DNA of 64,000 nucleotides from Candidatus Woesearchaeota archaeon (GCA_964367375.1 CAYIXG010000007.1:21530-85529), one strand, 5' to 3'. Shown: positions 1 through 64,000, counted from the first letter of the stretch. The notes: a model not told the origin generated them from the sequence alone. Program-made: numbers and translations.

Positions 1-1353
1 CGGGAGGCTGCTACTAATTTGTGGAGTGGTCAAAACGTGACAGTAGAAATTCGAGATGCAAACCCGGATTGTAGTGTGAATGAGAGGAATGGGTGTCATG
101 TGGTGCAAAATACAGTCCTTTCTCCGGGAGTAAAGGATTTTCCGCAGGGCATTTTCGTGATGAATGATAGTGTGATGTTAGATTGTAATGGTGCGGTGTT
201 GCAAGGATTTGGTTTTGGAATTGTTGATGATGGAATTAAGGTTGCAGGAAAAAGTGGGTTTACGGTGAGGAACTGCACAGTAAATAATTATAGGTATGGG
301 CTGGATATGGTGCAAGTGACAAATGCGATAGTCAGAGAAAGTGACTTTTCAAGTAACAAAGGGTACGGAATCAGGATGAGTAATAGCCATAGCAACATAA
401 TTGAGAAGAACAAGGTAAGGGAAAACAAGGATCCTCAAGGAGTAATAAGTAATGTCGATGCAAACGGAATGTATATGACATCCTCAAATAATAATGTGAT
501 TCGATGGAACCAAATAAACGCGAATGAGTTTAGGGGAATTCTCGTCGAATTTTCTGGAAATGGAAATGTGATAATGCAGAATAATATTGCTCATAATGGC
601 CAGGATGGAATACGATTTGTAAGTGGAGGAGCAAATAACATCATCAATAACAGCATCATAAATAATCAGTTAATTGCGAATGGTCAAAGAGGGATAAGGA
701 TGTTTAGCGGTGCTTCCGGAAATAGAATGGTGCTCAATAACTTTATCGGGAATGCATTTGCACCTCAGGCGACAGATACAGGAAGTCCTCCGAATGCGTG
801 GAATAATGCAAGCATTGGGAATTATTGGGATGATTATACAAGCTGCGTGGATGCAAATAATGATACAGTATGTGATTCGCCCTATGTCTTCCTGTCGTCC
901 GCAGATAATTTTCCTTCAGCTGTTCCAGTATCCTTCCCAATCGATCAACTGCCAAAAATAAAGCCAGTCATAACAATAATAGGAAGTCCACATCTGGGAA
1001 GTTCTGTGTCATTTGATGTGAAGCATGAAGGGTATTCCAATATTCTGTATGTTGTTGCGATGTCCTTAGGGAATACTCCGGGTATTCTGTTGCCGACAGG
1101 GGAAGTGGTGCCTTTAAATGATGACTTCTTGTTGCAGCTTGTGCTGAACACGCCCTGGGTAATAGGATTAAACAACACTATTGGATACTTGTCAAATCAA
1201 GGGAGTAATGCTGTGGGATGGAATATTCCTCTTGTGCCTGGAGCTGAGGGATTGACTGTTTATGGAGGGGTTGTCACAATTGATCCAGCAAATGCAGCAA
1301 ATCCCATAGCAGGTTTCTCTCAAGAGTTGCCAATCACGCTTCTTCCAGCGTAA
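1..1353 (+). CDS. Right-handed parallel beta-helix repeat protein (NosD/pectin-lyase-fold like), 5' end cut by window edge
   Basis: The frame is open from nt 1; the ORF track only starts at the first TTG, nt 19. Repeated ~22-aa units with Asn/Gly turns (GIRMSNSHSNIIEKNKV, GILVEFSGNGNVIMQNNIAHNGQDGIRF, NNSIINNQLIANGQRGIRMF). A C-terminal ~130-aa beta-rich domain is of unknown type. Confidence 0.6.
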   Translation, partial: REAATNLWSGQNVTVEIRDANPDCSVNERNGCHVVQNTVLSPGVKDFPQGIFVMNDSVMLDCNGAVLQGFGFGIVDDGIKVAGKSGFTVRNCTVNNYRYGLDMVQVTNAIVRESDFSSNKGYGIRMSNSHSNIIEKNKVRENKDPQGVISNVDANGMYMTSSNNNVIRWNQINANEFRGILVEFSGNGNVIMQNNIAHNGQDGIRFVSGGANNIINNSIINNQLIANGQRGIRMFSGASGNRMVLNNFIGNAFAPQATDTGSPPNAWNNASIGNYWDDYTSCVDANNDTVCDSPYVFLSSADNFPSAVPVSFPIDQLPKIKPVITIIGSPHLGSSVSFDVKHEGYSNILYVVAMSLGNTPGILLPTGEVVPLNDDFLLQLVLNTPWVIGLNNTIGYLSNQGSNAVGWNIPLVPGAEGLTVYGGVVTIDPANAANPIAGFSQELPITLLPA

Positions 1354-1426
1354 GAATAAAACTGTTTTCTCTGAAAAGTGGAGAAGAAAAGCTTAATAAA
1401 TGAGCTGTTGCACTACATAATACATT

Positions 1427-1434
1427 CTTTAAAG
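1427..1434 (+). promoter_or_regulatory. TATA-like box (CTTTAAAG) 23 nt upstream of the giant-gene start
   Basis: AT-rich box at the same spacing seen for other first genes in this window. A second candidate, GCTTAATAAAT, lies at ~1391. Confidence 0.35.
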
Positions 1435-1457
1435 AGGCTGGAAAAGGGGTTTGTTCC

Positions 1458-4400
1458 TTGTATAAGAAGTTCATTTACAAGAAAGGAAAGAGAATAGGAC
1501 CATACTTTTATGATAGTGTGCGGTTGAGGAATGGTCAAGTAAAGACAGTGTATCTGGGGAAAGATCCGGAAAAGGCACGAAGGCTTGCGCAGGAAAAGAA
1601 GGAAGTAAGGAAGGGGGGAAAAATTCGTTCGTTCAATGGAAGCATGCCTGCACAGGTGAAGCAAGTATCGAGAAGAGGTGTGGTGAGAATACAGCACGTG
1701 GAAGATGGGAGAATGCAAGGAAGTGTGCAGGGATATCTGCAGCAGCAAGCAAAGAGGGTAAAGCTGCCTGAAGGGTTTGGTCATCCGCCATTGTCATTTG
1801 TTGTGATTGTGCTTGTTCTTGTGGGGGCAGCGTTGTGGGTGTCTCCGCCAGGAGACGATGCAAGATCTTCATTGACAGGGTTTGTGGTGCAAGAACAGGA
1901 AGATAGTGCTAAAATTATTCAAAGGTTAGGGATTGCAGTGACTGAGGAGTCTGAGTTTATGGTTGACCTATCTCAGGTAGAGGAGCTCACTGCAGTGAAG
2001 ATTACAGGAGGTGTGATAGGAAAAGGGATTGCAAAAGTGCTGTTGCAGTCAGAGGATGAGGTGTATGTGGTGTATGATAATCAAGAGGTTTCTGGAAAAA
2101 TAGCAGAGCCATCGCCATTGACAGGATTTGTGGTTGCGAATCTTGCTCCAGTGAAGATTGTAACAAGTGGTGGAGAGCTGCCTGCGCAGTGGAGAGAGAC
2201 AGAGAAAGGTGTTGAAATCTCATTCCAGGCTGTGGTTGTGGAAAAGATTATAGTGCCAAAAGGGGCTGAAGGGAAGGTGTATTATGATGAGGGGTTAAAA
2301 GGGTTGGGTGACAGTTTTGGGAGGACATTTGCAGTGGATGCTGGTGAAGTAAATGACCTGTCAATAGTGGTGTCTCCGCCTCCTGAAGGTGTGACACGGC
2401 TGAAGAAGTGTGCGTTTTGGGACAAGGATTTGAAAATCTGCTTGGGAGAGTGGGTTGATGTGCGGGCAGTGAAGCCAGGAGAAGGGTATATGCTTCAGGG
2501 AGAAAAGAAAGCAGTGGGTTTTGCAGAGGTTGGAGGGCAGCCAGTAAAGACACAACAAAAAGAATTCATTGGAGAGAGTGAAAGCAAGGCGGCGAATAAA
2601 AAAGTGCAGGATGAACAGAAGCCGATGATTAATCGCATGACAGGAGACTTGGTGTATGAGGTGAATTTTACGTATGAGAAGGTGAGGAGTGCGTTTGCTG
2701 AGGCATGCAAAGAGACATGTAATCTAAAGCTTGTGCCAGGGGTGTATCGGTTGCGGGTGTTGGTGGATGAGGTGATTGTGGAATTGGAAGCTGTTGAACT
2801 TGCATTGAGGGGAGCGCAGGGTGCGAATGTATCGATCACGTATAAGGGTGTGGATGTCACGCAGCCAGAGGGTGGTGCAGATGTTCGTGCAAATCAGATA
2901 AGAGAGGAGGGGAAGCCAATAAGTGGGGAGGAAGGGTTGGAGAATGTGGTAGTAATTAATAGACCAGTGAAGTGGAAGCAGAGGGTGCAGCTGTCTCAGC
3001 CTGCGACGAATGTAAAGGTTGAGGTGCCGGAGGAGGCAGAAAATATCTCGGTGAAGAAGGTTGAGGGAGGTGTGGAGAAGGAAGTGAAGTTGTTTACAGT
3101 GGAGAATGCGCCGGCTGAGTTTTCTTTGGGAGCAGTGACTGGCGCTGCCATTGCTGATGTGGTGAGTGAGATTGCATCTGCAAATAATATAACAGTAACA
3201 ATTGAGGAGCAGGTGATAGAGGTGGTGGTTGAGTATGAGACAGCTCCTCCAGTATCATCAGAGGAGGAGGATGAGTTAGGAAAGAGGATTGTGATCTCTT
3301 CTCCCATACAGTATAGGAACGTGCTCGCGTATACATATATTGATGAGTATCCTCTGGAGTATCTGGAGTTTATTGCTCAGGAGTCTGGCATAAATGCAAC
3401 CTTCTTTGACACAAATAGCAACACGTTAGTAGATTATGTGGAGTGGCGTATTGATGAGGTGAGGTATAATGAGTTTGCTGTAAAATACAATGTGCCAAAT
3501 CACACGATTCAGCAGCATCCTGTTGACCCTCGTGCAGAAAGAACGGAGACCGAGACAAGAACGTGCATCAAGGGTGAGTGTGTGCACACCATCTTTACCG
3601 CGCCAACGTTTTTCAGGAAGGATGGGGAGTTTGAATATCTAGGAAATGCGCTGCAAGATAATTGCAATAATCTAAGTGATGTGTGTGTGCTTGGGGATGA
3701 TCATCAAGTGTATTTCCAGCGAAGGCCGCGAGGGGATGAGGTAGTGAAGGTTGTTCGTGAAGGAAAGAGTATTGCTCTCAACCCGTATCGGTTGGTGAAG
3801 CGAGGCCTGGGAGAGGATACAGTACTTTCGGGTGCAAACCCGGTGTTTGGTTGGGGGAAAGATAATAGGTATGAGTATAAGAATATGTTTGGGGAGAAAT
3901 CGGTGGCAAAGTATGCGTACATTATTACAGAGTTGAAGGAAGAGATCATGTTCGAAGAGGATGCGTTGCAATTGAGAGACAACCAGTCGGGTGGAGGGGA
4001 AATTGCTGTCGAGTTTAAGCTTGTGCTGGATAACGGAACAAGTCTCGTTATTGACGGTAAAAAGTATGATAGTTTGATAGGAACAGCAGTGAGAACAGAA
4101 AAGGAGATTGAAGTTCTTGATGAGCTTGATCAGGTGCTCTTTATACTTCCTCGGCCAGTGGCTCAGGACACCACTCGGGTGATTCCCTTAGAGTACAATG
4201 TGTACAAGGAAAATGAGTCCTTGATTATAGGTGTTATTGGTTCGGTTGAGGAATTAAGCTCGTTAGCGTATCCAATAACCATTGACCCAACAGTTAGTTT
4301 CGACTTTCGGGATATTGTATGGGATGGGCATATAGAGATAACTCCAGGATCTCCGTACACAAGAACAAACAATCCCACAGCTGTACTTCTGATAGGGTAT

Positions 4401-7400
4401 GACGGGCCAAATGATTTAACCTACCGTTCAGCGATTGAGTGGAACGTGTCAGGAGTACCAGCAAATGCGCAAATTGATGACATCAACTTTACTTTTTACG
4501 TTGAACAAAAAGGCACGGGAATGAATGATGTGGTGAACTTCTCGCAGATGGAGCAGAATAATGATTATTACGAGCCAGAAGATACGACGTTTTGTGGAAC
4601 AAACTGCCAGTTCAGTAGTGATATGGCAAATGGGACAGTTCTTGCGGATAACACAACACTTCAAAAATCCACATCTAATTCTATTAACATGTCGAGTGGC
4701 GGGTTGAGGGACTTAGAAGCGACATTAACATCCGGATTAACCTGGTGGGGAATAGGGTTGTTGTCTCCTGATGGAGAAGCGGCAGCAGACGCAGGAGCAA
4801 CCACGTCCCAAATTAGTCCTGCGAATGACGCAGTCGCTAGTCAGCGTCCAGAGTTGATTATAACGTACTCGCTCCTTGTTCCAAACATTACGTTAAACGC
4901 CCCGGATAACGCAACCACGCTAACAGTGAGGGGGAATATCACGCTTGATGTCACTCCGGAGGATAATGAGCCAACAATTGCGTTAGTGAAGATTTATGCG
5001 CAGAATGAGTCTGTGGGTGCTGAGGATTTGATTGCAGAATTCAGGAACACCACAAACAATACATTATTGTCATATAATTACACTGCTCCTGTATTGCGAT
5101 ATCATAACGTCCCAAATACGATATTATTACTTCACTTGAACAACCAGTCAGAGTTTAGTGAGAATGAAACAACGGTGGTTGATTTTGCAAATTCGACGAA
5201 TGGAGAGGTAAATGTGTTGAGTTTTTCACATAGTGCAGGAAAAATAGCAGGTGCATTTCAGCTGCTTGCAGATTCAACAGACGCGAATATTACATTTGCT
5301 GATAATGATAGTTTCATCGGAACAGACATTACATATGCAATGTGGGTGAATGCGACAGATACGAGTGCAATTACAAAGATTATTTTTGATAAGCTTTCAG
5401 GAGGGAATGGGTTTGGGATACAGCAGAATAGTGCTGATCTGAATCTGCTGTTAGATGCTGATACAACAACAGTGACAGGATTCTTCACAGCAAATGAGAT
5501 GACACATCTTGCAGTCTCTATTGATTCTGGTGGTGTGCCAAGAATATATAAGAATGGGCAGCTGATAACAGAAGGGCCTGCAGGTGCTGTAACGGATAAC
5601 GATGCAGCCTTTGCGTTGTTTGGAAAGACAGGAAGTAACAGTTTTGTAGGATCAATTGACGAGCTTATCATCATTGAGCGGATTCTGAATGATTCAGACA
5701 TCCAAGATTTGTATAGGTTGCCAGATACGCAAACGTATTATTGGAAGGCAGAGGTGTCTGATGCGACTCCAGATACGACAACGAGCGAAGAGCGTGTGTT
5801 CACCTTGTCTATTGGAAACACTGCTCCTTCAGTCGTTAGTATTAGCCTGAACGCGTCCTCGCAGTTTAATTTAACAACAGATGATTTGAACGTGTATTAT
5901 GAGACGTCTGAGATTGATGAGTTTGATGAGCGTTTGAACATTACGGATTGGCGTGTGAATGGAGAAAGTGTTGCGGTGGTGAATATGCCGTTTGAGACGA
6001 ATGAGAGTGAAACAACATACAATTTAGTCAATGATTATTCGACCTATGATAATAATGGGACAATCGGTGCGGGTGATCCGGAGATTGCTCCAGTGTGGGT
6101 GAGGGATTGTGTGGTGGGGAGTTGTTATGACTTTCCATATAATAAGAGTATTAATCTGGGGAATGCTCCGAGCTTAAACATTACGAATAACATCACAATC
6201 ATGTTTTGGATCAAGTTTAATGATCTCGAATATGCTTTAAACGCGTTTCCGAGAATCTTGGATAAGAATAGCGGGACAGCAGGATATGGGTGTTTTATTA
6301 ATAATGCCTCAAAAATAGTGTCATGCCAAGCGAGAAATGACAGTGCCTTCCAGATCGCAACGACTGATACGACTGCTGTTCCTGTGGATACATGGGTTCA
6401 CTTCGCAAGCTCTTACACGATGAATAACGGGTCTGATGGGTTGTTTAAGCTGTACAGGAACGGGACTGCAGTCCGAAACACCACTATACAGGTAGACACG
6501 GAAATTGGAAGAGGTGCGCTAAACTTGACTGTTGGAAGTAATGTTCCTGCTTCAGCGAGTGCAATCAACGCTTCCATTGATGAGCTGTACATTTTTGACA
6601 GGGTATTAACTGACGAGCAAATTGCTTATTATTATGAGAATATTACAAATATTTTGGATGATTCTATGACTGCAGGTGCAGATTCCTGGAGCGCGTGTGT
6701 CACGCCGCATGACAAGACAGTAACCAATGAGGAATTGTGCAGTAACAATGTAACAATTGAAGCAAGTTCATCACCGGATGCAACGTTAAACTATCCTGCA
6801 AATGATTCAAACTTTACGCATACAGGAAACTTCACGTTAAACGTGACGTATGTTGATCCCGATGGGGCAGCAGGAATAGTGCGCATCTTTGGAGGAAACG
6901 TGACTGATGGCCCTGGAAATGATCAGTTGTTGGCTGAGTTTGAGAGTGTGTCAAATGCGACAGATGTTATCTATAACTGGACGTCTCCAATTTTTACACC
7001 TTCTTCAGGCGAGAATCCGCAGTTTGTCTACAGGTTTGACTTGCGTGATGATCTGGGTGAGGATAATGGAACGATATATGATTATGTATCGAATGTTTTA
7101 AATGGAACGTTATGGGGGAGCACAACTGCAATGAATAGGTCTTCCAATAAAGTGCATGCAGGTTCGATAAAGTTTGATGGATCTGATGATTTTGTGGTTG
7201 TTGAGGGGTGCACAACACCATGTGCGGAGAAGAGGAATGCGACGTTTGCTGCGTGGGTGCTCGCAAATGCATTATCAGGAACTGAAGCAATCATAGGATC
7301 TTATGATTCAGCTGCAGCACAAGGATTTGTAATTGCGCGTGCAACAGGAAACCTTGCAGTTATTACAGATGCATCAACAGTGATAAGCACTTCTTTCTTC

Positions 7401-8837
7401 GCAGACACCACAACATGGTATCATCTTGCTGTGGTCACCTATGAAAATAACACAGTTGTCTTATATAGGGATGGAATGAACATTGCAGAAGGAACATTAG
7501 GAACAATTACTACAAGCGCAACAAGGAATTTCACGCTTGGTTCAGAAGCATTGAATGTAGCTTCTTATTTCTTTGAAGGGGAAATGGATGACTTCATGAT
7601 GTGGAATAGGTCTCTTGAGCCAAGAGAGATTGGAGAGCTTGTCAATGTATATAATGGAAAGTGGTATTGGAATGCATCAGTGAACAATTCTGCAAATGCA
7701 ACCGGTTCTGAATCATTTGAGTTCTTGTTGAATGATGTGCCAAGAGTTGATTCAGTTATTATTGGTCCAATGGCTGCAAATACGACAGATGACGTGAACT
7801 GCACAATTGTGGTGGATACGGATAGTTTGGCAAATGTAACCATTCAGGCTGCCTTTTTCCAGGAAGGATTATTTAATACTACAATAAGCGCGTTAACGCA
7901 GGTGGAAAATGGGACAGAAATTGCGGAAATTTTGAGTCCTGGAGGGTTGCAGGGAAAGCATCAGAATTGGAGTTGCATGGTGAACGTGACAGACGAGTAT
8001 GGGGTGGTGAGCACAGATGTGTTTTCAAGTAATGTAACGATTGTCAATTCGCCGCCAAGTGCTCCAACGTTGGAGAGTCCTGTAAATGAGAACAGGACTG
8101 ATGATGACACTCCTAACTTCACCTGGACGCCTTCTCATGATGCAGACAATGACACGATCACATACATTCTCAACATTACGTGCCTTTTGGAAACAGGAGG
8201 GTCATGTACACCAAGTGAAGAGATCATCATAGAGGGTATTACAAACTTGTCATATGTGTTGCCTGATGATCTGGATCATTTTGTTGATAATCTGCAGTAT
8301 TATAATTGGACTGTTCGCGCGATAGACGGAGATAATATTTCAGATGGGGATAATGCTTCCGAGATTGCAAGCCCTTCGTTTAACTTGTCTATCATTGCAG
8401 ATATTTCTATTAACATTACGAATGACACGGTAAATTTTGGCTCTTTGGCATTGGGTGTGACAAATACATCCGATCCTTTTATAGCGCCGTATTCATTTGG
8501 CATTCAGAATCTTGGGAATACGCCAGTCAACTTGACGATTGTATCTGATGACTTCCTATTCACTTCAAAGTCAAGCGCGTCTGCATATTATCAGTTTAAC
8601 GTGAGCGATGGGGAAGCAGTGTCAAATCCTTATTTGAGCGCAACGTCAACGTATGCAAATATGAATACTGTTACACAGACTGCAGTAACTCTATTTAATG
8701 ACACGAATCCTCTAGTGTATGTAAATATTAATATCACAACACCTGAAGATGAGCCTGCAGGTTCTCCATCTGCAGTGATCACGTTTACTGGAGTATTTAC
8801 ACCATTATCTGATGATAATGGAGGTAACCCAGATTAA
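1458..8837 (+). CDS. Giant (2,459 aa) single-pass surface protein with three LamG/concanavalin-A-like lectin modules
   Basis: Longest ORF in the window, with a TTG start. It has a basic N-terminus, one TM helix (PPLSFVVIVLVLVGAALWV) and a ~2,300-aa ectodomain. Three Laminin_G_3-type module ends are present (GSIDELIIIERILNDSDIQDLY, ASIDELYIFDRVLTDEQIAYYY, GEMDDFMMWNRSLEPREIGELV). I hand-counted roughly 70+ N-x-S/T sequons. Confidence 0.85.
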   Translation: MYKKFIYKKGKRIGPYFYDSVRLRNGQVKTVYLGKDPEKARRLAQEKKEVRKGGKIRSFNGSMPAQVKQVSRRGVVRIQHVEDGRMQGSVQGYLQQQAKRVKLPEGFGHPPLSFVVIVLVLVGAALWVSPPGDDARSSLTGFVVQEQEDSAKIIQRLGIAVTEESEFMVDLSQVEELTAVKITGGVIGKGIAKVLLQSEDEVYVVYDNQEVSGKIAEPSPLTGFVVANLAPVKIVTSGGELPAQWRETEKGVEISFQAVVVEKIIVPKGAEGKVYYDEGLKGLGDSFGRTFAVDAGEVNDLSIVVSPPPEGVTRLKKCAFWDKDLKICLGEWVDVRAVKPGEGYMLQGEKKAVGFAEVGGQPVKTQQKEFIGESESKAANKKVQDEQKPMINRMTGDLVYEVNFTYEKVRSAFAEACKETCNLKLVPGVYRLRVLVDEVIVELEAVELALRGAQGANVSITYKGVDVTQPEGGADVRANQIREEGKPISGEEGLENVVVINRPVKWKQRVQLSQPATNVKVEVPEEAENISVKKVEGGVEKEVKLFTVENAPAEFSLGAVTGAAIADVVSEIASANNITVTIEEQVIEVVVEYETAPPVSSEEEDELGKRIVISSPIQYRNVLAYTYIDEYPLEYLEFIAQESGINATFFDTNSNTLVDYVEWRIDEVRYNEFAVKYNVPNHTIQQHPVDPRAERTETETRTCIKGECVHTIFTAPTFFRKDGEFEYLGNALQDNCNNLSDVCVLGDDHQVYFQRRPRGDEVVKVVREGKSIALNPYRLVKRGLGEDTVLSGANPVFGWGKDNRYEYKNMFGEKSVAKYAYIITELKEEIMFEEDALQLRDNQSGGGEIAVEFKLVLDNGTSLVIDGKKYDSLIGTAVRTEKEIEVLDELDQVLFILPRPVAQDTTRVIPLEYNVYKENESLIIGVIGSVEELSSLAYPITIDPTVSFDFRDIVWDGHIEITPGSPYTRTNNPTAVLLIGYDGPNDLTYRSAIEWNVSGVPANAQIDDINFTFYVEQKGTGMNDVVNFSQMEQNNDYYEPEDTTFCGTNCQFSSDMANGTVLADNTTLQKSTSNSINMSSGGLRDLEATLTSGLTWWGIGLLSPDGEAAADAGATTSQISPANDAVASQRPELIITYSLLVPNITLNAPDNATTLTVRGNITLDVTPEDNEPTIALVKIYAQNESVGAEDLIAEFRNTTNNTLLSYNYTAPVLRYHNVPNTILLLHLNNQSEFSENETTVVDFANSTNGEVNVLSFSHSAGKIAGAFQLLADSTDANITFADNDSFIGTDITYAMWVNATDTSAITKIIFDKLSGGNGFGIQQNSADLNLLLDADTTTVTGFFTANEMTHLAVSIDSGGVPRIYKNGQLITEGPAGAVTDNDAAFALFGKTGSNSFVGSIDELIIIERILNDSDIQDLYRLPDTQTYYWKAEVSDATPDTTTSEERVFTLSIGNTAPSVVSISLNASSQFNLTTDDLNVYYETSEIDEFDERLNITDWRVNGESVAVVNMPFETNESETTYNLVNDYSTYDNNGTIGAGDPEIAPVWVRDCVVGSCYDFPYNKSINLGNAPSLNITNNITIMFWIKFNDLEYALNAFPRILDKNSGTAGYGCFINNASKIVSCQARNDSAFQIATTDTTAVPVDTWVHFASSYTMNNGSDGLFKLYRNGTAVRNTTIQVDTEIGRGALNLTVGSNVPASASAINASIDELYIFDRVLTDEQIAYYYENITNILDDSMTAGADSWSACVTPHDKTVTNEELCSNNVTIEASSSPDATLNYPANDSNFTHTGNFTLNVTYVDPDGAAGIVRIFGGNVTDGPGNDQLLAEFESVSNATDVIYNWTSPIFTPSSGENPQFVYRFDLRDDLGEDNGTIYDYVSNVLNGTLWGSTTAMNRSSNKVHAGSIKFDGSDDFVVVEGCTTPCAEKRNATFAAWVLANALSGTEAIIGSYDSAAAQGFVIARATGNLAVITDASTVISTSFFADTTTWYHLAVVTYENNTVVLYRDGMNIAEGTLGTITTSATRNFTLGSEALNVASYFFEGEMDDFMMWNRSLEPREIGELVNVYNGKWYWNASVNNSANATGSESFEFLLNDVPRVDSVIIGPMAANTTDDVNCTIVVDTDSLANVTIQAAFFQEGLFNTTISALTQVENGTEIAEILSPGGLQGKHQNWSCMVNVTDEYGVVSTDVFSSNVTIVNSPPSAPTLESPVNENRTDDDTPNFTWTPSHDADNDTITYILNITCLLETGGSCTPSEEIIIEGITNLSYVLPDDLDHFVDNLQYYNWTVRAIDGDNISDGDNASEIASPSFNLSIIADISINITNDTVNFGSLALGVTNTSDPFIAPYSFGIQNLGNTPVNLTIVSDDFLFTSKSSASAYYQFNVSDGEAVSNPYLSATSTYANMNTVTQTAVTLFNDTNPLVYVNINITTPEDEPAGSPSAVITFTGVFTPLSDDNGGNPD

Positions 8838-8844
8838 ACAGAAA

Positions 8845-10098
8845 ATGAAAAAAATAAACATATTAATGATTATATGGGTGTTTTTGCTAATGGGAATTGT
8901 GCAAGCAATTGGGGTCATGCCTGGCAATCAACCCTTTGAGTTTGATCCTGATAGCAAGTATGAGGGAAGAGTGCTTATTAGAAACACTGCAGGAGAAATG
9001 CGGGTGAGAGTAAGTGCAAGTGGTGAGCTTGCTCCCTATATGCATCTTGAAGTCTCTGAAATAATATTAAAGGAAGGTGAATCAAGGGAAGTAAAGTACA
9101 ATGTCGCTCTTCCAAAGAATGCAGAACCGCGAGTGTATCGGGGTCAAATTGTAGTTGCAGAAGTTCCTGAGGAAGAAGGCATTCCAAACAGGATCATTGC
9201 TGGAGTGAGTGTTGCTTCTGGAGTTGAAATTTTCTTGCAGCCTGTGGAAAACTATTTAGTGGTTCAAGAGTATAAGATTGATGTGCAGAATAGGGATGTC
9301 ACATTTGTTATTCCTGTGGTGAATAAAGGGTTTCTTGAGATGAGTGAGGTGAGTGCAGAAATTCAGGTGAATGATGAAAAGGGAAATAAGATAGATGTTC
9401 TCAAGACAAATACAGTGACTCTGCCTCCGAACGGAAATAAAGAGCTTGTTCTTCAGTGGAATGCAGACATGCCTCCCGGAATATATGCTGCAATCTTCAC
9501 TCCAATGGTTGGTGAGGAAAGAAAAGCGTCAGAAGAAAGGGAATTTTTCTTTAGGTCTCAGGAGATCTTGGAGGTGAAAGACATTATTCCTGATGAAAAT
9601 TTCATATTTGGGAGTCATGCACGGTTTAAGATCATTCTGCAGAATCATGCAGGAAGGCTTTTGGAGGGTGCTTTTATTGGTGTGGAGGTGTATGATAAGG
9701 AAGGAACTCGTGTTGCGCAGACAGAAACGCCGCGGCGGGATATTTCTGCATTTGAGGAAGTGGTGCAGGAAGTATTTTTTGACACGTTACCGTTACAAAA
9801 AGGCTCTTACAAAGTGCTGGTGAAGGTGCATCATTCAGGGATGGTGCATGAGGTGGAGATGAAAACAACATTAAGGGGAAAATCAATGAAAAGCACGGTT
9901 TTGTCAGGAATGGCTGCGTTAGAAACAGGTGGAAAACAAAAAAGAACAGTCTTTCTGTGGATACTGGGAATAATACTCTTAATAAATGGGATATGGTTGA
10001 TAAAGAGGAAAAGGGGAAGAAAAGAAAGGATTTTTTCAAATGAAAAAGATGGTTTCCAGAATACAAAAGAGGATTTCCAAGATGCAAAAGGTATATAA
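8845..10098 (+). CDS. Type-I membrane surface protein with CARDB/NEW3-like beta-sandwich domains (family member 1)
   Basis: The ATG lies 7 nt after the giant-gene stop. Signal peptide MKKINILMIIWVFLLMGIVQAIG; C-terminal TM VFLWILGIILLINGIWLI plus a basic tail. Strand-end motifs: RVYRGQIVVAEVP, PGIYAAIFTP, GSYKVLVKV. Confidence 0.65.
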   Translation: MKKINILMIIWVFLLMGIVQAIGVMPGNQPFEFDPDSKYEGRVLIRNTAGEMRVRVSASGELAPYMHLEVSEIILKEGESREVKYNVALPKNAEPRVYRGQIVVAEVPEEEGIPNRIIAGVSVASGVEIFLQPVENYLVVQEYKIDVQNRDVTFVIPVVNKGFLEMSEVSAEIQVNDEKGNKIDVLKTNTVTLPPNGNKELVLQWNADMPPGIYAAIFTPMVGEERKASEEREFFFRSQEILEVKDIIPDENFIFGSHARFKIILQNHAGRLLEGAFIGVEVYDKEGTRVAQTETPRRDISAFEEVVQEVFFDTLPLQKGSYKVLVKVHHSGMVHEVEMKTTLRGKSMKSTVLSGMAALETGGKQKRTVFLWILGIILLINGIWLIKRKRGRKERIFSNEKDGFQNTKEDFQDAKGI

Positions 10099-10114
10099 AG
10101 GAAAAAGGGTGTGT

Positions 10115-10348
10115 ATGAAGAGTATGGAAAAAGGGAGAAAAGAGGCTATTTCTAATAATATGTTACTGTTAGTGTTAGTAATCATCATTTTTGTTTCACT
10201 GCTCGGGACGCTGATGGTGCTGCAGCAGGTGGAAGATCATACTGAAGGAGTGAAGATAAGGCAAAGAAGCGTGGCAGAGAGTATTTCTGGAAGGGTAGCA
10301 ATAACAATTGTTCCGCTAGAAGAGGAAGAAAGGGGGAGTGAGGGATGA
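10115..10348 (+). CDS. Small single-pass membrane protein (77 aa)
   Basis: An internal ATG downstream of the previous stop gives MKSMEKGRKEAISNNMLLLVLVIIIFVSLLGTLMVL (one TM) with an acidic C-terminus. Its stop overlaps the next ATG (ATGA). Confidence 0.4.
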   Translation: MKSMEKGRKEAISNNMLLLVLVIIIFVSLLGTLMVLQQVEDHTEGVKIRQRSVAESISGRVAITIVPLEEEERGSEG

Positions 10349-10947
10349 GGCAGGTACCTGATAGGATGGTAACGATTGTGCTGATTATTGCAATAATAGT
10401 AGCAATAAGTGGTTTTGTGAATGTGGTGAATAAGGTGGGTGGTGATTTTTCACTCATTACAGGTTTCGCCACTTCCGGAACGGGTATTGTGAATGTGACT
10501 GTTGATGCAACTGCCGCAATTACATTAACAAACTCAACAGTAGAATTTGGAAACGGTGCAGTTACTGGAGGGGCAGTAGGAACGATTGTTAACACATCTG
10601 AGTGGGCTGGTCAGCCGAGCACGTTTGCGAATTCTGCTCCGATTACGGTGCAGAATGATGGGAATGTGGATGTGAATATTACTATTAATGGGACTCCTGT
10701 GGCAACCTTTTTGAATTCAAACTCGCAGTTTCAGTGGGCAGGTGCAACTGGGGAAGGAGGTTGTCCTGCTGCAAATCTCACCACAACATTGACGGAAATG
10801 GCTGCTGCTGCTGCGTACGTGTGTACAAATTTAACTTCTCTTGATTCTGCAGATCATTTTAATATTAACATTCAGGTGAATTTATCTTCTGATCTTCTTG
10901 CACAAACATATACTGCGGATGTGGAAATTGTAGCTGCTCAAGTATAA
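10345..10947 (+). CDS. Secreted/anchored 200-aa beta-rich protein with TGFATSGTG post-anchor motif
   Basis: ATGA overlap with the upstream gene. N-terminal hydrophobic segment MVTIVLIIAIIVAISGFV, followed by LITGFATSGTGIVNVTV. The mature part is rich in Thr/Asn/Gly/Ala with NxS/T sites. Confidence 0.6.
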   Translation: MRQVPDRMVTIVLIIAIIVAISGFVNVVNKVGGDFSLITGFATSGTGIVNVTVDATAAITLTNSTVEFGNGAVTGGAVGTIVNTSEWAGQPSTFANSAPITVQNDGNVDVNITINGTPVATFLNSNSQFQWAGATGEGGCPAANLTTTLTEMAAAAAYVCTNLTSLDSADHFNINIQVNLSSDLLAQTYTADVEIVAAQV

Positions 10948-10988
10948 AGCACCATATCTTTATATAAGAGAATAAGCATAAAAGACTG

Positions 10989-12173
10989 ATGAAAAAGAGG
11001 ATGTTCTGGATAGGAATATTCATTATAGGTTTTGTTTTGTTACAGGGTAAGACAAGCGAATCAGTAGGAATAAGCCCTCCGAGAATTGAGAGAGTGTTTT
11101 CACCAAATTTTGAGGAGAATATTACTGTTAATATCATTAATACTCGAGATGAGGAGGTGAATATGTTTGTGGGTGTTGATGGTGATATAAGCGATTTTAT
11201 AGGGGTGAGTGAGCAAGAGTTCAAGTTAGATGGAAGGCAGTCGAAGCCTGTTATTCTAAGCGTAAAATTGCCTGCAAAATTAAAGCCAGGGATTCATACA
11301 GTAAGCATTATTGCAAGGGAATTGCCAGTGGAAAAGAAATCAGGCATAACCGCATTTCCTTCAATAAAGGGGGAGTTGCGATTGGCAGTGCCGTATCCAG
11401 GAAAGTTCGTGGAATTGCAGGTTGAGGTGCAAAATAAGAATCGTGACGAGCCTATTGAAGTAAAAGTGCTTGCAAGTAATAGAGGAACAGATGAGGTAGG
11501 GGTCCTCAGGATAGAAGCAAGGGTGGTGGATGAGAAAGGAAAGTTCAAAGAGCAGGTGCAAACAACAAGGAGAAAAATAGGTGCAGAGAAAAATGAAGAA
11601 ATAAGTATTCTCTTAAGCGCTGAAAAATATGATGTGGGGATATACCATTTGTTTGTAAAGGGTGTGTACGATGGAATACAGACAGAAGAGATGGAAAGAG
11701 TGTTCCAGGTAGGGCACTTGTTTGTCAACATTGTAAATGTCACTTCCCTATTTAAAAAAGATAAGATTCAAAAGGTGAGCATTGAAGTGGAAAGTGGGTG
11801 GAATAACAGGATTGATGGCTTGTATGCAGAAATGGTGGTGTTCAAAGAAGGAAAGGAAATGAAAGAGGCTGTCAAGAGTCCTTCAGTGTCTATTGATCCG
11901 TGGGAGAGAAAAATAATTTCTTTTTTCTGGGATACATCGGGAATTGAGGAGGGAGTATACGAAGGTCAAGTAATATTGTATTATGATTCCAAGACAACAG
12001 TTAAAAAGTTTCCGTTGATCATTGAGGAAGAAAAAAAGGGTGTAAATGGAACTATAATGATGGTTATTCTAATTTGTGTGCTTCTCTTCTTTGATATGGT
12101 ATGGCTGAGAGGGGTGAAAAAAAAGGATGGGTGGGAAAAAGGGGGGAAAAATAGAACCGAGTACAAGCTATGA
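10989..12173 (+). CDS. Type-I membrane surface protein with beta-sandwich domains (family member 2)
   Basis: Signal peptide MKKRMFWIGIFIIGFVLLQG. Domain ends: PGIHTVSIIARELP, VGIYHLFVKGVYDG, GVYEGQVILYYD. C-terminal TM IMMVILICVLLFFDMVWL plus a basic tail. Confidence 0.65.
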   Translation: MKKRMFWIGIFIIGFVLLQGKTSESVGISPPRIERVFSPNFEENITVNIINTRDEEVNMFVGVDGDISDFIGVSEQEFKLDGRQSKPVILSVKLPAKLKPGIHTVSIIARELPVEKKSGITAFPSIKGELRLAVPYPGKFVELQVEVQNKNRDEPIEVKVLASNRGTDEVGVLRIEARVVDEKGKFKEQVQTTRRKIGAEKNEEISILLSAEKYDVGIYHLFVKGVYDGIQTEEMERVFQVGHLFVNIVNVTSLFKKDKIQKVSIEVESGWNNRIDGLYAEMVVFKEGKEMKEAVKSPSVSIDPWERKIISFFWDTSGIEEGVYEGQVILYYDSKTTVKKFPLIIEEEKKGVNGTIMMVILICVLLFFDMVWLRGVKKKDGWEKGGKNRTEYKL

Positions 12174-12574
12174 AAAAGAGAACAAAAGGTGTTGTGGTTG
12201 CTGTGCTGGGGATAGTAATAATAATTGGAGTGTGGTTTGTTGTGCCGATGAGAGTGATTGAAATGCCAGTAGTGATAACAGTTGGAGATCGAATAGGAAT
12301 TAATCTGGATAAGGATAAGGTGTATTTGGGAACAACTCCTCCAGGAACGCAAATTAAAAGGGGAATATCAATAGTAAGCGAGAAGGAAGGGAGGCTGTTT
12401 ATAGAAGTTGAGGGTATTACCTTTGTGAGTCCTGATAGAAAGAGAGTGGATGTTAAAGAAGGGGGTCAGGTGAGCGTGATGCTGGTCGCCGATGTTCCTG
12501 CAAATCAAGAATTAGGAATGTATGAAGGTAAAGTAAAGATTGTTGCGAAGAGGGTGTGGAAGGTATTGTCATGA
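12170..12574 (+). CDS. N-terminally anchored single beta-sandwich protein (134 aa)
   Basis: ATGA overlap with the upstream gene. TM GVVVAVLGIVIIIGVWFVV, then one domain ending in GMYEGKVKIVAKR. Confidence 0.6.
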   Translation: MKKRTKGVVVAVLGIVIIIGVWFVVPMRVIEMPVVITVGDRIGINLDKDKVYLGTTPPGTQIKRGISIVSEKEGRLFIEVEGITFVSPDRKRVDVKEGGQVSVMLVADVPANQELGMYEGKVKIVAKRVWKVLS

Positions 12575-13557
12575 ATCGAAGGGAAAAAAAGAAGCTAGCA
12601 AATAATCTGCTTTTGAGCATAGGAGTGATATTGATAGTGTGTGCCATCATTTTTTTTGGTGCAGTTATGATAAAAATAAAGGGGTTGACAGGGCAGGCAA
12701 CATCTGGTTCAGGGACAGTAAGCATAACTGTGGTGGCGGGAAATGAAACGCAAGTTGGAGCGCCGGCAGATAGTTCTCTGGGAGGGGCAAGAGGCGGAGG
12801 GATAGAAGGAGGGACATCTTTTGATGTGGTATCTTCATCCTATCAAGTGATGCTTATTGAAAAGAGTGAAGAGGAAAGGGAATTAAGGGTAAAAAATAGG
12901 GGAGATATCACCAATGAGTTTACAGTGTATACAAATAATGAGTTCATAAAGGTATTTCCAGCAGAGTTTTCGATCAGGCCAGGAGAAGAAAAGATTATTA
13001 CTATTGTTGTAAGAAGTGACAAGCCAGGAATTAGTGTAGGAAGGATTACAGTGAGTTCAAGATTTGGTGGTCAGAAAGAGATTCCAGTCATTATTAATGG
13101 AATATCAAGAGAGGTCTCATTCTCGCTTGAGGTAAATATTCCTGAGCAGTTTAAGGTGATTAGTCCTGAGGGTGAAATCTTGATGGATATATCTCTTGAG
13201 GGGCTGAAGGGAGGATATGTGGATATGAGTTATATCATCAAGGATGCCTCGAACCGTGGCATTTTCAGGGAAAATGAGCTGTTGCCGGTGAAAGAGTCGA
13301 TGAGCTTCCAAAAAACAGTAAAAGTGCCTCGTGAGCTAAAGCCAGGGTCGTATGTGATTGGAGTGCAGGTCAATTATAAGGGGCAGACGAAGGTTGCGAG
13401 CAGTTTTTTTACTGTTGCAAAAGATGCGCCAATAAAGGTTGAAGAGCCAACAGCAAAGAAGAACAATGGTGCGCTGATGTTGTTTGTGTTTATTGTTATT
13501 CTCTCTGGGTTGCATATCTTTTTTGCAAGGCAGAAAAAGGAAGAGGTTAAATTTTGA
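12571..13557 (+). CDS. Type-I/bitopic surface protein with beta-sandwich domains (family member 3)
   Basis: The ATG at 12571 overlaps the upstream stop (ATGA). N-terminal TM LLLSIGVILIVCAIIFFGAV, then LTGQATSGSGTVSITVV. Domain ends GISVGRITVSS and PGSYVIGVQVNYKG; C-terminal TM ALMLFVFIVILSGLHIFF plus a basic tail. Confidence 0.65.
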   Translation: MNRREKKKLANNLLLSIGVILIVCAIIFFGAVMIKIKGLTGQATSGSGTVSITVVAGNETQVGAPADSSLGGARGGGIEGGTSFDVVSSSYQVMLIEKSEEERELRVKNRGDITNEFTVYTNNEFIKVFPAEFSIRPGEEKIITIVVRSDKPGISVGRITVSSRFGGQKEIPVIINGISREVSFSLEVNIPEQFKVISPEGEILMDISLEGLKGGYVDMSYIIKDASNRGIFRENELLPVKESMSFQKTVKVPRELKPGSYVIGVQVNYKGQTKVASSFFTVAKDAPIKVEEPTAKKNNGALMLFVFIVILSGLHIFFARQKKEEVKF

Positions 13558-16500
13558 GGCTGATAACCTTGCTTACCCCATTCTCTTGCATGCTCACGCC
13601 ATAGATTTGGTCTGCTTCTGAGATGACAGAATCATTGTGAGAAATGAGGATATACTGTGCTGTTTGGGAGTATTGTTTGATAAGCTTGCTGAGAAGTTGG
13701 GAGTTGGTCTTGTCGAGTGCTGCATCGACCTCATCGAGGAGGTAGAAGGATTCTGGCTGGTGCTCTTGGATGGCAAAGATGAGCGCGAGTGCTGCAATGG
13801 TTTTTTCTCCGCCGCTGAGTGATTTGATGTCAAGGTGTTTATTTCCGATGATTTTGACCTGAATTTCAACGCCTCCTTGCAGGGGGTCTTCCTTGTTTTC
13901 GAGCACGAGGCTTGCCTCTCCCTTGGTGGAGAGTGAATTAAAGACGGTGGTGAGGTTTTTGTTGATAACGGTAAATGTCTTCATGAAGGTTCCTTTTTTC
14001 TTTTTCTCGATTTCATACATCATTTGAATGACTTGTTCTTTTTCTTCTTTGAGTTTTGCAACTTTTTCGAGGATGGCTTCATATTCTTTTTTGATGTTTT
14101 CATAGACCTCTAATGCTCTCAGGTTGACATTACCCATTTGGATCATGAGCTGTTCAAAGTGTTTTATCTCTTCTTTGAGCTTGTCGTGATCAATATTTTT
14201 TCTGAGTGGCGTTCCTTTGTATTCGTCAAATTCTTTTTCAAGCACGTCAAGTTCTGCATTAATTTTTGCTTTGACGATGGAAATCTCGTTCATTTTATTG
14301 TTCATGTCTTTTATTTTCGCTTCCTCAATAGTGATTGCTGCTTCAGATTTTTGAATTTCTTCGGTAAGCTTGTTCCTTTGGGTGAAAAGGTTTTTGTATG
14401 CTTGTTGGAATGCTTGTTCTTTCTTTTCGCTTTCTTTGAGTGAGGTTTGTTGTTGTTTTAAGAGGGTGTGAAGGTGCTCTTTCTCTTTGATGAATGAGGA
14501 GGTTTCTTTGTCATGCTCTTTAATGATCTCTTGTGTTTTGGTGAGCTCAGGATTGTAGATGTTCTGGATCTGAAGTGTAATATTTTTTAGATCTGTTTCT
14601 ATTTGGACGATTTCTGTGCGTGTGTTTTGGTGTTTGTGCTCGTGCTTTTCAAGTTCCTGCGTGTTTGCTTCTCCAGAAGTGTATTGTTTGCGTAATGTTT
14701 CCTTTTCTTTGCGGAGTTTGGAAACTTCTTTTTGAAGGGTAATGAGCTCTTTTTCCGCAGTGAAAAATGTCTGGTAAATAGTGTCTTTGTGGAGTGTTTC
14801 AATGTCTTGTTTGAGTTGTTTGATGCTTAAGCCTCCAGTTGTTGTCTCTATCTTAATCAGTTCTCCTTCGGAAGTGTTCTTTACTTTGAGGAGTTCATAG
14901 AGTTTCTTTTTGATTTCTTCTCTTCGTTTTTGGATGATAGTTTGTTTTTTTTCAAGTTCCACAAGTTCTTTCTCAATCTTTTCTTTGCTTCCGCTGACGT
15001 CTTTTTCTTGGAAAGAGAGACCAGGTCTCTTCATGCGATATCCGCCAACCATAGCTCCGCTCAGTTCGACCAGATCTCCATCAAGGGTTACCATTCTCAT
15101 TTTTCCGATGCCAACGTTTCGTGCTGTTGCAATGTCATCAACAACGATGGTGCCGCCGAAGAGGAAGGAGAATATATTCTTGAATGGAGGTTCAAATTGG
15201 ATGAGGTCGAGTGCAGAGCCATGAATGCCCTTGCCAGTCAGGCTAGGTGTTTGCTTTCCTTTGATTTTGTTGAGGGGAAGGAAGGTTGCGATGCCTATTT
15301 TTTCTTGTTTGAGGAGTGTAATGCAATCGGCAGCGATCTTGTCGTCTGCAACAACAATATTTTTCATGCGTGTTCCTGCAGCGACTTCTAATGCCAAAGA
15401 GTATCGGGGATCAACAGTGCCAAGTTGGTTAACAGTACCGTATACGCCTTGTTTGTGGAGATTGATGATTTTTTTTACTGCATGGTCTTCGAAGACGCTT
15501 TCCTTGATGCCGCTTTCTTTGGCGCGGAGTTGAAAGAGTTCTCTGTTTTTTCTGAGGATGTTGTCACTAATGGATTCAAGTTGAGTGTAAAGCGAATCCT
15601 CTTCAGCTTGGAGGGTTGCATGTTCTTTGTCGAATTTCTCGATGTCTTTGCGCGTTTTGTCAATGTTCATCTCTTTGTCGAGTGCTGTGAATCCTTTGAG
15701 CTTGTCTTGAAGAGATGCTATCTTTGCGTCAATGGAAAATTTCTTGTGAAGGATGTCTCGGTGTTTTTCCTGCGTGTGTGCGAAGCTTTTTTCAGCAACA
15801 TCAAGTTTCTGCTCAAGTGCATCAAGTTCTGAGTGTTCTCCAAGTCCTATTTGTTCGCGAAGGGTCTTGACGAGTGCTGCTTGTTTTTGTTCTTGTGTGG
15901 TGAGCTGTTGCAATTTCACGTGGAGCTCTTTTGTGTTTGTTTCAAGTCCTTTGATGGTGTGTTGCGTGTCTTGAATGGTGGTATACATCTGCTTTTTCCG
16001 TTCTTCAACGCGGGATATTTCATTTGCGACAGTATTGAATCGTTCGGTGTTGCGGACAATGTCTGTTTTGAGTGTTTCGATGTCTTTGTGGAGCATGACT
16101 GCTTCTTTTTCGCCTTTTGTTTCAATGTCTTGTTCGACTGTTTTGAGTTCGTCTTTTTTGTTTTGAATTTTTTGCTTCAGTTCAGTAATCTTATGTTCAG
16201 TGTGTTGGACAGCATCATTCTGGTTTTGAATTCTTTTTTCAACTGCGTCTTTCTTTTCTTGGTGGTCTTTCACTTGGTAGTGAAGGTATGTTGCCTTGTT
16301 GCTTTTGATGTTTTTTTCAAGCTCCTTGTACTTCATCGCTTGGTCTCTGTCTTTCTTAAGCTCGCGCAGGTACGCGTCTCGTTCGTTGAGGATAATGGAT
16401 GCCTCATTCATTTTTTCATCTACTTTAGTAAATTCATTCAGTGCTTTTGCTTTTCGTTCTTCAAATACGCCGATGCCTGATATGTCTTCGATGAGTTCGC

Positions 16501-16975
16501 GCATTTCATTGGGTTTCATGTCAACAAACCGAATGATATCTCCTTGCAGGATGATATTGTGCCCGTCAGGGTTGATGTGGGCTGTTGCGAGAAGCTCAAG
16601 GATTTGTTGTCGTGTTCTCACTTCATCATTTATGCGATAAGTGGATGTGCCATTTTGTTTGATGGAGCGGGTGAGCTTGAGTTCATCTCCCCCTATTTTG
16701 AACTCGTTGTTGTCATTTCTGAAGAAGATGCTGACTTCTGCTTCTTGCAGTGGGTTTCCCTTTTTGCCTCCGTTGAAGATAAGGTTGGCGCTTTTTTCAG
16801 CGCGCATACTTTTTGCAGAGAGCTCTCCAAGGACAAAACAGAGAGCATCCATGATGTTGCTTTTCCCACTGCCATTTGGACCAAGAACGCAATTAAAACC
16901 AGAGCCAAAATCGAGGTCAATGGGTTTTGCGAAGCTTTTGAAGCCCCGCAGGTGTATCTTCTTTATGTTCGTCAT
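13547..16975 (-). CDS. smc: SMC chromosome segregation ATPase
   Basis: Walker A GPNGSGKSN, long Lys/Glu-rich coiled-coil arms, and a hinge (GVYGTVNQLGTVDPRYSLALEVAAG). Signature motif LSGGEKTIAALALIFA and Walker B FYLLDEVDAALD. Confidence 0.95.
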   Translation of the reverse strand: MTNIKKIHLRGFKSFAKPIDLDFGSGFNCVLGPNGSGKSNIMDALCFVLGELSAKSMRAEKSANLIFNGGKKGNPLQEAEVSIFFRNDNNEFKIGGDELKLTRSIKQNGTSTYRINDEVRTRQQILELLATAHINPDGHNIILQGDIIRFVDMKPNEMRELIEDISGIGVFEERKAKALNEFTKVDEKMNEASIILNERDAYLRELKKDRDQAMKYKELEKNIKSNKATYLHYQVKDHQEKKDAVEKRIQNQNDAVQHTEHKITELKQKIQNKKDELKTVEQDIETKGEKEAVMLHKDIETLKTDIVRNTERFNTVANEISRVEERKKQMYTTIQDTQHTIKGLETNTKELHVKLQQLTTQEQKQAALVKTLREQIGLGEHSELDALEQKLDVAEKSFAHTQEKHRDILHKKFSIDAKIASLQDKLKGFTALDKEMNIDKTRKDIEKFDKEHATLQAEEDSLYTQLESISDNILRKNRELFQLRAKESGIKESVFEDHAVKKIINLHKQGVYGTVNQLGTVDPRYSLALEVAAGTRMKNIVVADDKIAADCITLLKQEKIGIATFLPLNKIKGKQTPSLTGKGIHGSALDLIQFEPPFKNIFSFLFGGTIVVDDIATARNVGIGKMRMVTLDGDLVELSGAMVGGYRMKRPGLSFQEKDVSGSKEKIEKELVELEKKQTIIQKRREEIKKKLYELLKVKNTSEGELIKIETTTGGLSIKQLKQDIETLHKDTIYQTFFTAEKELITLQKEVSKLRKEKETLRKQYTSGEANTQELEKHEHKHQNTRTEIVQIETDLKNITLQIQNIYNPELTKTQEIIKEHDKETSSFIKEKEHLHTLLKQQQTSLKESEKKEQAFQQAYKNLFTQRNKLTEEIQKSEAAITIEEAKIKDMNNKMNEISIVKAKINAELDVLEKEFDEYKGTPLRKNIDHDKLKEEIKHFEQLMIQMGNVNLRALEVYENIKKEYEAILEKVAKLKEEKEQVIQMMYEIEKKKKGTFMKTFTVINKNLTTVFNSLSTKGEASLVLENKEDPLQGGVEIQVKIIGNKHLDIKSLSGGEKTIAALALIFAIQEHQPESFYLLDEVDAALDKTNSQLLSKLIKQYSQTAQYILISHNDSVISEADQIYGVSMQENGVSKVISLKI

Positions 16976-16996
16976 AGCTACTAAAAAGGCTGTGTT

Positions 16997-17010
16997 TTTA
17001 TTTATAAAGG
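16997..17010 (-). promoter_or_regulatory. TATA box (CCTTTATAAATAAA on minus strand) 21 nt upstream of smc ATG
   Basis: AT-rich box with an upstream purine-rich stretch, at the spacing typical for archaeal leaderless genes. Confidence 0.45.
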
Positions 17011-17034
17011 TTACCTATGATTATGAGGAATAAT

Positions 17035-17042
17035 TTTTTATA
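17035..17042 (+). promoter_or_regulatory. TATA box (TTTTTATA) 22 nt upstream of ATG 17065
   Basis: Divergent partner of the smc promoter, with the same spacing. Confidence 0.45.
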
Positions 17043-17064
17043 GGAGGACTACACCAGATTGAAT

Positions 17065-17517
17065 ATGGGTATTCATATTATTAAGAAAGAAGAACAAAAA
17101 GAGGTTGCACGAGTGTTAGTGTCCTATTGGAAATCAAGAGGGATGAAGAAGCATACACAAAAATGGGCGTTAGAGTACCTTCAAAAGGGTCATAAAAAAG
17201 AAATTGTGAAGGACGAGTTTTTTGTGTATAATGAAGATAAAGAAATGAAGGGGGTTGTATCAGGAGTAACCTTCCATGGGAATGTTGCGGAAATTCGCGA
17301 TGAGGTAGCTATTCCTAGAGCGAATAGAGAACTATTCAAGAGAATAATAATAGAATTGGTAAGGAAACTAAAACAAAGAAAAGTAAGAAAAGTATATACA
17401 CTTGCATTGAAACAAACGAAGAAGGCATATAAGGAATTAGGTTTTAAACAAGAAGGTCTTTTAAGAGATCACTTTAAGAGAGGAGAAGATGTGGAGATTT
17501 GGAGTAAGTTATTGTGA
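17065..17517 (+). CDS. GNAT-family N-acetyltransferase-like protein
   Basis: The C-terminal half (RKVRKVYTLALKQTKKAYKELGFKQEGLLRDHFKRGEDVEIWSK) resembles the GNAT acetyl-CoA-binding beta-alpha-beta region. The ORF track starts at TTG 17059; ATG 17065 is preferred. Confidence 0.5.
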   Translation: MGIHIIKKEEQKEVARVLVSYWKSRGMKKHTQKWALEYLQKGHKKEIVKDEFFVYNEDKEMKGVVSGVTFHGNVAEIRDEVAIPRANRELFKRIIIELVRKLKQRKVRKVYTLALKQTKKAYKELGFKQEGLLRDHFKRGEDVEIWSKLL

Positions 17518-18168
17518 TGCAGAAAACTCATCAAGATTTTTTTGGTTTTTGTGATCCTGCTGTTTTTTCCAGGTTGACCAGCTTTTTCTGAAAATTTCGG
17601 GGTGCGTTTCCCAATGTTCTTTGATGAACTTTTGGGTGATGGAGTTGCTTTGATACCCTGGTCCGGTGTCTCCGTATTTCTTCTTGATCTTTTCCATCTC
17701 TTCTTCACGAACGCATTTTGCGATGATGGAAGCTGCAGCGACAGGCAGATGGCGTTCTGCCTTGTGTTCAACAATGAGTTCTGGCTGATAGGTGAGCCGA
17801 GTTTTGATGTAGTCGGTATACTTCTGAATGTTTGGGCTGGGACAATCGAGAATGACCTTGTCAGGTTTGAGCTCTTCGATGATTGCAATTGTTTTTTCAG
17901 CTTCCAACCAATTGAGGTTGAAATGAGTGGGTGATTCTACAGCGTCATCTATTTCCTGTGGGTGAACAGTCACTACTTTGTACTGGAGTGCTAAAGGTTT
18001 AAGTTCTTTGCAAATAGTGATGCGTTTAGGATGGGGGAGCAGTTTTGAGTCTTTCGCGCCAAGATCTTTGAGTTTTGGGATATTTTCTTCTTCAATCATG
18101 TATCCGACAATGATAAGAGGTCCTATGACCGGACCTTTTCCGGCTTCGTCAACGCCGAGGACTTTCAT
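17509..18168 (-). CDS. rnhB: Ribonuclease HII
   Basis: N-terminal catalytic motif MKVLGVDEAGKGPVIGPLII. Length and conserved DSK/Asp positions are typical of archaeal type-2 RNase H. Confidence 0.85.
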   Translation of the reverse strand: MKVLGVDEAGKGPVIGPLIIVGYMIEEENIPKLKDLGAKDSKLLPHPKRITICKELKPLALQYKVVTVHPQEIDDAVESPTHFNLNWLEAEKTIAIIEELKPDKVILDCPSPNIQKYTDYIKTRLTYQPELIVEHKAERHLPVAAASIIAKCVREEEMEKIKKKYGDTGPGYQSNSITQKFIKEHWETHPEIFRKSWSTWKKQQDHKNQKNLDEFSASQ

Positions 18169-18224
18169 GGGGTGAAGGCGGTTTGTGAGGTATAAATAAG
18201 TTTCGAATAAAAGAAAGGATTTTC

Positions 18225-18596
18225 ATGTTTTTGTGGGAAAGGGTTATTAAAAAGAAAACGAGAAAAAAGAGCATGATTGAGTTGTCGTTATGGTTGTATG
18301 GGAAGCCAAGTTGGGAGATGGATATTGAGGGGAAAAAAAGCATCGATGTGAATATGTTACGGGAGCAGGGTACGTATTTAAAAGAGCATTTGGAAACAAC
18401 TGCAGCTATTATTGAGCGTTTGCAGAAGGATGGGTGGGCGATGCTTGAGGTGTATGGTGAGGTGTATGAGCTCGTGTTTTACAAGGAAGCCATTCGTACG
18501 CAAGAAGAAGCAATTCTGAAGCTGCAGCAGTTAGGGATTGATATGCGGTGTGTGGATTTGAGGGAGTTTTGTGACGAGGAAGAGTGGGCAAGCTAG
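18225..18596 (+). CDS. Hypothetical protein (possibly starting at ATG 18273)
   Basis: Clean ORF with normal composition and no recognisable motif. Confidence 0.45.
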   Translation: MFLWERVIKKKTRKKSMIELSLWLYGKPSWEMDIEGKKSIDVNMLREQGTYLKEHLETTAAIIERLQKDGWAMLEVYGEVYELVFYKEAIRTQEEAILKLQQLGIDMRCVDLREFCDEEEWAS

Positions 18597-26160: not shown

Positions 26161-26829
26161 ATGCAAAGAATGGGAATCACTTTAGGAAGATACACGCTAG
26201 TTACAAGCAAGGTGCGAAGAAAAGGAATTCGAAAGATTACTGCAGAAGAGCAGAGGCAGATAGAATCTTCTTTAGATCGGCTTGCGGAAATACTAAGTAT
26301 AAACATAAAATGGGTGCTTTCTGGAGGGTTAGCAGTAGCAACAACACTCAATACATTCTATAGGGGTCATGATGATCTTGATATTGATGTGTATGCAGCA
26401 GATGTTGAACAAGTGGCTGAGGAAGGAAGACAAAGAGGGTATGACATATTCTCAAGAGAAACAATGGTGAAAATAACGCCAACAAAAAAAGGAGAAATAT
26501 ATAGAAGAATGACGCCTCAGGAAATCGTGAAAGAGGGAAAGAAGAAAGTGCGATTGGTAAGAATAAATGAAAGAAAGCGTATTGCGTTGCAAGGGGGGCT
26601 GCTTGATTATATTGATGTGTATATTAATTATGGTGAAGATGGGTCAAATGTGTTGAGTGGGGGCGCAACATATACAACGCAGTCAGGAAGGATGATTCAT
26701 ATTATTCCATTAGAATATCTGAGCTTTATCAAGCAGAGAGATGGCGAGAATGGTGAAAAAGCGAGGATAGATATGGAAATGATGACAAGAAAGAAAGAGC
26801 ACGTGCCTTTGGTTGAACTGGTGAGGTGA
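26161..26829 (+). CDS. Putative nucleotidyltransferase (pol-beta superfamily fold)
   Basis: LSGGLAVATTLNTFYRGHDDLDIDV fits the G[GS]-x(9-13)-D-h-[DE]-h minimal NTase motif seen in aminoglycoside/lincosamide-NT-like families. Confidence 0.45.
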   Translation: MQRMGITLGRYTLVTSKVRRKGIRKITAEEQRQIESSLDRLAEILSINIKWVLSGGLAVATTLNTFYRGHDDLDIDVYAADVEQVAEEGRQRGYDIFSRETMVKITPTKKGEIYRRMTPQEIVKEGKKKVRLVRINERKRIALQGGLLDYIDVYINYGEDGSNVLSGGATYTTQSGRMIHIIPLEYLSFIKQRDGENGEKARIDMEMMTRKKEHVPLVELVR

Positions 26830-26867
26830 GCGATACGTTTTTATAAGAAGAGAGGTGAGTGAAGTGA

Positions 26868-28643
26868 ATGTCATTCAGTGATAACCCTGTCATCTTTCTG
26901 TGGAGAAAAACCTGGGAGTTTTCAAAGGGGAACAGGCATAAGGTAGTGGTATTTCTTGTCCTCTTTTTTTGTGCAAATGGAGTTTCATTTTTTCTTCCCT
27001 TAGTGCTTGCGAAGCTGCTGAATACAGTGCAAGAGCGAGGAGTAACAACAGAAAGTCTTCCGCTATTGTTAGGTATCACTTCATTCTATTTGGTGTTGCA
27101 GCTTCTTTTTTGGTGTTTTCACGGCCCTGCGCGGGTAACAGAAATGAGAAATGCATTCTTGGTAAAAGTGAATTACAAGAGGTACTTGGTTGAGGGGATT
27201 CTTGCGTTGCCTCCGAAGTGGCATATGGATCATCATTCTGGTGATACGATTGACAAGGTTGAGAAGGCATCAAGAAGCGTGTATGAGTTTGCGATGAGCT
27301 CATTTCAGGTGTTTGAAGCAATATTAAAGCTGGTGAGTTCCTATATTGCGTTAATCTATTTTAATCTGCACGCTGCATACTTGGTGCTGTTCTTGTTGGT
27401 TATTCTTGCATCAATTTTGGGAAGGTTTGATAGAGTGTTGCGAAAAAGGTGGAAAGAATTGCTCGTTCTGGAAAATAGCGCAGCCGCGAAGGTTGTTGAC
27501 ATTTTTACGAACATGATGACAGTGATTATTGTAAGAGTCGAGAAACTGGCTGCGGCAGATATCATGAGAAAGATTATGAGCCCGTTTGAGTTGTTTCGGA
27601 AGACAGTTTCGTTCAGTGAAACGAAATGGTTCATGTTGACTCTGTTTGGGTCGTTAATATATGTGGTGGTGATCGGATCATATCTTATTACTGCAGTTGT
27701 TTCTGGAAAAACAGTGTTAGTTGGCACACTTGCAGCATTGGCTGAGTATATTCACAGGATTAATGATGTGTTTTTCAAGTTCACGTTGAAGTATAACGAT
27801 GTCCTGCGGCAGAAGGTTGCGGTTGAGGCTGTTGAGGAAATGACAAAGGAGTTTAAAGAAAAGGAAAAAATAAAAGGTATAAACTTAAAAAAAGGATGGA
27901 AAAGAATAGAAGTGAAGAAATTGAGCTTTTCGTATCATGGAAATGAAGGTGGTGATCTTCATTTAGATGATGTGTCGTTAACATTTAGGAAGGGAGAAAG
28001 GGTTGCTGTTGTGGGAGAAAGTGGTTCAGGAAAAACAACATTTCTGAAGTTGATAAGAGGGATGTTTGAACCGAAATATGCAGAGATTGTGGTGGATGAT
28101 AAGAAGCTGGAGGATGGTTTTAAGTCATTGCAAGATAATGTTATGTTATTCCCGCAGGATCCTGAGCTTTTTGCGACAACAATTCGTGAGAATATAACTT
28201 TTGGAATACCTTATGCAGAAGGAGAGCTGAGAAGAATCACGAATCTTGCGTGTATCACTGAAGTGATTGATAAACTTCCCAAAGGATTTGAGTCAGTAGT
28301 ATATGAAAAGGGAGTCAATCTGAGTGGCGGAGAAAGGCAACATCTCGCATTAGCGAGGGGAATAGGAGCAAGCAAAGATAAAGAGATTATTCTTCTTGAT
28401 GAGCCTACAAGCAGTATTGATGCAAAGAGCGAGTCAAAGATTTATGAGAATATGCTCAAAGAATGGAGAGGGAAGACAATTGTGTCAACGATGCATCGGT
28501 TGCATCTCATGCACAAGTTTGAAAGAGTGATTGTCTTTGATAAAGGAAAGATTGTTGCTGATGGGAGTGTTGATGAGGTAATGAAAAAATCGCAGAAGTT
28601 TAAAGAGCTGTGGAGAAAATACCATCTGAAGAAGGCTTCATAG
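26868..28643 (+). CDS. ABC exporter, fused permease + ATPase (MsbA/ABCB-like half transporter)
   Basis: Six-TM N-terminal half. Walker A GESGSGKTT, signature LSGGERQHLALARG, Walker B IILLDEPTSSID. Confidence 0.85.
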   Translation: MSFSDNPVIFLWRKTWEFSKGNRHKVVVFLVLFFCANGVSFFLPLVLAKLLNTVQERGVTTESLPLLLGITSFYLVLQLLFWCFHGPARVTEMRNAFLVKVNYKRYLVEGILALPPKWHMDHHSGDTIDKVEKASRSVYEFAMSSFQVFEAILKLVSSYIALIYFNLHAAYLVLFLLVILASILGRFDRVLRKRWKELLVLENSAAAKVVDIFTNMMTVIIVRVEKLAAADIMRKIMSPFELFRKTVSFSETKWFMLTLFGSLIYVVVIGSYLITAVVSGKTVLVGTLAALAEYIHRINDVFFKFTLKYNDVLRQKVAVEAVEEMTKEFKEKEKIKGINLKKGWKRIEVKKLSFSYHGNEGGDLHLDDVSLTFRKGERVAVVGESGSGKTTFLKLIRGMFEPKYAEIVVDDKKLEDGFKSLQDNVMLFPQDPELFATTIRENITFGIPYAEGELRRITNLACITEVIDKLPKGFESVVYEKGVNLSGGERQHLALARGIGASKDKEIILLDEPTSSIDAKSESKIYENMLKEWRGKTIVSTMHRLHLMHKFERVIVFDKGKIVADGSVDEVMKKSQKFKELWRKYHLKKAS

Positions 28644-28659
28644 TAATCATAGGTAAAGG

Positions 28660-28667
28660 TTTATAAA
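28660..28667 (+). promoter_or_regulatory. TATA box (TTTATAAA, preceded by AAAGG) 22 nt upstream of ATG 28690
   Basis: Matches the window-wide AAAGGTTTATAAA consensus and spacing. Confidence 0.45.
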
Positions 28668-28689
28668 AAGGAGGAAAAGGAAAGAAAGG

Positions 28690-29133
28690 ATGGCAGATGT
28701 GATGTTTTTCGGGCAATATGAAGATGTTATCTTAGGTGATATTCCTGGGTATGCATGTGAGCCAGCAAGTAGGACAATCGGTCAAGGGTATTTTGTAGCA
28801 GCGAGTGACGCTGATCCAGGAAGAGTCTTTCCTGTGGATAATCCTGCAGACATGAAGATAGATTTCATGAAGGAGCAATACAGAGCCCCTTTTGATAGAA
28901 CAAGTGGAGTGGAGAGGATAGCTGTAGGGGTGACAATAGCATTGAATACAATTTTATATAATGGGAGTCAGTTGATGTTATATCTTGGAAATGCTGAGCA
29001 GGTTATTGCAAAAGGAACGAAAGCGAGTGCGAATGAAGATCCTGCAGAGGCATCTTTTATGAGAATGCGAATGCCATTGACAGGGGAGCAGAAGGCAGGG
29101 TTGCTTGCACTCTTGGATGAAAGTTCAAGATAA
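28690..29133 (+). CDS. Hypothetical cytoplasmic protein (147 aa)
   Basis: Clean ORF with its own TATA box; no motif recognised. Confidence 0.5.
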   Translation: MADVMFFGQYEDVILGDIPGYACEPASRTIGQGYFVAASDADPGRVFPVDNPADMKIDFMKEQYRAPFDRTSGVERIAVGVTIALNTILYNGSQLMLYLGNAEQVIAKGTKASANEDPAEASFMRMRMPLTGEQKAGLLALLDESSR

Positions 29134-29141
29134 GGAAAGCG

Positions 29142-30182
29142 TTATTCTTTTTTCCATTTTGCTCTGACGCGGAAGAAGATGAAGAGTAAAACAATAACAA
29201 TGACTCCCGTAATGTAGAAGGTAAAGACTTTTTTCTTTGTGAATTTCTCGTCTTTCTCAAGAGTTTCTTCAATAGTTTCTTCGACAGTTTGCCCTGGTTC
29301 TTCAGGAGAAGTTTGCTGGGGCGGTTGTCCGAAGAGGTCTTGAGGAAAGAGAGGTGTTTGGTTAGGTTCTAGAGGAGGAGCAGGTGGGGGAGCAGTGCCG
29401 TTAGTTAAAGTGTAAGGGGTGTCACAGTTGGTGAATGCTTGGTGTCCGCACACAAGAGGTTCTTCAACAGATGCGCGTTCGATGATGTTGCCTTGGGTGA
29501 GGGGGAAGCGAACAATGTATGTGTCTCGTTCTGTTTCTTCGACAGTCATGTTCGGTGGCCATTCTTGTTCAAAATGTTCTTTTGTTCCGTAAAAGACATA
29601 ACGAACACCAAAGAGAGGATCAATGTCTGTGTACAATCCCTGTTCTAGTCCGCGATAGGTGAGTGTTAAGTAGTTGTTTTCGTTCATGCAGCTGAGGATG
29701 TCAAGGAAAACTGCGTCGCACCCGTATGGTTGAACTCCAGGGCATTCAACTTCTGTAAAGGTCGTGCAAAACGGGAGGGGGGTGAGAATGCAGCTGGATT
29801 TGCTGAATTGGCATTGGGTAGGGTAACAATGGGGATACGTAAGCGTGATGTGATATTTTGCAGGGTGGGTGAGAACGTTCTTTTGCGAAGTGAAAAGAGT
29901 TGTTTGAGAAGGTGAAAGAATGCTGGTATCCCAATTTCCTGGTGAGGGGATTGGAAAATTAGTAGTGTAAGGAGTATTCACGCGAGGATGCTCGTACACA
30001 ATAAAAGGGTTTGGAGTAATGGTGATGCGGTTCGTATGCACCTCAGTGTCTCCGATGTTTGTTACAGCAAATCGGTAAGCACCGTTTGCTAAACACTGGA
30101 TGTTTTGAATGTCAAGTTCAGCATATGCAGAAGCAGAGGGAATAAGGATGAGAAGAATGAATAAGAGAATAATGGTGCGCAT
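29142..30182 (-). CDS. Cys-containing type-I membrane surface protein with a Pro-rich stalk
   Basis: Signal peptide MRTIILLFILLILIPSASA. 12 Cys. Stalk PPPAPPLEPNQTPLFPQDLFGQPPQQTSPEEPGQ. C-terminal TM VFTFYITGVIVIVLLFIFF followed by RVRAKWKKE. Confidence 0.6.
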   Translation of the reverse strand: MRTIILLFILLILIPSASAYAELDIQNIQCLANGAYRFAVTNIGDTEVHTNRITITPNPFIVYEHPRVNTPYTTNFPIPSPGNWDTSILSPSQTTLFTSQKNVLTHPAKYHITLTYPHCYPTQCQFSKSSCILTPLPFCTTFTEVECPGVQPYGCDAVFLDILSCMNENNYLTLTYRGLEQGLYTDIDPLFGVRYVFYGTKEHFEQEWPPNMTVEETERDTYIVRFPLTQGNIIERASVEEPLVCGHQAFTNCDTPYTLTNGTAPPPAPPLEPNQTPLFPQDLFGQPPQQTSPEEPGQTVEETIEETLEKDEKFTKKKVFTFYITGVIVIVLLFIFFRVRAKWKKE

Positions 30183-30259
30183 ACAATGAAAAAGAGTGAG
30201 ATATTTATAAGGGTTGTGTTGAATCGAAAGGTTAATAGGGATGAGGTGAAAATGAAAGA

Positions 30260-30853
30260 GTGATGAGAAGGGTGTTTATAGTGCATTGTTGGGGTGGAAA
30301 TCCGAAGTACGCATGGTATCCGTGGGTAAAGGAAGAATTAGAGAAAGAGAATATAAAAGTGAAAGTACTAAAAATGCCGCACACGCAAAAACCGAAAATG
30401 AAAGAGTGGGTAAAAAAACTAGGAGAGGTTGTTGGCATTCCTGATGAGAACACAATTCTTATTGGCCATAGTATTGGGTGCCAGACAATTCTTCGCTATC
30501 TCGAATCATTGCAAAAAAAGGTGAAGGTTAGAGGTATCATATTGGTCGCTGGATTTTACACATTGAATAAAGAAAGATTAGCAAATAATGAAGAGCATGC
30601 AATTATTAATCCATGGTTGACAACACCTATTGATCATGCAAAAGTCAGGGAACACACAAAGGAGATCATTGCAATATTATCTGACACTGATCCTTGGGTG
30701 CCTTTGGAAAATAAAGGGCTATTGAAGAAAAAACTAGGTGCTGAGGTGATAGTTGAGCGTGGGTGTGGTCATTTTTCTGAAGAGGATAACTGCAAAGAGT
30801 TGCCTATAGTGGTGCAAAAGGTGCTTGCGATGAGGGAAACTTCTAAAAGATGA
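30260..30853 (+). CDS. Alpha/beta serine hydrolase (RBBP9/YdeN-like)
   Basis: VFIVHCWGGNPKYAWYPW plus nucleophile elbow LIGHSIGC, with a late GHF. The ~190-aa size is typical of this family. Confidence 0.6.
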   Translation: MMRRVFIVHCWGGNPKYAWYPWVKEELEKENIKVKVLKMPHTQKPKMKEWVKKLGEVVGIPDENTILIGHSIGCQTILRYLESLQKKVKVRGIILVAGFYTLNKERLANNEEHAIINPWLTTPIDHAKVREHTKEIIAILSDTDPWVPLENKGLLKKKLGAEVIVERGCGHFSEEDNCKELPIVVQKVLAMRETSKR

Positions 30854-30966
30854 AGAACGCGTTAAAATGTGAACGCTGTGGATTTGTATTTGCAAAAATT
30901 ACAAAGCAAGAATGCAATTATATATGCCCAAAATGCGGGTTCAAGATAAGCTGCTCATTTGAGTAA
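30850..30966 (+). CDS. Zinc-ribbon mini-protein (38 aa), absent from the ORF track
   Basis: Sequence MKNALKCERCGFVFAKITKQECNYICPKCGFKISCSFE, with a CxxC-x16-CxxC pattern. Its ATG overlaps the hydrolase stop (ATGA). Confidence 0.5.
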   Translation: MKNALKCERCGFVFAKITKQECNYICPKCGFKISCSFE

Positions 30967-30969
30967 GCA

Positions 30970-31095
30970 TTATCTTCTCCGTTTCTTAGATATAAAAGAG
31001 CATTCAATCCAGTATTTGAAGGACATGCCTGCTAAGAATCCTGCTATGAAATAGATCCATATAGGATAGGGATGGTGAATAAGGCTTTCAACCAT
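30970..31095 (-). CDS. Tiny single-TM protein (41 aa), paralogue 2
   Basis: Hand translation: MVESLIHHPYPIWIYFIAGFLAGMSFKYWIECSFISKKRRR. It shares the YFIAG[LF]LAG[VM]S[YF] core with the adjacent 48-aa ORF. Confidence 0.35.
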   Translation of the reverse strand: MVESLIHHPYPIWIYFIAGFLAGMSFKYWIECSFISKKRRR

Positions 31096-31110
31096 CGTAA
31101 ATGCATGTCA

Positions 31111-31257
31111 TTACCGTTTTTTTCCGCGAGAGCCAACTTGGCTTCGCCTTTGGCGCGCGATGTAATACATGTAGGACACTCCTGCGAGGAGTCCTGCAAT
31201 AAAGTAAACGATTGCTGGGTTAAAGCATATAGGTTGTGAAAATCCTGGAGCTACCAT
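31111..31257 (-). CDS. Tiny single-TM protein (48 aa), paralogue 1
   Basis: Hand translation: MVAPGFSQPICFNPAIVYFIAGLLAGVSYMYYIARQRRSQVGSRGKKR, one TM followed by a basic tail. Confidence 0.35.
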   Translation of the reverse strand: MVAPGFSQPICFNPAIVYFIAGLLAGVSYMYYIARQRRSQVGSRGKKR

Positions 31258-31406
31258 TACATTCACCTCTCTTTTGTTCGTAGCAAATAGGCTAGCTTTA
31301 GAGGAGGATTACTTCTTTTTAAAGCTATCTTTTTTCTATCTCTACTGGAGAGTAATAGGTTTCACAGGAAAGAAAGGTTTAAATGAAAAGGAGAGAAAAA
31401 AAGAGG

Positions 31407-32123
31407 ATGACGGATCTTCTTTTTTTGCAGGATGCGTATTGCAAGGAGTGCGAGGCAGTGGTGGAAGAGGTGTATGATAAAGAAGTGGTGTTGAATAAGA
31501 CCATTTTTTATTACACCAGTGGTGGGCAACCACATGATACAGGAATTATAATAAAAGAGGGGAAAGAATACAAGGTTATTGCAGTGCAAAAGAGGGAAGG
31601 AAAAGTCATGCACCAGCTTGATCAACCAGGATTAGTGAAGGGAGACAAGGTGATATGCAAGATTGATTGGGAGAGGCGCTATCAACTCATGAGGTATCAC
31701 ACAGCGCTGCATGTGTTGTCAGCAGTCTTTCATAAGGAAGCAGGAGTTGAAATTACAGGCAATCAACTGGATGTGGATAAGTCGCGTGTTGATTTGAGTT
31801 TTGAAAAGTATGATCCGATAGTGGTACAACGTTTGGTTGAGAAGACGAATGAAATACTTGCAGAAGATGTGCCGGTGAAAGTGTATAGTATCTCGACAGA
31901 GGAAGCAGTACAAGATCCTTCATTGGTGAAGCTTGCGAATAAGGATTTTTTGAGTAAGTTGAAAGAAGTGCGGATTGTAGAGATTGTAGGGATTGATAGG
32001 CAGGCAGATGGCGGCACACATGTGCATATATTAAATGAAGTGGGAACAATAGAAATAGTGAAAACAGAAAATAAGGGGCAGGGAAGAAAGAGAGTGTATT
32101 TTGTTCTCAAGGAAAAAAGCTAA
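31407..32123 (+). CDS. alaX: AlaX-type alanyl-tRNA editing protein
   Basis: N-terminus LLFLQDAYCKECEAVV, HxxxH motif (RYHTALHVLSAVFH) and GGTHV motif (DRQADGGTHV). The ATG at 31407 is preferred over 31383. Confidence 0.75.
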   Translation: MTDLLFLQDAYCKECEAVVEEVYDKEVVLNKTIFYYTSGGQPHDTGIIIKEGKEYKVIAVQKREGKVMHQLDQPGLVKGDKVICKIDWERRYQLMRYHTALHVLSAVFHKEAGVEITGNQLDVDKSRVDLSFEKYDPIVVQRLVEKTNEILAEDVPVKVYSISTEEAVQDPSLVKLANKDFLSKLKEVRIVEIVGIDRQADGGTHVHILNEVGTIEIVKTENKGQGRKRVYFVLKEKS

Positions 32124-32155
32124 ATATTTAAATAATAAAGAAAGACAAATAAAAG

Positions 32156-34093
32156 GTGGTCGAGAAAAAAAAGAGGAGAAATGAACTTATTGTTATACTT
32201 ATAGGAATAGGATTACTTCTTTTTTTGGTAACGTCTCAAGAAACAAAGACAGGAAATGTATCACGTCAGTTACCCTCATTGGCTCTTCAGTCAAACCTTG
32301 CAGGTTTGGGAATAGCAACACCAAATGGAATAATGGTAAGAACAAATAATGATGTTATAAGTCCTCTCGTGGTGACAGCGTATGCAGGAAATCAAAAGGT
32401 TCAGCTTTCTGGAGGGACTATTCACATGAATGGGGTAAATGTTCCAGTCACAGTAGTACGAGGGGAGATGGTTGCTGTACTTGATAGTCAAACATCTGGA
32501 TTAGCAACATTGACGTATACTACTACAATAAATGGGCAAACAGTGACACATGTAGAGCAAGTGATTATTGATAACGATGCTCCACAAGTAGTCATGATAG
32601 CATCATCAAGTTCGAGTAGAGAGTTTGTTATACAGGATGATACTACAGGCGGAGTAAATTTTCGCGTAGGATATGTAATGAGCAATAATCAAGTTGTATG
32701 GCTAGACCAGTCTTCATACAAATTTCAGCAGTATCAAAATGGATTTCGGGTGAACATTCAAGGAGTTGATTCAGCAAATATGTATTTTGTGATTGTGCAG
32801 GATAGTCTTGGAAATGCAGAAGCGGTTGTGTTAAAGGAGCAAAGTGCAGATGTTATTACAGGTCTTGCTGCGCTTACTGGTTTTCAGACGAAGGAGCCAG
32901 GTGGGAAAGAGCCAGGAAAAGAACCACGACCAACAGGGAATCCAGTCTGCGGGAATGGGAAGAAGGAAGGCAGTGAGCAGTGTGATCCTCCAGGAGCACA
33001 CCAGCAATGTGGGAATAACAAAGTATGCGCAACTAACTGCCAATGCCAAGTCGTTGCTACCTGTGGTAATGGTAAACTAGACGCGGGGGAACAATGTGAA
33101 CGTGGAACGACAAACACATGTCCAGCTCTTTTTGTATGCCAGCCAAACTGCCAATGTAGGCGTTCTGATTACCCAGACCAATGGTATCCTGGACCATACA
33201 GCGGCTACTCATACACACCGATCCAAGCAAGCCTCTTCTGCGGCAACAGCAAAGTCGAACTCCAACTCGGAGAAGAATGCGACCCACCAGTAGCAGGACC
33301 ACCGCCCACCTGTTGCCCAGACTGCAAAAAACCGTACAAATTGTTTATATGTGTTAAATTCAAAAACCAGAGGAATGCAAATTTTGATCCGCAACAATTT
33401 GCAACAAATTTGCAGCAACAGTTACAGAATGTGCTTGGCGGCACTGCATTTGGTGCAGGAGCAGCTATTAGGGTGTCTGTTGTGGATAGTCGAGGAGTAA
33501 ATCCTGCAGTGATAGGTCCAAATGAGTTGGTTGCGGCAACAGAAACAACGGGAAGTGATCCAGATTGTGCAGGTAAAGTTAGCCTGGTAGTGTACGATGA
33601 TGTGAGTAATGGAAATCCTGAAACGTATCATGTAACAATGAGGAGGTTAGATAGAGGGGGCATAACGCATCATACAAATCCGGGTCTAAACAATCAGGAT
33701 CCTCAGGGAGCTCCAATGGCATCTTTCATATCCATAAGCGATTTTGAGGGAGATGTTGCAGCGAATGGTGTAACTGCAGGATATTTAACGATTGTGCATG
33801 AAATTGTGCATCAATTGATTGGAGCATCTGGCCAGTCTACATTGCAAACAGGGCGCGATTTTAGTGGGAATACTGTTCCATATGATCATGTGATTATTGA
33901 TGGAAATATCATGCTACCATCAGCAACAGTGAATCTTCGTGATGGGGATAGAAGAATAGGAATATATAAGATAGGAGCAAATGTAGAGCAGTGGCAGAAG
34001 GATTTGATTAATCTTGCCGTATTAAATGCGAGGTGTCATGGCACAACATCAGGATCTTCAGGAGGCGCAACAACAAATGGGTGGTTTGCGTAA
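32156..34093 (+). CDS. Secreted Cys-rich-repeat / HExxH zincin-like protein, paralogue B (645 aa)
   Basis: Collinear with paralogue A. Anchor LIVILIGIGLLLFLV, hinge LTGFQTKEPGGKEPGK, the same 17 Cys positions, HExxH in IVHEIVHQLIG, and the identical C-terminus GGATTNGWFA. Confidence 0.75.
   Translation: MVEKKKRRNELIVILIGIGLLLFLVTSQETKTGNVSRQLPSLALQSNLAGLGIATPNGIMVRTNNDVISPLVVTAYAGNQKVQLSGGTIHMNGVNVPVTVVRGEMVAVLDSQTSGLATLTYTTTINGQTVTHVEQVIIDNDAPQVVMIASSSSSREFVIQDDTTGGVNFRVGYVMSNNQVVWLDQSSYKFQQYQNGFRVNIQGVDSANMYFVIVQDSLGNAEAVVLKEQSADVITGLAALTGFQTKEPGGKEPGKEPRPTGNPVCGNGKKEGSEQCDPPGAHQQCGNNKVCATNCQCQVVATCGNGKLDAGEQCERGTTNTCPALFVCQPNCQCRRSDYPDQWYPGPYSGYSYTPIQASLFCGNSKVELQLGEECDPPVAGPPPTCCPDCKKPYKLFICVKFKNQRNANFDPQQFATNLQQQLQNVLGGTAFGAGAAIRVSVVDSRGVNPAVIGPNELVAATETTGSDPDCAGKVSLVVYDDVSNGNPETYHVTMRRLDRGGITHHTNPGLNNQDPQGAPMASFISISDFEGDVAANGVTAGYLTIVHEIVHQLIGASGQSTLQTGRDFSGNTVPYDHVIIDGNIMLPSATVNLRDGDRRIGIYKIGANVEQWQKDLINLAVLNARCHGTTSGSSGGATTNGWFA
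32858..33343. repeat. Inverted repeat arm 2 (Cys-rich module of paralogue B)
   Basis: See arm 1 (24612-25097). Most differences are at third codon positions. Confidence 0.8.
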
Positions 34094-34102
34094 GGAGAGA
34101 AA

Positions 34103-34834
34103 TTAAGGAAGAATGTGTGTGCTTCCTCGTCCATTGCTTTTTGCTAAGCGAAGAGCTTCGTTCGCTTTTCCAAGAAGGTCTAATGGTTCATGAATTATTT
34201 CATGATTTCCAGAAACATAAAGATGACCTCCAATGGTTGCAGTAATCCTATTATATCCCATGCACATGTCTGGTCGATAGTGTTCTTCTGCGTTGACAAT
34301 GGTGGGTGTTCGGGAAATAGGTGTTCTGCTGATGGCTCCAGAAAGGCGGTGAAGGATAGAAGGAAAAATACCGTGCTCAATTTGTGCAAAGCTCAGGCGT
34401 CCTTGTCCGTTTCCTAAGGGAAAGAGGTAGAAGGTTGCAAATTCGTCTCCGCCAAATCGTCCGCCAAATTTCTTGCTGAGTGCTGATCGTTCCTCTTCAC
34501 CAAAATGGGTGACAACATCGGTGTCTCTTTGAAAGTCATGAATAGTTCTTCCGACAGTTTCTATGAGTGTGTCTCCTTGTACTTCTCCGTATAATTTATT
34601 GTAGGCTCCAAATGAGTCTCCGTCAAGCATGACAACACCTATTCCGAGGAGAGAAGGAAACATGTTTGTAAGGTCTAATGATTCTCCTAATGCGTGCAAG
34701 AATCCTTGTTTGTTTGCAAGTTGGGTAAGTTGATCTGTCAAGAACAATGCACGAATGTGTGCTGCTTGCTCTGCAGGAATGCCTACAAGGAGGGTTTCAA
34801 GTTTTTCGATAGTGTGATGATTCTGCATATGCAT
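34103..34834 (-). CDS. Stand-alone GGDEF-domain protein (putative diguanylate cyclase)
   Basis: Motifs in the canonical GGDEF-domain order: DQLTQLANKQGF, VVMLDGDSFGAYNKLYGEVQGDTLI, RFGGDEFATF, ITATIGG, and LLGKANEALRLAKSNGRGS. Confidence 0.7.
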   Translation of the reverse strand: MHMQNHHTIEKLETLLVGIPAEQAAHIRALFLTDQLTQLANKQGFLHALGESLDLTNMFPSLLGIGVVMLDGDSFGAYNKLYGEVQGDTLIETVGRTIHDFQRDTDVVTHFGEEERSALSKKFGGRFGGDEFATFYLFPLGNGQGRLSFAQIEHGIFPSILHRLSGAISRTPISRTPTIVNAEEHYRPDMCMGYNRITATIGGHLYVSGNHEIIHEPLDLLGKANEALRLAKSNGRGSTHILP

Positions 34835-34851
34835 TATCCATTAAAATTTAC

Positions 34852-35250
34852 TTATTGGTGAGGGATTGCTTTTACTATTGAGCTGAAAGCATCAGCTTGT
34901 TCAGGTGCAAGTAAGGAAGGAGTATCGCCTTTAATATATCTGTTTTGTGGTGCTTCTAAAAGAGCTTGGGTAACTGCATGGTAAGTTTTATCATCGTCTC
35001 TACTGACAATCTCTGGAATGGAAACTTCTGAAAAACCAGGCAGTCCAAGTACTTCATCAATAGATCCATTTTTATCAACATCAATGAGGAAGAGTGAACC
35101 TCTCTTTCCTGAAGGATCATGAGCAATGTGTAATCCATATCTAATGGGATTGATGCTATGATTGATTGAGCGTCCTTCTATTCGAGCCTTGCCTCCGCAT
35201 GCAGCGAGTAATGCGACTAAGCTTATTGTTGTTGCGAGTTGTCTGAACAT
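34852..35250 (-). CDS. Small lipoprotein with a DxDxNGxID calcium-loop-like motif
   Basis: Lipobox LLAAC|GG after a hydrophobic N-terminus. FLIDVDKNGSIDEVLG loop. A GGAGG site lies 7 nt upstream of the ATG. Confidence 0.55.
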   Translation of the reverse strand: MFRQLATTISLVALLAACGGKARIEGRSINHSINPIRYGLHIAHDPSGKRGSLFLIDVDKNGSIDEVLGLPGFSEVSIPEIVSRDDDKTYHAVTQALLEAPQNRYIKGDTPSLLAPEQADAFSSIVKAIPHQ

Positions 35251-35363
35251 TGTTTTCCTCCAATAAAAATGATGATCTATTCAGAAATTGGCTATTATTT
35301 AAACTTTTCTATTTTAATCACTTTAGAGTGACTAATCTTTTACAAGTCTTGGAGGCAAAGTCT

Positions 35364-35371
35364 TTTATAAA
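35364..35371 (+). promoter_or_regulatory. TATA box (TTTATAAA) 19 nt upstream of ATG 35391
   Basis: Supports the downstream ATG rather than the TTG at 35250. Confidence 0.4.
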
Positions 35372-35390
35372 AAAGAGGAGTAGCAAAAGC

Positions 35391-35906
35391 ATGCTGTACA
35401 CCATTGGCATCATAGTAGTAGCCTTTCTGGGATTAATAGGAGGCTATTTCTTACAGTATCTAGCAAAGGAAGAGATAAAACAAGCACAACCTTATCTGGT
35501 GTGGTTGCAAAGAGCCATATTGATGATAGTAGTAATCATCATGGTTTACACAGCAATGCAGGTCTTTCCCAGAACAATCGGGTTTTATAGTGCAATTGGC
35601 ATTGCAGGAGTCCTCGGCTTTTTTACTGCAAAAAAGTGGAGAAAGCGCTATTTTTATTTAGGTCTTGCAATGGTGATGGCAGTCTTGCTCGAAACAACTG
35701 AAGCTGCAGTGATAATAGGGAGTCTTATTTTTGTGTACGGCTTGCCTTTTGGATCAACAAAGATACAAAAAGGAAAATGGAAGGAAATAGGAATGCATGC
35801 AATATTATTTGCAATTCCCTTCTTGCTTTTAGTCATGCGGTCTTCAATACGGCATCATTACCTCATCTTGGCATTCATTGCCGGTGCCGTGCTTCTCAGG
35901 GAATAA
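35391..35906 (+). CDS. Polytopic membrane protein (about 5 TM), unknown function
   Basis: Starts at MLYTIGIIVVAFLGLIGGYF and continues with successive hydrophobic helices. The 5' extension to 35250 is non-hydrophobic and lies over the promoter. Confidence 0.55.
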   Translation: MLYTIGIIVVAFLGLIGGYFLQYLAKEEIKQAQPYLVWLQRAILMIVVIIMVYTAMQVFPRTIGFYSAIGIAGVLGFFTAKKWRKRYFYLGLAMVMAVLLETTEAAVIIGSLIFVYGLPFGSTKIQKGKWKEIGMHAILFAIPFLLLVMRSSIRHHYLILAFIAGAVLLRE

Positions 35907-35941
35907 GAAGGTTTTAAAAGTGCTCAAAAAGGGAGTATGCT

Positions 35942-36667
35942 ATGGTTCTGTATCTTATTGGCCTTGGATTGGGGAATGAGAAAGATATCACGCTTAAAGG
36001 GTTAGAAGCAGTGAGAAAGTGTGAGAAAGTCTATCTGGAAAAGTACACGTCAAGAATTGTAGAGCATAAGAAAGAAGAGCTCGAAAAGGTGTATGAAAAG
36101 AAGATTCAGGAAGTTGATCGTTCGTTTGTTGAAGGAAAAGTGAATGAAATAGTTGAAGAGGCAAAGAAAAAAGATGTCGCGCTTCTTATTGGAGGAAGCC
36201 CATTTGCCGCAACAACGCACATCGAGTTTCTCATCTGTGGAAAAAAGAGGAAAGTGCAGGTGAAAGTGATCGAAAACGCGTCTGTGATTACTGCAATAGG
36301 AATCACAGGGTTGTTCATATACAAGTTTGGAAGAATTACAACAATTCCAAGAGAAAACAAGAATGTCACATCTCCCTTTGAAGTCATTCAGAAGAATCAG
36401 CAGATGGGATTGCACACGCTCCTCTTATTGGATGTGGATGAAAAAAGTTTCATGACTGCTGAAGAAGGAGTACAATATTTGATAAGACAAGGTCTTGATC
36501 CATCATCAAGAGTGGTTGGGTGCGCTGCGTTGGGAAGTGACGATCCAGAAATTAAGGTTGCGGAAGCGAAAAGGATAAAGCTGAACAAGGTTCCGCAGTG
36601 TCTCATTATTCCAGCAAGAGAATTGCATTTTAAGGAGCAAGAAGGGTTAGAAATGTACAAGGAGTGA
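35942..36667 (+). CDS. dph5: Diphthine synthase
   Basis: The N-terminus MVLYLIGLGLGNEKDITLKGLEAVRKCEKVYLEKYTS is characteristic of Dph5 (tetrapyrrole-methylase fold), an archaeal/eukaryotic marker. Confidence 0.85.
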   Translation: MVLYLIGLGLGNEKDITLKGLEAVRKCEKVYLEKYTSRIVEHKKEELEKVYEKKIQEVDRSFVEGKVNEIVEEAKKKDVALLIGGSPFAATTHIEFLICGKKRKVQVKVIENASVITAIGITGLFIYKFGRITTIPRENKNVTSPFEVIQKNQQMGLHTLLLLDVDEKSFMTAEEGVQYLIRQGLDPSSRVVGCAALGSDDPEIKVAEAKRIKLNKVPQCLIIPARELHFKEQEGLEMYKE

Positions 36668-36672
36668 AAGAA

Positions 36673-37653
36673 ATGTATAAAGTGACTGTCATTGGCGGAG
36701 GCACAGGTTCATTTAGCATGCTGACTGGGTTGCGGAATTATCCTGATGTGGATCTTGCTGCGATTGTGACCATGACAGATGATGGCGGTTCAAGTGGTAT
36801 ATTACGTGACGAGCTGGGAGTTCTTCCTCCTGGGGATGTGCGGCAGTGTTTGGTTGCATTGGCGGATGCAAAGGATTTGTGGAGAAGATTGTTTGCCTAT
36901 CGTTTTTCTCAGGGTTCATTAGCGGGACAAAATTTTGGGAATCTCTTTATTTCCGCGCTTGAAAAGATTACGGGATCATTTGAAAATGCCTTAGACGCTG
37001 CAGGAGAGATGTTACAGGTAAAAGGAAGAGTGATTCCAGTAACTCTTGATGATGTGCGTTTGATTGCAGAAACGACAGATGGAAGAACAATTCGGGGAGA
37101 GCACCAGATTGATTTGAAGGAGGCTGGAATAAAGAGGATATATTTTGAGCCAGAGCCGTCTGCAAATCCTGCTGCAGTGCGGAGAATTTTGGAGAGTGAT
37201 GCAGTAGTTATTGGCCCGGGAGATATATATACCAGTATTCTGCCAAATATTCTCGTTCAGGGAATAAAGACAGCGCTGCGAGACACGAATGGGGTGAAAG
37301 TATACGTATGTAATATCATGACGCAGCGTGCGCATACGCACGGTTTGACAGTAAAAGGGTTCGTTGACTTGCTTGAAAGGCAAGTGGATAGCACACTCTT
37401 TGATGTGGTGGTATACAATGAAAAAATGCCAAATCCATCATTCCTTGAATCATACGCGAGAGAAGGAGAATTCCCTGTAAAAGGTGAGGAAAGTGAACAC
37501 AAAGGAAGTAAAGTAAGATATAAAGGATATGATCTCCTGAGCGAAAAGGTGCCACAGCAAGTGCCTGGTGATAAGATAATGCGGGCGCTGATTAGGCATG
37601 ATCCTCTAAAGGCTGCTTCTGCTGTTTACAATATTTGCAAAGAAGGAAAATGA
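36673..37653 (+). CDS. CofD/YvcK-family protein (UPF0052)
   Basis: Motifs VIGGGTGSFSMLTGLR and AIVTMTDDGGSSGILRDELGVLPPGDVRQCLVAL are typical of this family. Confidence 0.75.
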   Translation: MYKVTVIGGGTGSFSMLTGLRNYPDVDLAAIVTMTDDGGSSGILRDELGVLPPGDVRQCLVALADAKDLWRRLFAYRFSQGSLAGQNFGNLFISALEKITGSFENALDAAGEMLQVKGRVIPVTLDDVRLIAETTDGRTIRGEHQIDLKEAGIKRIYFEPEPSANPAAVRRILESDAVVIGPGDIYTSILPNILVQGIKTALRDTNGVKVYVCNIMTQRAHTHGLTVKGFVDLLERQVDSTLFDVVVYNEKMPNPSFLESYAREGEFPVKGEESEHKGSKVRYKGYDLLSEKVPQQVPGDKIMRALIRHDPLKAASAVYNICKEGK

Positions 37654-37856
37654 TACGGGAAATTGAAGTAAAAGCAGGTGCAAAGAAAGCAGAAATAAAG
37701 GAAGTGAATGGTATAATAAAAGTGATGGTAAAGGAACCTCCAGAAAAGAACAAGGCAAATCGTGCGGTGATAAAAGTATTGTCTCAGCATTTTGGTAAAC
37801 CAGTAAGGATCATTCATGGACTTAAAGGGAAGAAAAAGAGAGTGATGATAGGATAA
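37650..37856 (+). CDS. DUF167 (YggU-like) protein
   Basis: VKAGAKKAEI...IKVMVKEPPEKNKANRAVIKVLSQHF...VRIIHGLKGKKKRVMI matches the DUF167 P-x-x-G-K-A-N pattern (here PEKNKAN). The ATG overlaps the upstream stop. Confidence 0.6.
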   Translation: MIREIEVKAGAKKAEIKEVNGIIKVMVKEPPEKNKANRAVIKVLSQHFGKPVRIIHGLKGKKKRVMIG

Positions 37857-38369
37857 TTATTTCTGTCTGAATGAAAGGACTGATTGACTGCCGTGGCTGA
37901 TGATTTCTCCAGTAGTTGCGTTGATTTTAAAGTTAAGCAGTTGGAGGGATGAGGTGATATAGCTGATATTCCAAAGAGGGATTGCTTGTTGTTGGAGGAT
38001 GAGGATTTTCTTTGTGGGGTGATGATCACTATACTCTTTTTCTCGTGCTTCTTCAACGATGCGGAGGGCGTCAATAATGTTAACAGAAACTTTGTCAAGG
38101 GAAAGTTTTTCAACTATTTTGTGTTTTTCTTTGAATACTTTGGATGATTGCTCAAGTTTTGTGGCAATGCATTGAGCAATAACGAACGAAGTAATTTCGT
38201 CTGTGTTTTTGTCGTACAAGTCAACTTGCCAGTTGTCTTCAATGTTTGTATCCTTGTCTTCATCAAATATTTTGAAGAAGCTGCAAAGGTAAGATTTTTG
38301 GTGGGTGCATTTCCAGTCTTTGTATGCAGGTGTTTTTTCGAGGAGGGTAATAAAATCAGTGAAGATCAT
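37857..38369 (-). CDS. Hypothetical protein with a PepSY-like C-terminal half
   Basis: The ending ...ILILQQQAIPLWNISYITSSLQLLNFKINATTGEIIS resembles PepSY-type beta-sheet ends. The gene overlaps thrS by 4 nt. Confidence 0.4.
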   Translation of the reverse strand: MIFTDFITLLEKTPAYKDWKCTHQKSYLCSFFKIFDEDKDTNIEDNWQVDLYDKNTDEITSFVIAQCIATKLEQSSKVFKEKHKIVEKLSLDKVSVNIIDALRIVEEAREKEYSDHHPTKKILILQQQAIPLWNISYITSSLQLLNFKINATTGEIISHGSQSVLSFRQK

Positions 38370-40111
38370 GATGCTCGTGTATGGATCTCCTTTGCAAGTT
38401 TTGCGATGAAAGTGTCGAGAGGAGCGCCAAAGGATACTTTTCCGTCTCTCGTGCGAATGGCAAGTGTTTTTGTTTGTTCTTCCTTGTCTCCAATAGTAAT
38501 CATGTAATTGACTTTATTGATCTGTGCTTCTCGAACTTTCTTTGCAATGGAATGGGATTTGAAATCCGCTTCTGCCCGGATGCCTGCCTGTGTGAGTGCA
38601 GTAAGCACTTCTTGTGCATATTCCTTGTTTCGATCATTGATGTTCATCACGACAACTTGCGTTGGATTCAACCACAAAGGAAGTTTTCCTGCAAGATGTT
38701 CAAGGAGGATGCTGATAAATCGCTCTAAAGATCCAGAAACAGCGACATGAATCATAAAGACGTGCTTCTTTTTGCTGTCCTTATCTTCATATGTCAAATT
38801 AAATCGTTCAGGCTGGTTGAAGTCAAATTGGATGGTGCCTACTTGCCATTCTCTCCCTAAAGAGTCTTTGGCTAAGAAGTCTATTTTTGGTCCGTAAAAT
38901 GCTGCTTCTCCGAGGCCGTCAATATAAGTGGTGTTCCTTTTTTTGAAAATGGTAATCATTTTCTGTTCTGCCTGTTTCCAGAGTTCTGGGGTGCCGAGGT
39001 ACGCATTAAAATTATTGGGGTCATGTCTGGAGAATCGTGGCTGGACGGTAAATCCAAAGGTGGAATAAAAGGTATTAATAATATCCCAGGCAACATTAAT
39101 TTCGTGTGCAGTCTGGTCTTCGCTGCAAAAGATGTGTGCATCGTCTTGGGTGACACTTCTCACGCGTGATAATCCATGCAATTCTCCTGTTTGTTCGTCT
39201 CGGTAGATCATGGTTGTTTCGCAGTATCGTTGGGGCAAGTCTCGATAACTTCTTGGTTTGTTTGCGTAAATTTGGGTGTGATGCGGGCAGTTCATCGGTT
39301 TAATGACGAAGTGATGTCCTTCTCTTGTGTGAATGTGAAATAAGTCGTTTGCAAATTTTGTCCAGTGGCCACTCGTTTCATAGAGTTCTTTGCGTGCAAA
39401 GTGGGGAATAGTAACCTTCTGATAGCCGTGTTTTTTTCGTAGTTCCCAAATGAAGTCGTCAATGAGTGTGCGGACGAGTGTTCCTCGAGGTGTCCATAGG
39501 GGTAAGCCAGCTCCAACAAGGGGAGAAAATAAAAAAAGGTCAAGTTCTTTCCCGAGCTTTTTGTGGTCTCTCAGTTTTGCTTCAACAGTGATTTTTAGGT
39601 GATCATCAAGTTCTTTTTTTGTGGAGAATGCAACGCCGTAAATGCGGGTGAGCATGGCATTATTGGAGTTTCCTCTCCAGTATGCGCCTGCGAGGTGTGT
39701 CAATTTGAATGCATCAGGATGAATATCATTAATGTCAGACACGTGGCCTCCTTTGCACAGGTCCCAATAAGTGCCTGATTTGTAGAAGGTAAGTTTGGTA
39801 TTTTCTTTGGAGAATTCTTCGATCAGTTCGTGCTTGTACGGATTATTAGGATATTCTTTGAGTGCTTGTGCTTTGGTGAGCTCATGCTTTTCAAAGCTCT
39901 TCCATGTCGGAAGGATTTTGCGCATCTCCTTCTCTATGTTCGGTAAGTCTTCTTCTGAAATGGGGTGTGAGAATGCAAAGTCAAAGTAAAATCCATTCTC
40001 AATTGCAGGTCCGATGGTGCGTTTGGTGTCGGGCCAGAGTCTCATGACTGCTGCAGCTAATAAGTGTGCGAGAGAGTGTCTGATATGTTCCAATGATTGG
40101 TTTTCTGACAT
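38366..40111 (-). CDS. thrS: Threonyl-tRNA synthetase, bacterial-type editing domain, no TGS domain
   Basis: Starts at the N2 editing domain (RHSLAHLLA HxxxH; DLCKGGHV CxxxH). Followed by the class-II catalytic core (HGLSRVRSVTQDDAHIF, FYGPKIDF) and the anticodon-binding domain. Confidence 0.9.
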   Translation of the reverse strand: MSENQSLEHIRHSLAHLLAAAVMRLWPDTKRTIGPAIENGFYFDFAFSHPISEEDLPNIEKEMRKILPTWKSFEKHELTKAQALKEYPNNPYKHELIEEFSKENTKLTFYKSGTYWDLCKGGHVSDINDIHPDAFKLTHLAGAYWRGNSNNAMLTRIYGVAFSTKKELDDHLKITVEAKLRDHKKLGKELDLFLFSPLVGAGLPLWTPRGTLVRTLIDDFIWELRKKHGYQKVTIPHFARKELYETSGHWTKFANDLFHIHTREGHHFVIKPMNCPHHTQIYANKPRSYRDLPQRYCETTMIYRDEQTGELHGLSRVRSVTQDDAHIFCSEDQTAHEINVAWDIINTFYSTFGFTVQPRFSRHDPNNFNAYLGTPELWKQAEQKMITIFKKRNTTYIDGLGEAAFYGPKIDFLAKDSLGREWQVGTIQFDFNQPERFNLTYEDKDSKKKHVFMIHVAVSGSLERFISILLEHLAGKLPLWLNPTQVVVMNINDRNKEYAQEVLTALTQAGIRAEADFKSHSIAKKVREAQINKVNYMITIGDKEEQTKTLAIRTRDGKVSFGAPLDTFIAKLAKEIHTRAS

Positions 40112-40193
40112 GAAATATACGCCCTTTAAGAACTATTTAAAGGTAGTGGTGAAGGAGGGAAACTATATAAATAATCAGTGAATCTGTTTAAAA

Positions 40194-42074
40194 ATGGAAA
40201 GGTGGTGGGTATGGCTTATTCTAGGAATGATTATTATTCCATTAGTAACTGCAGAGATTAGTATAAATGGTCCCGGCAGAGCAGTGGTGAATGTAGGTGA
40301 TGAACTAGCATTGTCAGGGTTTGTAACGCATACAACAAGTCTCATTGGAGTATTAAAAATGAGGATGGTATGCGGGGCAATTGAGCAGCCCTTGTTGATT
40401 CGTTCGATCTCATTGACTGCAAACGTGCAAGAGGATTTTGAAGAAACGCTGCCAGTACCTTTGTTTATTGAAGGGTCATGCAAAATGAGAGTAAGTGTGG
40501 AGCATGCCGGTCAAATAATTCTTGAGACAGAGTCTCCCGAGTTTGTGATTTCCAAGGAAATAGTAGGGAGCTTTTCGATAAATGCAGAAACAATTAAGCT
40601 GGGAGATCAGGTAATAGTGAAAGGAATGATTACCAAGCTTGATGGGAGTGAAGTGGAGGGGATTGCAACAGTATTCTTGAAGCAGGCAGGAACAGATGTG
40701 CTTGTGGATACTATTGAGGTGAAAAAGGGTGTGCTTGAGTATGAGATGAAGACGATTGAACTGCTTTCAGGACAGTACGCTATTAATGTGGCAGTGCAGG
40801 ACATATTTGGAAATGAAAAAACGTTTCAGGGTCTTGTGTTGACAATTGCGGGAAACATTTCAGTGTTTGCAGAGCCTGAACAGTTGCACGTCGGTCCAGG
40901 AGAGAAAGTGCGGATTATAGGGGAAGCAACAGTCCTTGACAAGCCTTTGGAAAAAGGAAAAGCAAAAATAAGGCTTGCAGAAGAAGAGGTTGAAGTGTCA
41001 GTTATAGGAGGAGCTTTTTCTGGAAGTATAAGGCTTCCTGAGCAAATAAAGTCAGGAAGGCAGGAGGTTGATGTGTTAGTGGAAGATGATTTTGGAAATC
41101 GCGGGCAGGTCATGCTTGCAGTGATTGTTGATCCACTTTCCACAAGGGTGGAAGTGAGTGGGTTGAAAGAGTCATATCTTCCGGGAGAAACGATGACAGT
41201 AACTCCGGTGATTGAAGATCAGGCAGGGGACGTGGTGACGAGTGATGTGGGGATAACAATAGTGAATGCAAGGAAGAGTGTAGCCTATACAGATACGGTG
41301 CAAAGTAATACTCTTGTGGATTTTGGGTTGTTGAATGATGCGCCTCCGGGAACGTGGAAAATAGAATTGTTTTCTTCCGGGATAAAAGATGAGGTTATGT
41401 TTACTGTTGAGGAGAAAGTATTGTTGGAATATGAAATCATAAATCAGACATTAGTGGTAACAAATAGGGGAAACGTGCAAGTTGAGGGACCATTGAAGAT
41501 TGAGTTGCAGGGTGTGGATACAATTGGAACAATAGTGAAAGACATGTCTCTGGGCTTGGGAAAAAGTAAGGAAATTAATCTTGCATCAGGAGTGAAGGAG
41601 GGAGTATATAATGTGTATGTGGGTGAGGAAGTATTTGAGAATGTGGTGATTGCAGGTGGGAAAAGGAGAGATCAATTGATTATTGGCGTGCTCTGGTTTA
41701 TATTAGGAGTGCTTGTGTTGTTATTGGTATGGTATGTGCTTCGATGGATAAATGCGGGAAAGAAGAAAATAAGGAGGGTTGAGGAGAAAAAAGTGAGGAT
41801 TCATCCTCCAGAGGAAGAGGTGAAGCGTTTTCGGGTGAGGATGGCAGAGCAAGTAGATAAGATAAGTCCAAAGATGCAGTTTAAGGTTAAAAAACAAAAT
41901 ATAAAAGATGAATTTGTGTATGATCTTCCTGCAAAGAAGCAGCCAAAGTCATTCTGGGAACTTTCGGATGAGCCAGTATATAGGAATGATGTCATGAAGC
42001 AAGAAAAAAGTAGAGAAAAGAATCAAAAAAATTCTGGAGAACCAAAGAGGAGTTTATTCAGGATGTTTGATTAA
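40194..42074 (+). CDS. Type-I membrane surface protein with Ig/CARDB-like repeats and a long Lys-rich cytoplasmic tail
   Basis: Signal peptide MERWWVWLILGMIIIPLVTA. Domain ends GQYAINVAVQD, GTWKIELFSS, GVYNVYVGEE. TM LIIGVLWFILGVLVLLLVWYVL, then a ~110-aa basic tail. Confidence 0.6.
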   Translation: MERWWVWLILGMIIIPLVTAEISINGPGRAVVNVGDELALSGFVTHTTSLIGVLKMRMVCGAIEQPLLIRSISLTANVQEDFEETLPVPLFIEGSCKMRVSVEHAGQIILETESPEFVISKEIVGSFSINAETIKLGDQVIVKGMITKLDGSEVEGIATVFLKQAGTDVLVDTIEVKKGVLEYEMKTIELLSGQYAINVAVQDIFGNEKTFQGLVLTIAGNISVFAEPEQLHVGPGEKVRIIGEATVLDKPLEKGKAKIRLAEEEVEVSVIGGAFSGSIRLPEQIKSGRQEVDVLVEDDFGNRGQVMLAVIVDPLSTRVEVSGLKESYLPGETMTVTPVIEDQAGDVVTSDVGITIVNARKSVAYTDTVQSNTLVDFGLLNDAPPGTWKIELFSSGIKDEVMFTVEEKVLLEYEIINQTLVVTNRGNVQVEGPLKIELQGVDTIGTIVKDMSLGLGKSKEINLASGVKEGVYNVYVGEEVFENVVIAGGKRRDQLIIGVLWFILGVLVLLLVWYVLRWINAGKKKIRRVEEKKVRIHPPEEEVKRFRVRMAEQVDKISPKMQFKVKKQNIKDEFVYDLPAKKQPKSFWELSDEPVYRNDVMKQEKSREKNQKNSGEPKRSLFRMFD

Positions 42075-42607
42075 GTGCGTGATTCGGCAATGCGTTCAAT
42101 AGTGTCTCCTTGGTGTACAATACCTTCAACAAGTACCCTTGCATAGAACCCTGTCATGCCCCATTTTGGGCTTGAAAAATCTCCTTTTTTGATGTCCGCA
42201 TCCCACATGGATTGTTTGATGTCTGCTCCTTGTGGTGCGCGAGGATTATAAGCGCTACGAATAGTACTGCAGGGTGTTCGTACTTTCGTAATTTGAATGT
42301 GAACTGCAGAGCCAACGTGATAGACGTCGCCAATTCGAATAAGGTGATGATCAAGGCCTTGTGTAGTAAAGTTTTCTCCAAGTGCTCCGGGAAACACAGG
42401 GAATCCTTGTTCTTTAAGGATGGCAAGGCATTCTAAGGAATAAAGGCAAATTGCTTGTTCTGTTCCTCCATGGCCATGCCAGTTCCAATTGTCTCCTTCA
42501 AGGCGCTCTCGTGTCACTCGTGCGAAAGGCACGCTCTGTTTAGGAACGCCACCGTATCCAGTATTTATTTGGTAAATAATGCCAGTCATAAAGGTAATGC
42601 CAGTCAT
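42071..42607 (-). CDS. MOSC-domain protein (YiiM-like)
   Basis: GALGENFTTQGLDHHLIRIGDVYHVGSAVHIQITKVRTPCSTI is typical of MOSC domains. There are two in-frame ATGs 18 nt apart (42607 and 42589). Confidence 0.7.
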   Translation of the reverse strand: MTGITFMTGIIYQINTGYGGVPKQSVPFARVTRERLEGDNWNWHGHGGTEQAICLYSLECLAILKEQGFPVFPGALGENFTTQGLDHHLIRIGDVYHVGSAVHIQITKVRTPCSTIRSAYNPRAPQGADIKQSMWDADIKKGDFSSPKWGMTGFYARVLVEGIVHQGDTIERIAESRT

Positions 42608-42612
42608 AAAGG
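42577..42612. repeat. Perfect 18-bp tandem duplication (TAATGCCAGTCATAAAGG x2) spanning the MOSC start codon
   Basis: 42577-42594 is identical to 42595-42612; each copy carries an ATG on the minus strand. Confidence 0.9.
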
Positions 42613-42675
42613 AAATAAAAAAAAGAGTATTTAAGGGTTATGAATGGGCATAAGAAGTGATGGTGTGAAGTTGCA

Positions 42676-43170
42676 TTATTTTTGTTGAATAAAGAAAAGA
42701 TCTTTATCATTTTCATATAAAGTATAGTGGAAAGATATAAAGAGTGAATGCTGAGATGCTGCTGCGCTTTGTTTCAAGATGCTGATGGCAATCCATGCTC
42801 CTGGTTTTGCAATGCGCTCTATTTCTGCAAGTGCTTTTTGCAGGTTACAATGGTGGAGTGCGGTTAATGAAATAATGGTGTCAAAGCTCTTGTCTGGGAA
42901 GGGAAGGTGTTCCGCATATCCAATAATTTTTGTAGAAGGAAAAGAGCATTGATCAAGGAGTGCTTTGCTGGGGTCGAGAAGAGTGACAGTATCAACGTGA
43001 GGTATAAAGAGCTCGCTTGATATGCCAGTGCCTGCGCCAATATCAAGAAGATTTCCTCTTGCTATGAACTTTGATTGGATGAATCGTGCTTTTGCCAGTT
43101 GTTCATCTCGGTAAAGCTCAGTATATCCAGGTGCAATGGTATCATAGTAAGAGTGCATTATATGCTCCAA
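42676..43170 (-). CDS. Class I SAM-dependent methyltransferase
   Basis: Motif I is LLDIGAGTGISSELF, followed by post-I LLDPS and FDTIISLTALHH. Confidence 0.7.
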   Translation of the reverse strand: MEHIMHSYYDTIAPGYTELYRDEQLAKARFIQSKFIARGNLLDIGAGTGISSELFIPHVDTVTLLDPSKALLDQCSFPSTKIIGYAEHLPFPDKSFDTIISLTALHHCNLQKALAEIERIAKPGAWIAISILKQSAAASQHSLFISFHYTLYENDKDLFFIQQK

Positions 43171-43224
43171 AAGATAATAATCTTCTTAAGGAATAAACGC
43201 TTTATAAATAAAGGGGTTTTGAAC

Positions 43225-43440
43225 ATGAAAAAGATCTTAGGAATTTTATTAATAGTACTTATAATAGGGTTAACGAGTGCCACTGCAGTGTCTGCGAATT
43301 ATGGGTGTGGATATCATGGAGGATATGGGTGGCAGGGGTATTATGGAGGGGGATATTATGGAATGGGATACCCAAGGTATTATTCCAGGCCTTATTATCA
43401 AAGGTATAATCCGTATTATAAGCCATGGTATGGGTGGTAA
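43225..43440 (+). CDS. Secreted Tyr/Gly-rich low-complexity peptide (71-aa precursor)
   Basis: Signal peptide MKKILGILLIVLIIGLTSATAVSA. The 47-aa mature part, NYGCGYHGGYGWQGYYGGGYYGMGYPRYYSRPYYQRYNPYYKPWYGW, has 16 Tyr, 12 Gly and 3 Trp. A TTTATAAA box lies at 43201. Confidence 0.6.
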   Translation: MKKILGILLIVLIIGLTSATAVSANYGCGYHGGYGWQGYYGGGYYGMGYPRYYSRPYYQRYNPYYKPWYGW

Positions 43441-43458
43441 TAAGACCCGAAGAAAAAG

Positions 43459-43466
43459 TTTATAAA
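43459..43466 (+). promoter_or_regulatory. TATA box (TTTATAAA) 22 nt upstream of ATG 43489
   Basis: Consensus box at the consensus spacing. Confidence 0.45.
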
Positions 43467-43488
43467 TGAAGGCTGAGAAGAAGCTGTT

Positions 43489-43788
43489 ATGGTAGAACAC
43501 GACTGGACTCAAGCAGAAAAAAAGGTGTATACACCAAGAACATACGCTCCTTTACAAAGGTTATATGAAAGTGAAAATCTTCCAGCATCCGACCCTGCAG
43601 CACGAGCAAATTTCCTTGCTAATAATGTCCTACAAATAGGATACGCTGATCAGCTTGGAATACTAGTAATGCTAAATGAAAAAGGTAAAGCAGCGGTATT
43701 AAACCATTTGGAAGATGAAGTTATTAAAGCGCATCAAGAAACCGTTCCAAAAAGTCCAGAAATTCCTGTTCCTTGTATGCGTAAATAA
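43489..43788 (+). CDS. Hypothetical protein (99 aa)
   Basis: Clean ORF behind its own TATA box; no motif recognised. Confidence 0.5.
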   Translation: MVEHDWTQAEKKVYTPRTYAPLQRLYESENLPASDPAARANFLANNVLQIGYADQLGILVMLNEKGKAAVLNHLEDEVIKAHQETVPKSPEIPVPCMRK

Positions 43789-43795
43789 AGAAGAA

Positions 43796-44698
43796 TTATT
43801 TCTTTTCCAAGAGCTCGCAAGCGCGACACAAGCTTTTTGCTGCTGGTTCTCCGCATGAGGTGCAAGTGCCAATCTGTTTTCCTTGATAGCGTTCTTTCAG
43901 TTTTGGAAGAATGTCTAAGAAAGATTGCACAATGCCTTGCTTTGTGCCAGGATATTGCTGTTCCATCTTGTTGAGCATGTTTCCAACTGTAATGCGAAAG
44001 GAGTCAAAGGAATTAGGACATACATAATAGCTGACAGGAAACTGTTTCAATTTGGAGTAGATAGTGGTTTCCTTTTCAGTAATGAAGTAAAGGGGTTTAA
44101 TGCGTTTGATGAAGTGCTCATGGGATAACGCTCCAGTAACAGGTCCAAGTTTTGCAGAAAAACTAATGTTTCCCTTAAATTGGTTCATGATAATGCTTTG
44201 TGCTTCATCGTCTAAGTTGTGACCAGTGGCAAGCTTTGTTGCTTTTAATCGTCGGGCTGCCTTGTTTAATAAATAGCGTCTGAACACTCCGCAAGGGGCG
44301 CAGGGTGTTTTTGGCTTCTTCTGTTTCAGGTATTCGTCAAGGGTGAATCCAAGCTCGTCTTTATAGGAAGTGATGTGCAGTTTGATTCCGAGTTCATTGC
44401 AGAATTGGTGTGCTTCAGCAAGTGTTTTTTCTCGGTAGCCATGAATCCCTTCATCAATTGCAATGGCAATTAATGGAGTTCCTTGTTTCTGAAGTATTTT
44501 GTTGAGGAGATAAAGGCAGGTAGTGCTATCCTTTCCCCCGGAAAGGCCAACTGCTATCGTGTCATCTTTTTCAAGCATGTGGTATGTACGAATGGTTTTC
44601 AGGATTTTCTTTTCAACATATTTGATGAAGCAGTTTTTGCACAGAGATTCATGATTTAATGTGACATACACAGGAGCAGTAAGACATGTTTTGCACAT
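43796..44698 (-). CDS. TtuA/NcsA-type tRNA 2-thiolation PP-loop ATPase
   Basis: N-terminal CxxC...CxxC (CKTC, CKNC). PP-loop GLSGGKDST. Fe-S Cys pair PCAPCGVFRR. C-terminal CTSCGEPAAKSLCRAC. Confidence 0.8.
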   Translation of the reverse strand: MCKTCLTAPVYVTLNHESLCKNCFIKYVEKKILKTIRTYHMLEKDDTIAVGLSGGKDSTTCLYLLNKILQKQGTPLIAIAIDEGIHGYREKTLAEAHQFCNELGIKLHITSYKDELGFTLDEYLKQKKPKTPCAPCGVFRRYLLNKAARRLKATKLATGHNLDDEAQSIIMNQFKGNISFSAKLGPVTGALSHEHFIKRIKPLYFITEKETTIYSKLKQFPVSYYVCPNSFDSFRITVGNMLNKMEQQYPGTKQGIVQSFLDILPKLKERYQGKQIGTCTSCGEPAAKSLCRACELLEKK

Positions 44699-44700
44699 GA

Positions 44701-44904
44701 TTATCCTCCAGATACAACGGAGAAGAGTTCAAGCGTATCACCTTCATGAAGGTACGCAGTTTCAGGGACAATAGTTCCGTTGAGTGATGCAACAATGGTC
44801 ACTGGATTAATATGCAGTTCATCAAGTGCATCGATGATGGTTGAGCTTTGAAGAGCAACTCTTGTTCTCTTGTTCTCGTTTTCGATGAAGAGGGTGATGT
44901 GCAT
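44701..44904 (-). CDS. Ubiquitin-like sulfur carrier (ThiS/MoaD/TtuB/SAMP family) ending in Gly-Gly
   Basis: 67 aa from MHITLF... to ...GDTLELFSVVSGG-stop. The ATG lies 1 nt after the E1 stop, and the gene is followed 2 nt later by TtuA. Confidence 0.7.
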   Translation of the reverse strand: MHITLFIENENKRTRVALQSSTIIDALDELHINPVTIVASLNGTIVPETAYLHEGDTLELFSVVSGG

Positions 44905-44905
44905 A

Positions 44906-45871
44906 TTAATGTCCAATATAAGTTGTGAAGAGTTTTTGTGCTTCTTGCTCATTCGGTGCGCGAATAAGGATCCTATTGGGAAAGATAGTCATCGTTTTAA
45001 AAGTAAGATAATAGGTGTGGTTTGTAACCGTGTCAATTGTTGAAAGTGTGTGTTGAAGGGTGTGAAGATTGATGAGTGGTGTGCGGATAAGGTATGTGTT
45101 TGTGCTGCAAATGCGAATGGTGTCGTGTCCTTTCTTTCCAGTAATATATTCATAATTGCCATGGCATGCAGGGCAGTCTGTTCGTTGTGTAATCCCTAAG
45201 GTTGCATAGCTCCCATTCCACAAGTTGATGTGTGTCATTTGAGGAAGAATTGAGTGTCCGAGGATAAGTTTGAGGCAGAGTGTTGTTTGCAGTGCTGCAA
45301 TGGTTGTAGTGATGGTATTAAGAACGCCTGCAGTATCACATGTTTCAAGCGCGCCTGCATAATTCTCAGCGAACACGCATCGAAAACAGGGGTTTCCAGG
45401 AGTGATAGGAAGAACATATCCTTTAGTAGTGATTGCTCCTGCCGCAATCCAGGGCTTGCCTGTGGAGAGGCAATAGTCATTGATCAAGAATCGAGTGTCC
45501 ATATTGTCTGTGCCGTCAAGAATGATATGTGCTTCTGTAAGAAGAGAGGTGATAGTGTCGCAAGTCACATCTTCAAAGAATGCAGCAACCTGAACATCTG
45601 AATTAAGTGCGTGGATGCGTTTTTTCGCTGCAAACGCTTTTGGTGTTCCCACATCTTCTTCAGCGTACAAGCTTTGTCGGGTGAGGTTAGTAACATCAAC
45701 AAGATCTCTGTCAATCAAGAGAAGCTTTCCAATGCCTGCGCGTGCAAGGAGTTCTGCGCTCACGCTTCCGAGTGCTCCTACTCCTACAAGAGCAACAGTT
45801 GCATGGCTAATCTTCTGTTGTCCTGCTACTCCTATGAGGGGAAGCGTTTCCTGTCTCTGGTATCTGCTCAT
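44906..45871 (-). CDS. E1-like adenylyltransferase (ThiF/MoeB/UbaA/TtuC family)
   Basis: RYQRQ...VALVGVGALGSVSAELLARAGIGKLLLIDRDLVDVTNLTRQ nucleotide-binding fold. Two CxxC pairs (CFRC, CPAC). A C-terminal ~80-aa extra domain. Confidence 0.8.
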   Translation of the reverse strand: MSRYQRQETLPLIGVAGQQKISHATVALVGVGALGSVSAELLARAGIGKLLLIDRDLVDVTNLTRQSLYAEEDVGTPKAFAAKKRIHALNSDVQVAAFFEDVTCDTITSLLTEAHIILDGTDNMDTRFLINDYCLSTGKPWIAAGAITTKGYVLPITPGNPCFRCVFAENYAGALETCDTAGVLNTITTTIAALQTTLCLKLILGHSILPQMTHINLWNGSYATLGITQRTDCPACHGNYEYITGKKGHDTIRICSTNTYLIRTPLINLHTLQHTLSTIDTVTNHTYYLTFKTMTIFPNRILIRAPNEQEAQKLFTTYIGH

Positions 45872-45895
45872 AGAAAAGAAAAGGGAAAAGAGGGT

Positions 45896-48454
45896 TTAAA
45901 TGTATTGCTCTCGAGGAGTGAGAATAAGCTTGTACAGTTCAAGAACAAAGTATCCTGTGCTTCCGACGAGAGCTACCCACACCCAATCATTGATACTGAG
46001 AGGAACTAAGCTAAAGAGGGTATGAAGGGGTGTATAGATGATGAGGATTTGGAGTGCTAAGGAAAAGAGTGCTGCCAAATTGAGCCAGGTATTGGTAAAT
46101 ATTCCTTTAAATGGTTCGCGTGTTTTGCAAGTAAATGCTTTGCAGATTTCAAAAAGGATGAGTGCAGTGAGAGTAATACTTCTCGCTTTTTCTACGCCAT
46201 AGAGGTTATTAGTGACAGCAAAAAGAGTGAGAATAATGCCTGTGCCAAAGAGTGCAGTAAAGAGCATTTGTCCCTTGAGGTTTTTGAAGAGGCTCTCATT
46301 GGGATCGCGGGGGGGTCGGCGCATCATATTGCTGTCTGGACGATCTGTGCTGAGAGCGAGTGCTGGCCAGCTGTCTGTCATGAGGTTCATCCAGAGAATA
46401 TGCAGGGGGAGTAAGGGGAGGGGAAGTCCGATGAGGAGCCCAATAAGGATGACGCCAACTTCAACCGCATTTGCACTGAGGAGGTAATTGACAAACTTTT
46501 TGATGTTATCGTACACTGTTCTTCCTTCTTCAACAGCAGAAACGATGCTCGAGTAATGGTCATCTGTCAGCACCATGTCTGCAGCATCTCGGGTGACGTT
46601 CGTTCCTTTCAAGGACATGGCAATGCCGACGTCTGCTTTTTTAAGTGCAGGCGCGTCGTTCACTCCGTCACCTGTCATGGCAACAACTTCTCCGTTGCGT
46701 TGGAGTGCTTCAAGAATTCTCACTTTGTGTTCGGATGTTGCGCGGGCAAAGATGGTGTATTTTTTGACTTTATGTTTCAAGTCATCATCGCTCATCTCAG
46801 AAAGTTCGTGTCCAGAAAGAACGTCTCCATGAAGTCCGATTTGCGTCGCAATAGCTGCTGCAGTTCTGGGATGGTCTCCAGTGATCATGATTGAGGTAAT
46901 GCCTGCTGTTTCTGCGATGGTGAGAGCTTCTTTGACGCCTTCCTTTGGCGGATCGATCATGCCCATGAGTCCGACAAAGCACATCTCGTGTTTGTAGGAG
47001 AATGCCATGGCAAGAACGCGTAATGCGTCGTCTGCCATCTGGTGATTGATGGTGAGTATTTTCTGCATGTCTCTCTGGATGAGTCTTCGTCGTTTGCCGT
47101 TGATGATGATAGAATGGCACATGCCAAGAATAACTTCCGGTGCTCCTTTGTAGTAGGTGACGCCTTTTTCGTGCATTGTTGCCATGTATTTCTTGTCAGA
47201 ATCAAAGGGGATTTCGTCAATGCGGTTTCTTTTTGTGGTAACATCTCCTTTGAGTGCTGCGAAGAGGAGTGCGCGCTCGGTGGGGTCGCCAATGTCTTTG
47301 GTGGAGTTGTTGCATGAAGCTGCAATGTCTAAGAGGAGTTTGAAGGATTGGGGTTCAACAGCTTTCCCTTCAATGCTAAAACTTCCGAGAGAATTATAGC
47401 CTTCGCCACCCACATCAACAAGCGTTTGGTTTACATACAGTTTCTTGACAGTCATCTCATTGGTGGTGAGGGTGCCTGTTTTGTCGCTGCAGATAACAGT
47501 AACACTGCCCAAAGTTTCAATGCTTTTGAGTCGTTTAATGAGCGCATTTCTGCGGATCATGTGTTGGACGCTGAGTGCAAGGCAGATAGTAACAACTGCA
47601 GGTAACCCTTCAGGGACTGCTGCGACGGCAAGGCTCACAGCTGTCAGGAGAGTTTCAACCGTGTTCAAGTTTCTGAGGATGCCGATGAGGAAGACAGAAA
47701 CGCATACTGCAAAGACGAGGAAGCCAAGCGTTTTTCCGAGTTCCTTGAGTTTTACTTGGAGGGGTGTGGGTGTTTGTTTGATGTGTTGCACCATTTCGGC
47801 AATCTTCCCTATTTCAGTGTGCATGCCTGTTCCCACAACAACTCCCTTGCCAGTGCCGCGAACGACTGAAGTTCCGGAGTAGAGCATGTTTGCTCGCTCA
47901 GCAAGGTCTACAACGCCAGAAAGGGCAGCGATTTGTTTGGTGCAGGGAATGCTTTCTCCAGTAAGTGAAGATTCATCGGTTTGCAAGTTTTTTGCTTCGA
48001 TGATGCGCGTGTCCGCACAAACGCGGTCTCCTGCTTCGAGGACGATGATGTCTCCAGGGACAATGAGTGATGACAAAATTTCTTGAAGTTCTCCGTCGCG
48101 AATGACTTTCACTTTGAGTTCGGTGAGTTTGCGGAGGAGTTCGATGGAGCGTTCTGCCTTGTATTCCTGGAAAAATCCGAGAAGCGCGTTAAAGATGAGA
48201 ATAGCAAGAATGACAAAAGCGTCTAAGTATTCTCCGACAAAAAAAGAGATAGCGACTGCTCCGAGGAGGATATAGACAACAAGGTCTGCAAATTGTCTGA
48301 TGAGAATAATGAGCGCGCTTGTTTTGTGTTCTTCTTTGAGCTTGTTTTCCCCATGTTGAGTTAAACGTTTATGTGCGTCTGCAGGTGATAATCCAGAAAG
48401 GGAGGTTGCGTGAGAGGTAAGAACGTCAGTAACGCTTTTCTGGTAATACTCCAT
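45896..48454 (-). CDS. P-type ATPase, type IIA (Ca2+-transporting-like)
   Basis: Motifs [28 protein letters not shown] and [20 protein letters not shown]; 10-TM layout. Confidence 0.9.
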
Positions 48455-48492
48455 GTTCTTGGGGGAATCTCCAATTTTAAAAGGTTTGCTGT

Positions 48493-48918
48493 CTATATTT
48501 GATGTTTGAATAAGGTATTAAAAGTGCCAAGTTCGTGATGCAGCCAGGAGGGAATATGTTCTGGAGTGAGGGGTGCCCACTGGTACAAGTCATGTTCAGG
48601 GCTAAGTGTTATCTGGGTGTGTTCTGGTGTACAAAGAAAAATGAGCATAGTAATGCGTTGCTGATCATCCCGAACGAAATGTTGAACACCAAGAGGGTGC
48701 AAGATAGTAATCTCAAGTCCTGTTTCTTCTTTTGTTTCTCTGCGAAGTCCATCAAAGGGGTTTTCACCCTTATCTAGTCTTCCTCCTGGAATGTCCCATC
48801 CTCCGGGTTTATGAGGGTTTGTGAAGTTTCTGCGAAGAAGAAGGAGTTTTTCATTGTGAATAATGAAGGATTTGACAGCGAGGGAGAAATCATGAGTCAT
48901 GAGAGCAATAGTTCTCAA
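48493..48918 (-). CDS. NUDIX hydrolase
   Basis: Nudix box GGRLDKGENPFDGLRRETKEETGL. Confidence 0.8.
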   Translation of the reverse strand: MRTIALMTHDFSLAVKSFIIHNEKLLLLRRNFTNPHKPGGWDIPGGRLDKGENPFDGLRRETKEETGLEITILHPLGVQHFVRDDQQRITMLIFLCTPEHTQITLSPEHDLYQWAPLTPEHIPSWLHHELGTFNTLFKHQI

Positions 48919-48963
48919 GAGAGAAATAAAAGGTTTCTGATAATCAAAAAGATATGTTTAAGA

Positions 48964-49680
48964 TTAATAAGTGATGCCAAAGCTGATAATTCCTTTAGTC
49001 CAGAGGATGAGGAGGATACCAAGAGCAATCATGATTATTCCTATAAAGAGGCGCATCCATTGGCGTTTGCTCTGCTTCCATGTCGCAATCCGTTCAATGC
49101 TGAATCCGAAATAGACTAAAAGCAGGATAACAATGAGGGGAAGGACGAAGATGAAGTTGTAGAGGAGGAGATAGCTGAAAATAGTGAGGTTAAATCCTAT
49201 TTTGGCAAGGAGTGTGGTGATGGCAAGGTAAGGTCCTCCAGTGCAGGGCAGTTCAACTGCCGCAACGAAAATACCAAGGACGATAGCTCCGGGAACGCTG
49301 ACGTTTTTAACGTATTTTTTCAGGAGAGGAATGCGTGATTTTGGAATGGTGAGGCTAAACCCTTTCCCATACCACCAGAAGTCTTTGATTTCGATAAGTC
49401 CAAGAATGATGACAAGTCCTCCGACGACGAGGCTGATGGGTTCTGCGAGGTTAAGTTTCTGGATGAATAAGAGTAATCCGACGCCTGCAAGGAGGTAGGT
49501 AATATATACTGCAGCGATGTAAATAATGCCGACAGTGAGCATGCGTTTTTTGTTTTTGGAGAGTGCAAAAAGAGTGGTGACAAGAAGGATAAGAACACCA
49601 ATGGCACAAGGATTAATGGAGTCAACAAGCGCGGTCGAAAAAACAATAGGGAGTGCAGGAAGTTCAATGCCAGTTGTCAT
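48964..49680 (-). CDS. CcdA/DsbD-family transmembrane thiol-disulfide electron transporter
   Basis: Six-TM protein with the two family Cys in TM segments: DSINPCAIGVL and VELPCTGGPYL. Confidence 0.75.
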   Translation of the reverse strand: MTTGIELPALPIVFSTALVDSINPCAIGVLILLVTTLFALSKNKKRMLTVGIIYIAAVYITYLLAGVGLLLFIQKLNLAEPISLVVGGLVIILGLIEIKDFWWYGKGFSLTIPKSRIPLLKKYVKNVSVPGAIVLGIFVAAVELPCTGGPYLAITTLLAKIGFNLTIFSYLLLYNFIFVLPLIVILLLVYFGFSIERIATWKQSKRQWMRLFIGIIMIALGILLILWTKGIISFGITY

Positions 49681-50058
49681 TTAGAAAGGACATCCTGCTT
49701 GTTGTGCGAGTTCTGCGAGGGAGAAAACGCCAATGAGAGTTTGGCCGTTGGGGAATTCCCATGTGGGATACTTTTCTATTTTTTTTTCGATGCAAAGTAT
49801 TGATTGCTCATTATCTCCTCTTGGGTCACATTCAACATAGACGCCTCGTGACTTGAGGACTGCTTCCGCGTCTTTACCAAATATTTTGGATTGTTTGGCG
49901 CAGTTGGGGCACCAGAATGCGCCATATTCTTTCACGTTGTTATCAGCGAGACAGTTGGCGAGGGATACTGCTTGCGCGCTTTCTTGTGAAGATTGACTGC
50001 TGCATCCTGTAAGGAGCAGGGAAAGAGCAATAAATGTGATGATAAAAGGTTTTATCAT
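49681..50058 (-). CDS. Extracytoplasmic thioredoxin-like lipoprotein (CxxC)
   Basis: Lipobox LLLTGC|SS. Active site GAFWCPNCAKQ. The gene abuts ccdA with no gap and overlaps VKOR by 4 nt. Confidence 0.75.
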   Translation of the reverse strand: MIKPFIITFIALSLLLTGCSSQSSQESAQAVSLANCLADNNVKEYGAFWCPNCAKQSKIFGKDAEAVLKSRGVYVECDPRGDNEQSILCIEKKIEKYPTWEFPNGQTLIGVFSLAELAQQAGCPF

Positions 50059-50612
50059 GGTTTTCTCCGTGGCAGGTGAAGAGGATGCGAGAAAGGGACG
50101 CGGTAGAGAAGAATAAGGATGAGAATGATAAGAATGTCCAGAACGATGCAGAAGGGGCAGTATGCTTTGAGGACAGAGACTTCAATGAAGAAAAGGTATG
50201 CAGCGTAAATAAGACTTATCCAGAGGAGTGTGCGGAGGACAGTGATTGTGCGTGTGACATTCATGCCGAAATAGGTGCCTTTCTTTTCAAGGGAGAAGAG
50301 TGCGCCAAAGACAAAGAGGAAGAGGAGTATACTCAAGACAGCGTTAGGAATAGGAATATCAATATAGGGAGTGTTTAATCCGTATTCAAAGCTCAGAAGA
50401 TACAAAATGCCATCAACAGTTGAATAGGGGCTTTTGTTGACAATGTTGCAGTCAAGAGTTGCGCTCCACTGGCAAAACTTGGATTCGTTGGGAGAATAAT
50501 GCTGGGCAGCGAGGTAAATGCTGACAAGGATAGCGAGAAATGTGAATATTTTAAGCCAAGTAAGGGGTGATGAACGTTTCATGAGCGTGTTCCTCGAGGA
50601 TAACGTTAGCAA
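50055..50612 (-). CDS. VKOR (vitamin K epoxide reductase) family membrane oxidoreductase
   Basis: Four or five TM helices. Loop Cys pair CQWSATLDC with conserved SPYS. CxxC at the start of the last core helix (AYCPFCIVLD). Confidence 0.7.
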   Translation of the reverse strand: MLTLSSRNTLMKRSSPLTWLKIFTFLAILVSIYLAAQHYSPNESKFCQWSATLDCNIVNKSPYSTVDGILYLLSFEYGLNTPYIDIPIPNAVLSILLFLFVFGALFSLEKKGTYFGMNVTRTITVLRTLLWISLIYAAYLFFIEVSVLKAYCPFCIVLDILIILILILLYRVPFSHPLHLPRRKP

Positions 50613-50834
50613 AACTCACAGACGTTCTTGTCTTTGGTGTCTTTGTTTGATTTTTTCTTCGCTGTGGTGCGTGACGATTGCGTTTTCCTCTTTTTTTTCT
50701 GAAGACGTTTGGGCATGATGATGAGTGCAATAATCAATATATAAAGGTTGTGTTGAGAGAAGGAAGGAGTGAAAAGGGATGGTAAAAAAAGGTTACACTA
50801 AGTTTTATATACAAGTATAGCGTTGAGAGGGTGA

Positions 50835-51770
50835 ATGATTCGTGTTGCTACATATACCACAGGTCGTAAGGTGCAGGAGACAACGCTTGAAAATCTGAAC
50901 ACGCTGCGTGCGATTGCGTGGGTTGATGTGGTTGATCCTTCTGTGGAAGAGCTGCAGATGATTCGGGAGAAGCTGGATATTCCATTTTCTGAGCTCAAGC
51001 ACACGATGGATCAAAAGGAAAGTTCGAGGGTGAGGTCTGAGCAGAATTACACATTGATCATTTTTAATGGAGTGAAGGGTGAAAAGACAAAGGCAGTGCT
51101 CACTCCGATTGGTTTTATCATGACAAAAAGAGTCCTTGTCACCATTCGAAAAGAGAGTCTTGGTGTGATTGACCAGATTGATGTGAATGCAGACGTGTTT
51201 ACCAATATCATGAGGCAAGGATTAGACATACTGTTGTACACAATATTATATCGCATAGTAAAGGATGCTGCAATGTTGCTGGAGTCTGTTGAGGAGGATA
51301 TTGACGAGATTGAGACTGAAGCATTAAAAGTGAATAATAAAAAAGTGACTGAAAAATTGTTTGATGTAAAGAAGATGCTTATCTATATGAGAAAGTCACT
51401 TGTGGGAAACAGGATGGTTGTCAATTACTTGAGAAAAGAGGAGCAGCTGATAAGGAACAAAGGATTGTTCCATGATGTGGAGGTTGAGTTGATACAGCTG
51501 ATTGATCAATTAGAAGTATACGACGAAAAGCTGGGAACAGTAATTGATATTTGCTTGACAGCATCTGCAAATAGGGCGAATGATGTGATGAAGACTTTCG
51601 GAATTTTTGCAGCGATGATGTTGGTGCCGATGCTCATCACTGGGTTGTATGGGATGAATGTGATATTGCCATTGCAAGGTCATCAGAATGCATTTTGGAT
51701 CATTATGCTTATTATTATCATTTCTGTGACGATCATGCTATTGATGTTTAAGTGGAAAAAATGGACGTAA
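50835..51770 (+). CDS. corA: CorA magnesium transporter
   Basis: Cytoplasmic alpha/beta domain plus two C-terminal TM helices, with the GLYGMNV (GMN) signature. Confidence 0.85.
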   Translation: MIRVATYTTGRKVQETTLENLNTLRAIAWVDVVDPSVEELQMIREKLDIPFSELKHTMDQKESSRVRSEQNYTLIIFNGVKGEKTKAVLTPIGFIMTKRVLVTIRKESLGVIDQIDVNADVFTNIMRQGLDILLYTILYRIVKDAAMLLESVEEDIDEIETEALKVNNKKVTEKLFDVKKMLIYMRKSLVGNRMVVNYLRKEEQLIRNKGLFHDVEVELIQLIDQLEVYDEKLGTVIDICLTASANRANDVMKTFGIFAAMMLVPMLITGLYGMNVILPLQGHQNAFWIIMLIIIISVTIMLLMFKWKKWT

Positions 51771-52801
51771 GCGTTGACGAAGAGACAATATCTTCAAGAA
51801 AAGGGTGGTGGGTGGTGCTGGCGATTGCAGTAATAGTGATCTTTGCAAGCATTCCTGTGCTTGCTGCAAGCGATAAGTTCATTATATGGCTAAATGAAAA
51901 TAAGACACTGAACGGGAAGAAAATCACGTTTATTGGGTTTGATGAAAATGCTGCAAATTTTATTGTTGATGGGGAGTATGGCACGGTATTGCTCAATCAG
52001 GAGAGGCTGATTAATGGGATGTATGTGACGTTGGTGGGAAAGTCAAGTCATCCCGCAGTGGCGATTGTCAATATAACAGTAAATATCACGTGTGGAGATG
52101 GAACCTGTGGTGCTTTTGAGGATCATCAAATATGCTGCAAGGATTGTGGATGTTTATTGCCTTCTTTAGGGTGTTTTGATAATGTGTGTGTGGAGAATGT
52201 ATCAAATCCAACAAGCACGTATGAGTGTTTGGCAGATAGTGATTGTAAGCCAGGAAGGTGTCAGTCTGCTTCGTGCAACACAAAAGTAGTTCCCTATCAG
52301 TGTGCATTTGCTCCGATAACGAATTGTACTGCAGGTGATGGGTGCTGTCCGATAAGTTGTTCAACAGACCAAGATTCTGATTGCGCGGAGGTGGACAAAT
52401 GTGATGTGGGGAGTGATTGCAATGATAATAATCCATGCACTGATGATATATGTGAAGGAGATCCGAAGCGATGTAAGTATAATTCGAAAGTAGGGTGTAT
52501 ATTAAATGGGGAATGTATCTCAATAGGTGCGGTAAGGGGGAATACATTCTGTTCGCGCGCGAGCATTATCACTTATCAAAGGGTGAATGATCAGGTGTGC
52601 GAAGAGGACTATGAGTGTTTGTCTGGAGAGTGTTTTGCAGGGACGTGTAAAGAGAATAGAGTAACAACAACGTTCTTTTATCTCTTTTTCTTGTTTTTAG
52701 GAGTTATGGTCATTGTGGTTATATCATATATAAGTGCAGTGATGGCAAGGGCTGAAAAAAAGAAGAAGTCTCTTGAAGAGAAGCAGAAGAAAAAAAGTTA
52801 G
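51761..52801 (+). CDS. Cys-rich bitopic membrane protein (about 30 Cys in ~190 aa)
   Basis: The ATG at 51761 overlaps the corA end by 10 nt. N-terminal TM WWVVLAIAVIVIFASIPVLAA. Cys-knot-like segments: CGDGTCGAFEDHQICCKDCGC, DSDCKPGRCQSASC, GSDCNDNNPCTDDIC, YECLSGECFAGTC. C-terminal TM plus a Lys-rich tail. Confidence 0.6.
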   Translation: MDVSVDEETISSRKGWWVVLAIAVIVIFASIPVLAASDKFIIWLNENKTLNGKKITFIGFDENAANFIVDGEYGTVLLNQERLINGMYVTLVGKSSHPAVAIVNITVNITCGDGTCGAFEDHQICCKDCGCLLPSLGCFDNVCVENVSNPTSTYECLADSDCKPGRCQSASCNTKVVPYQCAFAPITNCTAGDGCCPISCSTDQDSDCAEVDKCDVGSDCNDNNPCTDDICEGDPKRCKYNSKVGCILNGECISIGAVRGNTFCSRASIITYQRVNDQVCEEDYECLSGECFAGTCKENRVTTTFFYLFFLFLGVMVIVVISYISAVMARAEKKKKSLEEKQKKKS

Positions 52802-53493
52802 ACAGCCACAACTTCTTTAGGATCGACAGCAATTCCTTTTTCAGTGATGGTAAGTTTGACTGTTTTTTCTGGTGTGCGGGTGCCACGCATTTTTAAGACT
52901 TCAATGGCGCGGACGCGGATGCCTTTGCGTTTGAAGTGGTATAGAATGATGATGGAGTCAACTTCAAATTGGAGCTGGGCGCGCATGTCATCTGGTGACA
53001 GTTCAATGGCTTGGCTCGTCAGAACTGCGGTGCATTCCCACCGATTAATGAGTTCAAAGAGTGCAAGTGATGATTCTTTTTGGGTGAGCTCATCTTCAAA
53101 GAGGAGTGCGAAGCTGGTGATTGAGTCAATGACAAGTCGTTTGACGCGCATTTGGGAGATGATGGCATCAATGGTTCCTCCTCCCTCGACAAGGACTTTT
53201 TTGATTTGTTCGGGGGTGTATGAAAGGAATCTGAACAATCCGAGGCGTTCATATTTCTCCAAGTCCCATCCAAATTCGAGCATGTCATCATACAGTTTTT
53301 CTTTGCGTTCTTCGAAGGTGATGTAGACGCCTGATTCTCCCTTTTTGATGCCTTCGATGAGAAATTGAATAGCGAAGGTTGTTTTGCCAGATCCTGCGCT
53401 GCCGCAGATGAGGTTGATGCTTCCGTCTTTGAAGCCTCCTTCAATCATGTCATTAAATCCTGCAACGCCTGTAGAGAGTCTCTTAAGAACCAT
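52798..53493 (-). CDS. Single-domain KaiC/RecA-superfamily ATPase (ArlH/FlaH-sized)
   Basis: GGFKDGSINLICGSAGSGKTTFAIQFLIEG Walker A, Walker B-like LVIDSITS, and C-terminal AIEVLKMRGT. 231 aa. Confidence 0.7.
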   Translation of the reverse strand: MVLKRLSTGVAGFNDMIEGGFKDGSINLICGSAGSGKTTFAIQFLIEGIKKGESGVYITFEERKEKLYDDMLEFGWDLEKYERLGLFRFLSYTPEQIKKVLVEGGGTIDAIISQMRVKRLVIDSITSFALLFEDELTQKESSLALFELINRWECTAVLTSQAIELSPDDMRAQLQFEVDSIIILYHFKRKGIRVRAIEVLKMRGTRTPEKTVKLTITEKGIAVDPKEVVAV

Positions 53494-53590
53494 GGGAATC
53501 CTCTTTTGAGTAAGAAATGAAAGTGGATGTGGATATAAAAAGGTTTCTGAGAATGTTTATAAACAATATTGTGTGAATAGCGAAGAGAAT

Positions 53591-54250
53591 ATGATGCAAA
53601 CACTTTTTCTAACGTCAGGCGGAATTGTTCCTGAAATAAAAGAATATTTTCTATCTCTTCTGGAAAAAAATGCAGAAAGAAAAAGAGTAGCATTTGTAAC
53701 AACGGCAGCATACGGAGAGAGCAAGGATCCAAAATGGATGGAGAAAGACAGAAAATTGCTGTATGATTGTGGAATAAAATATATTGAAGATGTTGACCTA
53801 AAAGATAAGAAGGGTGAGGAAGTTGAAGAGATCTTGGCGAATAAGGATATTGTGTTTGTGAATGGGGGAAACACGTTCTATTTGTTATACTGGATGCGGA
53901 AGAGTGGTTTTGATAAGGTAATAAATGATTTTTTGAAGAGGGGTGGTTTGTATGTAGGGGTAAGTGCAGGAAGTTATGTGGCGTGTCCAACGATTGAACA
54001 AGCGATGTGGAAGCGTCAAGATAGGAATAAGATTGGTATAACAGATGTGCATGCATTGAACTTAGTGCCTTTCTTGATTGTGGCGCATTTTGAAGAGAAG
54101 TATAGATCTATAATAAATCAGTCTGCAAAGGAGACAAAGTATCCTATAGTGGCTTTGAATGATAAGCAGGCAGTAGTGGTGCAGGGGAATAAAGTAAGAG
54201 TTGTTGGTGTTGGAAAAAGGGAAGTATGGAACGGGTTTGAAGAGCAATAA
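53591..54250 (+). CDS. Peptidase S51 (dipeptidase E-like)
   Basis: LTSGG, VAFVTTAA, IFVNGGNTFYLL and nucleophile region YVGVSAGSYV fit the S51 pattern. Confidence 0.65.
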   Translation: MMQTLFLTSGGIVPEIKEYFLSLLEKNAERKRVAFVTTAAYGESKDPKWMEKDRKLLYDCGIKYIEDVDLKDKKGEEVEEILANKDIVFVNGGNTFYLLYWMRKSGFDKVINDFLKRGGLYVGVSAGSYVACPTIEQAMWKRQDRNKIGITDVHALNLVPFLIVAHFEEKYRSIINQSAKETKYPIVALNDKQAVVVQGNKVRVVGVGKREVWNGFEEQ

Positions 54251-54258
54251 AGAAGGTG

Positions 54259-55233
54259 CTATATCTGGAACAGCCCGCTGAGTAATCCTGCAATAAGGAA
54301 TTTGATGGTGAAGAAGAGGGTGATGGTGAGAATGATGAGGATAGGTAAGAATTTGAGTCCTTCTTTTTCGTTTCCTTTGGAAATAAGGCCAAGAATGAGT
54401 GATCCCATGATGGAAGTGATAATCATGGAGACAATGGTGTATGTGTTGACAAAGGTTGTGCTGACTGCAACTTGGCTGAAGCTGATGGGAATTTGGGTGC
54501 CAACTCCTTCTGTGGGTATTTCAACCTTGGAGAAAACATCTGTAATCACTTCGATCAGGAAAGAGCTTAAGCTGAAGAGCATGGGCGCTCCAAATCCGAT
54601 TGCAGAGAAGATAAAGATAACGTAAACCAATACGCTCGACCGAATGCGTTCGTCAACGAGTCGTTGTTGTCGTAAATTGGATGCGATGTGTTGGAGAAGA
54701 TCTGATATTTCTCCTCCTGCAGAAACTCCGGAGTTGATGAGTTGCACCGTTTTCGCCAGTTTTTCTGATCGGACGCGGCTGCCGAGTTCGAGGAGTGCAG
54801 CGTCAAGTTCTTTGCCGGTTGCAATTTCTTTCGCGACGTGGTTTATTTCGTCTTTGAATTGGCCAAACTCTGGTCGTGCAGCGAGGATGAATGCTCTATC
54901 AATGGTGTGTCCTGCGCGGAGGTTGGATGACATCAGTTGAAGTACATCCGGAAGAATAGATTCAACAAACCTTGCTTTTGCGTCTGCGCTGAGGACGAGA
55001 TACGCGTACACGCTTGATTGAATAAGTAGGAAAATGCCAATAACAAGAATGATGAAGCTGAAATCAATAAAGATGATGATAAAGAGAGATATGAGAAATG
55101 CAAGGATAAGAGAAACGATTAAAATGCTGAAGAGGTAGCGGTGCACGTCCATGTTGATTTTATTGTAGAAGAGGAGCTGTTCGAAGCTCTTGACCAGTTT
55201 TCTCGGATAGATGCGGGTGATGAATTCAATCAT
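54259..55233 (-). CDS. Pilus platform protein, single T2SSF domain (TadC/FlaJ C-half-like)
   Basis: N-terminal TMs, a cytoplasmic helical T2SSF domain (LPDVLQLMSSNLRAGHTIDRAF...INSGVSAGGEISDLL), then C-terminal TMs. Overlaps the upstream gene by 4 nt. Confidence 0.7.
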   Translation of the reverse strand: MIEFITRIYPRKLVKSFEQLLFYNKINMDVHRYLFSILIVSLILAFLISLFIIIFIDFSFIILVIGIFLLIQSSVYAYLVLSADAKARFVESILPDVLQLMSSNLRAGHTIDRAFILAARPEFGQFKDEINHVAKEIATGKELDAALLELGSRVRSEKLAKTVQLINSGVSAGGEISDLLQHIASNLRQQRLVDERIRSSVLVYVIFIFSAIGFGAPMLFSLSSFLIEVITDVFSKVEIPTEGVGTQIPISFSQVAVSTTFVNTYTIVSMIITSIMGSLILGLISKGNEKEGLKFLPILIILTITLFFTIKFLIAGLLSGLFQI

Positions 55234-56105
55234 AGGAGTGATGGCCTCCGTGTCTTGATCATGCCGAGGAACATGATTTGGAAGAGGAATGTGAGGATAA
55301 TGAGCCCATAGAAGATGGATTTGGTGACGTTTTCTTCGATGGAAATGAAAGAAGAAAGGATAATGATGAAAGTAACGCCTAATGAAGGTGCAATGATAGC
55401 AATCAGCATGTAAAAGAGTGCAAGAGGGCTTAATTGTCCCCCATATTTTTGGATTTGGGTAAGTTGTTCATCAGTGACTGCTTGCATGACATCTTTGATG
55501 AGTGTTGCGATGTCTGCTCCTTCTTTCATACCATTCACGATTTGCCAGATGGCTCTGCGAAAGAGGACAGAAGGGTTGTTCAAGGCAATGTCTTCAAGTG
55601 CATCAATTTGGCTTCTTCCTGCGTTGATTTCGCGGACGGCTTGTCGAAATTCGTCAGAGACAGCGCCATAGTCTCCTTCAGCGACGTTTGCGAGGATGTT
55701 GAAGAGGGGAATGCCAGAATTGAGTTGGATGAGGATGTCTTCAAGCGCAGGGAGGAGGTTGCGTTCGACTTGTCTGACGCGCCTGTTTGCAATGAGTTTT
55801 GGATACGCGAGTTGCTGGGCAAAGACAAAAAAGGTGAAGATGAATGTTAAGACAAGAACAAAAAAGAAGGGGATTTTGAAAAAGAGGAGGATGAGTGAGA
55901 GGAAGAAGAAAATGGTTGCGAAGAGAAACGTTGCAGTAATGCACATGGAGAGGTATTCCAAGCTGCCGATGCGTGCTTCTGCTTGGGTAAGATAAACAGA
56001 AAGGTTTGGGTATTTGCGTTCGAGGCGTTGGGCAAGACCGAGGAAGTGGGAGGATACCTTATACAATGTGGTGAGAGGGAGGAAAGAGAATGGAATTTTA
56101 ATCAT
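55230..56105 (-). CDS. Pilus platform protein, single T2SSF domain (TadB/FlaJ N-half-like)
   Basis: LPALEDILIQLNSGIPLFNILANVAEGDYGAVSDEF...IVNGMKEGADIATLI, flanked by TM helices. Overlaps the ATPase gene by 4 nt. Confidence 0.7.
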   Translation of the reverse strand: MIKIPFSFLPLTTLYKVSSHFLGLAQRLERKYPNLSVYLTQAEARIGSLEYLSMCITATFLFATIFFFLSLILLFFKIPFFFVLVLTFIFTFFVFAQQLAYPKLIANRRVRQVERNLLPALEDILIQLNSGIPLFNILANVAEGDYGAVSDEFRQAVREINAGRSQIDALEDIALNNPSVLFRRAIWQIVNGMKEGADIATLIKDVMQAVTDEQLTQIQKYGGQLSPLALFYMLIAIIAPSLGVTFIIILSSFISIEENVTKSIFYGLIILTFLFQIMFLGMIKTRRPSLL

Positions 56106-57604
56106 GGTGCTTCTTCGGTTGCGGGTTTACCTTGGCTCGTGAGCTCAATAATGGGTTCTGGATCAATATAATATTGACGGAAAATTTCCCCAACTTTGTC
56201 AACGTGACGGATGTTATTTTTGGTCATCCAGTCGAGGATTGCCGTTTTTTCAGCAAGGTCTTTTTCAATCGCAGTGAGTGTCATGCCAGTATGTCTGCTC
56301 AGTTCTTCGTATAAGCGAAGGGAGCTGGAGTGTTCGACAATTTCGTCAGTTGCCGGTTTCCATCGGTAGAGGATGTTTGGTCTGACGCCGGAAGTTCCTT
56401 CGTGTGCTGCGGGGAGAAATTCTCCGACTTGGAAGACGCGCCTGATTCCTCTGCGTCTGTCTCTAAACATCACAACATTCAAGTTCACTCCAAGGAGAAG
56501 ATTTTGGGGGACTTCAATGGGAGGATTCACAAGGCGCTGGATGGTTTCTGCAATGCTATCCGCGTGCACAGTTGCATATACACTATGTCCAGTGTGCATG
56601 GCTTCGAAGAGAACTTCTGCTTGGTCTTTCTTTCTCATTTCTCCGAGAACAATCCTATCTGGACGCATACGGAGGCTGTTGATGAGGAGGTCAAGCATGG
56701 TGACTTCTCCCTTTCCTTCAGGGTTTGGCTGGCGAATGGTGAGGGGGCACCAGTAAAGGAATTTGGGAAGTTGTAATTCTCTGGTGTCTTCAATGGAAAC
56801 AATTCTATGGTTAGGGGGTATAAAGGGCATAATCACATTCAGGAAGCTGGTTTTTCCGGATGCAGTTCCTCCGCTGATGAGGACGTTCATTTCATATTGT
56901 ACTGCAATCCAAATAAGTGCGAACACGCGAGAGCTGCATGTTTTGTTTCGGATGAGGTCTGTAATAGTCCACGGGTCTCGGGCAAACTTTCTGACAGTGA
57001 TGGTGTGTCCTTTGGTGGATATCGGGAACAAGACAGCGTTCGCTCTGTCTCCGGTGATGAGGTGTGCGTCAAGCAAAGGGTTGAGTGTAGTGACTTGTCG
57101 TCCGACGCGGCGTGCGATGATGTTAGCATAGTTGAGAATTTGTTCTTCGTTTGTAAGCTGGATATTCGTTTCAAGCCATCCATGTTTTTTATGATAGACA
57201 CGAATGGGTTCTCCGGAAGAGGTGATGACAATTTCTTCAAGGTTTTCATCGCTCATGAGGTACTCAATATCTCCAAGGCCGAGCATTTCCTGCATAAGCA
57301 CATTCACAAGGAGTGTAATAGTTTCTGACGTGATGGACGGCATTTTTGCTTTGATGAGGAGTGTTGCGCGCTCGCTGAACTTCTTTTTGAGTTTGACAAT
57401 TTCTTTGGGGTCAATGATTTCTGTTGTGCTGACTGAAACTTCTCGGATGAGTCCCTGTTTAATGTGTTGAAGGAATGCTTTTGTTGCGAGTGCAACTTTG
57501 GGGAGGGTAAGGTTGTAGGTCTTAGTAATGCCCTTACCACCAAGAATCTTGACAGCGACAGCTGTCTCGTCTACAATGACTTGGTACTCTTCGATGGTTT
57601 CCAT
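56102..57604 (-). CDS. FlaI/PilB/VirB11-family secretion ATPase
   Basis: Walker A ISGGTASGKTS, Asp box VSIEDTRELQL, Walker B DRIVLGEMR, His box MHTGHSVYATVHA. Confidence 0.85.
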   Translation of the reverse strand: METIEEYQVIVDETAVAVKILGGKGITKTYNLTLPKVALATKAFLQHIKQGLIREVSVSTTEIIDPKEIVKLKKKFSERATLLIKAKMPSITSETITLLVNVLMQEMLGLGDIEYLMSDENLEEIVITSSGEPIRVYHKKHGWLETNIQLTNEEQILNYANIIARRVGRQVTTLNPLLDAHLITGDRANAVLFPISTKGHTITVRKFARDPWTITDLIRNKTCSSRVFALIWIAVQYEMNVLISGGTASGKTSFLNVIMPFIPPNHRIVSIEDTRELQLPKFLYWCPLTIRQPNPEGKGEVTMLDLLINSLRMRPDRIVLGEMRKKDQAEVLFEAMHTGHSVYATVHADSIAETIQRLVNPPIEVPQNLLLGVNLNVVMFRDRRRGIRRVFQVGEFLPAAHEGTSGVRPNILYRWKPATDEIVEHSSSLRLYEELSRHTGMTLTAIEKDLAEKTAILDWMTKNNIRHVDKVGEIFRQYYIDPEPIIELTSQGKPATEEAP

Positions 57605-58596
57605 ATCACCTCAGGGTCTCCAACGGCTGGGTAGTGAATGTCCACAAGGTCTTGTTCTTTCAAGATTTTGCTCCATTCTTCAGCCTCTTTTTTGCTTATG
57701 CCAAATCCTTCTGCGATTTCAGTGATGGTAAGTCTTCCTTTTTCAATAAGGATGGCGTAAAGCCTGTCGAGTTCTGTCTCGTATTGGCTTGTTGCCCCTT
57801 TCACCGCTTCTTTGATGTCAGCAACGTGTTGAGTTTCCTCAATTTTGTAGGTTATCTTCTTCTTTTTTAATGTTTGCTTTAGCTTGATAATGAAGAGGAC
57901 GATGACAACAAAGAAGATGAGCGATGCGCCAATGTAGAAGGAGAGTGACGCGTATTTGAGTGAGGAGATCCAGTACGGCACGAGGAAGATGTCTTGAGTG
58001 ATGAGAATAGTACTCAGTACAATGGAGAGGAGAAAAATGGTGCCAAGGATGATGAGTTTGCCGCGCACGCGTTTGTTGATGATGATGTCAAGTGTTTCAG
58101 TAAAAAGGTCTTCTGGCCAGTTTGCTTTGAGTGCAGCTTCTTTTATTTTTTCTTTGGGGTAATGGCCTGCGAGTGACTTGAGGATGTATGCATGGAGGAG
58201 TTCAACTTTTCTGTCGATGCCTGATGTTTTGAATACTGCAATGTCTGTGCGCTTTTGTTTTGGTGATGGAGATGACATTGTTTTTTGTGTTTTTTGGGGG
58301 AAGAGTTTTTGGAAGAAAGACATACGAGAAAAAGAAGTGGAAGGGGTGCGTTGGTGAAAGGGTAATGAGGGTATAAAATTTGCAGGGGAAGATGATGCAA
58401 TGGGTGGGGCAGAGAGGGGTTGAAGGGTGTGTTTCTTGATGAGTTTGAGTTCGATGAATGCAAAGATGGTGATAGCAGCTCCTGTGGAGGCGGTGATGAG
58501 AAATGGCAGAGGTTCAAGAGCGAGGGATGTAAGGAGGATAAGTATTCCGATAAGTAATATAATGCGGTACAAAGTCACCCAATTCATAAGTTTCAT
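57571..58596 (-). CDS. Four-TM membrane protein with a C-terminal winged-helix-like domain
   Basis: Two N-terminal and two central TM helices. The C-terminus is ELDRLYAILIEKGRLTITEIAEGFGISKKEAEEWSKILKEQDLVDIHY. The 3' end overlaps the ATPase gene by 34 nt. Confidence 0.55.
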   Translation of the reverse strand: MKLMNWVTLYRIILLIGILILLTSLALEPLPFLITASTGAAITIFAFIELKLIKKHTLQPLSAPPIASSSPANFIPSLPFHQRTPSTSFSRMSFFQKLFPQKTQKTMSSPSPKQKRTDIAVFKTSGIDRKVELLHAYILKSLAGHYPKEKIKEAALKANWPEDLFTETLDIIINKRVRGKLIILGTIFLLSIVLSTILITQDIFLVPYWISSLKYASLSFYIGASLIFFVVIVLFIIKLKQTLKKKKITYKIEETQHVADIKEAVKGATSQYETELDRLYAILIEKGRLTITEIAEGFGISKKEAEEWSKILKEQDLVDIHYPAVGDPEVIWKPSKSTKSL

Positions 58597-58653
58597 GCGT
58601 GTATTATGGTTTATTAATTGTTGTTTTACTTTGATGATGGTTACATATCATGG

Positions 58654-59655
58654 TCAAAAAATGCGGGGATTACTTGTTTTGCTGATAGGGGTGTCAGGAA
58701 TGCTGAAATTGAAGTTATCATAGCTGTATAATTGAGGAGGAATGGTGAGACCGGGAGAAGATGCTTCAATCTCAAGAAGAACATCGTTGTCAAAGGGTGC
58801 AATGAGGATGCCTGTTTGCATGTCAAAAGGCCCTCCGAAGAAGTTTCCGATTTCGATGATGGGTCGCGCAGCGATGGTGTAGTTGAAGAAGATGCGGTGG
58901 GCAGCTTCTCCAGTTATTGTTTGGGTGAAAACGCTGTCAGTGATAGTGCTGTTAAAGTTAGGGAAAGAGGATTCGACAGTGAGTGTAATCTGTGGCCCGT
59001 CAGTTCCTTGGTTTAAGTCCCAGCTCACAAGTCCTTCTCCATCAGGGTTTGGAGAGAGGGGTGCAGGATGAAACGCGTGGGTAAGGCGAATGCGCAGGTC
59101 AAGGCTTTGGTTGATGACGAGAAGAACAGCGTTGCTTTCTTGACTAAGGCTGACAGGATATGCAGGAAGCGTGGAGAGGTCAACGTCTGCAGCGCTGTCA
59201 ATAGCAAGATATCCATAGGAAAAGTTGAACGGTTTTCCAAAGAGGAATGTGTGATTAAGGAGAGGGTAGAGTGTGCTGCTGGAGAAGTTGAAGAGTGTAT
59301 TGCGGGTGGCAAGGTATTGGCTTGAGATGATGCTGAATGTTTGGAAGTGGGTGAAGCGTTGGTCAATTTCAGTGGTGAGGGTTCGCGCAAGCGGTTGGAT
59401 GATATAAAGGGATGATGTGTTGCTGCTGATGTTCATTGCAAAGATGGTGAGGAATCCTTCGCGATATGCGCGTTGAATGGATGTGTCAAGAGTTGCGATG
59501 CGATCAAAGGAAGCAAATTCAGCGAGGCGTTGTTCAGATGTTTCTGCATGTTTGAGGAGGATAGAAACAAAGACGAGTAAGAGAAGGCTCACGAAGGTTA
59601 TTCCTAAGGTGAGAAATGCGCCATGTTTACGAAGAGGGAAAAAGAGAAGGCGCAT
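58654..59655 (-). CDS. Pilin-like / pilus-associated protein with an N-terminal class-III-like signal
   Basis: MRLLFFPLRKHG|AFLTLGITFVSLLLLVFVSILL, followed by a ~300-aa beta-rich NxS/T-rich domain. TAATG overlap with the upstream gene. Confidence 0.5.
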   Translation of the reverse strand: MRLLFFPLRKHGAFLTLGITFVSLLLLVFVSILLKHAETSEQRLAEFASFDRIATLDTSIQRAYREGFLTIFAMNISSNTSSLYIIQPLARTLTTEIDQRFTHFQTFSIISSQYLATRNTLFNFSSSTLYPLLNHTFLFGKPFNFSYGYLAIDSAADVDLSTLPAYPVSLSQESNAVLLVINQSLDLRIRLTHAFHPAPLSPNPDGEGLVSWDLNQGTDGPQITLTVESSFPNFNSTITDSVFTQTITGEAAHRIFFNYTIAARPIIEIGNFFGGPFDMQTGILIAPFDNDVLLEIEASSPGLTIPPQLYSYDNFNFSIPDTPISKTSNPRIF

Positions 59656-60419
59656 TAGAGTTCACCTTCAATCCATATTTTGAATCTGACGCGGTGGATG
59701 CCTTCGATTGGGCTTTCTCCGCTGGAAAGGTTCGCTGTTTTTGTGACGGTGAAGTATTGTTCGCCGGTGCCAACAAAATTGCTTTGGGGAATGACAAGAG
59801 TTTCATTGGTTGATCCTGCGTATGCGGCAGTGCCGAGGATTTTGAACCAGCCAACATCTATGTCATTCGTTTGAAAGTTAACTGAAGAGGGCCCTACAGG
59901 AAACGTGAATTGGCCGAGGGTGTAGATGCCACTTTGGAGTGGGGTGATGGTGAGTGGAGGTCCTGTGGTGTTGATAGTGAGTGTGGGTGAGCTTCCGATA
60001 ACGCTCAGGTTTACTTGGATGAGTGCATTTTGAGGTTTTTCAAGGGGGAGGGTTGTAAGTGCAAAATCTCCTGTGCAGGGTGGGAGTGCGCAGACGGTTT
60101 CTTTCATGTCAGCCATTTCGAGCCACATGCGATAGTTGCGAGGAAGGTAAAGGCTGAGGTTGATGTCGGTAACAGGGATTTCTGCAAATGGTCCTGCAGG
60201 TTGAAGTGCGTTGTTCAGGAAGGCAGTGTCAAGTTCTCCGGTCGCGTCCATGATGGTGATAATGTCTCCTGCTGTTTTGACAAGTTGGAGGTGGGGGAGG
60301 GAGTCTTGTTGGCTGGTGCTGAAATAGTAGGACGTGTTTAGGAGAACAATGACAATGACAGATACTGCAATTGCTGCGTCAAGCGCGAAGATGAGGCCGC
60401 GGTGGGAAGAGGGTATCAT
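59655..60419 (-). CDS. Pilin-like protein (class III signal peptide)
   Basis: The internal ATG at 60419 gives MIPSSHRG|LIFALDAAIAVSVIVIVLL. The longer 296-aa reading would overlap the upstream gene and is Pro/Ser/Thr-biased. Confidence 0.55.
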   Translation of the reverse strand: MIPSSHRGLIFALDAAIAVSVIVIVLLNTSYYFSTSQQDSLPHLQLVKTAGDIITIMDATGELDTAFLNNALQPAGPFAEIPVTDINLSLYLPRNYRMWLEMADMKETVCALPPCTGDFALTTLPLEKPQNALIQVNLSVIGSSPTLTINTTGPPLTITPLQSGIYTLGQFTFPVGPSSVNFQTNDIDVGWFKILGTAAYAGSTNETLVIPQSNFVGTGEQYFTVTKTANLSSGESPIEGIHRVRFKIWIEGEL

Positions 60420-60420
60420 A

Positions 60421-60909
60421 TTATTTCCAGATGGTGAAGCTAACGACGCCAACGTTTTCTTGGTAAATAATTGGCCTTGAAAGGACGACGGAAAAGTCTG
60501 CGGTGTTGTTGGTGGGGGTGCCGTGGCTGTAGAGGATGGCTCCATTTTGATCTTTTAGTTCGAAAAAGAAGGTGTAGAGGTTGATTTTGAAGATTTCTTT
60601 GATTTGTGCAGGGGTGAGAGTGTTGATAAATGCGGTGAGTTTCGCGTTAGAGATGACATTAGGTTCCGATGCGAGGCCAATAACAGAGGGAAGTTCTGGT
60701 TGTGCTTCCCAGTCTTCAGGAACGCCAGGTGTGCGAACAAGCGCATCGATGATGTGGAACGCTTTAAATTTCATGGTGTCGTAATCAAGTTCTGAGGCGA
60801 GTTGGATTTGGTATTTGTTCCAATCGACAGTGATGATAGTGATGAGCAGGACAAAAACGGCGATGGCTATAAAAAGGTCAGTAACTGCGGCTTGACCTCG
60901 AGGTTTCAT
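60421..60909 (-). CDS. Archaeal prepilin-like protein (class III signal peptide)
   Basis: MKPRG|QAAVTDLFIAIAVFVLLITIITV. Confidence 0.65.
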   Translation of the reverse strand: MKPRGQAAVTDLFIAIAVFVLLITIITVDWNKYQIQLASELDYDTMKFKAFHIIDALVRTPGVPEDWEAQPELPSVIGLASEPNVISNAKLTAFINTLTPAQIKEIFKINLYTFFFELKDQNGAILYSHGTPTNNTADFSVVLSRPIIYQENVGVVSFTIWK

Positions 60910-60914
60910 AGGGG

Positions 60915-61580
60915 TTATCCAAGAGCTTTAATCTTGAAGAGTTGGTCAGCTGCAACAGCATCTTGGGATACGCTTACTGTATATCCTCCTGGTCCTGTTT
61001 CCGAGGGAAGTTTAAACTGGAGTTCTTGGTCGGTGATATATTGTGTCTCCGCGAGGAAGGCGGTGTCTGCAACCCCTTCAGTTGAGGAGAGGAAAACTTG
61101 TGCCGAGGGGGTGAAGTATTCTCCAGTAATGGTGAACACTGTTTCACCAAGAATTCCTTCTTCAGGTTTGATGCCATACATTTCCGGTTTGGGAATTGCT
61201 TTGACAACTCCATTATCATTGCGGATGGTGAGCCTATCTGTTGCAGTGAGAATGGTGGGTTGGACAAGACCAGTAACCTCAAGGGAGATGACATTATTGT
61301 TGGATAATGTTGCGGTGACAGTATTTTCTTCGATGATAATGTTGGTGAGCTGATTAGTGGAGAGAGTGGCAATGTTTCCTGGGCCGAGGGTGTTAAGCTC
61401 TTCAAGGGTGTTGACAAACTCAACTGCTTGTCCAACTCCTGATTGAACTCCGACATTGATGCCGAGGTTTGTAACAGAATAGTTAAAGAAGGGGACAACA
61501 AGGGTGAGTGTCATGCCAACAATGACTAAATATTCGTAGCTAATCTGTCCCTTGCGCGAAAGTTTTTTGTTGCGGATCAT
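60915..61580 (-). CDS. Archaeal prepilin-like protein with a C-terminal IPT/TIG-like domain
   Basis: MIRNKKLSRKG|QISYEYLVIVGMTLTLVV (DUF361-type). The C-terminus PEMYGIKPEEGILGETVFTITGEYFTPSAQVFL...GPGGYTVSV is IPT/TIG-like. Confidence 0.65.
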   Translation of the reverse strand: MIRNKKLSRKGQISYEYLVIVGMTLTLVVPFFNYSVTNLGINVGVQSGVGQAVEFVNTLEELNTLGPGNIATLSTNQLTNIIIEENTVTATLSNNNVISLEVTGLVQPTILTATDRLTIRNDNGVVKAIPKPEMYGIKPEEGILGETVFTITGEYFTPSAQVFLSSTEGVADTAFLAETQYITDQELQFKLPSETGPGGYTVSVSQDAVAADQLFKIKALG

Positions 61581-61598
61581 ATACTTTTCACCTCTTTT

Positions 61599-62009
61599 TT
61601 ATTGTTTGGTAATCAGGATGATTCCTTCCTTGTTTTCAAGGAGGTATGTGGAAAGGGGTTGAAGTGTGGGCGGGGTGGGAAGGGTGACATTTGCGATGTA
61701 GGTGCACGTTGCGTCAATGGTTGTTATTTCTTCTTCTGCTTCAGTCACCTGGATGACTTTGTCAGTGACAAAGGACACGTTGTGGTAAATGTAGAGTGTT
61801 GCACTTGTTCCTTGTCCTCCATTGTTTACTCCAGTGATGAAGTTTGCAATGCGAAGACATTCGTTGCGCTTATTTAAATAGTCTTCGAGTTTGGTCACTT
61901 CTCCTCTGCGGGTGAAGCTGATGCCGAGGAGGATCATAAAGACAATCACCATGACTCCTACGGAGTACATCACTTCAATGCTGATTTGGCCATGGTTGTA
62001 AGGTTTCAT
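61599..62009 (-). CDS. Archaeal prepilin-like protein (class III signal peptide)
   Basis: MKPYNHG|QISIEVMYSVGVMVIVFMILLG, with Glu at +5. Confidence 0.65.
   Translation of the reverse strand: MKPYNHGQISIEVMYSVGVMVIVFMILLGISFTRRGEVTKLEDYLNKRNECLRIANFITGVNNGGQGTSATLYIYHNVSFVTDKVIQVTEAEEEITTIDATCTYIANVTLPTPPTLQPLSTYLLENKEGIILITKQ

Positions 62010-64000: not shown

Follow-up and report, generated by a model that had tools for sequence, protein, structure and literature searches.

A conserved surface-protein operon of DPANN archaea with WxLIP-like partners resembles Firmicute Csc/WxL clusters and may encode a membrane-held adhesin complex

What do seven tightly packed surface-protein genes, headed by the gene of a giant LamG protein, form together in a groundwater DPANN archaeon? 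ORF calling places the genes on the plus strand at 1458-13557 of the window, i.e., the whole stretch of 64,000 nucleotides that was analyzed. The giant surface protein G1 (1458..8837; 2459 aa, TTG start) is followed after 7 nt by the membrane-anchored WxLIP-like protein G2 (8845..10098; 417 aa), after a 16-nt gap by the tiny TM-anchored G3 (10115..10348; 77 aa), via an ATGA overlap by the small sequon-rich subunit G4 (10345..10947; 200 aa), after 41 nt by a second membrane-anchored WxLIP-like protein, G5 (10989..12173; 394 aa), and via two further ATGA overlaps by G6 (12170..12574; 134 aa), consisting of an N-terminal TM helix and a single ASH/PapD-like Ig domain, and by the third WxLIP-like protein, G7 (12571..13557; 328 aa). 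The dense same-strand packing described in the initial annotation was borne out by this ORF layout with its gaps of 7-41 nt and its ATGA overlaps; the start given there, position 1427, falls in the promoter region of the ORF beginning at 1458. For G2, a further open ATG exists upstream, at 8812. The products of all seven genes are membrane or secreted proteins, and Pfam searches revealed no enzyme, ATPase or secretion component among them, in agreement with the earlier description. The six partners had been taken as single-pass or secreted proteins, which holds except that G7 with its two TM helices is not strictly single-pass unless it is processed. The gene upstream of the operon, G0 (19..1353, plus strand), encodes a right-handed beta-helix (NosD-like) surface protein with Pfam matches to Beta_helix and NosD; it is truncated at the beginning of the window (full length, 905 aa) and is a neighbor, not a core member; among the relatives, adjacency to the operon is limited to L005 and L006, the closest ones. 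At the other end, a convergent SMC gene overlaps the 3' end of G7.

The order of a large protein followed by proteins of approximately 410, 70, 215, 390, 135 and 325 aa recurs in at least 11 independent DPANN loci, which answers the question of whether the gene order is found in related archaea. Loci with the full order (L005, L006, L010-L012, L014-L016, L018, L021) originate from Woesearchaeota and Nanoarchaeia, and L020 and L022 keep the order until the contig ends or have the last gene displaced. Pacearchaeota, Aenigmatarchaeota and 'Methanosarcinales' bins contain variants that lack this gene, and in L028 and L025-L027 the last gene was not detected. Syntenic orthologues in independent loci share 30-45% protein identity and the overlapping ATGA junctions are conserved in relatives; judged by these sequence comparisons, the conserved gene order is more than chance. 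Moreover, core gene pairs are found alone in other loci, such as the giant and its WxLIP-like partner in L029, and minimal G3-G4-G5-G6 modules exist without a giant (L008, L009, L017). Tandem G4 paralogues accompany a single G5 in L026 (four copies) and L015 (two copies). Each of the three loci retrieved via the G5 family alone encodes an upstream protein bearing a C-terminal G4-like domain, either directly upstream (L028, L029) or separated by one inserted gene (L030). The distant loci L008, L009 and L025-L030 keep the module within wholly different flanks.

With >2000 aa, three Laminin_G_3 domains and many sequons, G1 is one of the giant surface proteins of the LamG or concanavalin-like kind in DPANN and CPR organisms. 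From its N- to its C-terminus it comprises a basic cytoplasmic part that is conserved, a single TM segment (aa ~112-130), a long ectodomain rich in sequons and a G4-like domain (8325..8834, aa ~2290-2459), called docking domain in the following. The three Laminin_G_3 domains (Pfam, E 4e-51) are encoded on the plus strand at 5271..5702 (aa ~1272-1415), 6147..6626 (aa 1564-1723, the best stretch) and 7224..7631 (aa ~1923-2058). The N-terminal motif LYKKFIxKKGKxIGPYFYxSxRLxxGxVKTVYLG and the TTG start are kept in the orthologues, which range from 454 to >3300 aa and have the C-terminal domain alone in common. In contrast to other giant LamG proteins, G1 ends in a module that is defined and conserved, and its cognate membrane partner is encoded directly downstream. 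G4 starts with an N-terminal TM helix or signal anchor, followed by the motif [LI]TG[FL]AT, the conserved strand TG(I/V)VNVT(I/V) and a body of ~150 aa, a beta-sandwich with two conserved Cys; its family comprises 50 DPANN proteins and has no match in Pfam. The last ~170 aa of G1 match G4 (BLASTP, E 3e-5), the G4-family HMM matches G1 at 1.8e-15, and the alignments of the G4 family and of the C-termini of the large proteins match each other with 99.7% (hhalign, E 3.8e-25). By profile comparison, the C-terminal domain of G1 and G4 are the same, homologous domain, a relation that the initial account of the two proteins had missed. In the large proteins the homologous strand is located in cis, directly before the docking domain.

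The proteins encoded downstream of the two docking-domain proteins are related to each other as well. G2 and G5 are full-length paralogues (BLASTP, E 5e-11), both with a signal peptide, tandem Ig domains, of which G5 has three beta-sandwich domains, and a C-terminal TM helix with a basic tail. G2 matches Pfam WxLIP_HBD with 2.3e-5, below threshold, and both proteins of the window stay below the Pfam gathering thresholds; within the G5 family (2530 representatives), 31 of 64 members match WxLIP_HBD, with a best E of 6e-9. Comparison with the WxLIP alignment by hhalign resulted in 96.5% (E 7.7e-10, 196 columns) for the G2/G5 family and 96.7% (E 3.9e-10) for the G7 family, in both cases over PGBD and HBD, compared to ≤1% for the negative controls. 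Moreover, the AlphaFold2 model of G5 (pLDDT 93.5) matches the solved WxLIP of E. faecium (9i25_C and 9i1y; Foldseek, E 4e-10). These profile matches assign G2, G5 and G7 to the WxLIP/CscA (DUF916-DUF3324) superfamily, as remote homologues of the Firmicute WxLIP. The WxLIP-like proteins split almost cleanly into a clade encoded after large and a clade encoded after small docking-domain proteins, with G2 in the former and G5 in the latter. In terms of sequence clades and gene position, G2 is the cognate partner of G1, and G5 that of G4.

The remaining products add further membrane-anchored proteins. G3, G4 and G6 each have one N-terminal TM helix. In G3, it is followed by a linker of ~25 aa and one conserved beta-strand motif, G-x-V-S/A-L/I-T-I-x-P, which is essentially the entire ectodomain; the 20 orthologues (63-104 aa, counted from the first start codon) are encoded directly upstream of G4 homologues. 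Among 18 G6 orthologues, one passes the Pfam threshold for ASH and the others show weak HYDIN, Cep192 or PapD-like matches. G7 consists of an N-terminal TM helix and strand (GTVSITVV), which resemble those of G4 (BLASTP, 3.6e-4), a linker rich in Gly and Glu, a pair of Ig domains and, at the C-terminus, a TM helix with a basic tail. For G6 and G7, profile cross-matches range from 1e-4 to 1e-16, and the G6 profile matches G2 at 3.5e-16, values from iterated jackhmmer searches that are uncorrected for hydrophobic composition. Four partners had been reported to have a last strand that reads alike; in G2 and G5 this reflects real homology, and in G6 and G7 a distant one of the Ig domains. The Ig-like folds of the operon products are all generic. 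N-x-S/T sequons number 89 in G1, eight within the 200 aa of G4, four in G5 and one in G7, and are absent from G2, G3 and G6; this concentration in G1 and G4 would fit exposed as opposed to membrane-proximal roles.

Is there a known system with this composition? The Csc/WxL clusters of Firmicutes encode CscA, the WxLIP/DUF916-DUF3324 protein, the small WxL protein CscB, the large WxL protein CscC and the tiny LPXTG protein CscD. They are proposed to form a cell-surface adhesion complex, the function of which is partly established, and their WxL and PGBD domains bind peptidoglycan non-covalently. The bacterial WxLIP was predicted to bind the WxL domain and is now crystallized in the bound state, and a strand is predicted to complete the WxL sandwich. 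In composition and order the archaeal operon mirrors these clusters, which together with the superfamily assignment of G2, G5 and G7 corrects the earlier account, in which the set was not recognized as a named system. Both contain a tandem-Ig protein that is anchored in the membrane by a C-terminal TM helix and is homologous by profile and fold (9i25, 9i1y). Both also contain a small protein that consists of a single domain and is present in one to four copies, a large protein that ends in this domain and begins with a variable, lectin-bearing part, and a tiny anchored protein, all of them extracytoplasmic. The gene order large, tiny, small, WxLIP is likewise shared (PMC1534035, PMC10599100); it was found, with one to four small genes, in Listeria (L038) and E. 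innesii (L037), and pXO1 has the order small to WxLIP. Concanavalin A-like lectin domains are also present in CscC proteins, and CscD is defined by size and anchor only (PMC1534035). G3 matches CscD of the Listeria and Enterococcus clusters in size and in its position between the large and the small gene, but it has no LPXTG motif and no sequence relation to CscD and is anchored by its TM helix.

The similarity has a limit in the docking domain. At superfamily level, the operon contains at least one protein with DUF916/PGBD, DUF3324/HBD and a C-terminal TM helix. Two or more WxL-domain proteins, as encoded in the bacterial clusters, were not found; the architecture of a small and a large protein with a common C-terminal domain is present. 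None of 46 scanned G4-family members matches Pfam WxL (PF13731) at E up to 1, the family alignment contains no conserved Trp or Trp-x-Leu, and hhalign against a 13-sequence WxL alignment resulted in ≤1.1% in local and global mode. By these comparisons an unrelated, sequon-rich domain without a Pfam match takes the place of the WxL domain, and homology to the bacterial system is therefore shown for one component class only. Further differences are the three WxLIP-like genes (two cognate clades and G7) compared to one, three instead of two Ig domains in G2/G5, TM helices as anchors in place of LPXTG/sortase and of binding to peptidoglycan, and the hosts themselves, DPANN archaea without peptidoglycan and with giants of >3000 aa. 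Peptidoglycan synthesis is not known from DPANN archaea, so that peptidoglycan binding is unlikely to be conserved.

We consider it moderately probable that the products of the operon form a Csc/WxL-like adhesin complex of archaea, which is held at the membrane by cognate WxLIP-like anchors via strand complementation. The variable LamG-bearing N-terminal part of G1 would be the adhesive or exposed portion and G4 a domain-only glycoprotein, both carrying the docking domain, a beta-sandwich of ~150-170 aa. Each would be followed by its own WxLIP-type partner, G2 for G1 and G5 for G4, with tandem Ig-like domains and held in the cytoplasmic membrane by the C-terminal TM helix and basic tail. In analogy to WxLIP and WxL, the partner would insert a beta-strand into the presumably incomplete sandwich of the docking domain, and in this way the adhesin is probably kept at the cell by its partners. 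Such a non-covalent membrane tether may substitute for wall binding in an organism that has neither peptidoglycan nor sortase. G3 with its single strand, G6 with its PapD-like Ig domain and G7 with its G4-type N-terminal strand may be further membrane-anchored subunits. The comparisons show synteny, cognate pairing, homologies and folds, from which we infer a physical complex, strand insertion and an adhesive role towards a host or substrate. The lack of a WxL domain counts against this reading, and so do the long N-terminal TM helices of G1 and G4, which would make a separate anchor redundant if they are uncleaved. The initial proposal of a multi-subunit adhesion or envelope complex, formed by the LamG giant and a fixed, putatively co-transcribed set of membrane-anchored partners, gains from the conserved order in DPANN archaea and from the homology, at the sequence level, to a bacterial system proposed for adhesion, with its points on a named system, on chaperones and on G4 corrected. 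The claim that no chaperone is encoded is uncertain, as the role of bacterial WxLIP may be chaperone- or anchor-like.

The predicted fold of G4 suggests a different function of the same components. Its AlphaFold2 model (pLDDT 89.6) has a pilin-like fold, unlike the Ig domains in G2, G5, G6 and G7, and many of its best PDB neighbors are subunits of donor-strand-exchange fibers (TLP-1a, Hyper2, CanA cannulae, FimG, FimA, PapA, CsuA/B; Foldseek probability up to 1.00), albeit with weak E-values of 3e-3 to 0.1 and TM-scores ≤0.57; no 9i25 chain is among the 50 structural neighbors listed, a point against the Csc/WxL-like reading. A usher-less, chaperone-assisted donor-strand-exchange pilus is a tentative alternative that we regard as rather unlikely. 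G4 would polymerize head-to-tail via its N-terminal strand into a glycosylated fiber, G1 would be the tip adhesin with its C-terminal pilin domain accepting the first G4 strand, G3 (TM helix and strand) and/or G7 (strand and C-terminal TM helix) would cap the final subunit and serve as anchors of the fiber, and G2 and G5 would be membrane-tethered chaperones capping the grooves before assembly. In line with this, a strand motif, G-x-V-x-[LIV]-[TS]-[IV], is conserved just after the TM helix in G4, G3 and G7, and the monomer model of G4 has no beta-strand assigned to this segment. Signal peptidase I might cleave at an LTG-like motif just ahead of the strand and so free an N-terminal extension. 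The tandem G4 copies with a single G5 resemble major and minor pilins, and the giant-less modules are likewise consistent with a fiber. Among known systems, donor-strand fibers (Sulfolobus threads, Pyrobaculum ABP, TasA-like fibers, Pyrodictium cannulae, chaperone-usher pili, the pond fibril TLP-1) are closest to the predicted G4 fold, and G4 shares with them the N-terminal strand with alternating hydrophobic residues and a high N-glycosylation potential, being sequon-rich as the glycosylated archaeal threads (PMC9715654). G3, with a strand and no acceptor domain, is similar to the accessory proteins Saci_0405, the proposed thread cap, and TapA-type initiators (PMC9715654). However, G4 has no sequence similarity to the subunits of donor-strand fibers, and the strand preceding the domain in cis in the large proteins may simply be strand A. 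The one-to-one pairing of WxLIP-like clades suggests stoichiometric complexes and not catalytic chaperones, and polymerization is not known from the homologous bacterial system. Chaperone-usher systems differ in that no product here is an usher or matches PapD_N/PapD_C or Peptidase_M73, with weak ASH or PapD-like Ig matches in G6 and G7 only, and the partners are WxLIP-like and not two-domain chaperones of the PapD type.

That the genes are co-located and encode functionally independent envelope proteins, e.g., of an S-layer or a pseudo-periplasm, is improbable. Synteny would then be due to common regulation or to the conservation of genomes between close relatives, and the flanking SMC and beta-helix genes are indeed syntenic in the closest relatives, so that part of the conservation is genome collinearity; the generic nature of the Ig-like folds agrees with this as well. 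However, the module persists within unrelated flanks in distant loci, the ATGA junctions are conserved, and a shared domain in G1 and G4 with cognate WxLIP groups is hard to explain without interaction. An adhesion filament of the type IV pilus kind with class III signal peptides, suggested by the short charged N-terminus and long hydrophobic helix of several products, a marginal prepilin match of G4 (NCBIfam, E 0.12) and a T2SSE-type ATPase elsewhere in the window, is highly improbable and disfavored, as that ATPase gene is >40 kb away, no ATPase, platform protein (PilC) or prepilin peptidase is encoded in or beside the clusters compared, the families of G3, G4, G6 and G7 either lack a [KR]-[GA] cleavage motif or do not conserve it, and the predicted globular fold of G4 is of the donor-strand pilin and not of the alpha/beta type IV pilin type.

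Finally, no dedicated assembly proteins are known for archaeal threads and cannulae, whereas the operon described here encodes five partners as a fixed set. It is unlikely, though conceivable, that the module represents the first machinery dedicated to assembling a donor-strand-exchange pilus in archaea, with a G4 fiber, a LamG tip, WxLIP-like chaperones and the TM-tethered strand donors G3 and G7, which would start or terminate the fiber. If true, the WxL clusters of Firmicutes would by homology also be strand-exchange assemblies instead of static wall-bound platforms, and DPANN archaea would gain a defined organelle for host attachment.

The window belongs to a contig of 215 kb obtained from groundwater of the Hainich (well H51, 0.1-µm fraction; ENA ERZ1292627); the MAGs most closely related to it bear the labels Candidatus Woesearchaeota or Nanoarchaeia. 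Positions 1458-13557 are occupied by seven same-strand ORFs on the (+) strand, termed G1 to G7 in the following: the giant protein G1 (1458-8837, 2459 aa, TTG start), G2 (8845-10098, 417 aa, 7-nt gap after G1), G3 (10115-10348, 77 aa, 16-nt gap after G2), G4 (10345-10947, 200 aa), G5 (10989-12173, 394 aa, 41-nt gap after G4), G6 (12170-12574, 134 aa) and G7 (12571-13557, 328 aa), with ATGA overlaps between G3 and G4, G5 and G6, and G6 and G7. Because this layout matches, the initial annotation was accurate in describing seven tightly packed genes with ATGA overlaps at 10345, 12170 and 12571. The start choices for G2 and G3 agree with the N-termini of their orthologues. Upstream of G1 lies a gene for a beta-helix protein, 905 aa long on the full contig, and downstream of G7 a convergent SMC gene. 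The sole sizeable intergenic gap within the operon (10948-10988, 41 nt, between G4 and G5) holds TTTATATAA approximately 25-35 nt 5' of the G5 ATG, a possible internal archaeal TATA box; a scan for sigma-70 promoters and terminators gave chance-level results, the sigma-70 model being uninformative for an archaeon.

The paralogues G2 and G5 are similar over their full length (E 5e-11); each begins with a signal peptide, continues with tandem beta-sandwich domains and ends in a TM helix followed by a basic tail. A k-mer/word-indexed homologue search with G5 retrieved G5 itself and no close relative, and an exhaustive HMMER search with a G2+G5 profile yielded 2530 representative clusters, 396 of them below 1e-30. 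Among the best 150 of these 2530 matches almost all are about 350-500 aa long and nearly all are aligned over almost their full length; the members sampled are archaeal, and every one examined is an unnamed hypothetical protein. The Pfam domains of the Firmicute WxL-interacting protein (WxLIP, CscA) were matched in this family, WxLIP_HBD (DUF3324) by 31 of 64 members (best E 6e-9) and WxLIP_PGBD (DUF916) by 5 of 64. An AlphaFold2 model of G5 built from the family alignment (pLDDT 93.5) shows three beta-sandwich domains between a signal helix and a TM helix; in Foldseek, generic tandem ASH/MSP Ig arrays rank first, and the solved structures of the Enterococcus faecium WxLIP (9i25_C, 'bound to long WxL'; 9i1y) are found at E 4e-10 to 1e-9. 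Moreover, WxLIP and WxL alignments were built from eight Firmicute plasmid loci (from pXO1, Lactiplantibacillus, Pediococcus, Enterococcus, Listeria and B. thuringiensis). Against the WxLIP alignment, hhalign gave 96.5% for G2/G5 (E 7.7e-10, 196 columns across PGBD and HBD) and 96.7% for the G7 family (E 3.9e-10), with cross-controls at 1% or less. This shows that the G2/G5 family, with its roughly 2500 representative clusters, belongs to the WxLIP superfamily.

The second component class is a domain that is common to the giant and to G4. G4 consists of a TM helix and a domain of about 150 aa, and the family built from it comprises 50 DPANN proteins of about 210 aa, all of them unannotated and free of Pfam domains. 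All-against-all BLASTP revealed two links that the initial annotation had not drawn: the last ~170 residues of G1 resemble G4 (E 3e-5), and the N-terminal ~55 residues of G7 resemble those of G4 (E 3.6e-4). The large proteins at homologous loci vary in length between 454 and more than 3300 aa, and the C-terminal domain is all that they have in common. This docking domain, i.e., the C-terminal domain of G1 and the globular domain of G4, was considered as a WxL domain and rejected, as all tests were negative: no Pfam match was obtained in 46 members scanned with E up to 1, hhalign against the WxL alignment gave 1.1% or less in local and global mode, and motif inspection of the G4 family found no conserved Trp. 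PDB sequence searches with G4, the G4 family and the G2/G5 family returned nothing significant, and the WxL chain of 9i25 was not among the hits of a small WxL query against the PDB sequences. The pilin-like, Pfam-less G4-type proteins define a new family.

Giant LamG proteins are commonly suspected of mediating the attachment of DPANN archaea to hosts or substrates. The LamG assignment made earlier for G1 was borne out by Pfam, which matched three Laminin_G_3 domains; the protein furthermore has one TM segment near residue 120. Ahead of this single TM helix, residues 1-104 (1458-1770) carry a basic cytoplasmic motif, LYKKFIxKKGKxIGPYFYxSxRLxxGxVKTVYLG, which is conserved together with the TTG start in the window and in four homologous loci (L005, L006, L012, L018); in L012 it resides on a separate 57-aa ORF. 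The motif may serve in sorting or as an anchor in the cytoplasm. Among the smaller products, G3 is a TM helix with about 40 residues, G6 a TM helix with one ASH/PapD-like Ig domain (one orthologue scores above the Pfam ASH threshold), and G7 has a TM helix at each end. N-x-S/T sequons are concentrated in G1 (89) and G4, with four in G5, one in G7 and none in G2, G3 and G6, a distribution that fits exposed cargo (G1, G4) versus membrane-proximal holders.

In Firmicutes, a Csc/WxL cluster encodes one WxLIP, one to four copies of a small domain-only WxL protein, and a large protein whose WxL domain is C-terminal and whose N-terminal domains vary and are often lectin-like; a tiny LPXTG protein usually accompanies them (PMC1534035, PMC9772566, PMC10599100). 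According to AlphaFold2 predictions for the bacterial system, the WxL sandwich is incomplete on its own and is completed by a WxLIP strand beside the WxL N-terminal strand (PMC10599100); a WxLIP-WxL complex has meanwhile been crystallised and its structure deposited (9i25). The gene order is large, tiny LPXTG, small WxL, WxLIP in the Listeria lmo0549-type locus; large, tiny LPXTG, three small WxL, WxLIP in E. innesii; and two tiny TM proteins, small WxL, WxLIP in pXO1. The archaeal cluster mirrors these clusters, with the order large (G1), WxLIP-like (G2), tiny TM (G3), small (G4), WxLIP-like (G5), G6, G7. One component class, the WxLIP, is demonstrably homologous, whereas the docked domain and the mode of anchoring differ. 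In pXO1 of B. anthracis (L032, 27389-27871) the two near-identical single-TM proteins of 67-68 aa lie directly upstream of the small WxL and WxLIP genes, a position equal to that of G3 relative to G4 and G5, and the unannotated stretch of ~2 kb after the WxLIP gene is possibly the remnant of a large WxL gene.

Three loci retrieved via the G5 family alone (L028, L029, L030) each encode an upstream protein ending in a G4-like domain, directly adjacent in L028 and L029 and with one inserted gene in L030; L029 is a bare pair of giant and WxLIP-like protein. A neighbour-joining tree of all WxLIP-like proteins separates almost cleanly those following a large protein, including the pair-only loci, from those following a small G4, which is the pattern that co-evolving binding partners would show. 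We consider the chances slightly better than even that the operon encodes a Csc/WxL-like surface complex. Membrane-anchored WxLIP-like proteins would hold the docking domains of the LamG giant and of G4 via beta-strand complementation, the lectin-like part of the giant would be displayed outward, and G3, G6 and G7 might act as additional anchored subunits. Our inferences cover co-transcription of the genes, the assembly of a complex, strand insertion, cleavage of the signal anchors, glycosylation and the target of adhesion.

In the main rival explanation, which we regard as rather unlikely, G4 subunits would join by donor-strand exchange to form a pilus with the giant as tip, G3 and G7 as anchors and G2 and G5 as usher-less chaperones. 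The confident AlphaFold model of G4 (pLDDT 89.6) has among its best PDB neighbours in Foldseek many donor-strand-exchange fibre subunits (pond fibril TLP-1a, Hyper2 and CanA cannulae, FimG, FimA, PapA, CsuA/B), with weak scores (E 3e-3 to 0.1, TM up to 0.57). A conserved strand, TG(I/V)VNVT(I/V), precedes the G4 domain, and G3 and G7 have similar strands after the TM helix (GxVSLTILP, GTVSITIL). This N-terminal strand is no proof of strand exchange, because its homologue is present in cis in the large proteins.

That the envelope proteins are merely co-located is disfavoured and appears improbable in light of the conservation of the module. Loci were collected from contigs encoding G4 relatives and by a GTDB genome scan, and all ORFs of the fetched loci were searched with family HMMs. 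The gene set noted initially recurs in related archaeal MAGs: the order large protein (with C-terminal G4-like domain), G2-type, G3, G4, G5-type, G6, G7 is complete in nine loci (L005, L006, L011, L012, L014, L015, L016, L018, L021) and present as far as the contig end in L010 and L020. In L022 the G7-like gene lies apart from G6, in L028 the order holds through G6 with G7 not detected, and L008, L009 and L017 are minimal G3-G4-G5-G6 modules. Across 24 non-redundant loci with a small G4-type gene, a G5-type gene lies directly 3' of it in 21 and G3 directly 5' of it in 20; in the remaining cases a contig end or, in L007, a transposase insertion intervenes. Variants occur in Aenigmatarchaeota (L023), in bins labelled Methanosarcinales (L025, L027) and in Pacearchaeota, where L026 (4587-7665) has four tandem G4 paralogues, two G3 paralogues and a single G5-type gene downstream; L015 has two G4 copies. 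In distant loci the flanking genes differ completely, so genome collinearity alone does not account for the conservation. A type IV pilus locus is highly improbable and was rejected on membership, as there is neither a conserved [KR][GA] cleavage motif in the G3, G4, G6 or G7 families nor an ATPase or PilC in the fetched clusters. Similarly, TasA/camelysin membership was rejected, with no Peptidase_M73 match in any product.

In L007, the DDE transposase gene (10749-11573) follows right after the G4 gene and breaks the module, and an archaeosortase-like gene (Exosortase_EpsH, 16008-16526) lies 5 kb downstream. The SMC orthologue of L005 (13212-18257, (-) strand, 1681 aa) contains an intein (Intein_splicing and LAGLIDADG_3) that is absent from the 1142-aa SMC of the window. 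Elsewhere in the window, 32156-34093 (+) and 23862-25859 (-) encode paralogues of 645 and 664 aa without Pfam match that have the internal motif (I/V)TGL(A/V)ALTGFQTKEPG..KEPGK in common. A secreted-looking 626-aa protein with MG2 and Big_13 Ig-like matches (40194-42074, (+)) is a candidate surface protein outside the operon. A same-strand gene run (54259-60545, (-)) with a T2SSE-type ATPase (e.g., 56102-57604; type II/IV secretion or archaellum/pilus) is possibly a locus for a type IV filament; it lies more than 40 kb from the operon, with no link to it in the data. Across 1-64000, all 2-kb bins have a positive GC skew, (G-C)/(G+C), of 0.11-0.43 whatever the gene strand, an unusually strong and uniform asymmetry.

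To our knowledge, the WxLIP/Csc system has so far been described almost only from Lactobacillales and Bacillales, with peptidoglycan binding as the usual interpretation, and a literature search found no prior description linking DPANN archaea to WxL/WxLIP or donor strands, or describing this module. As a summary, a conserved seven-gene module is defined together with a minimal two-gene unit of a docking-domain large protein and its cognate WxLIP-like membrane protein, which provides concrete, testable binding pairs for how DPANN giants are held on the cell. Moreover, the WxLIP/Csc system is extended to archaea without peptidoglycan, so that its conserved core function would be protein-protein strand complementation and not wall binding.
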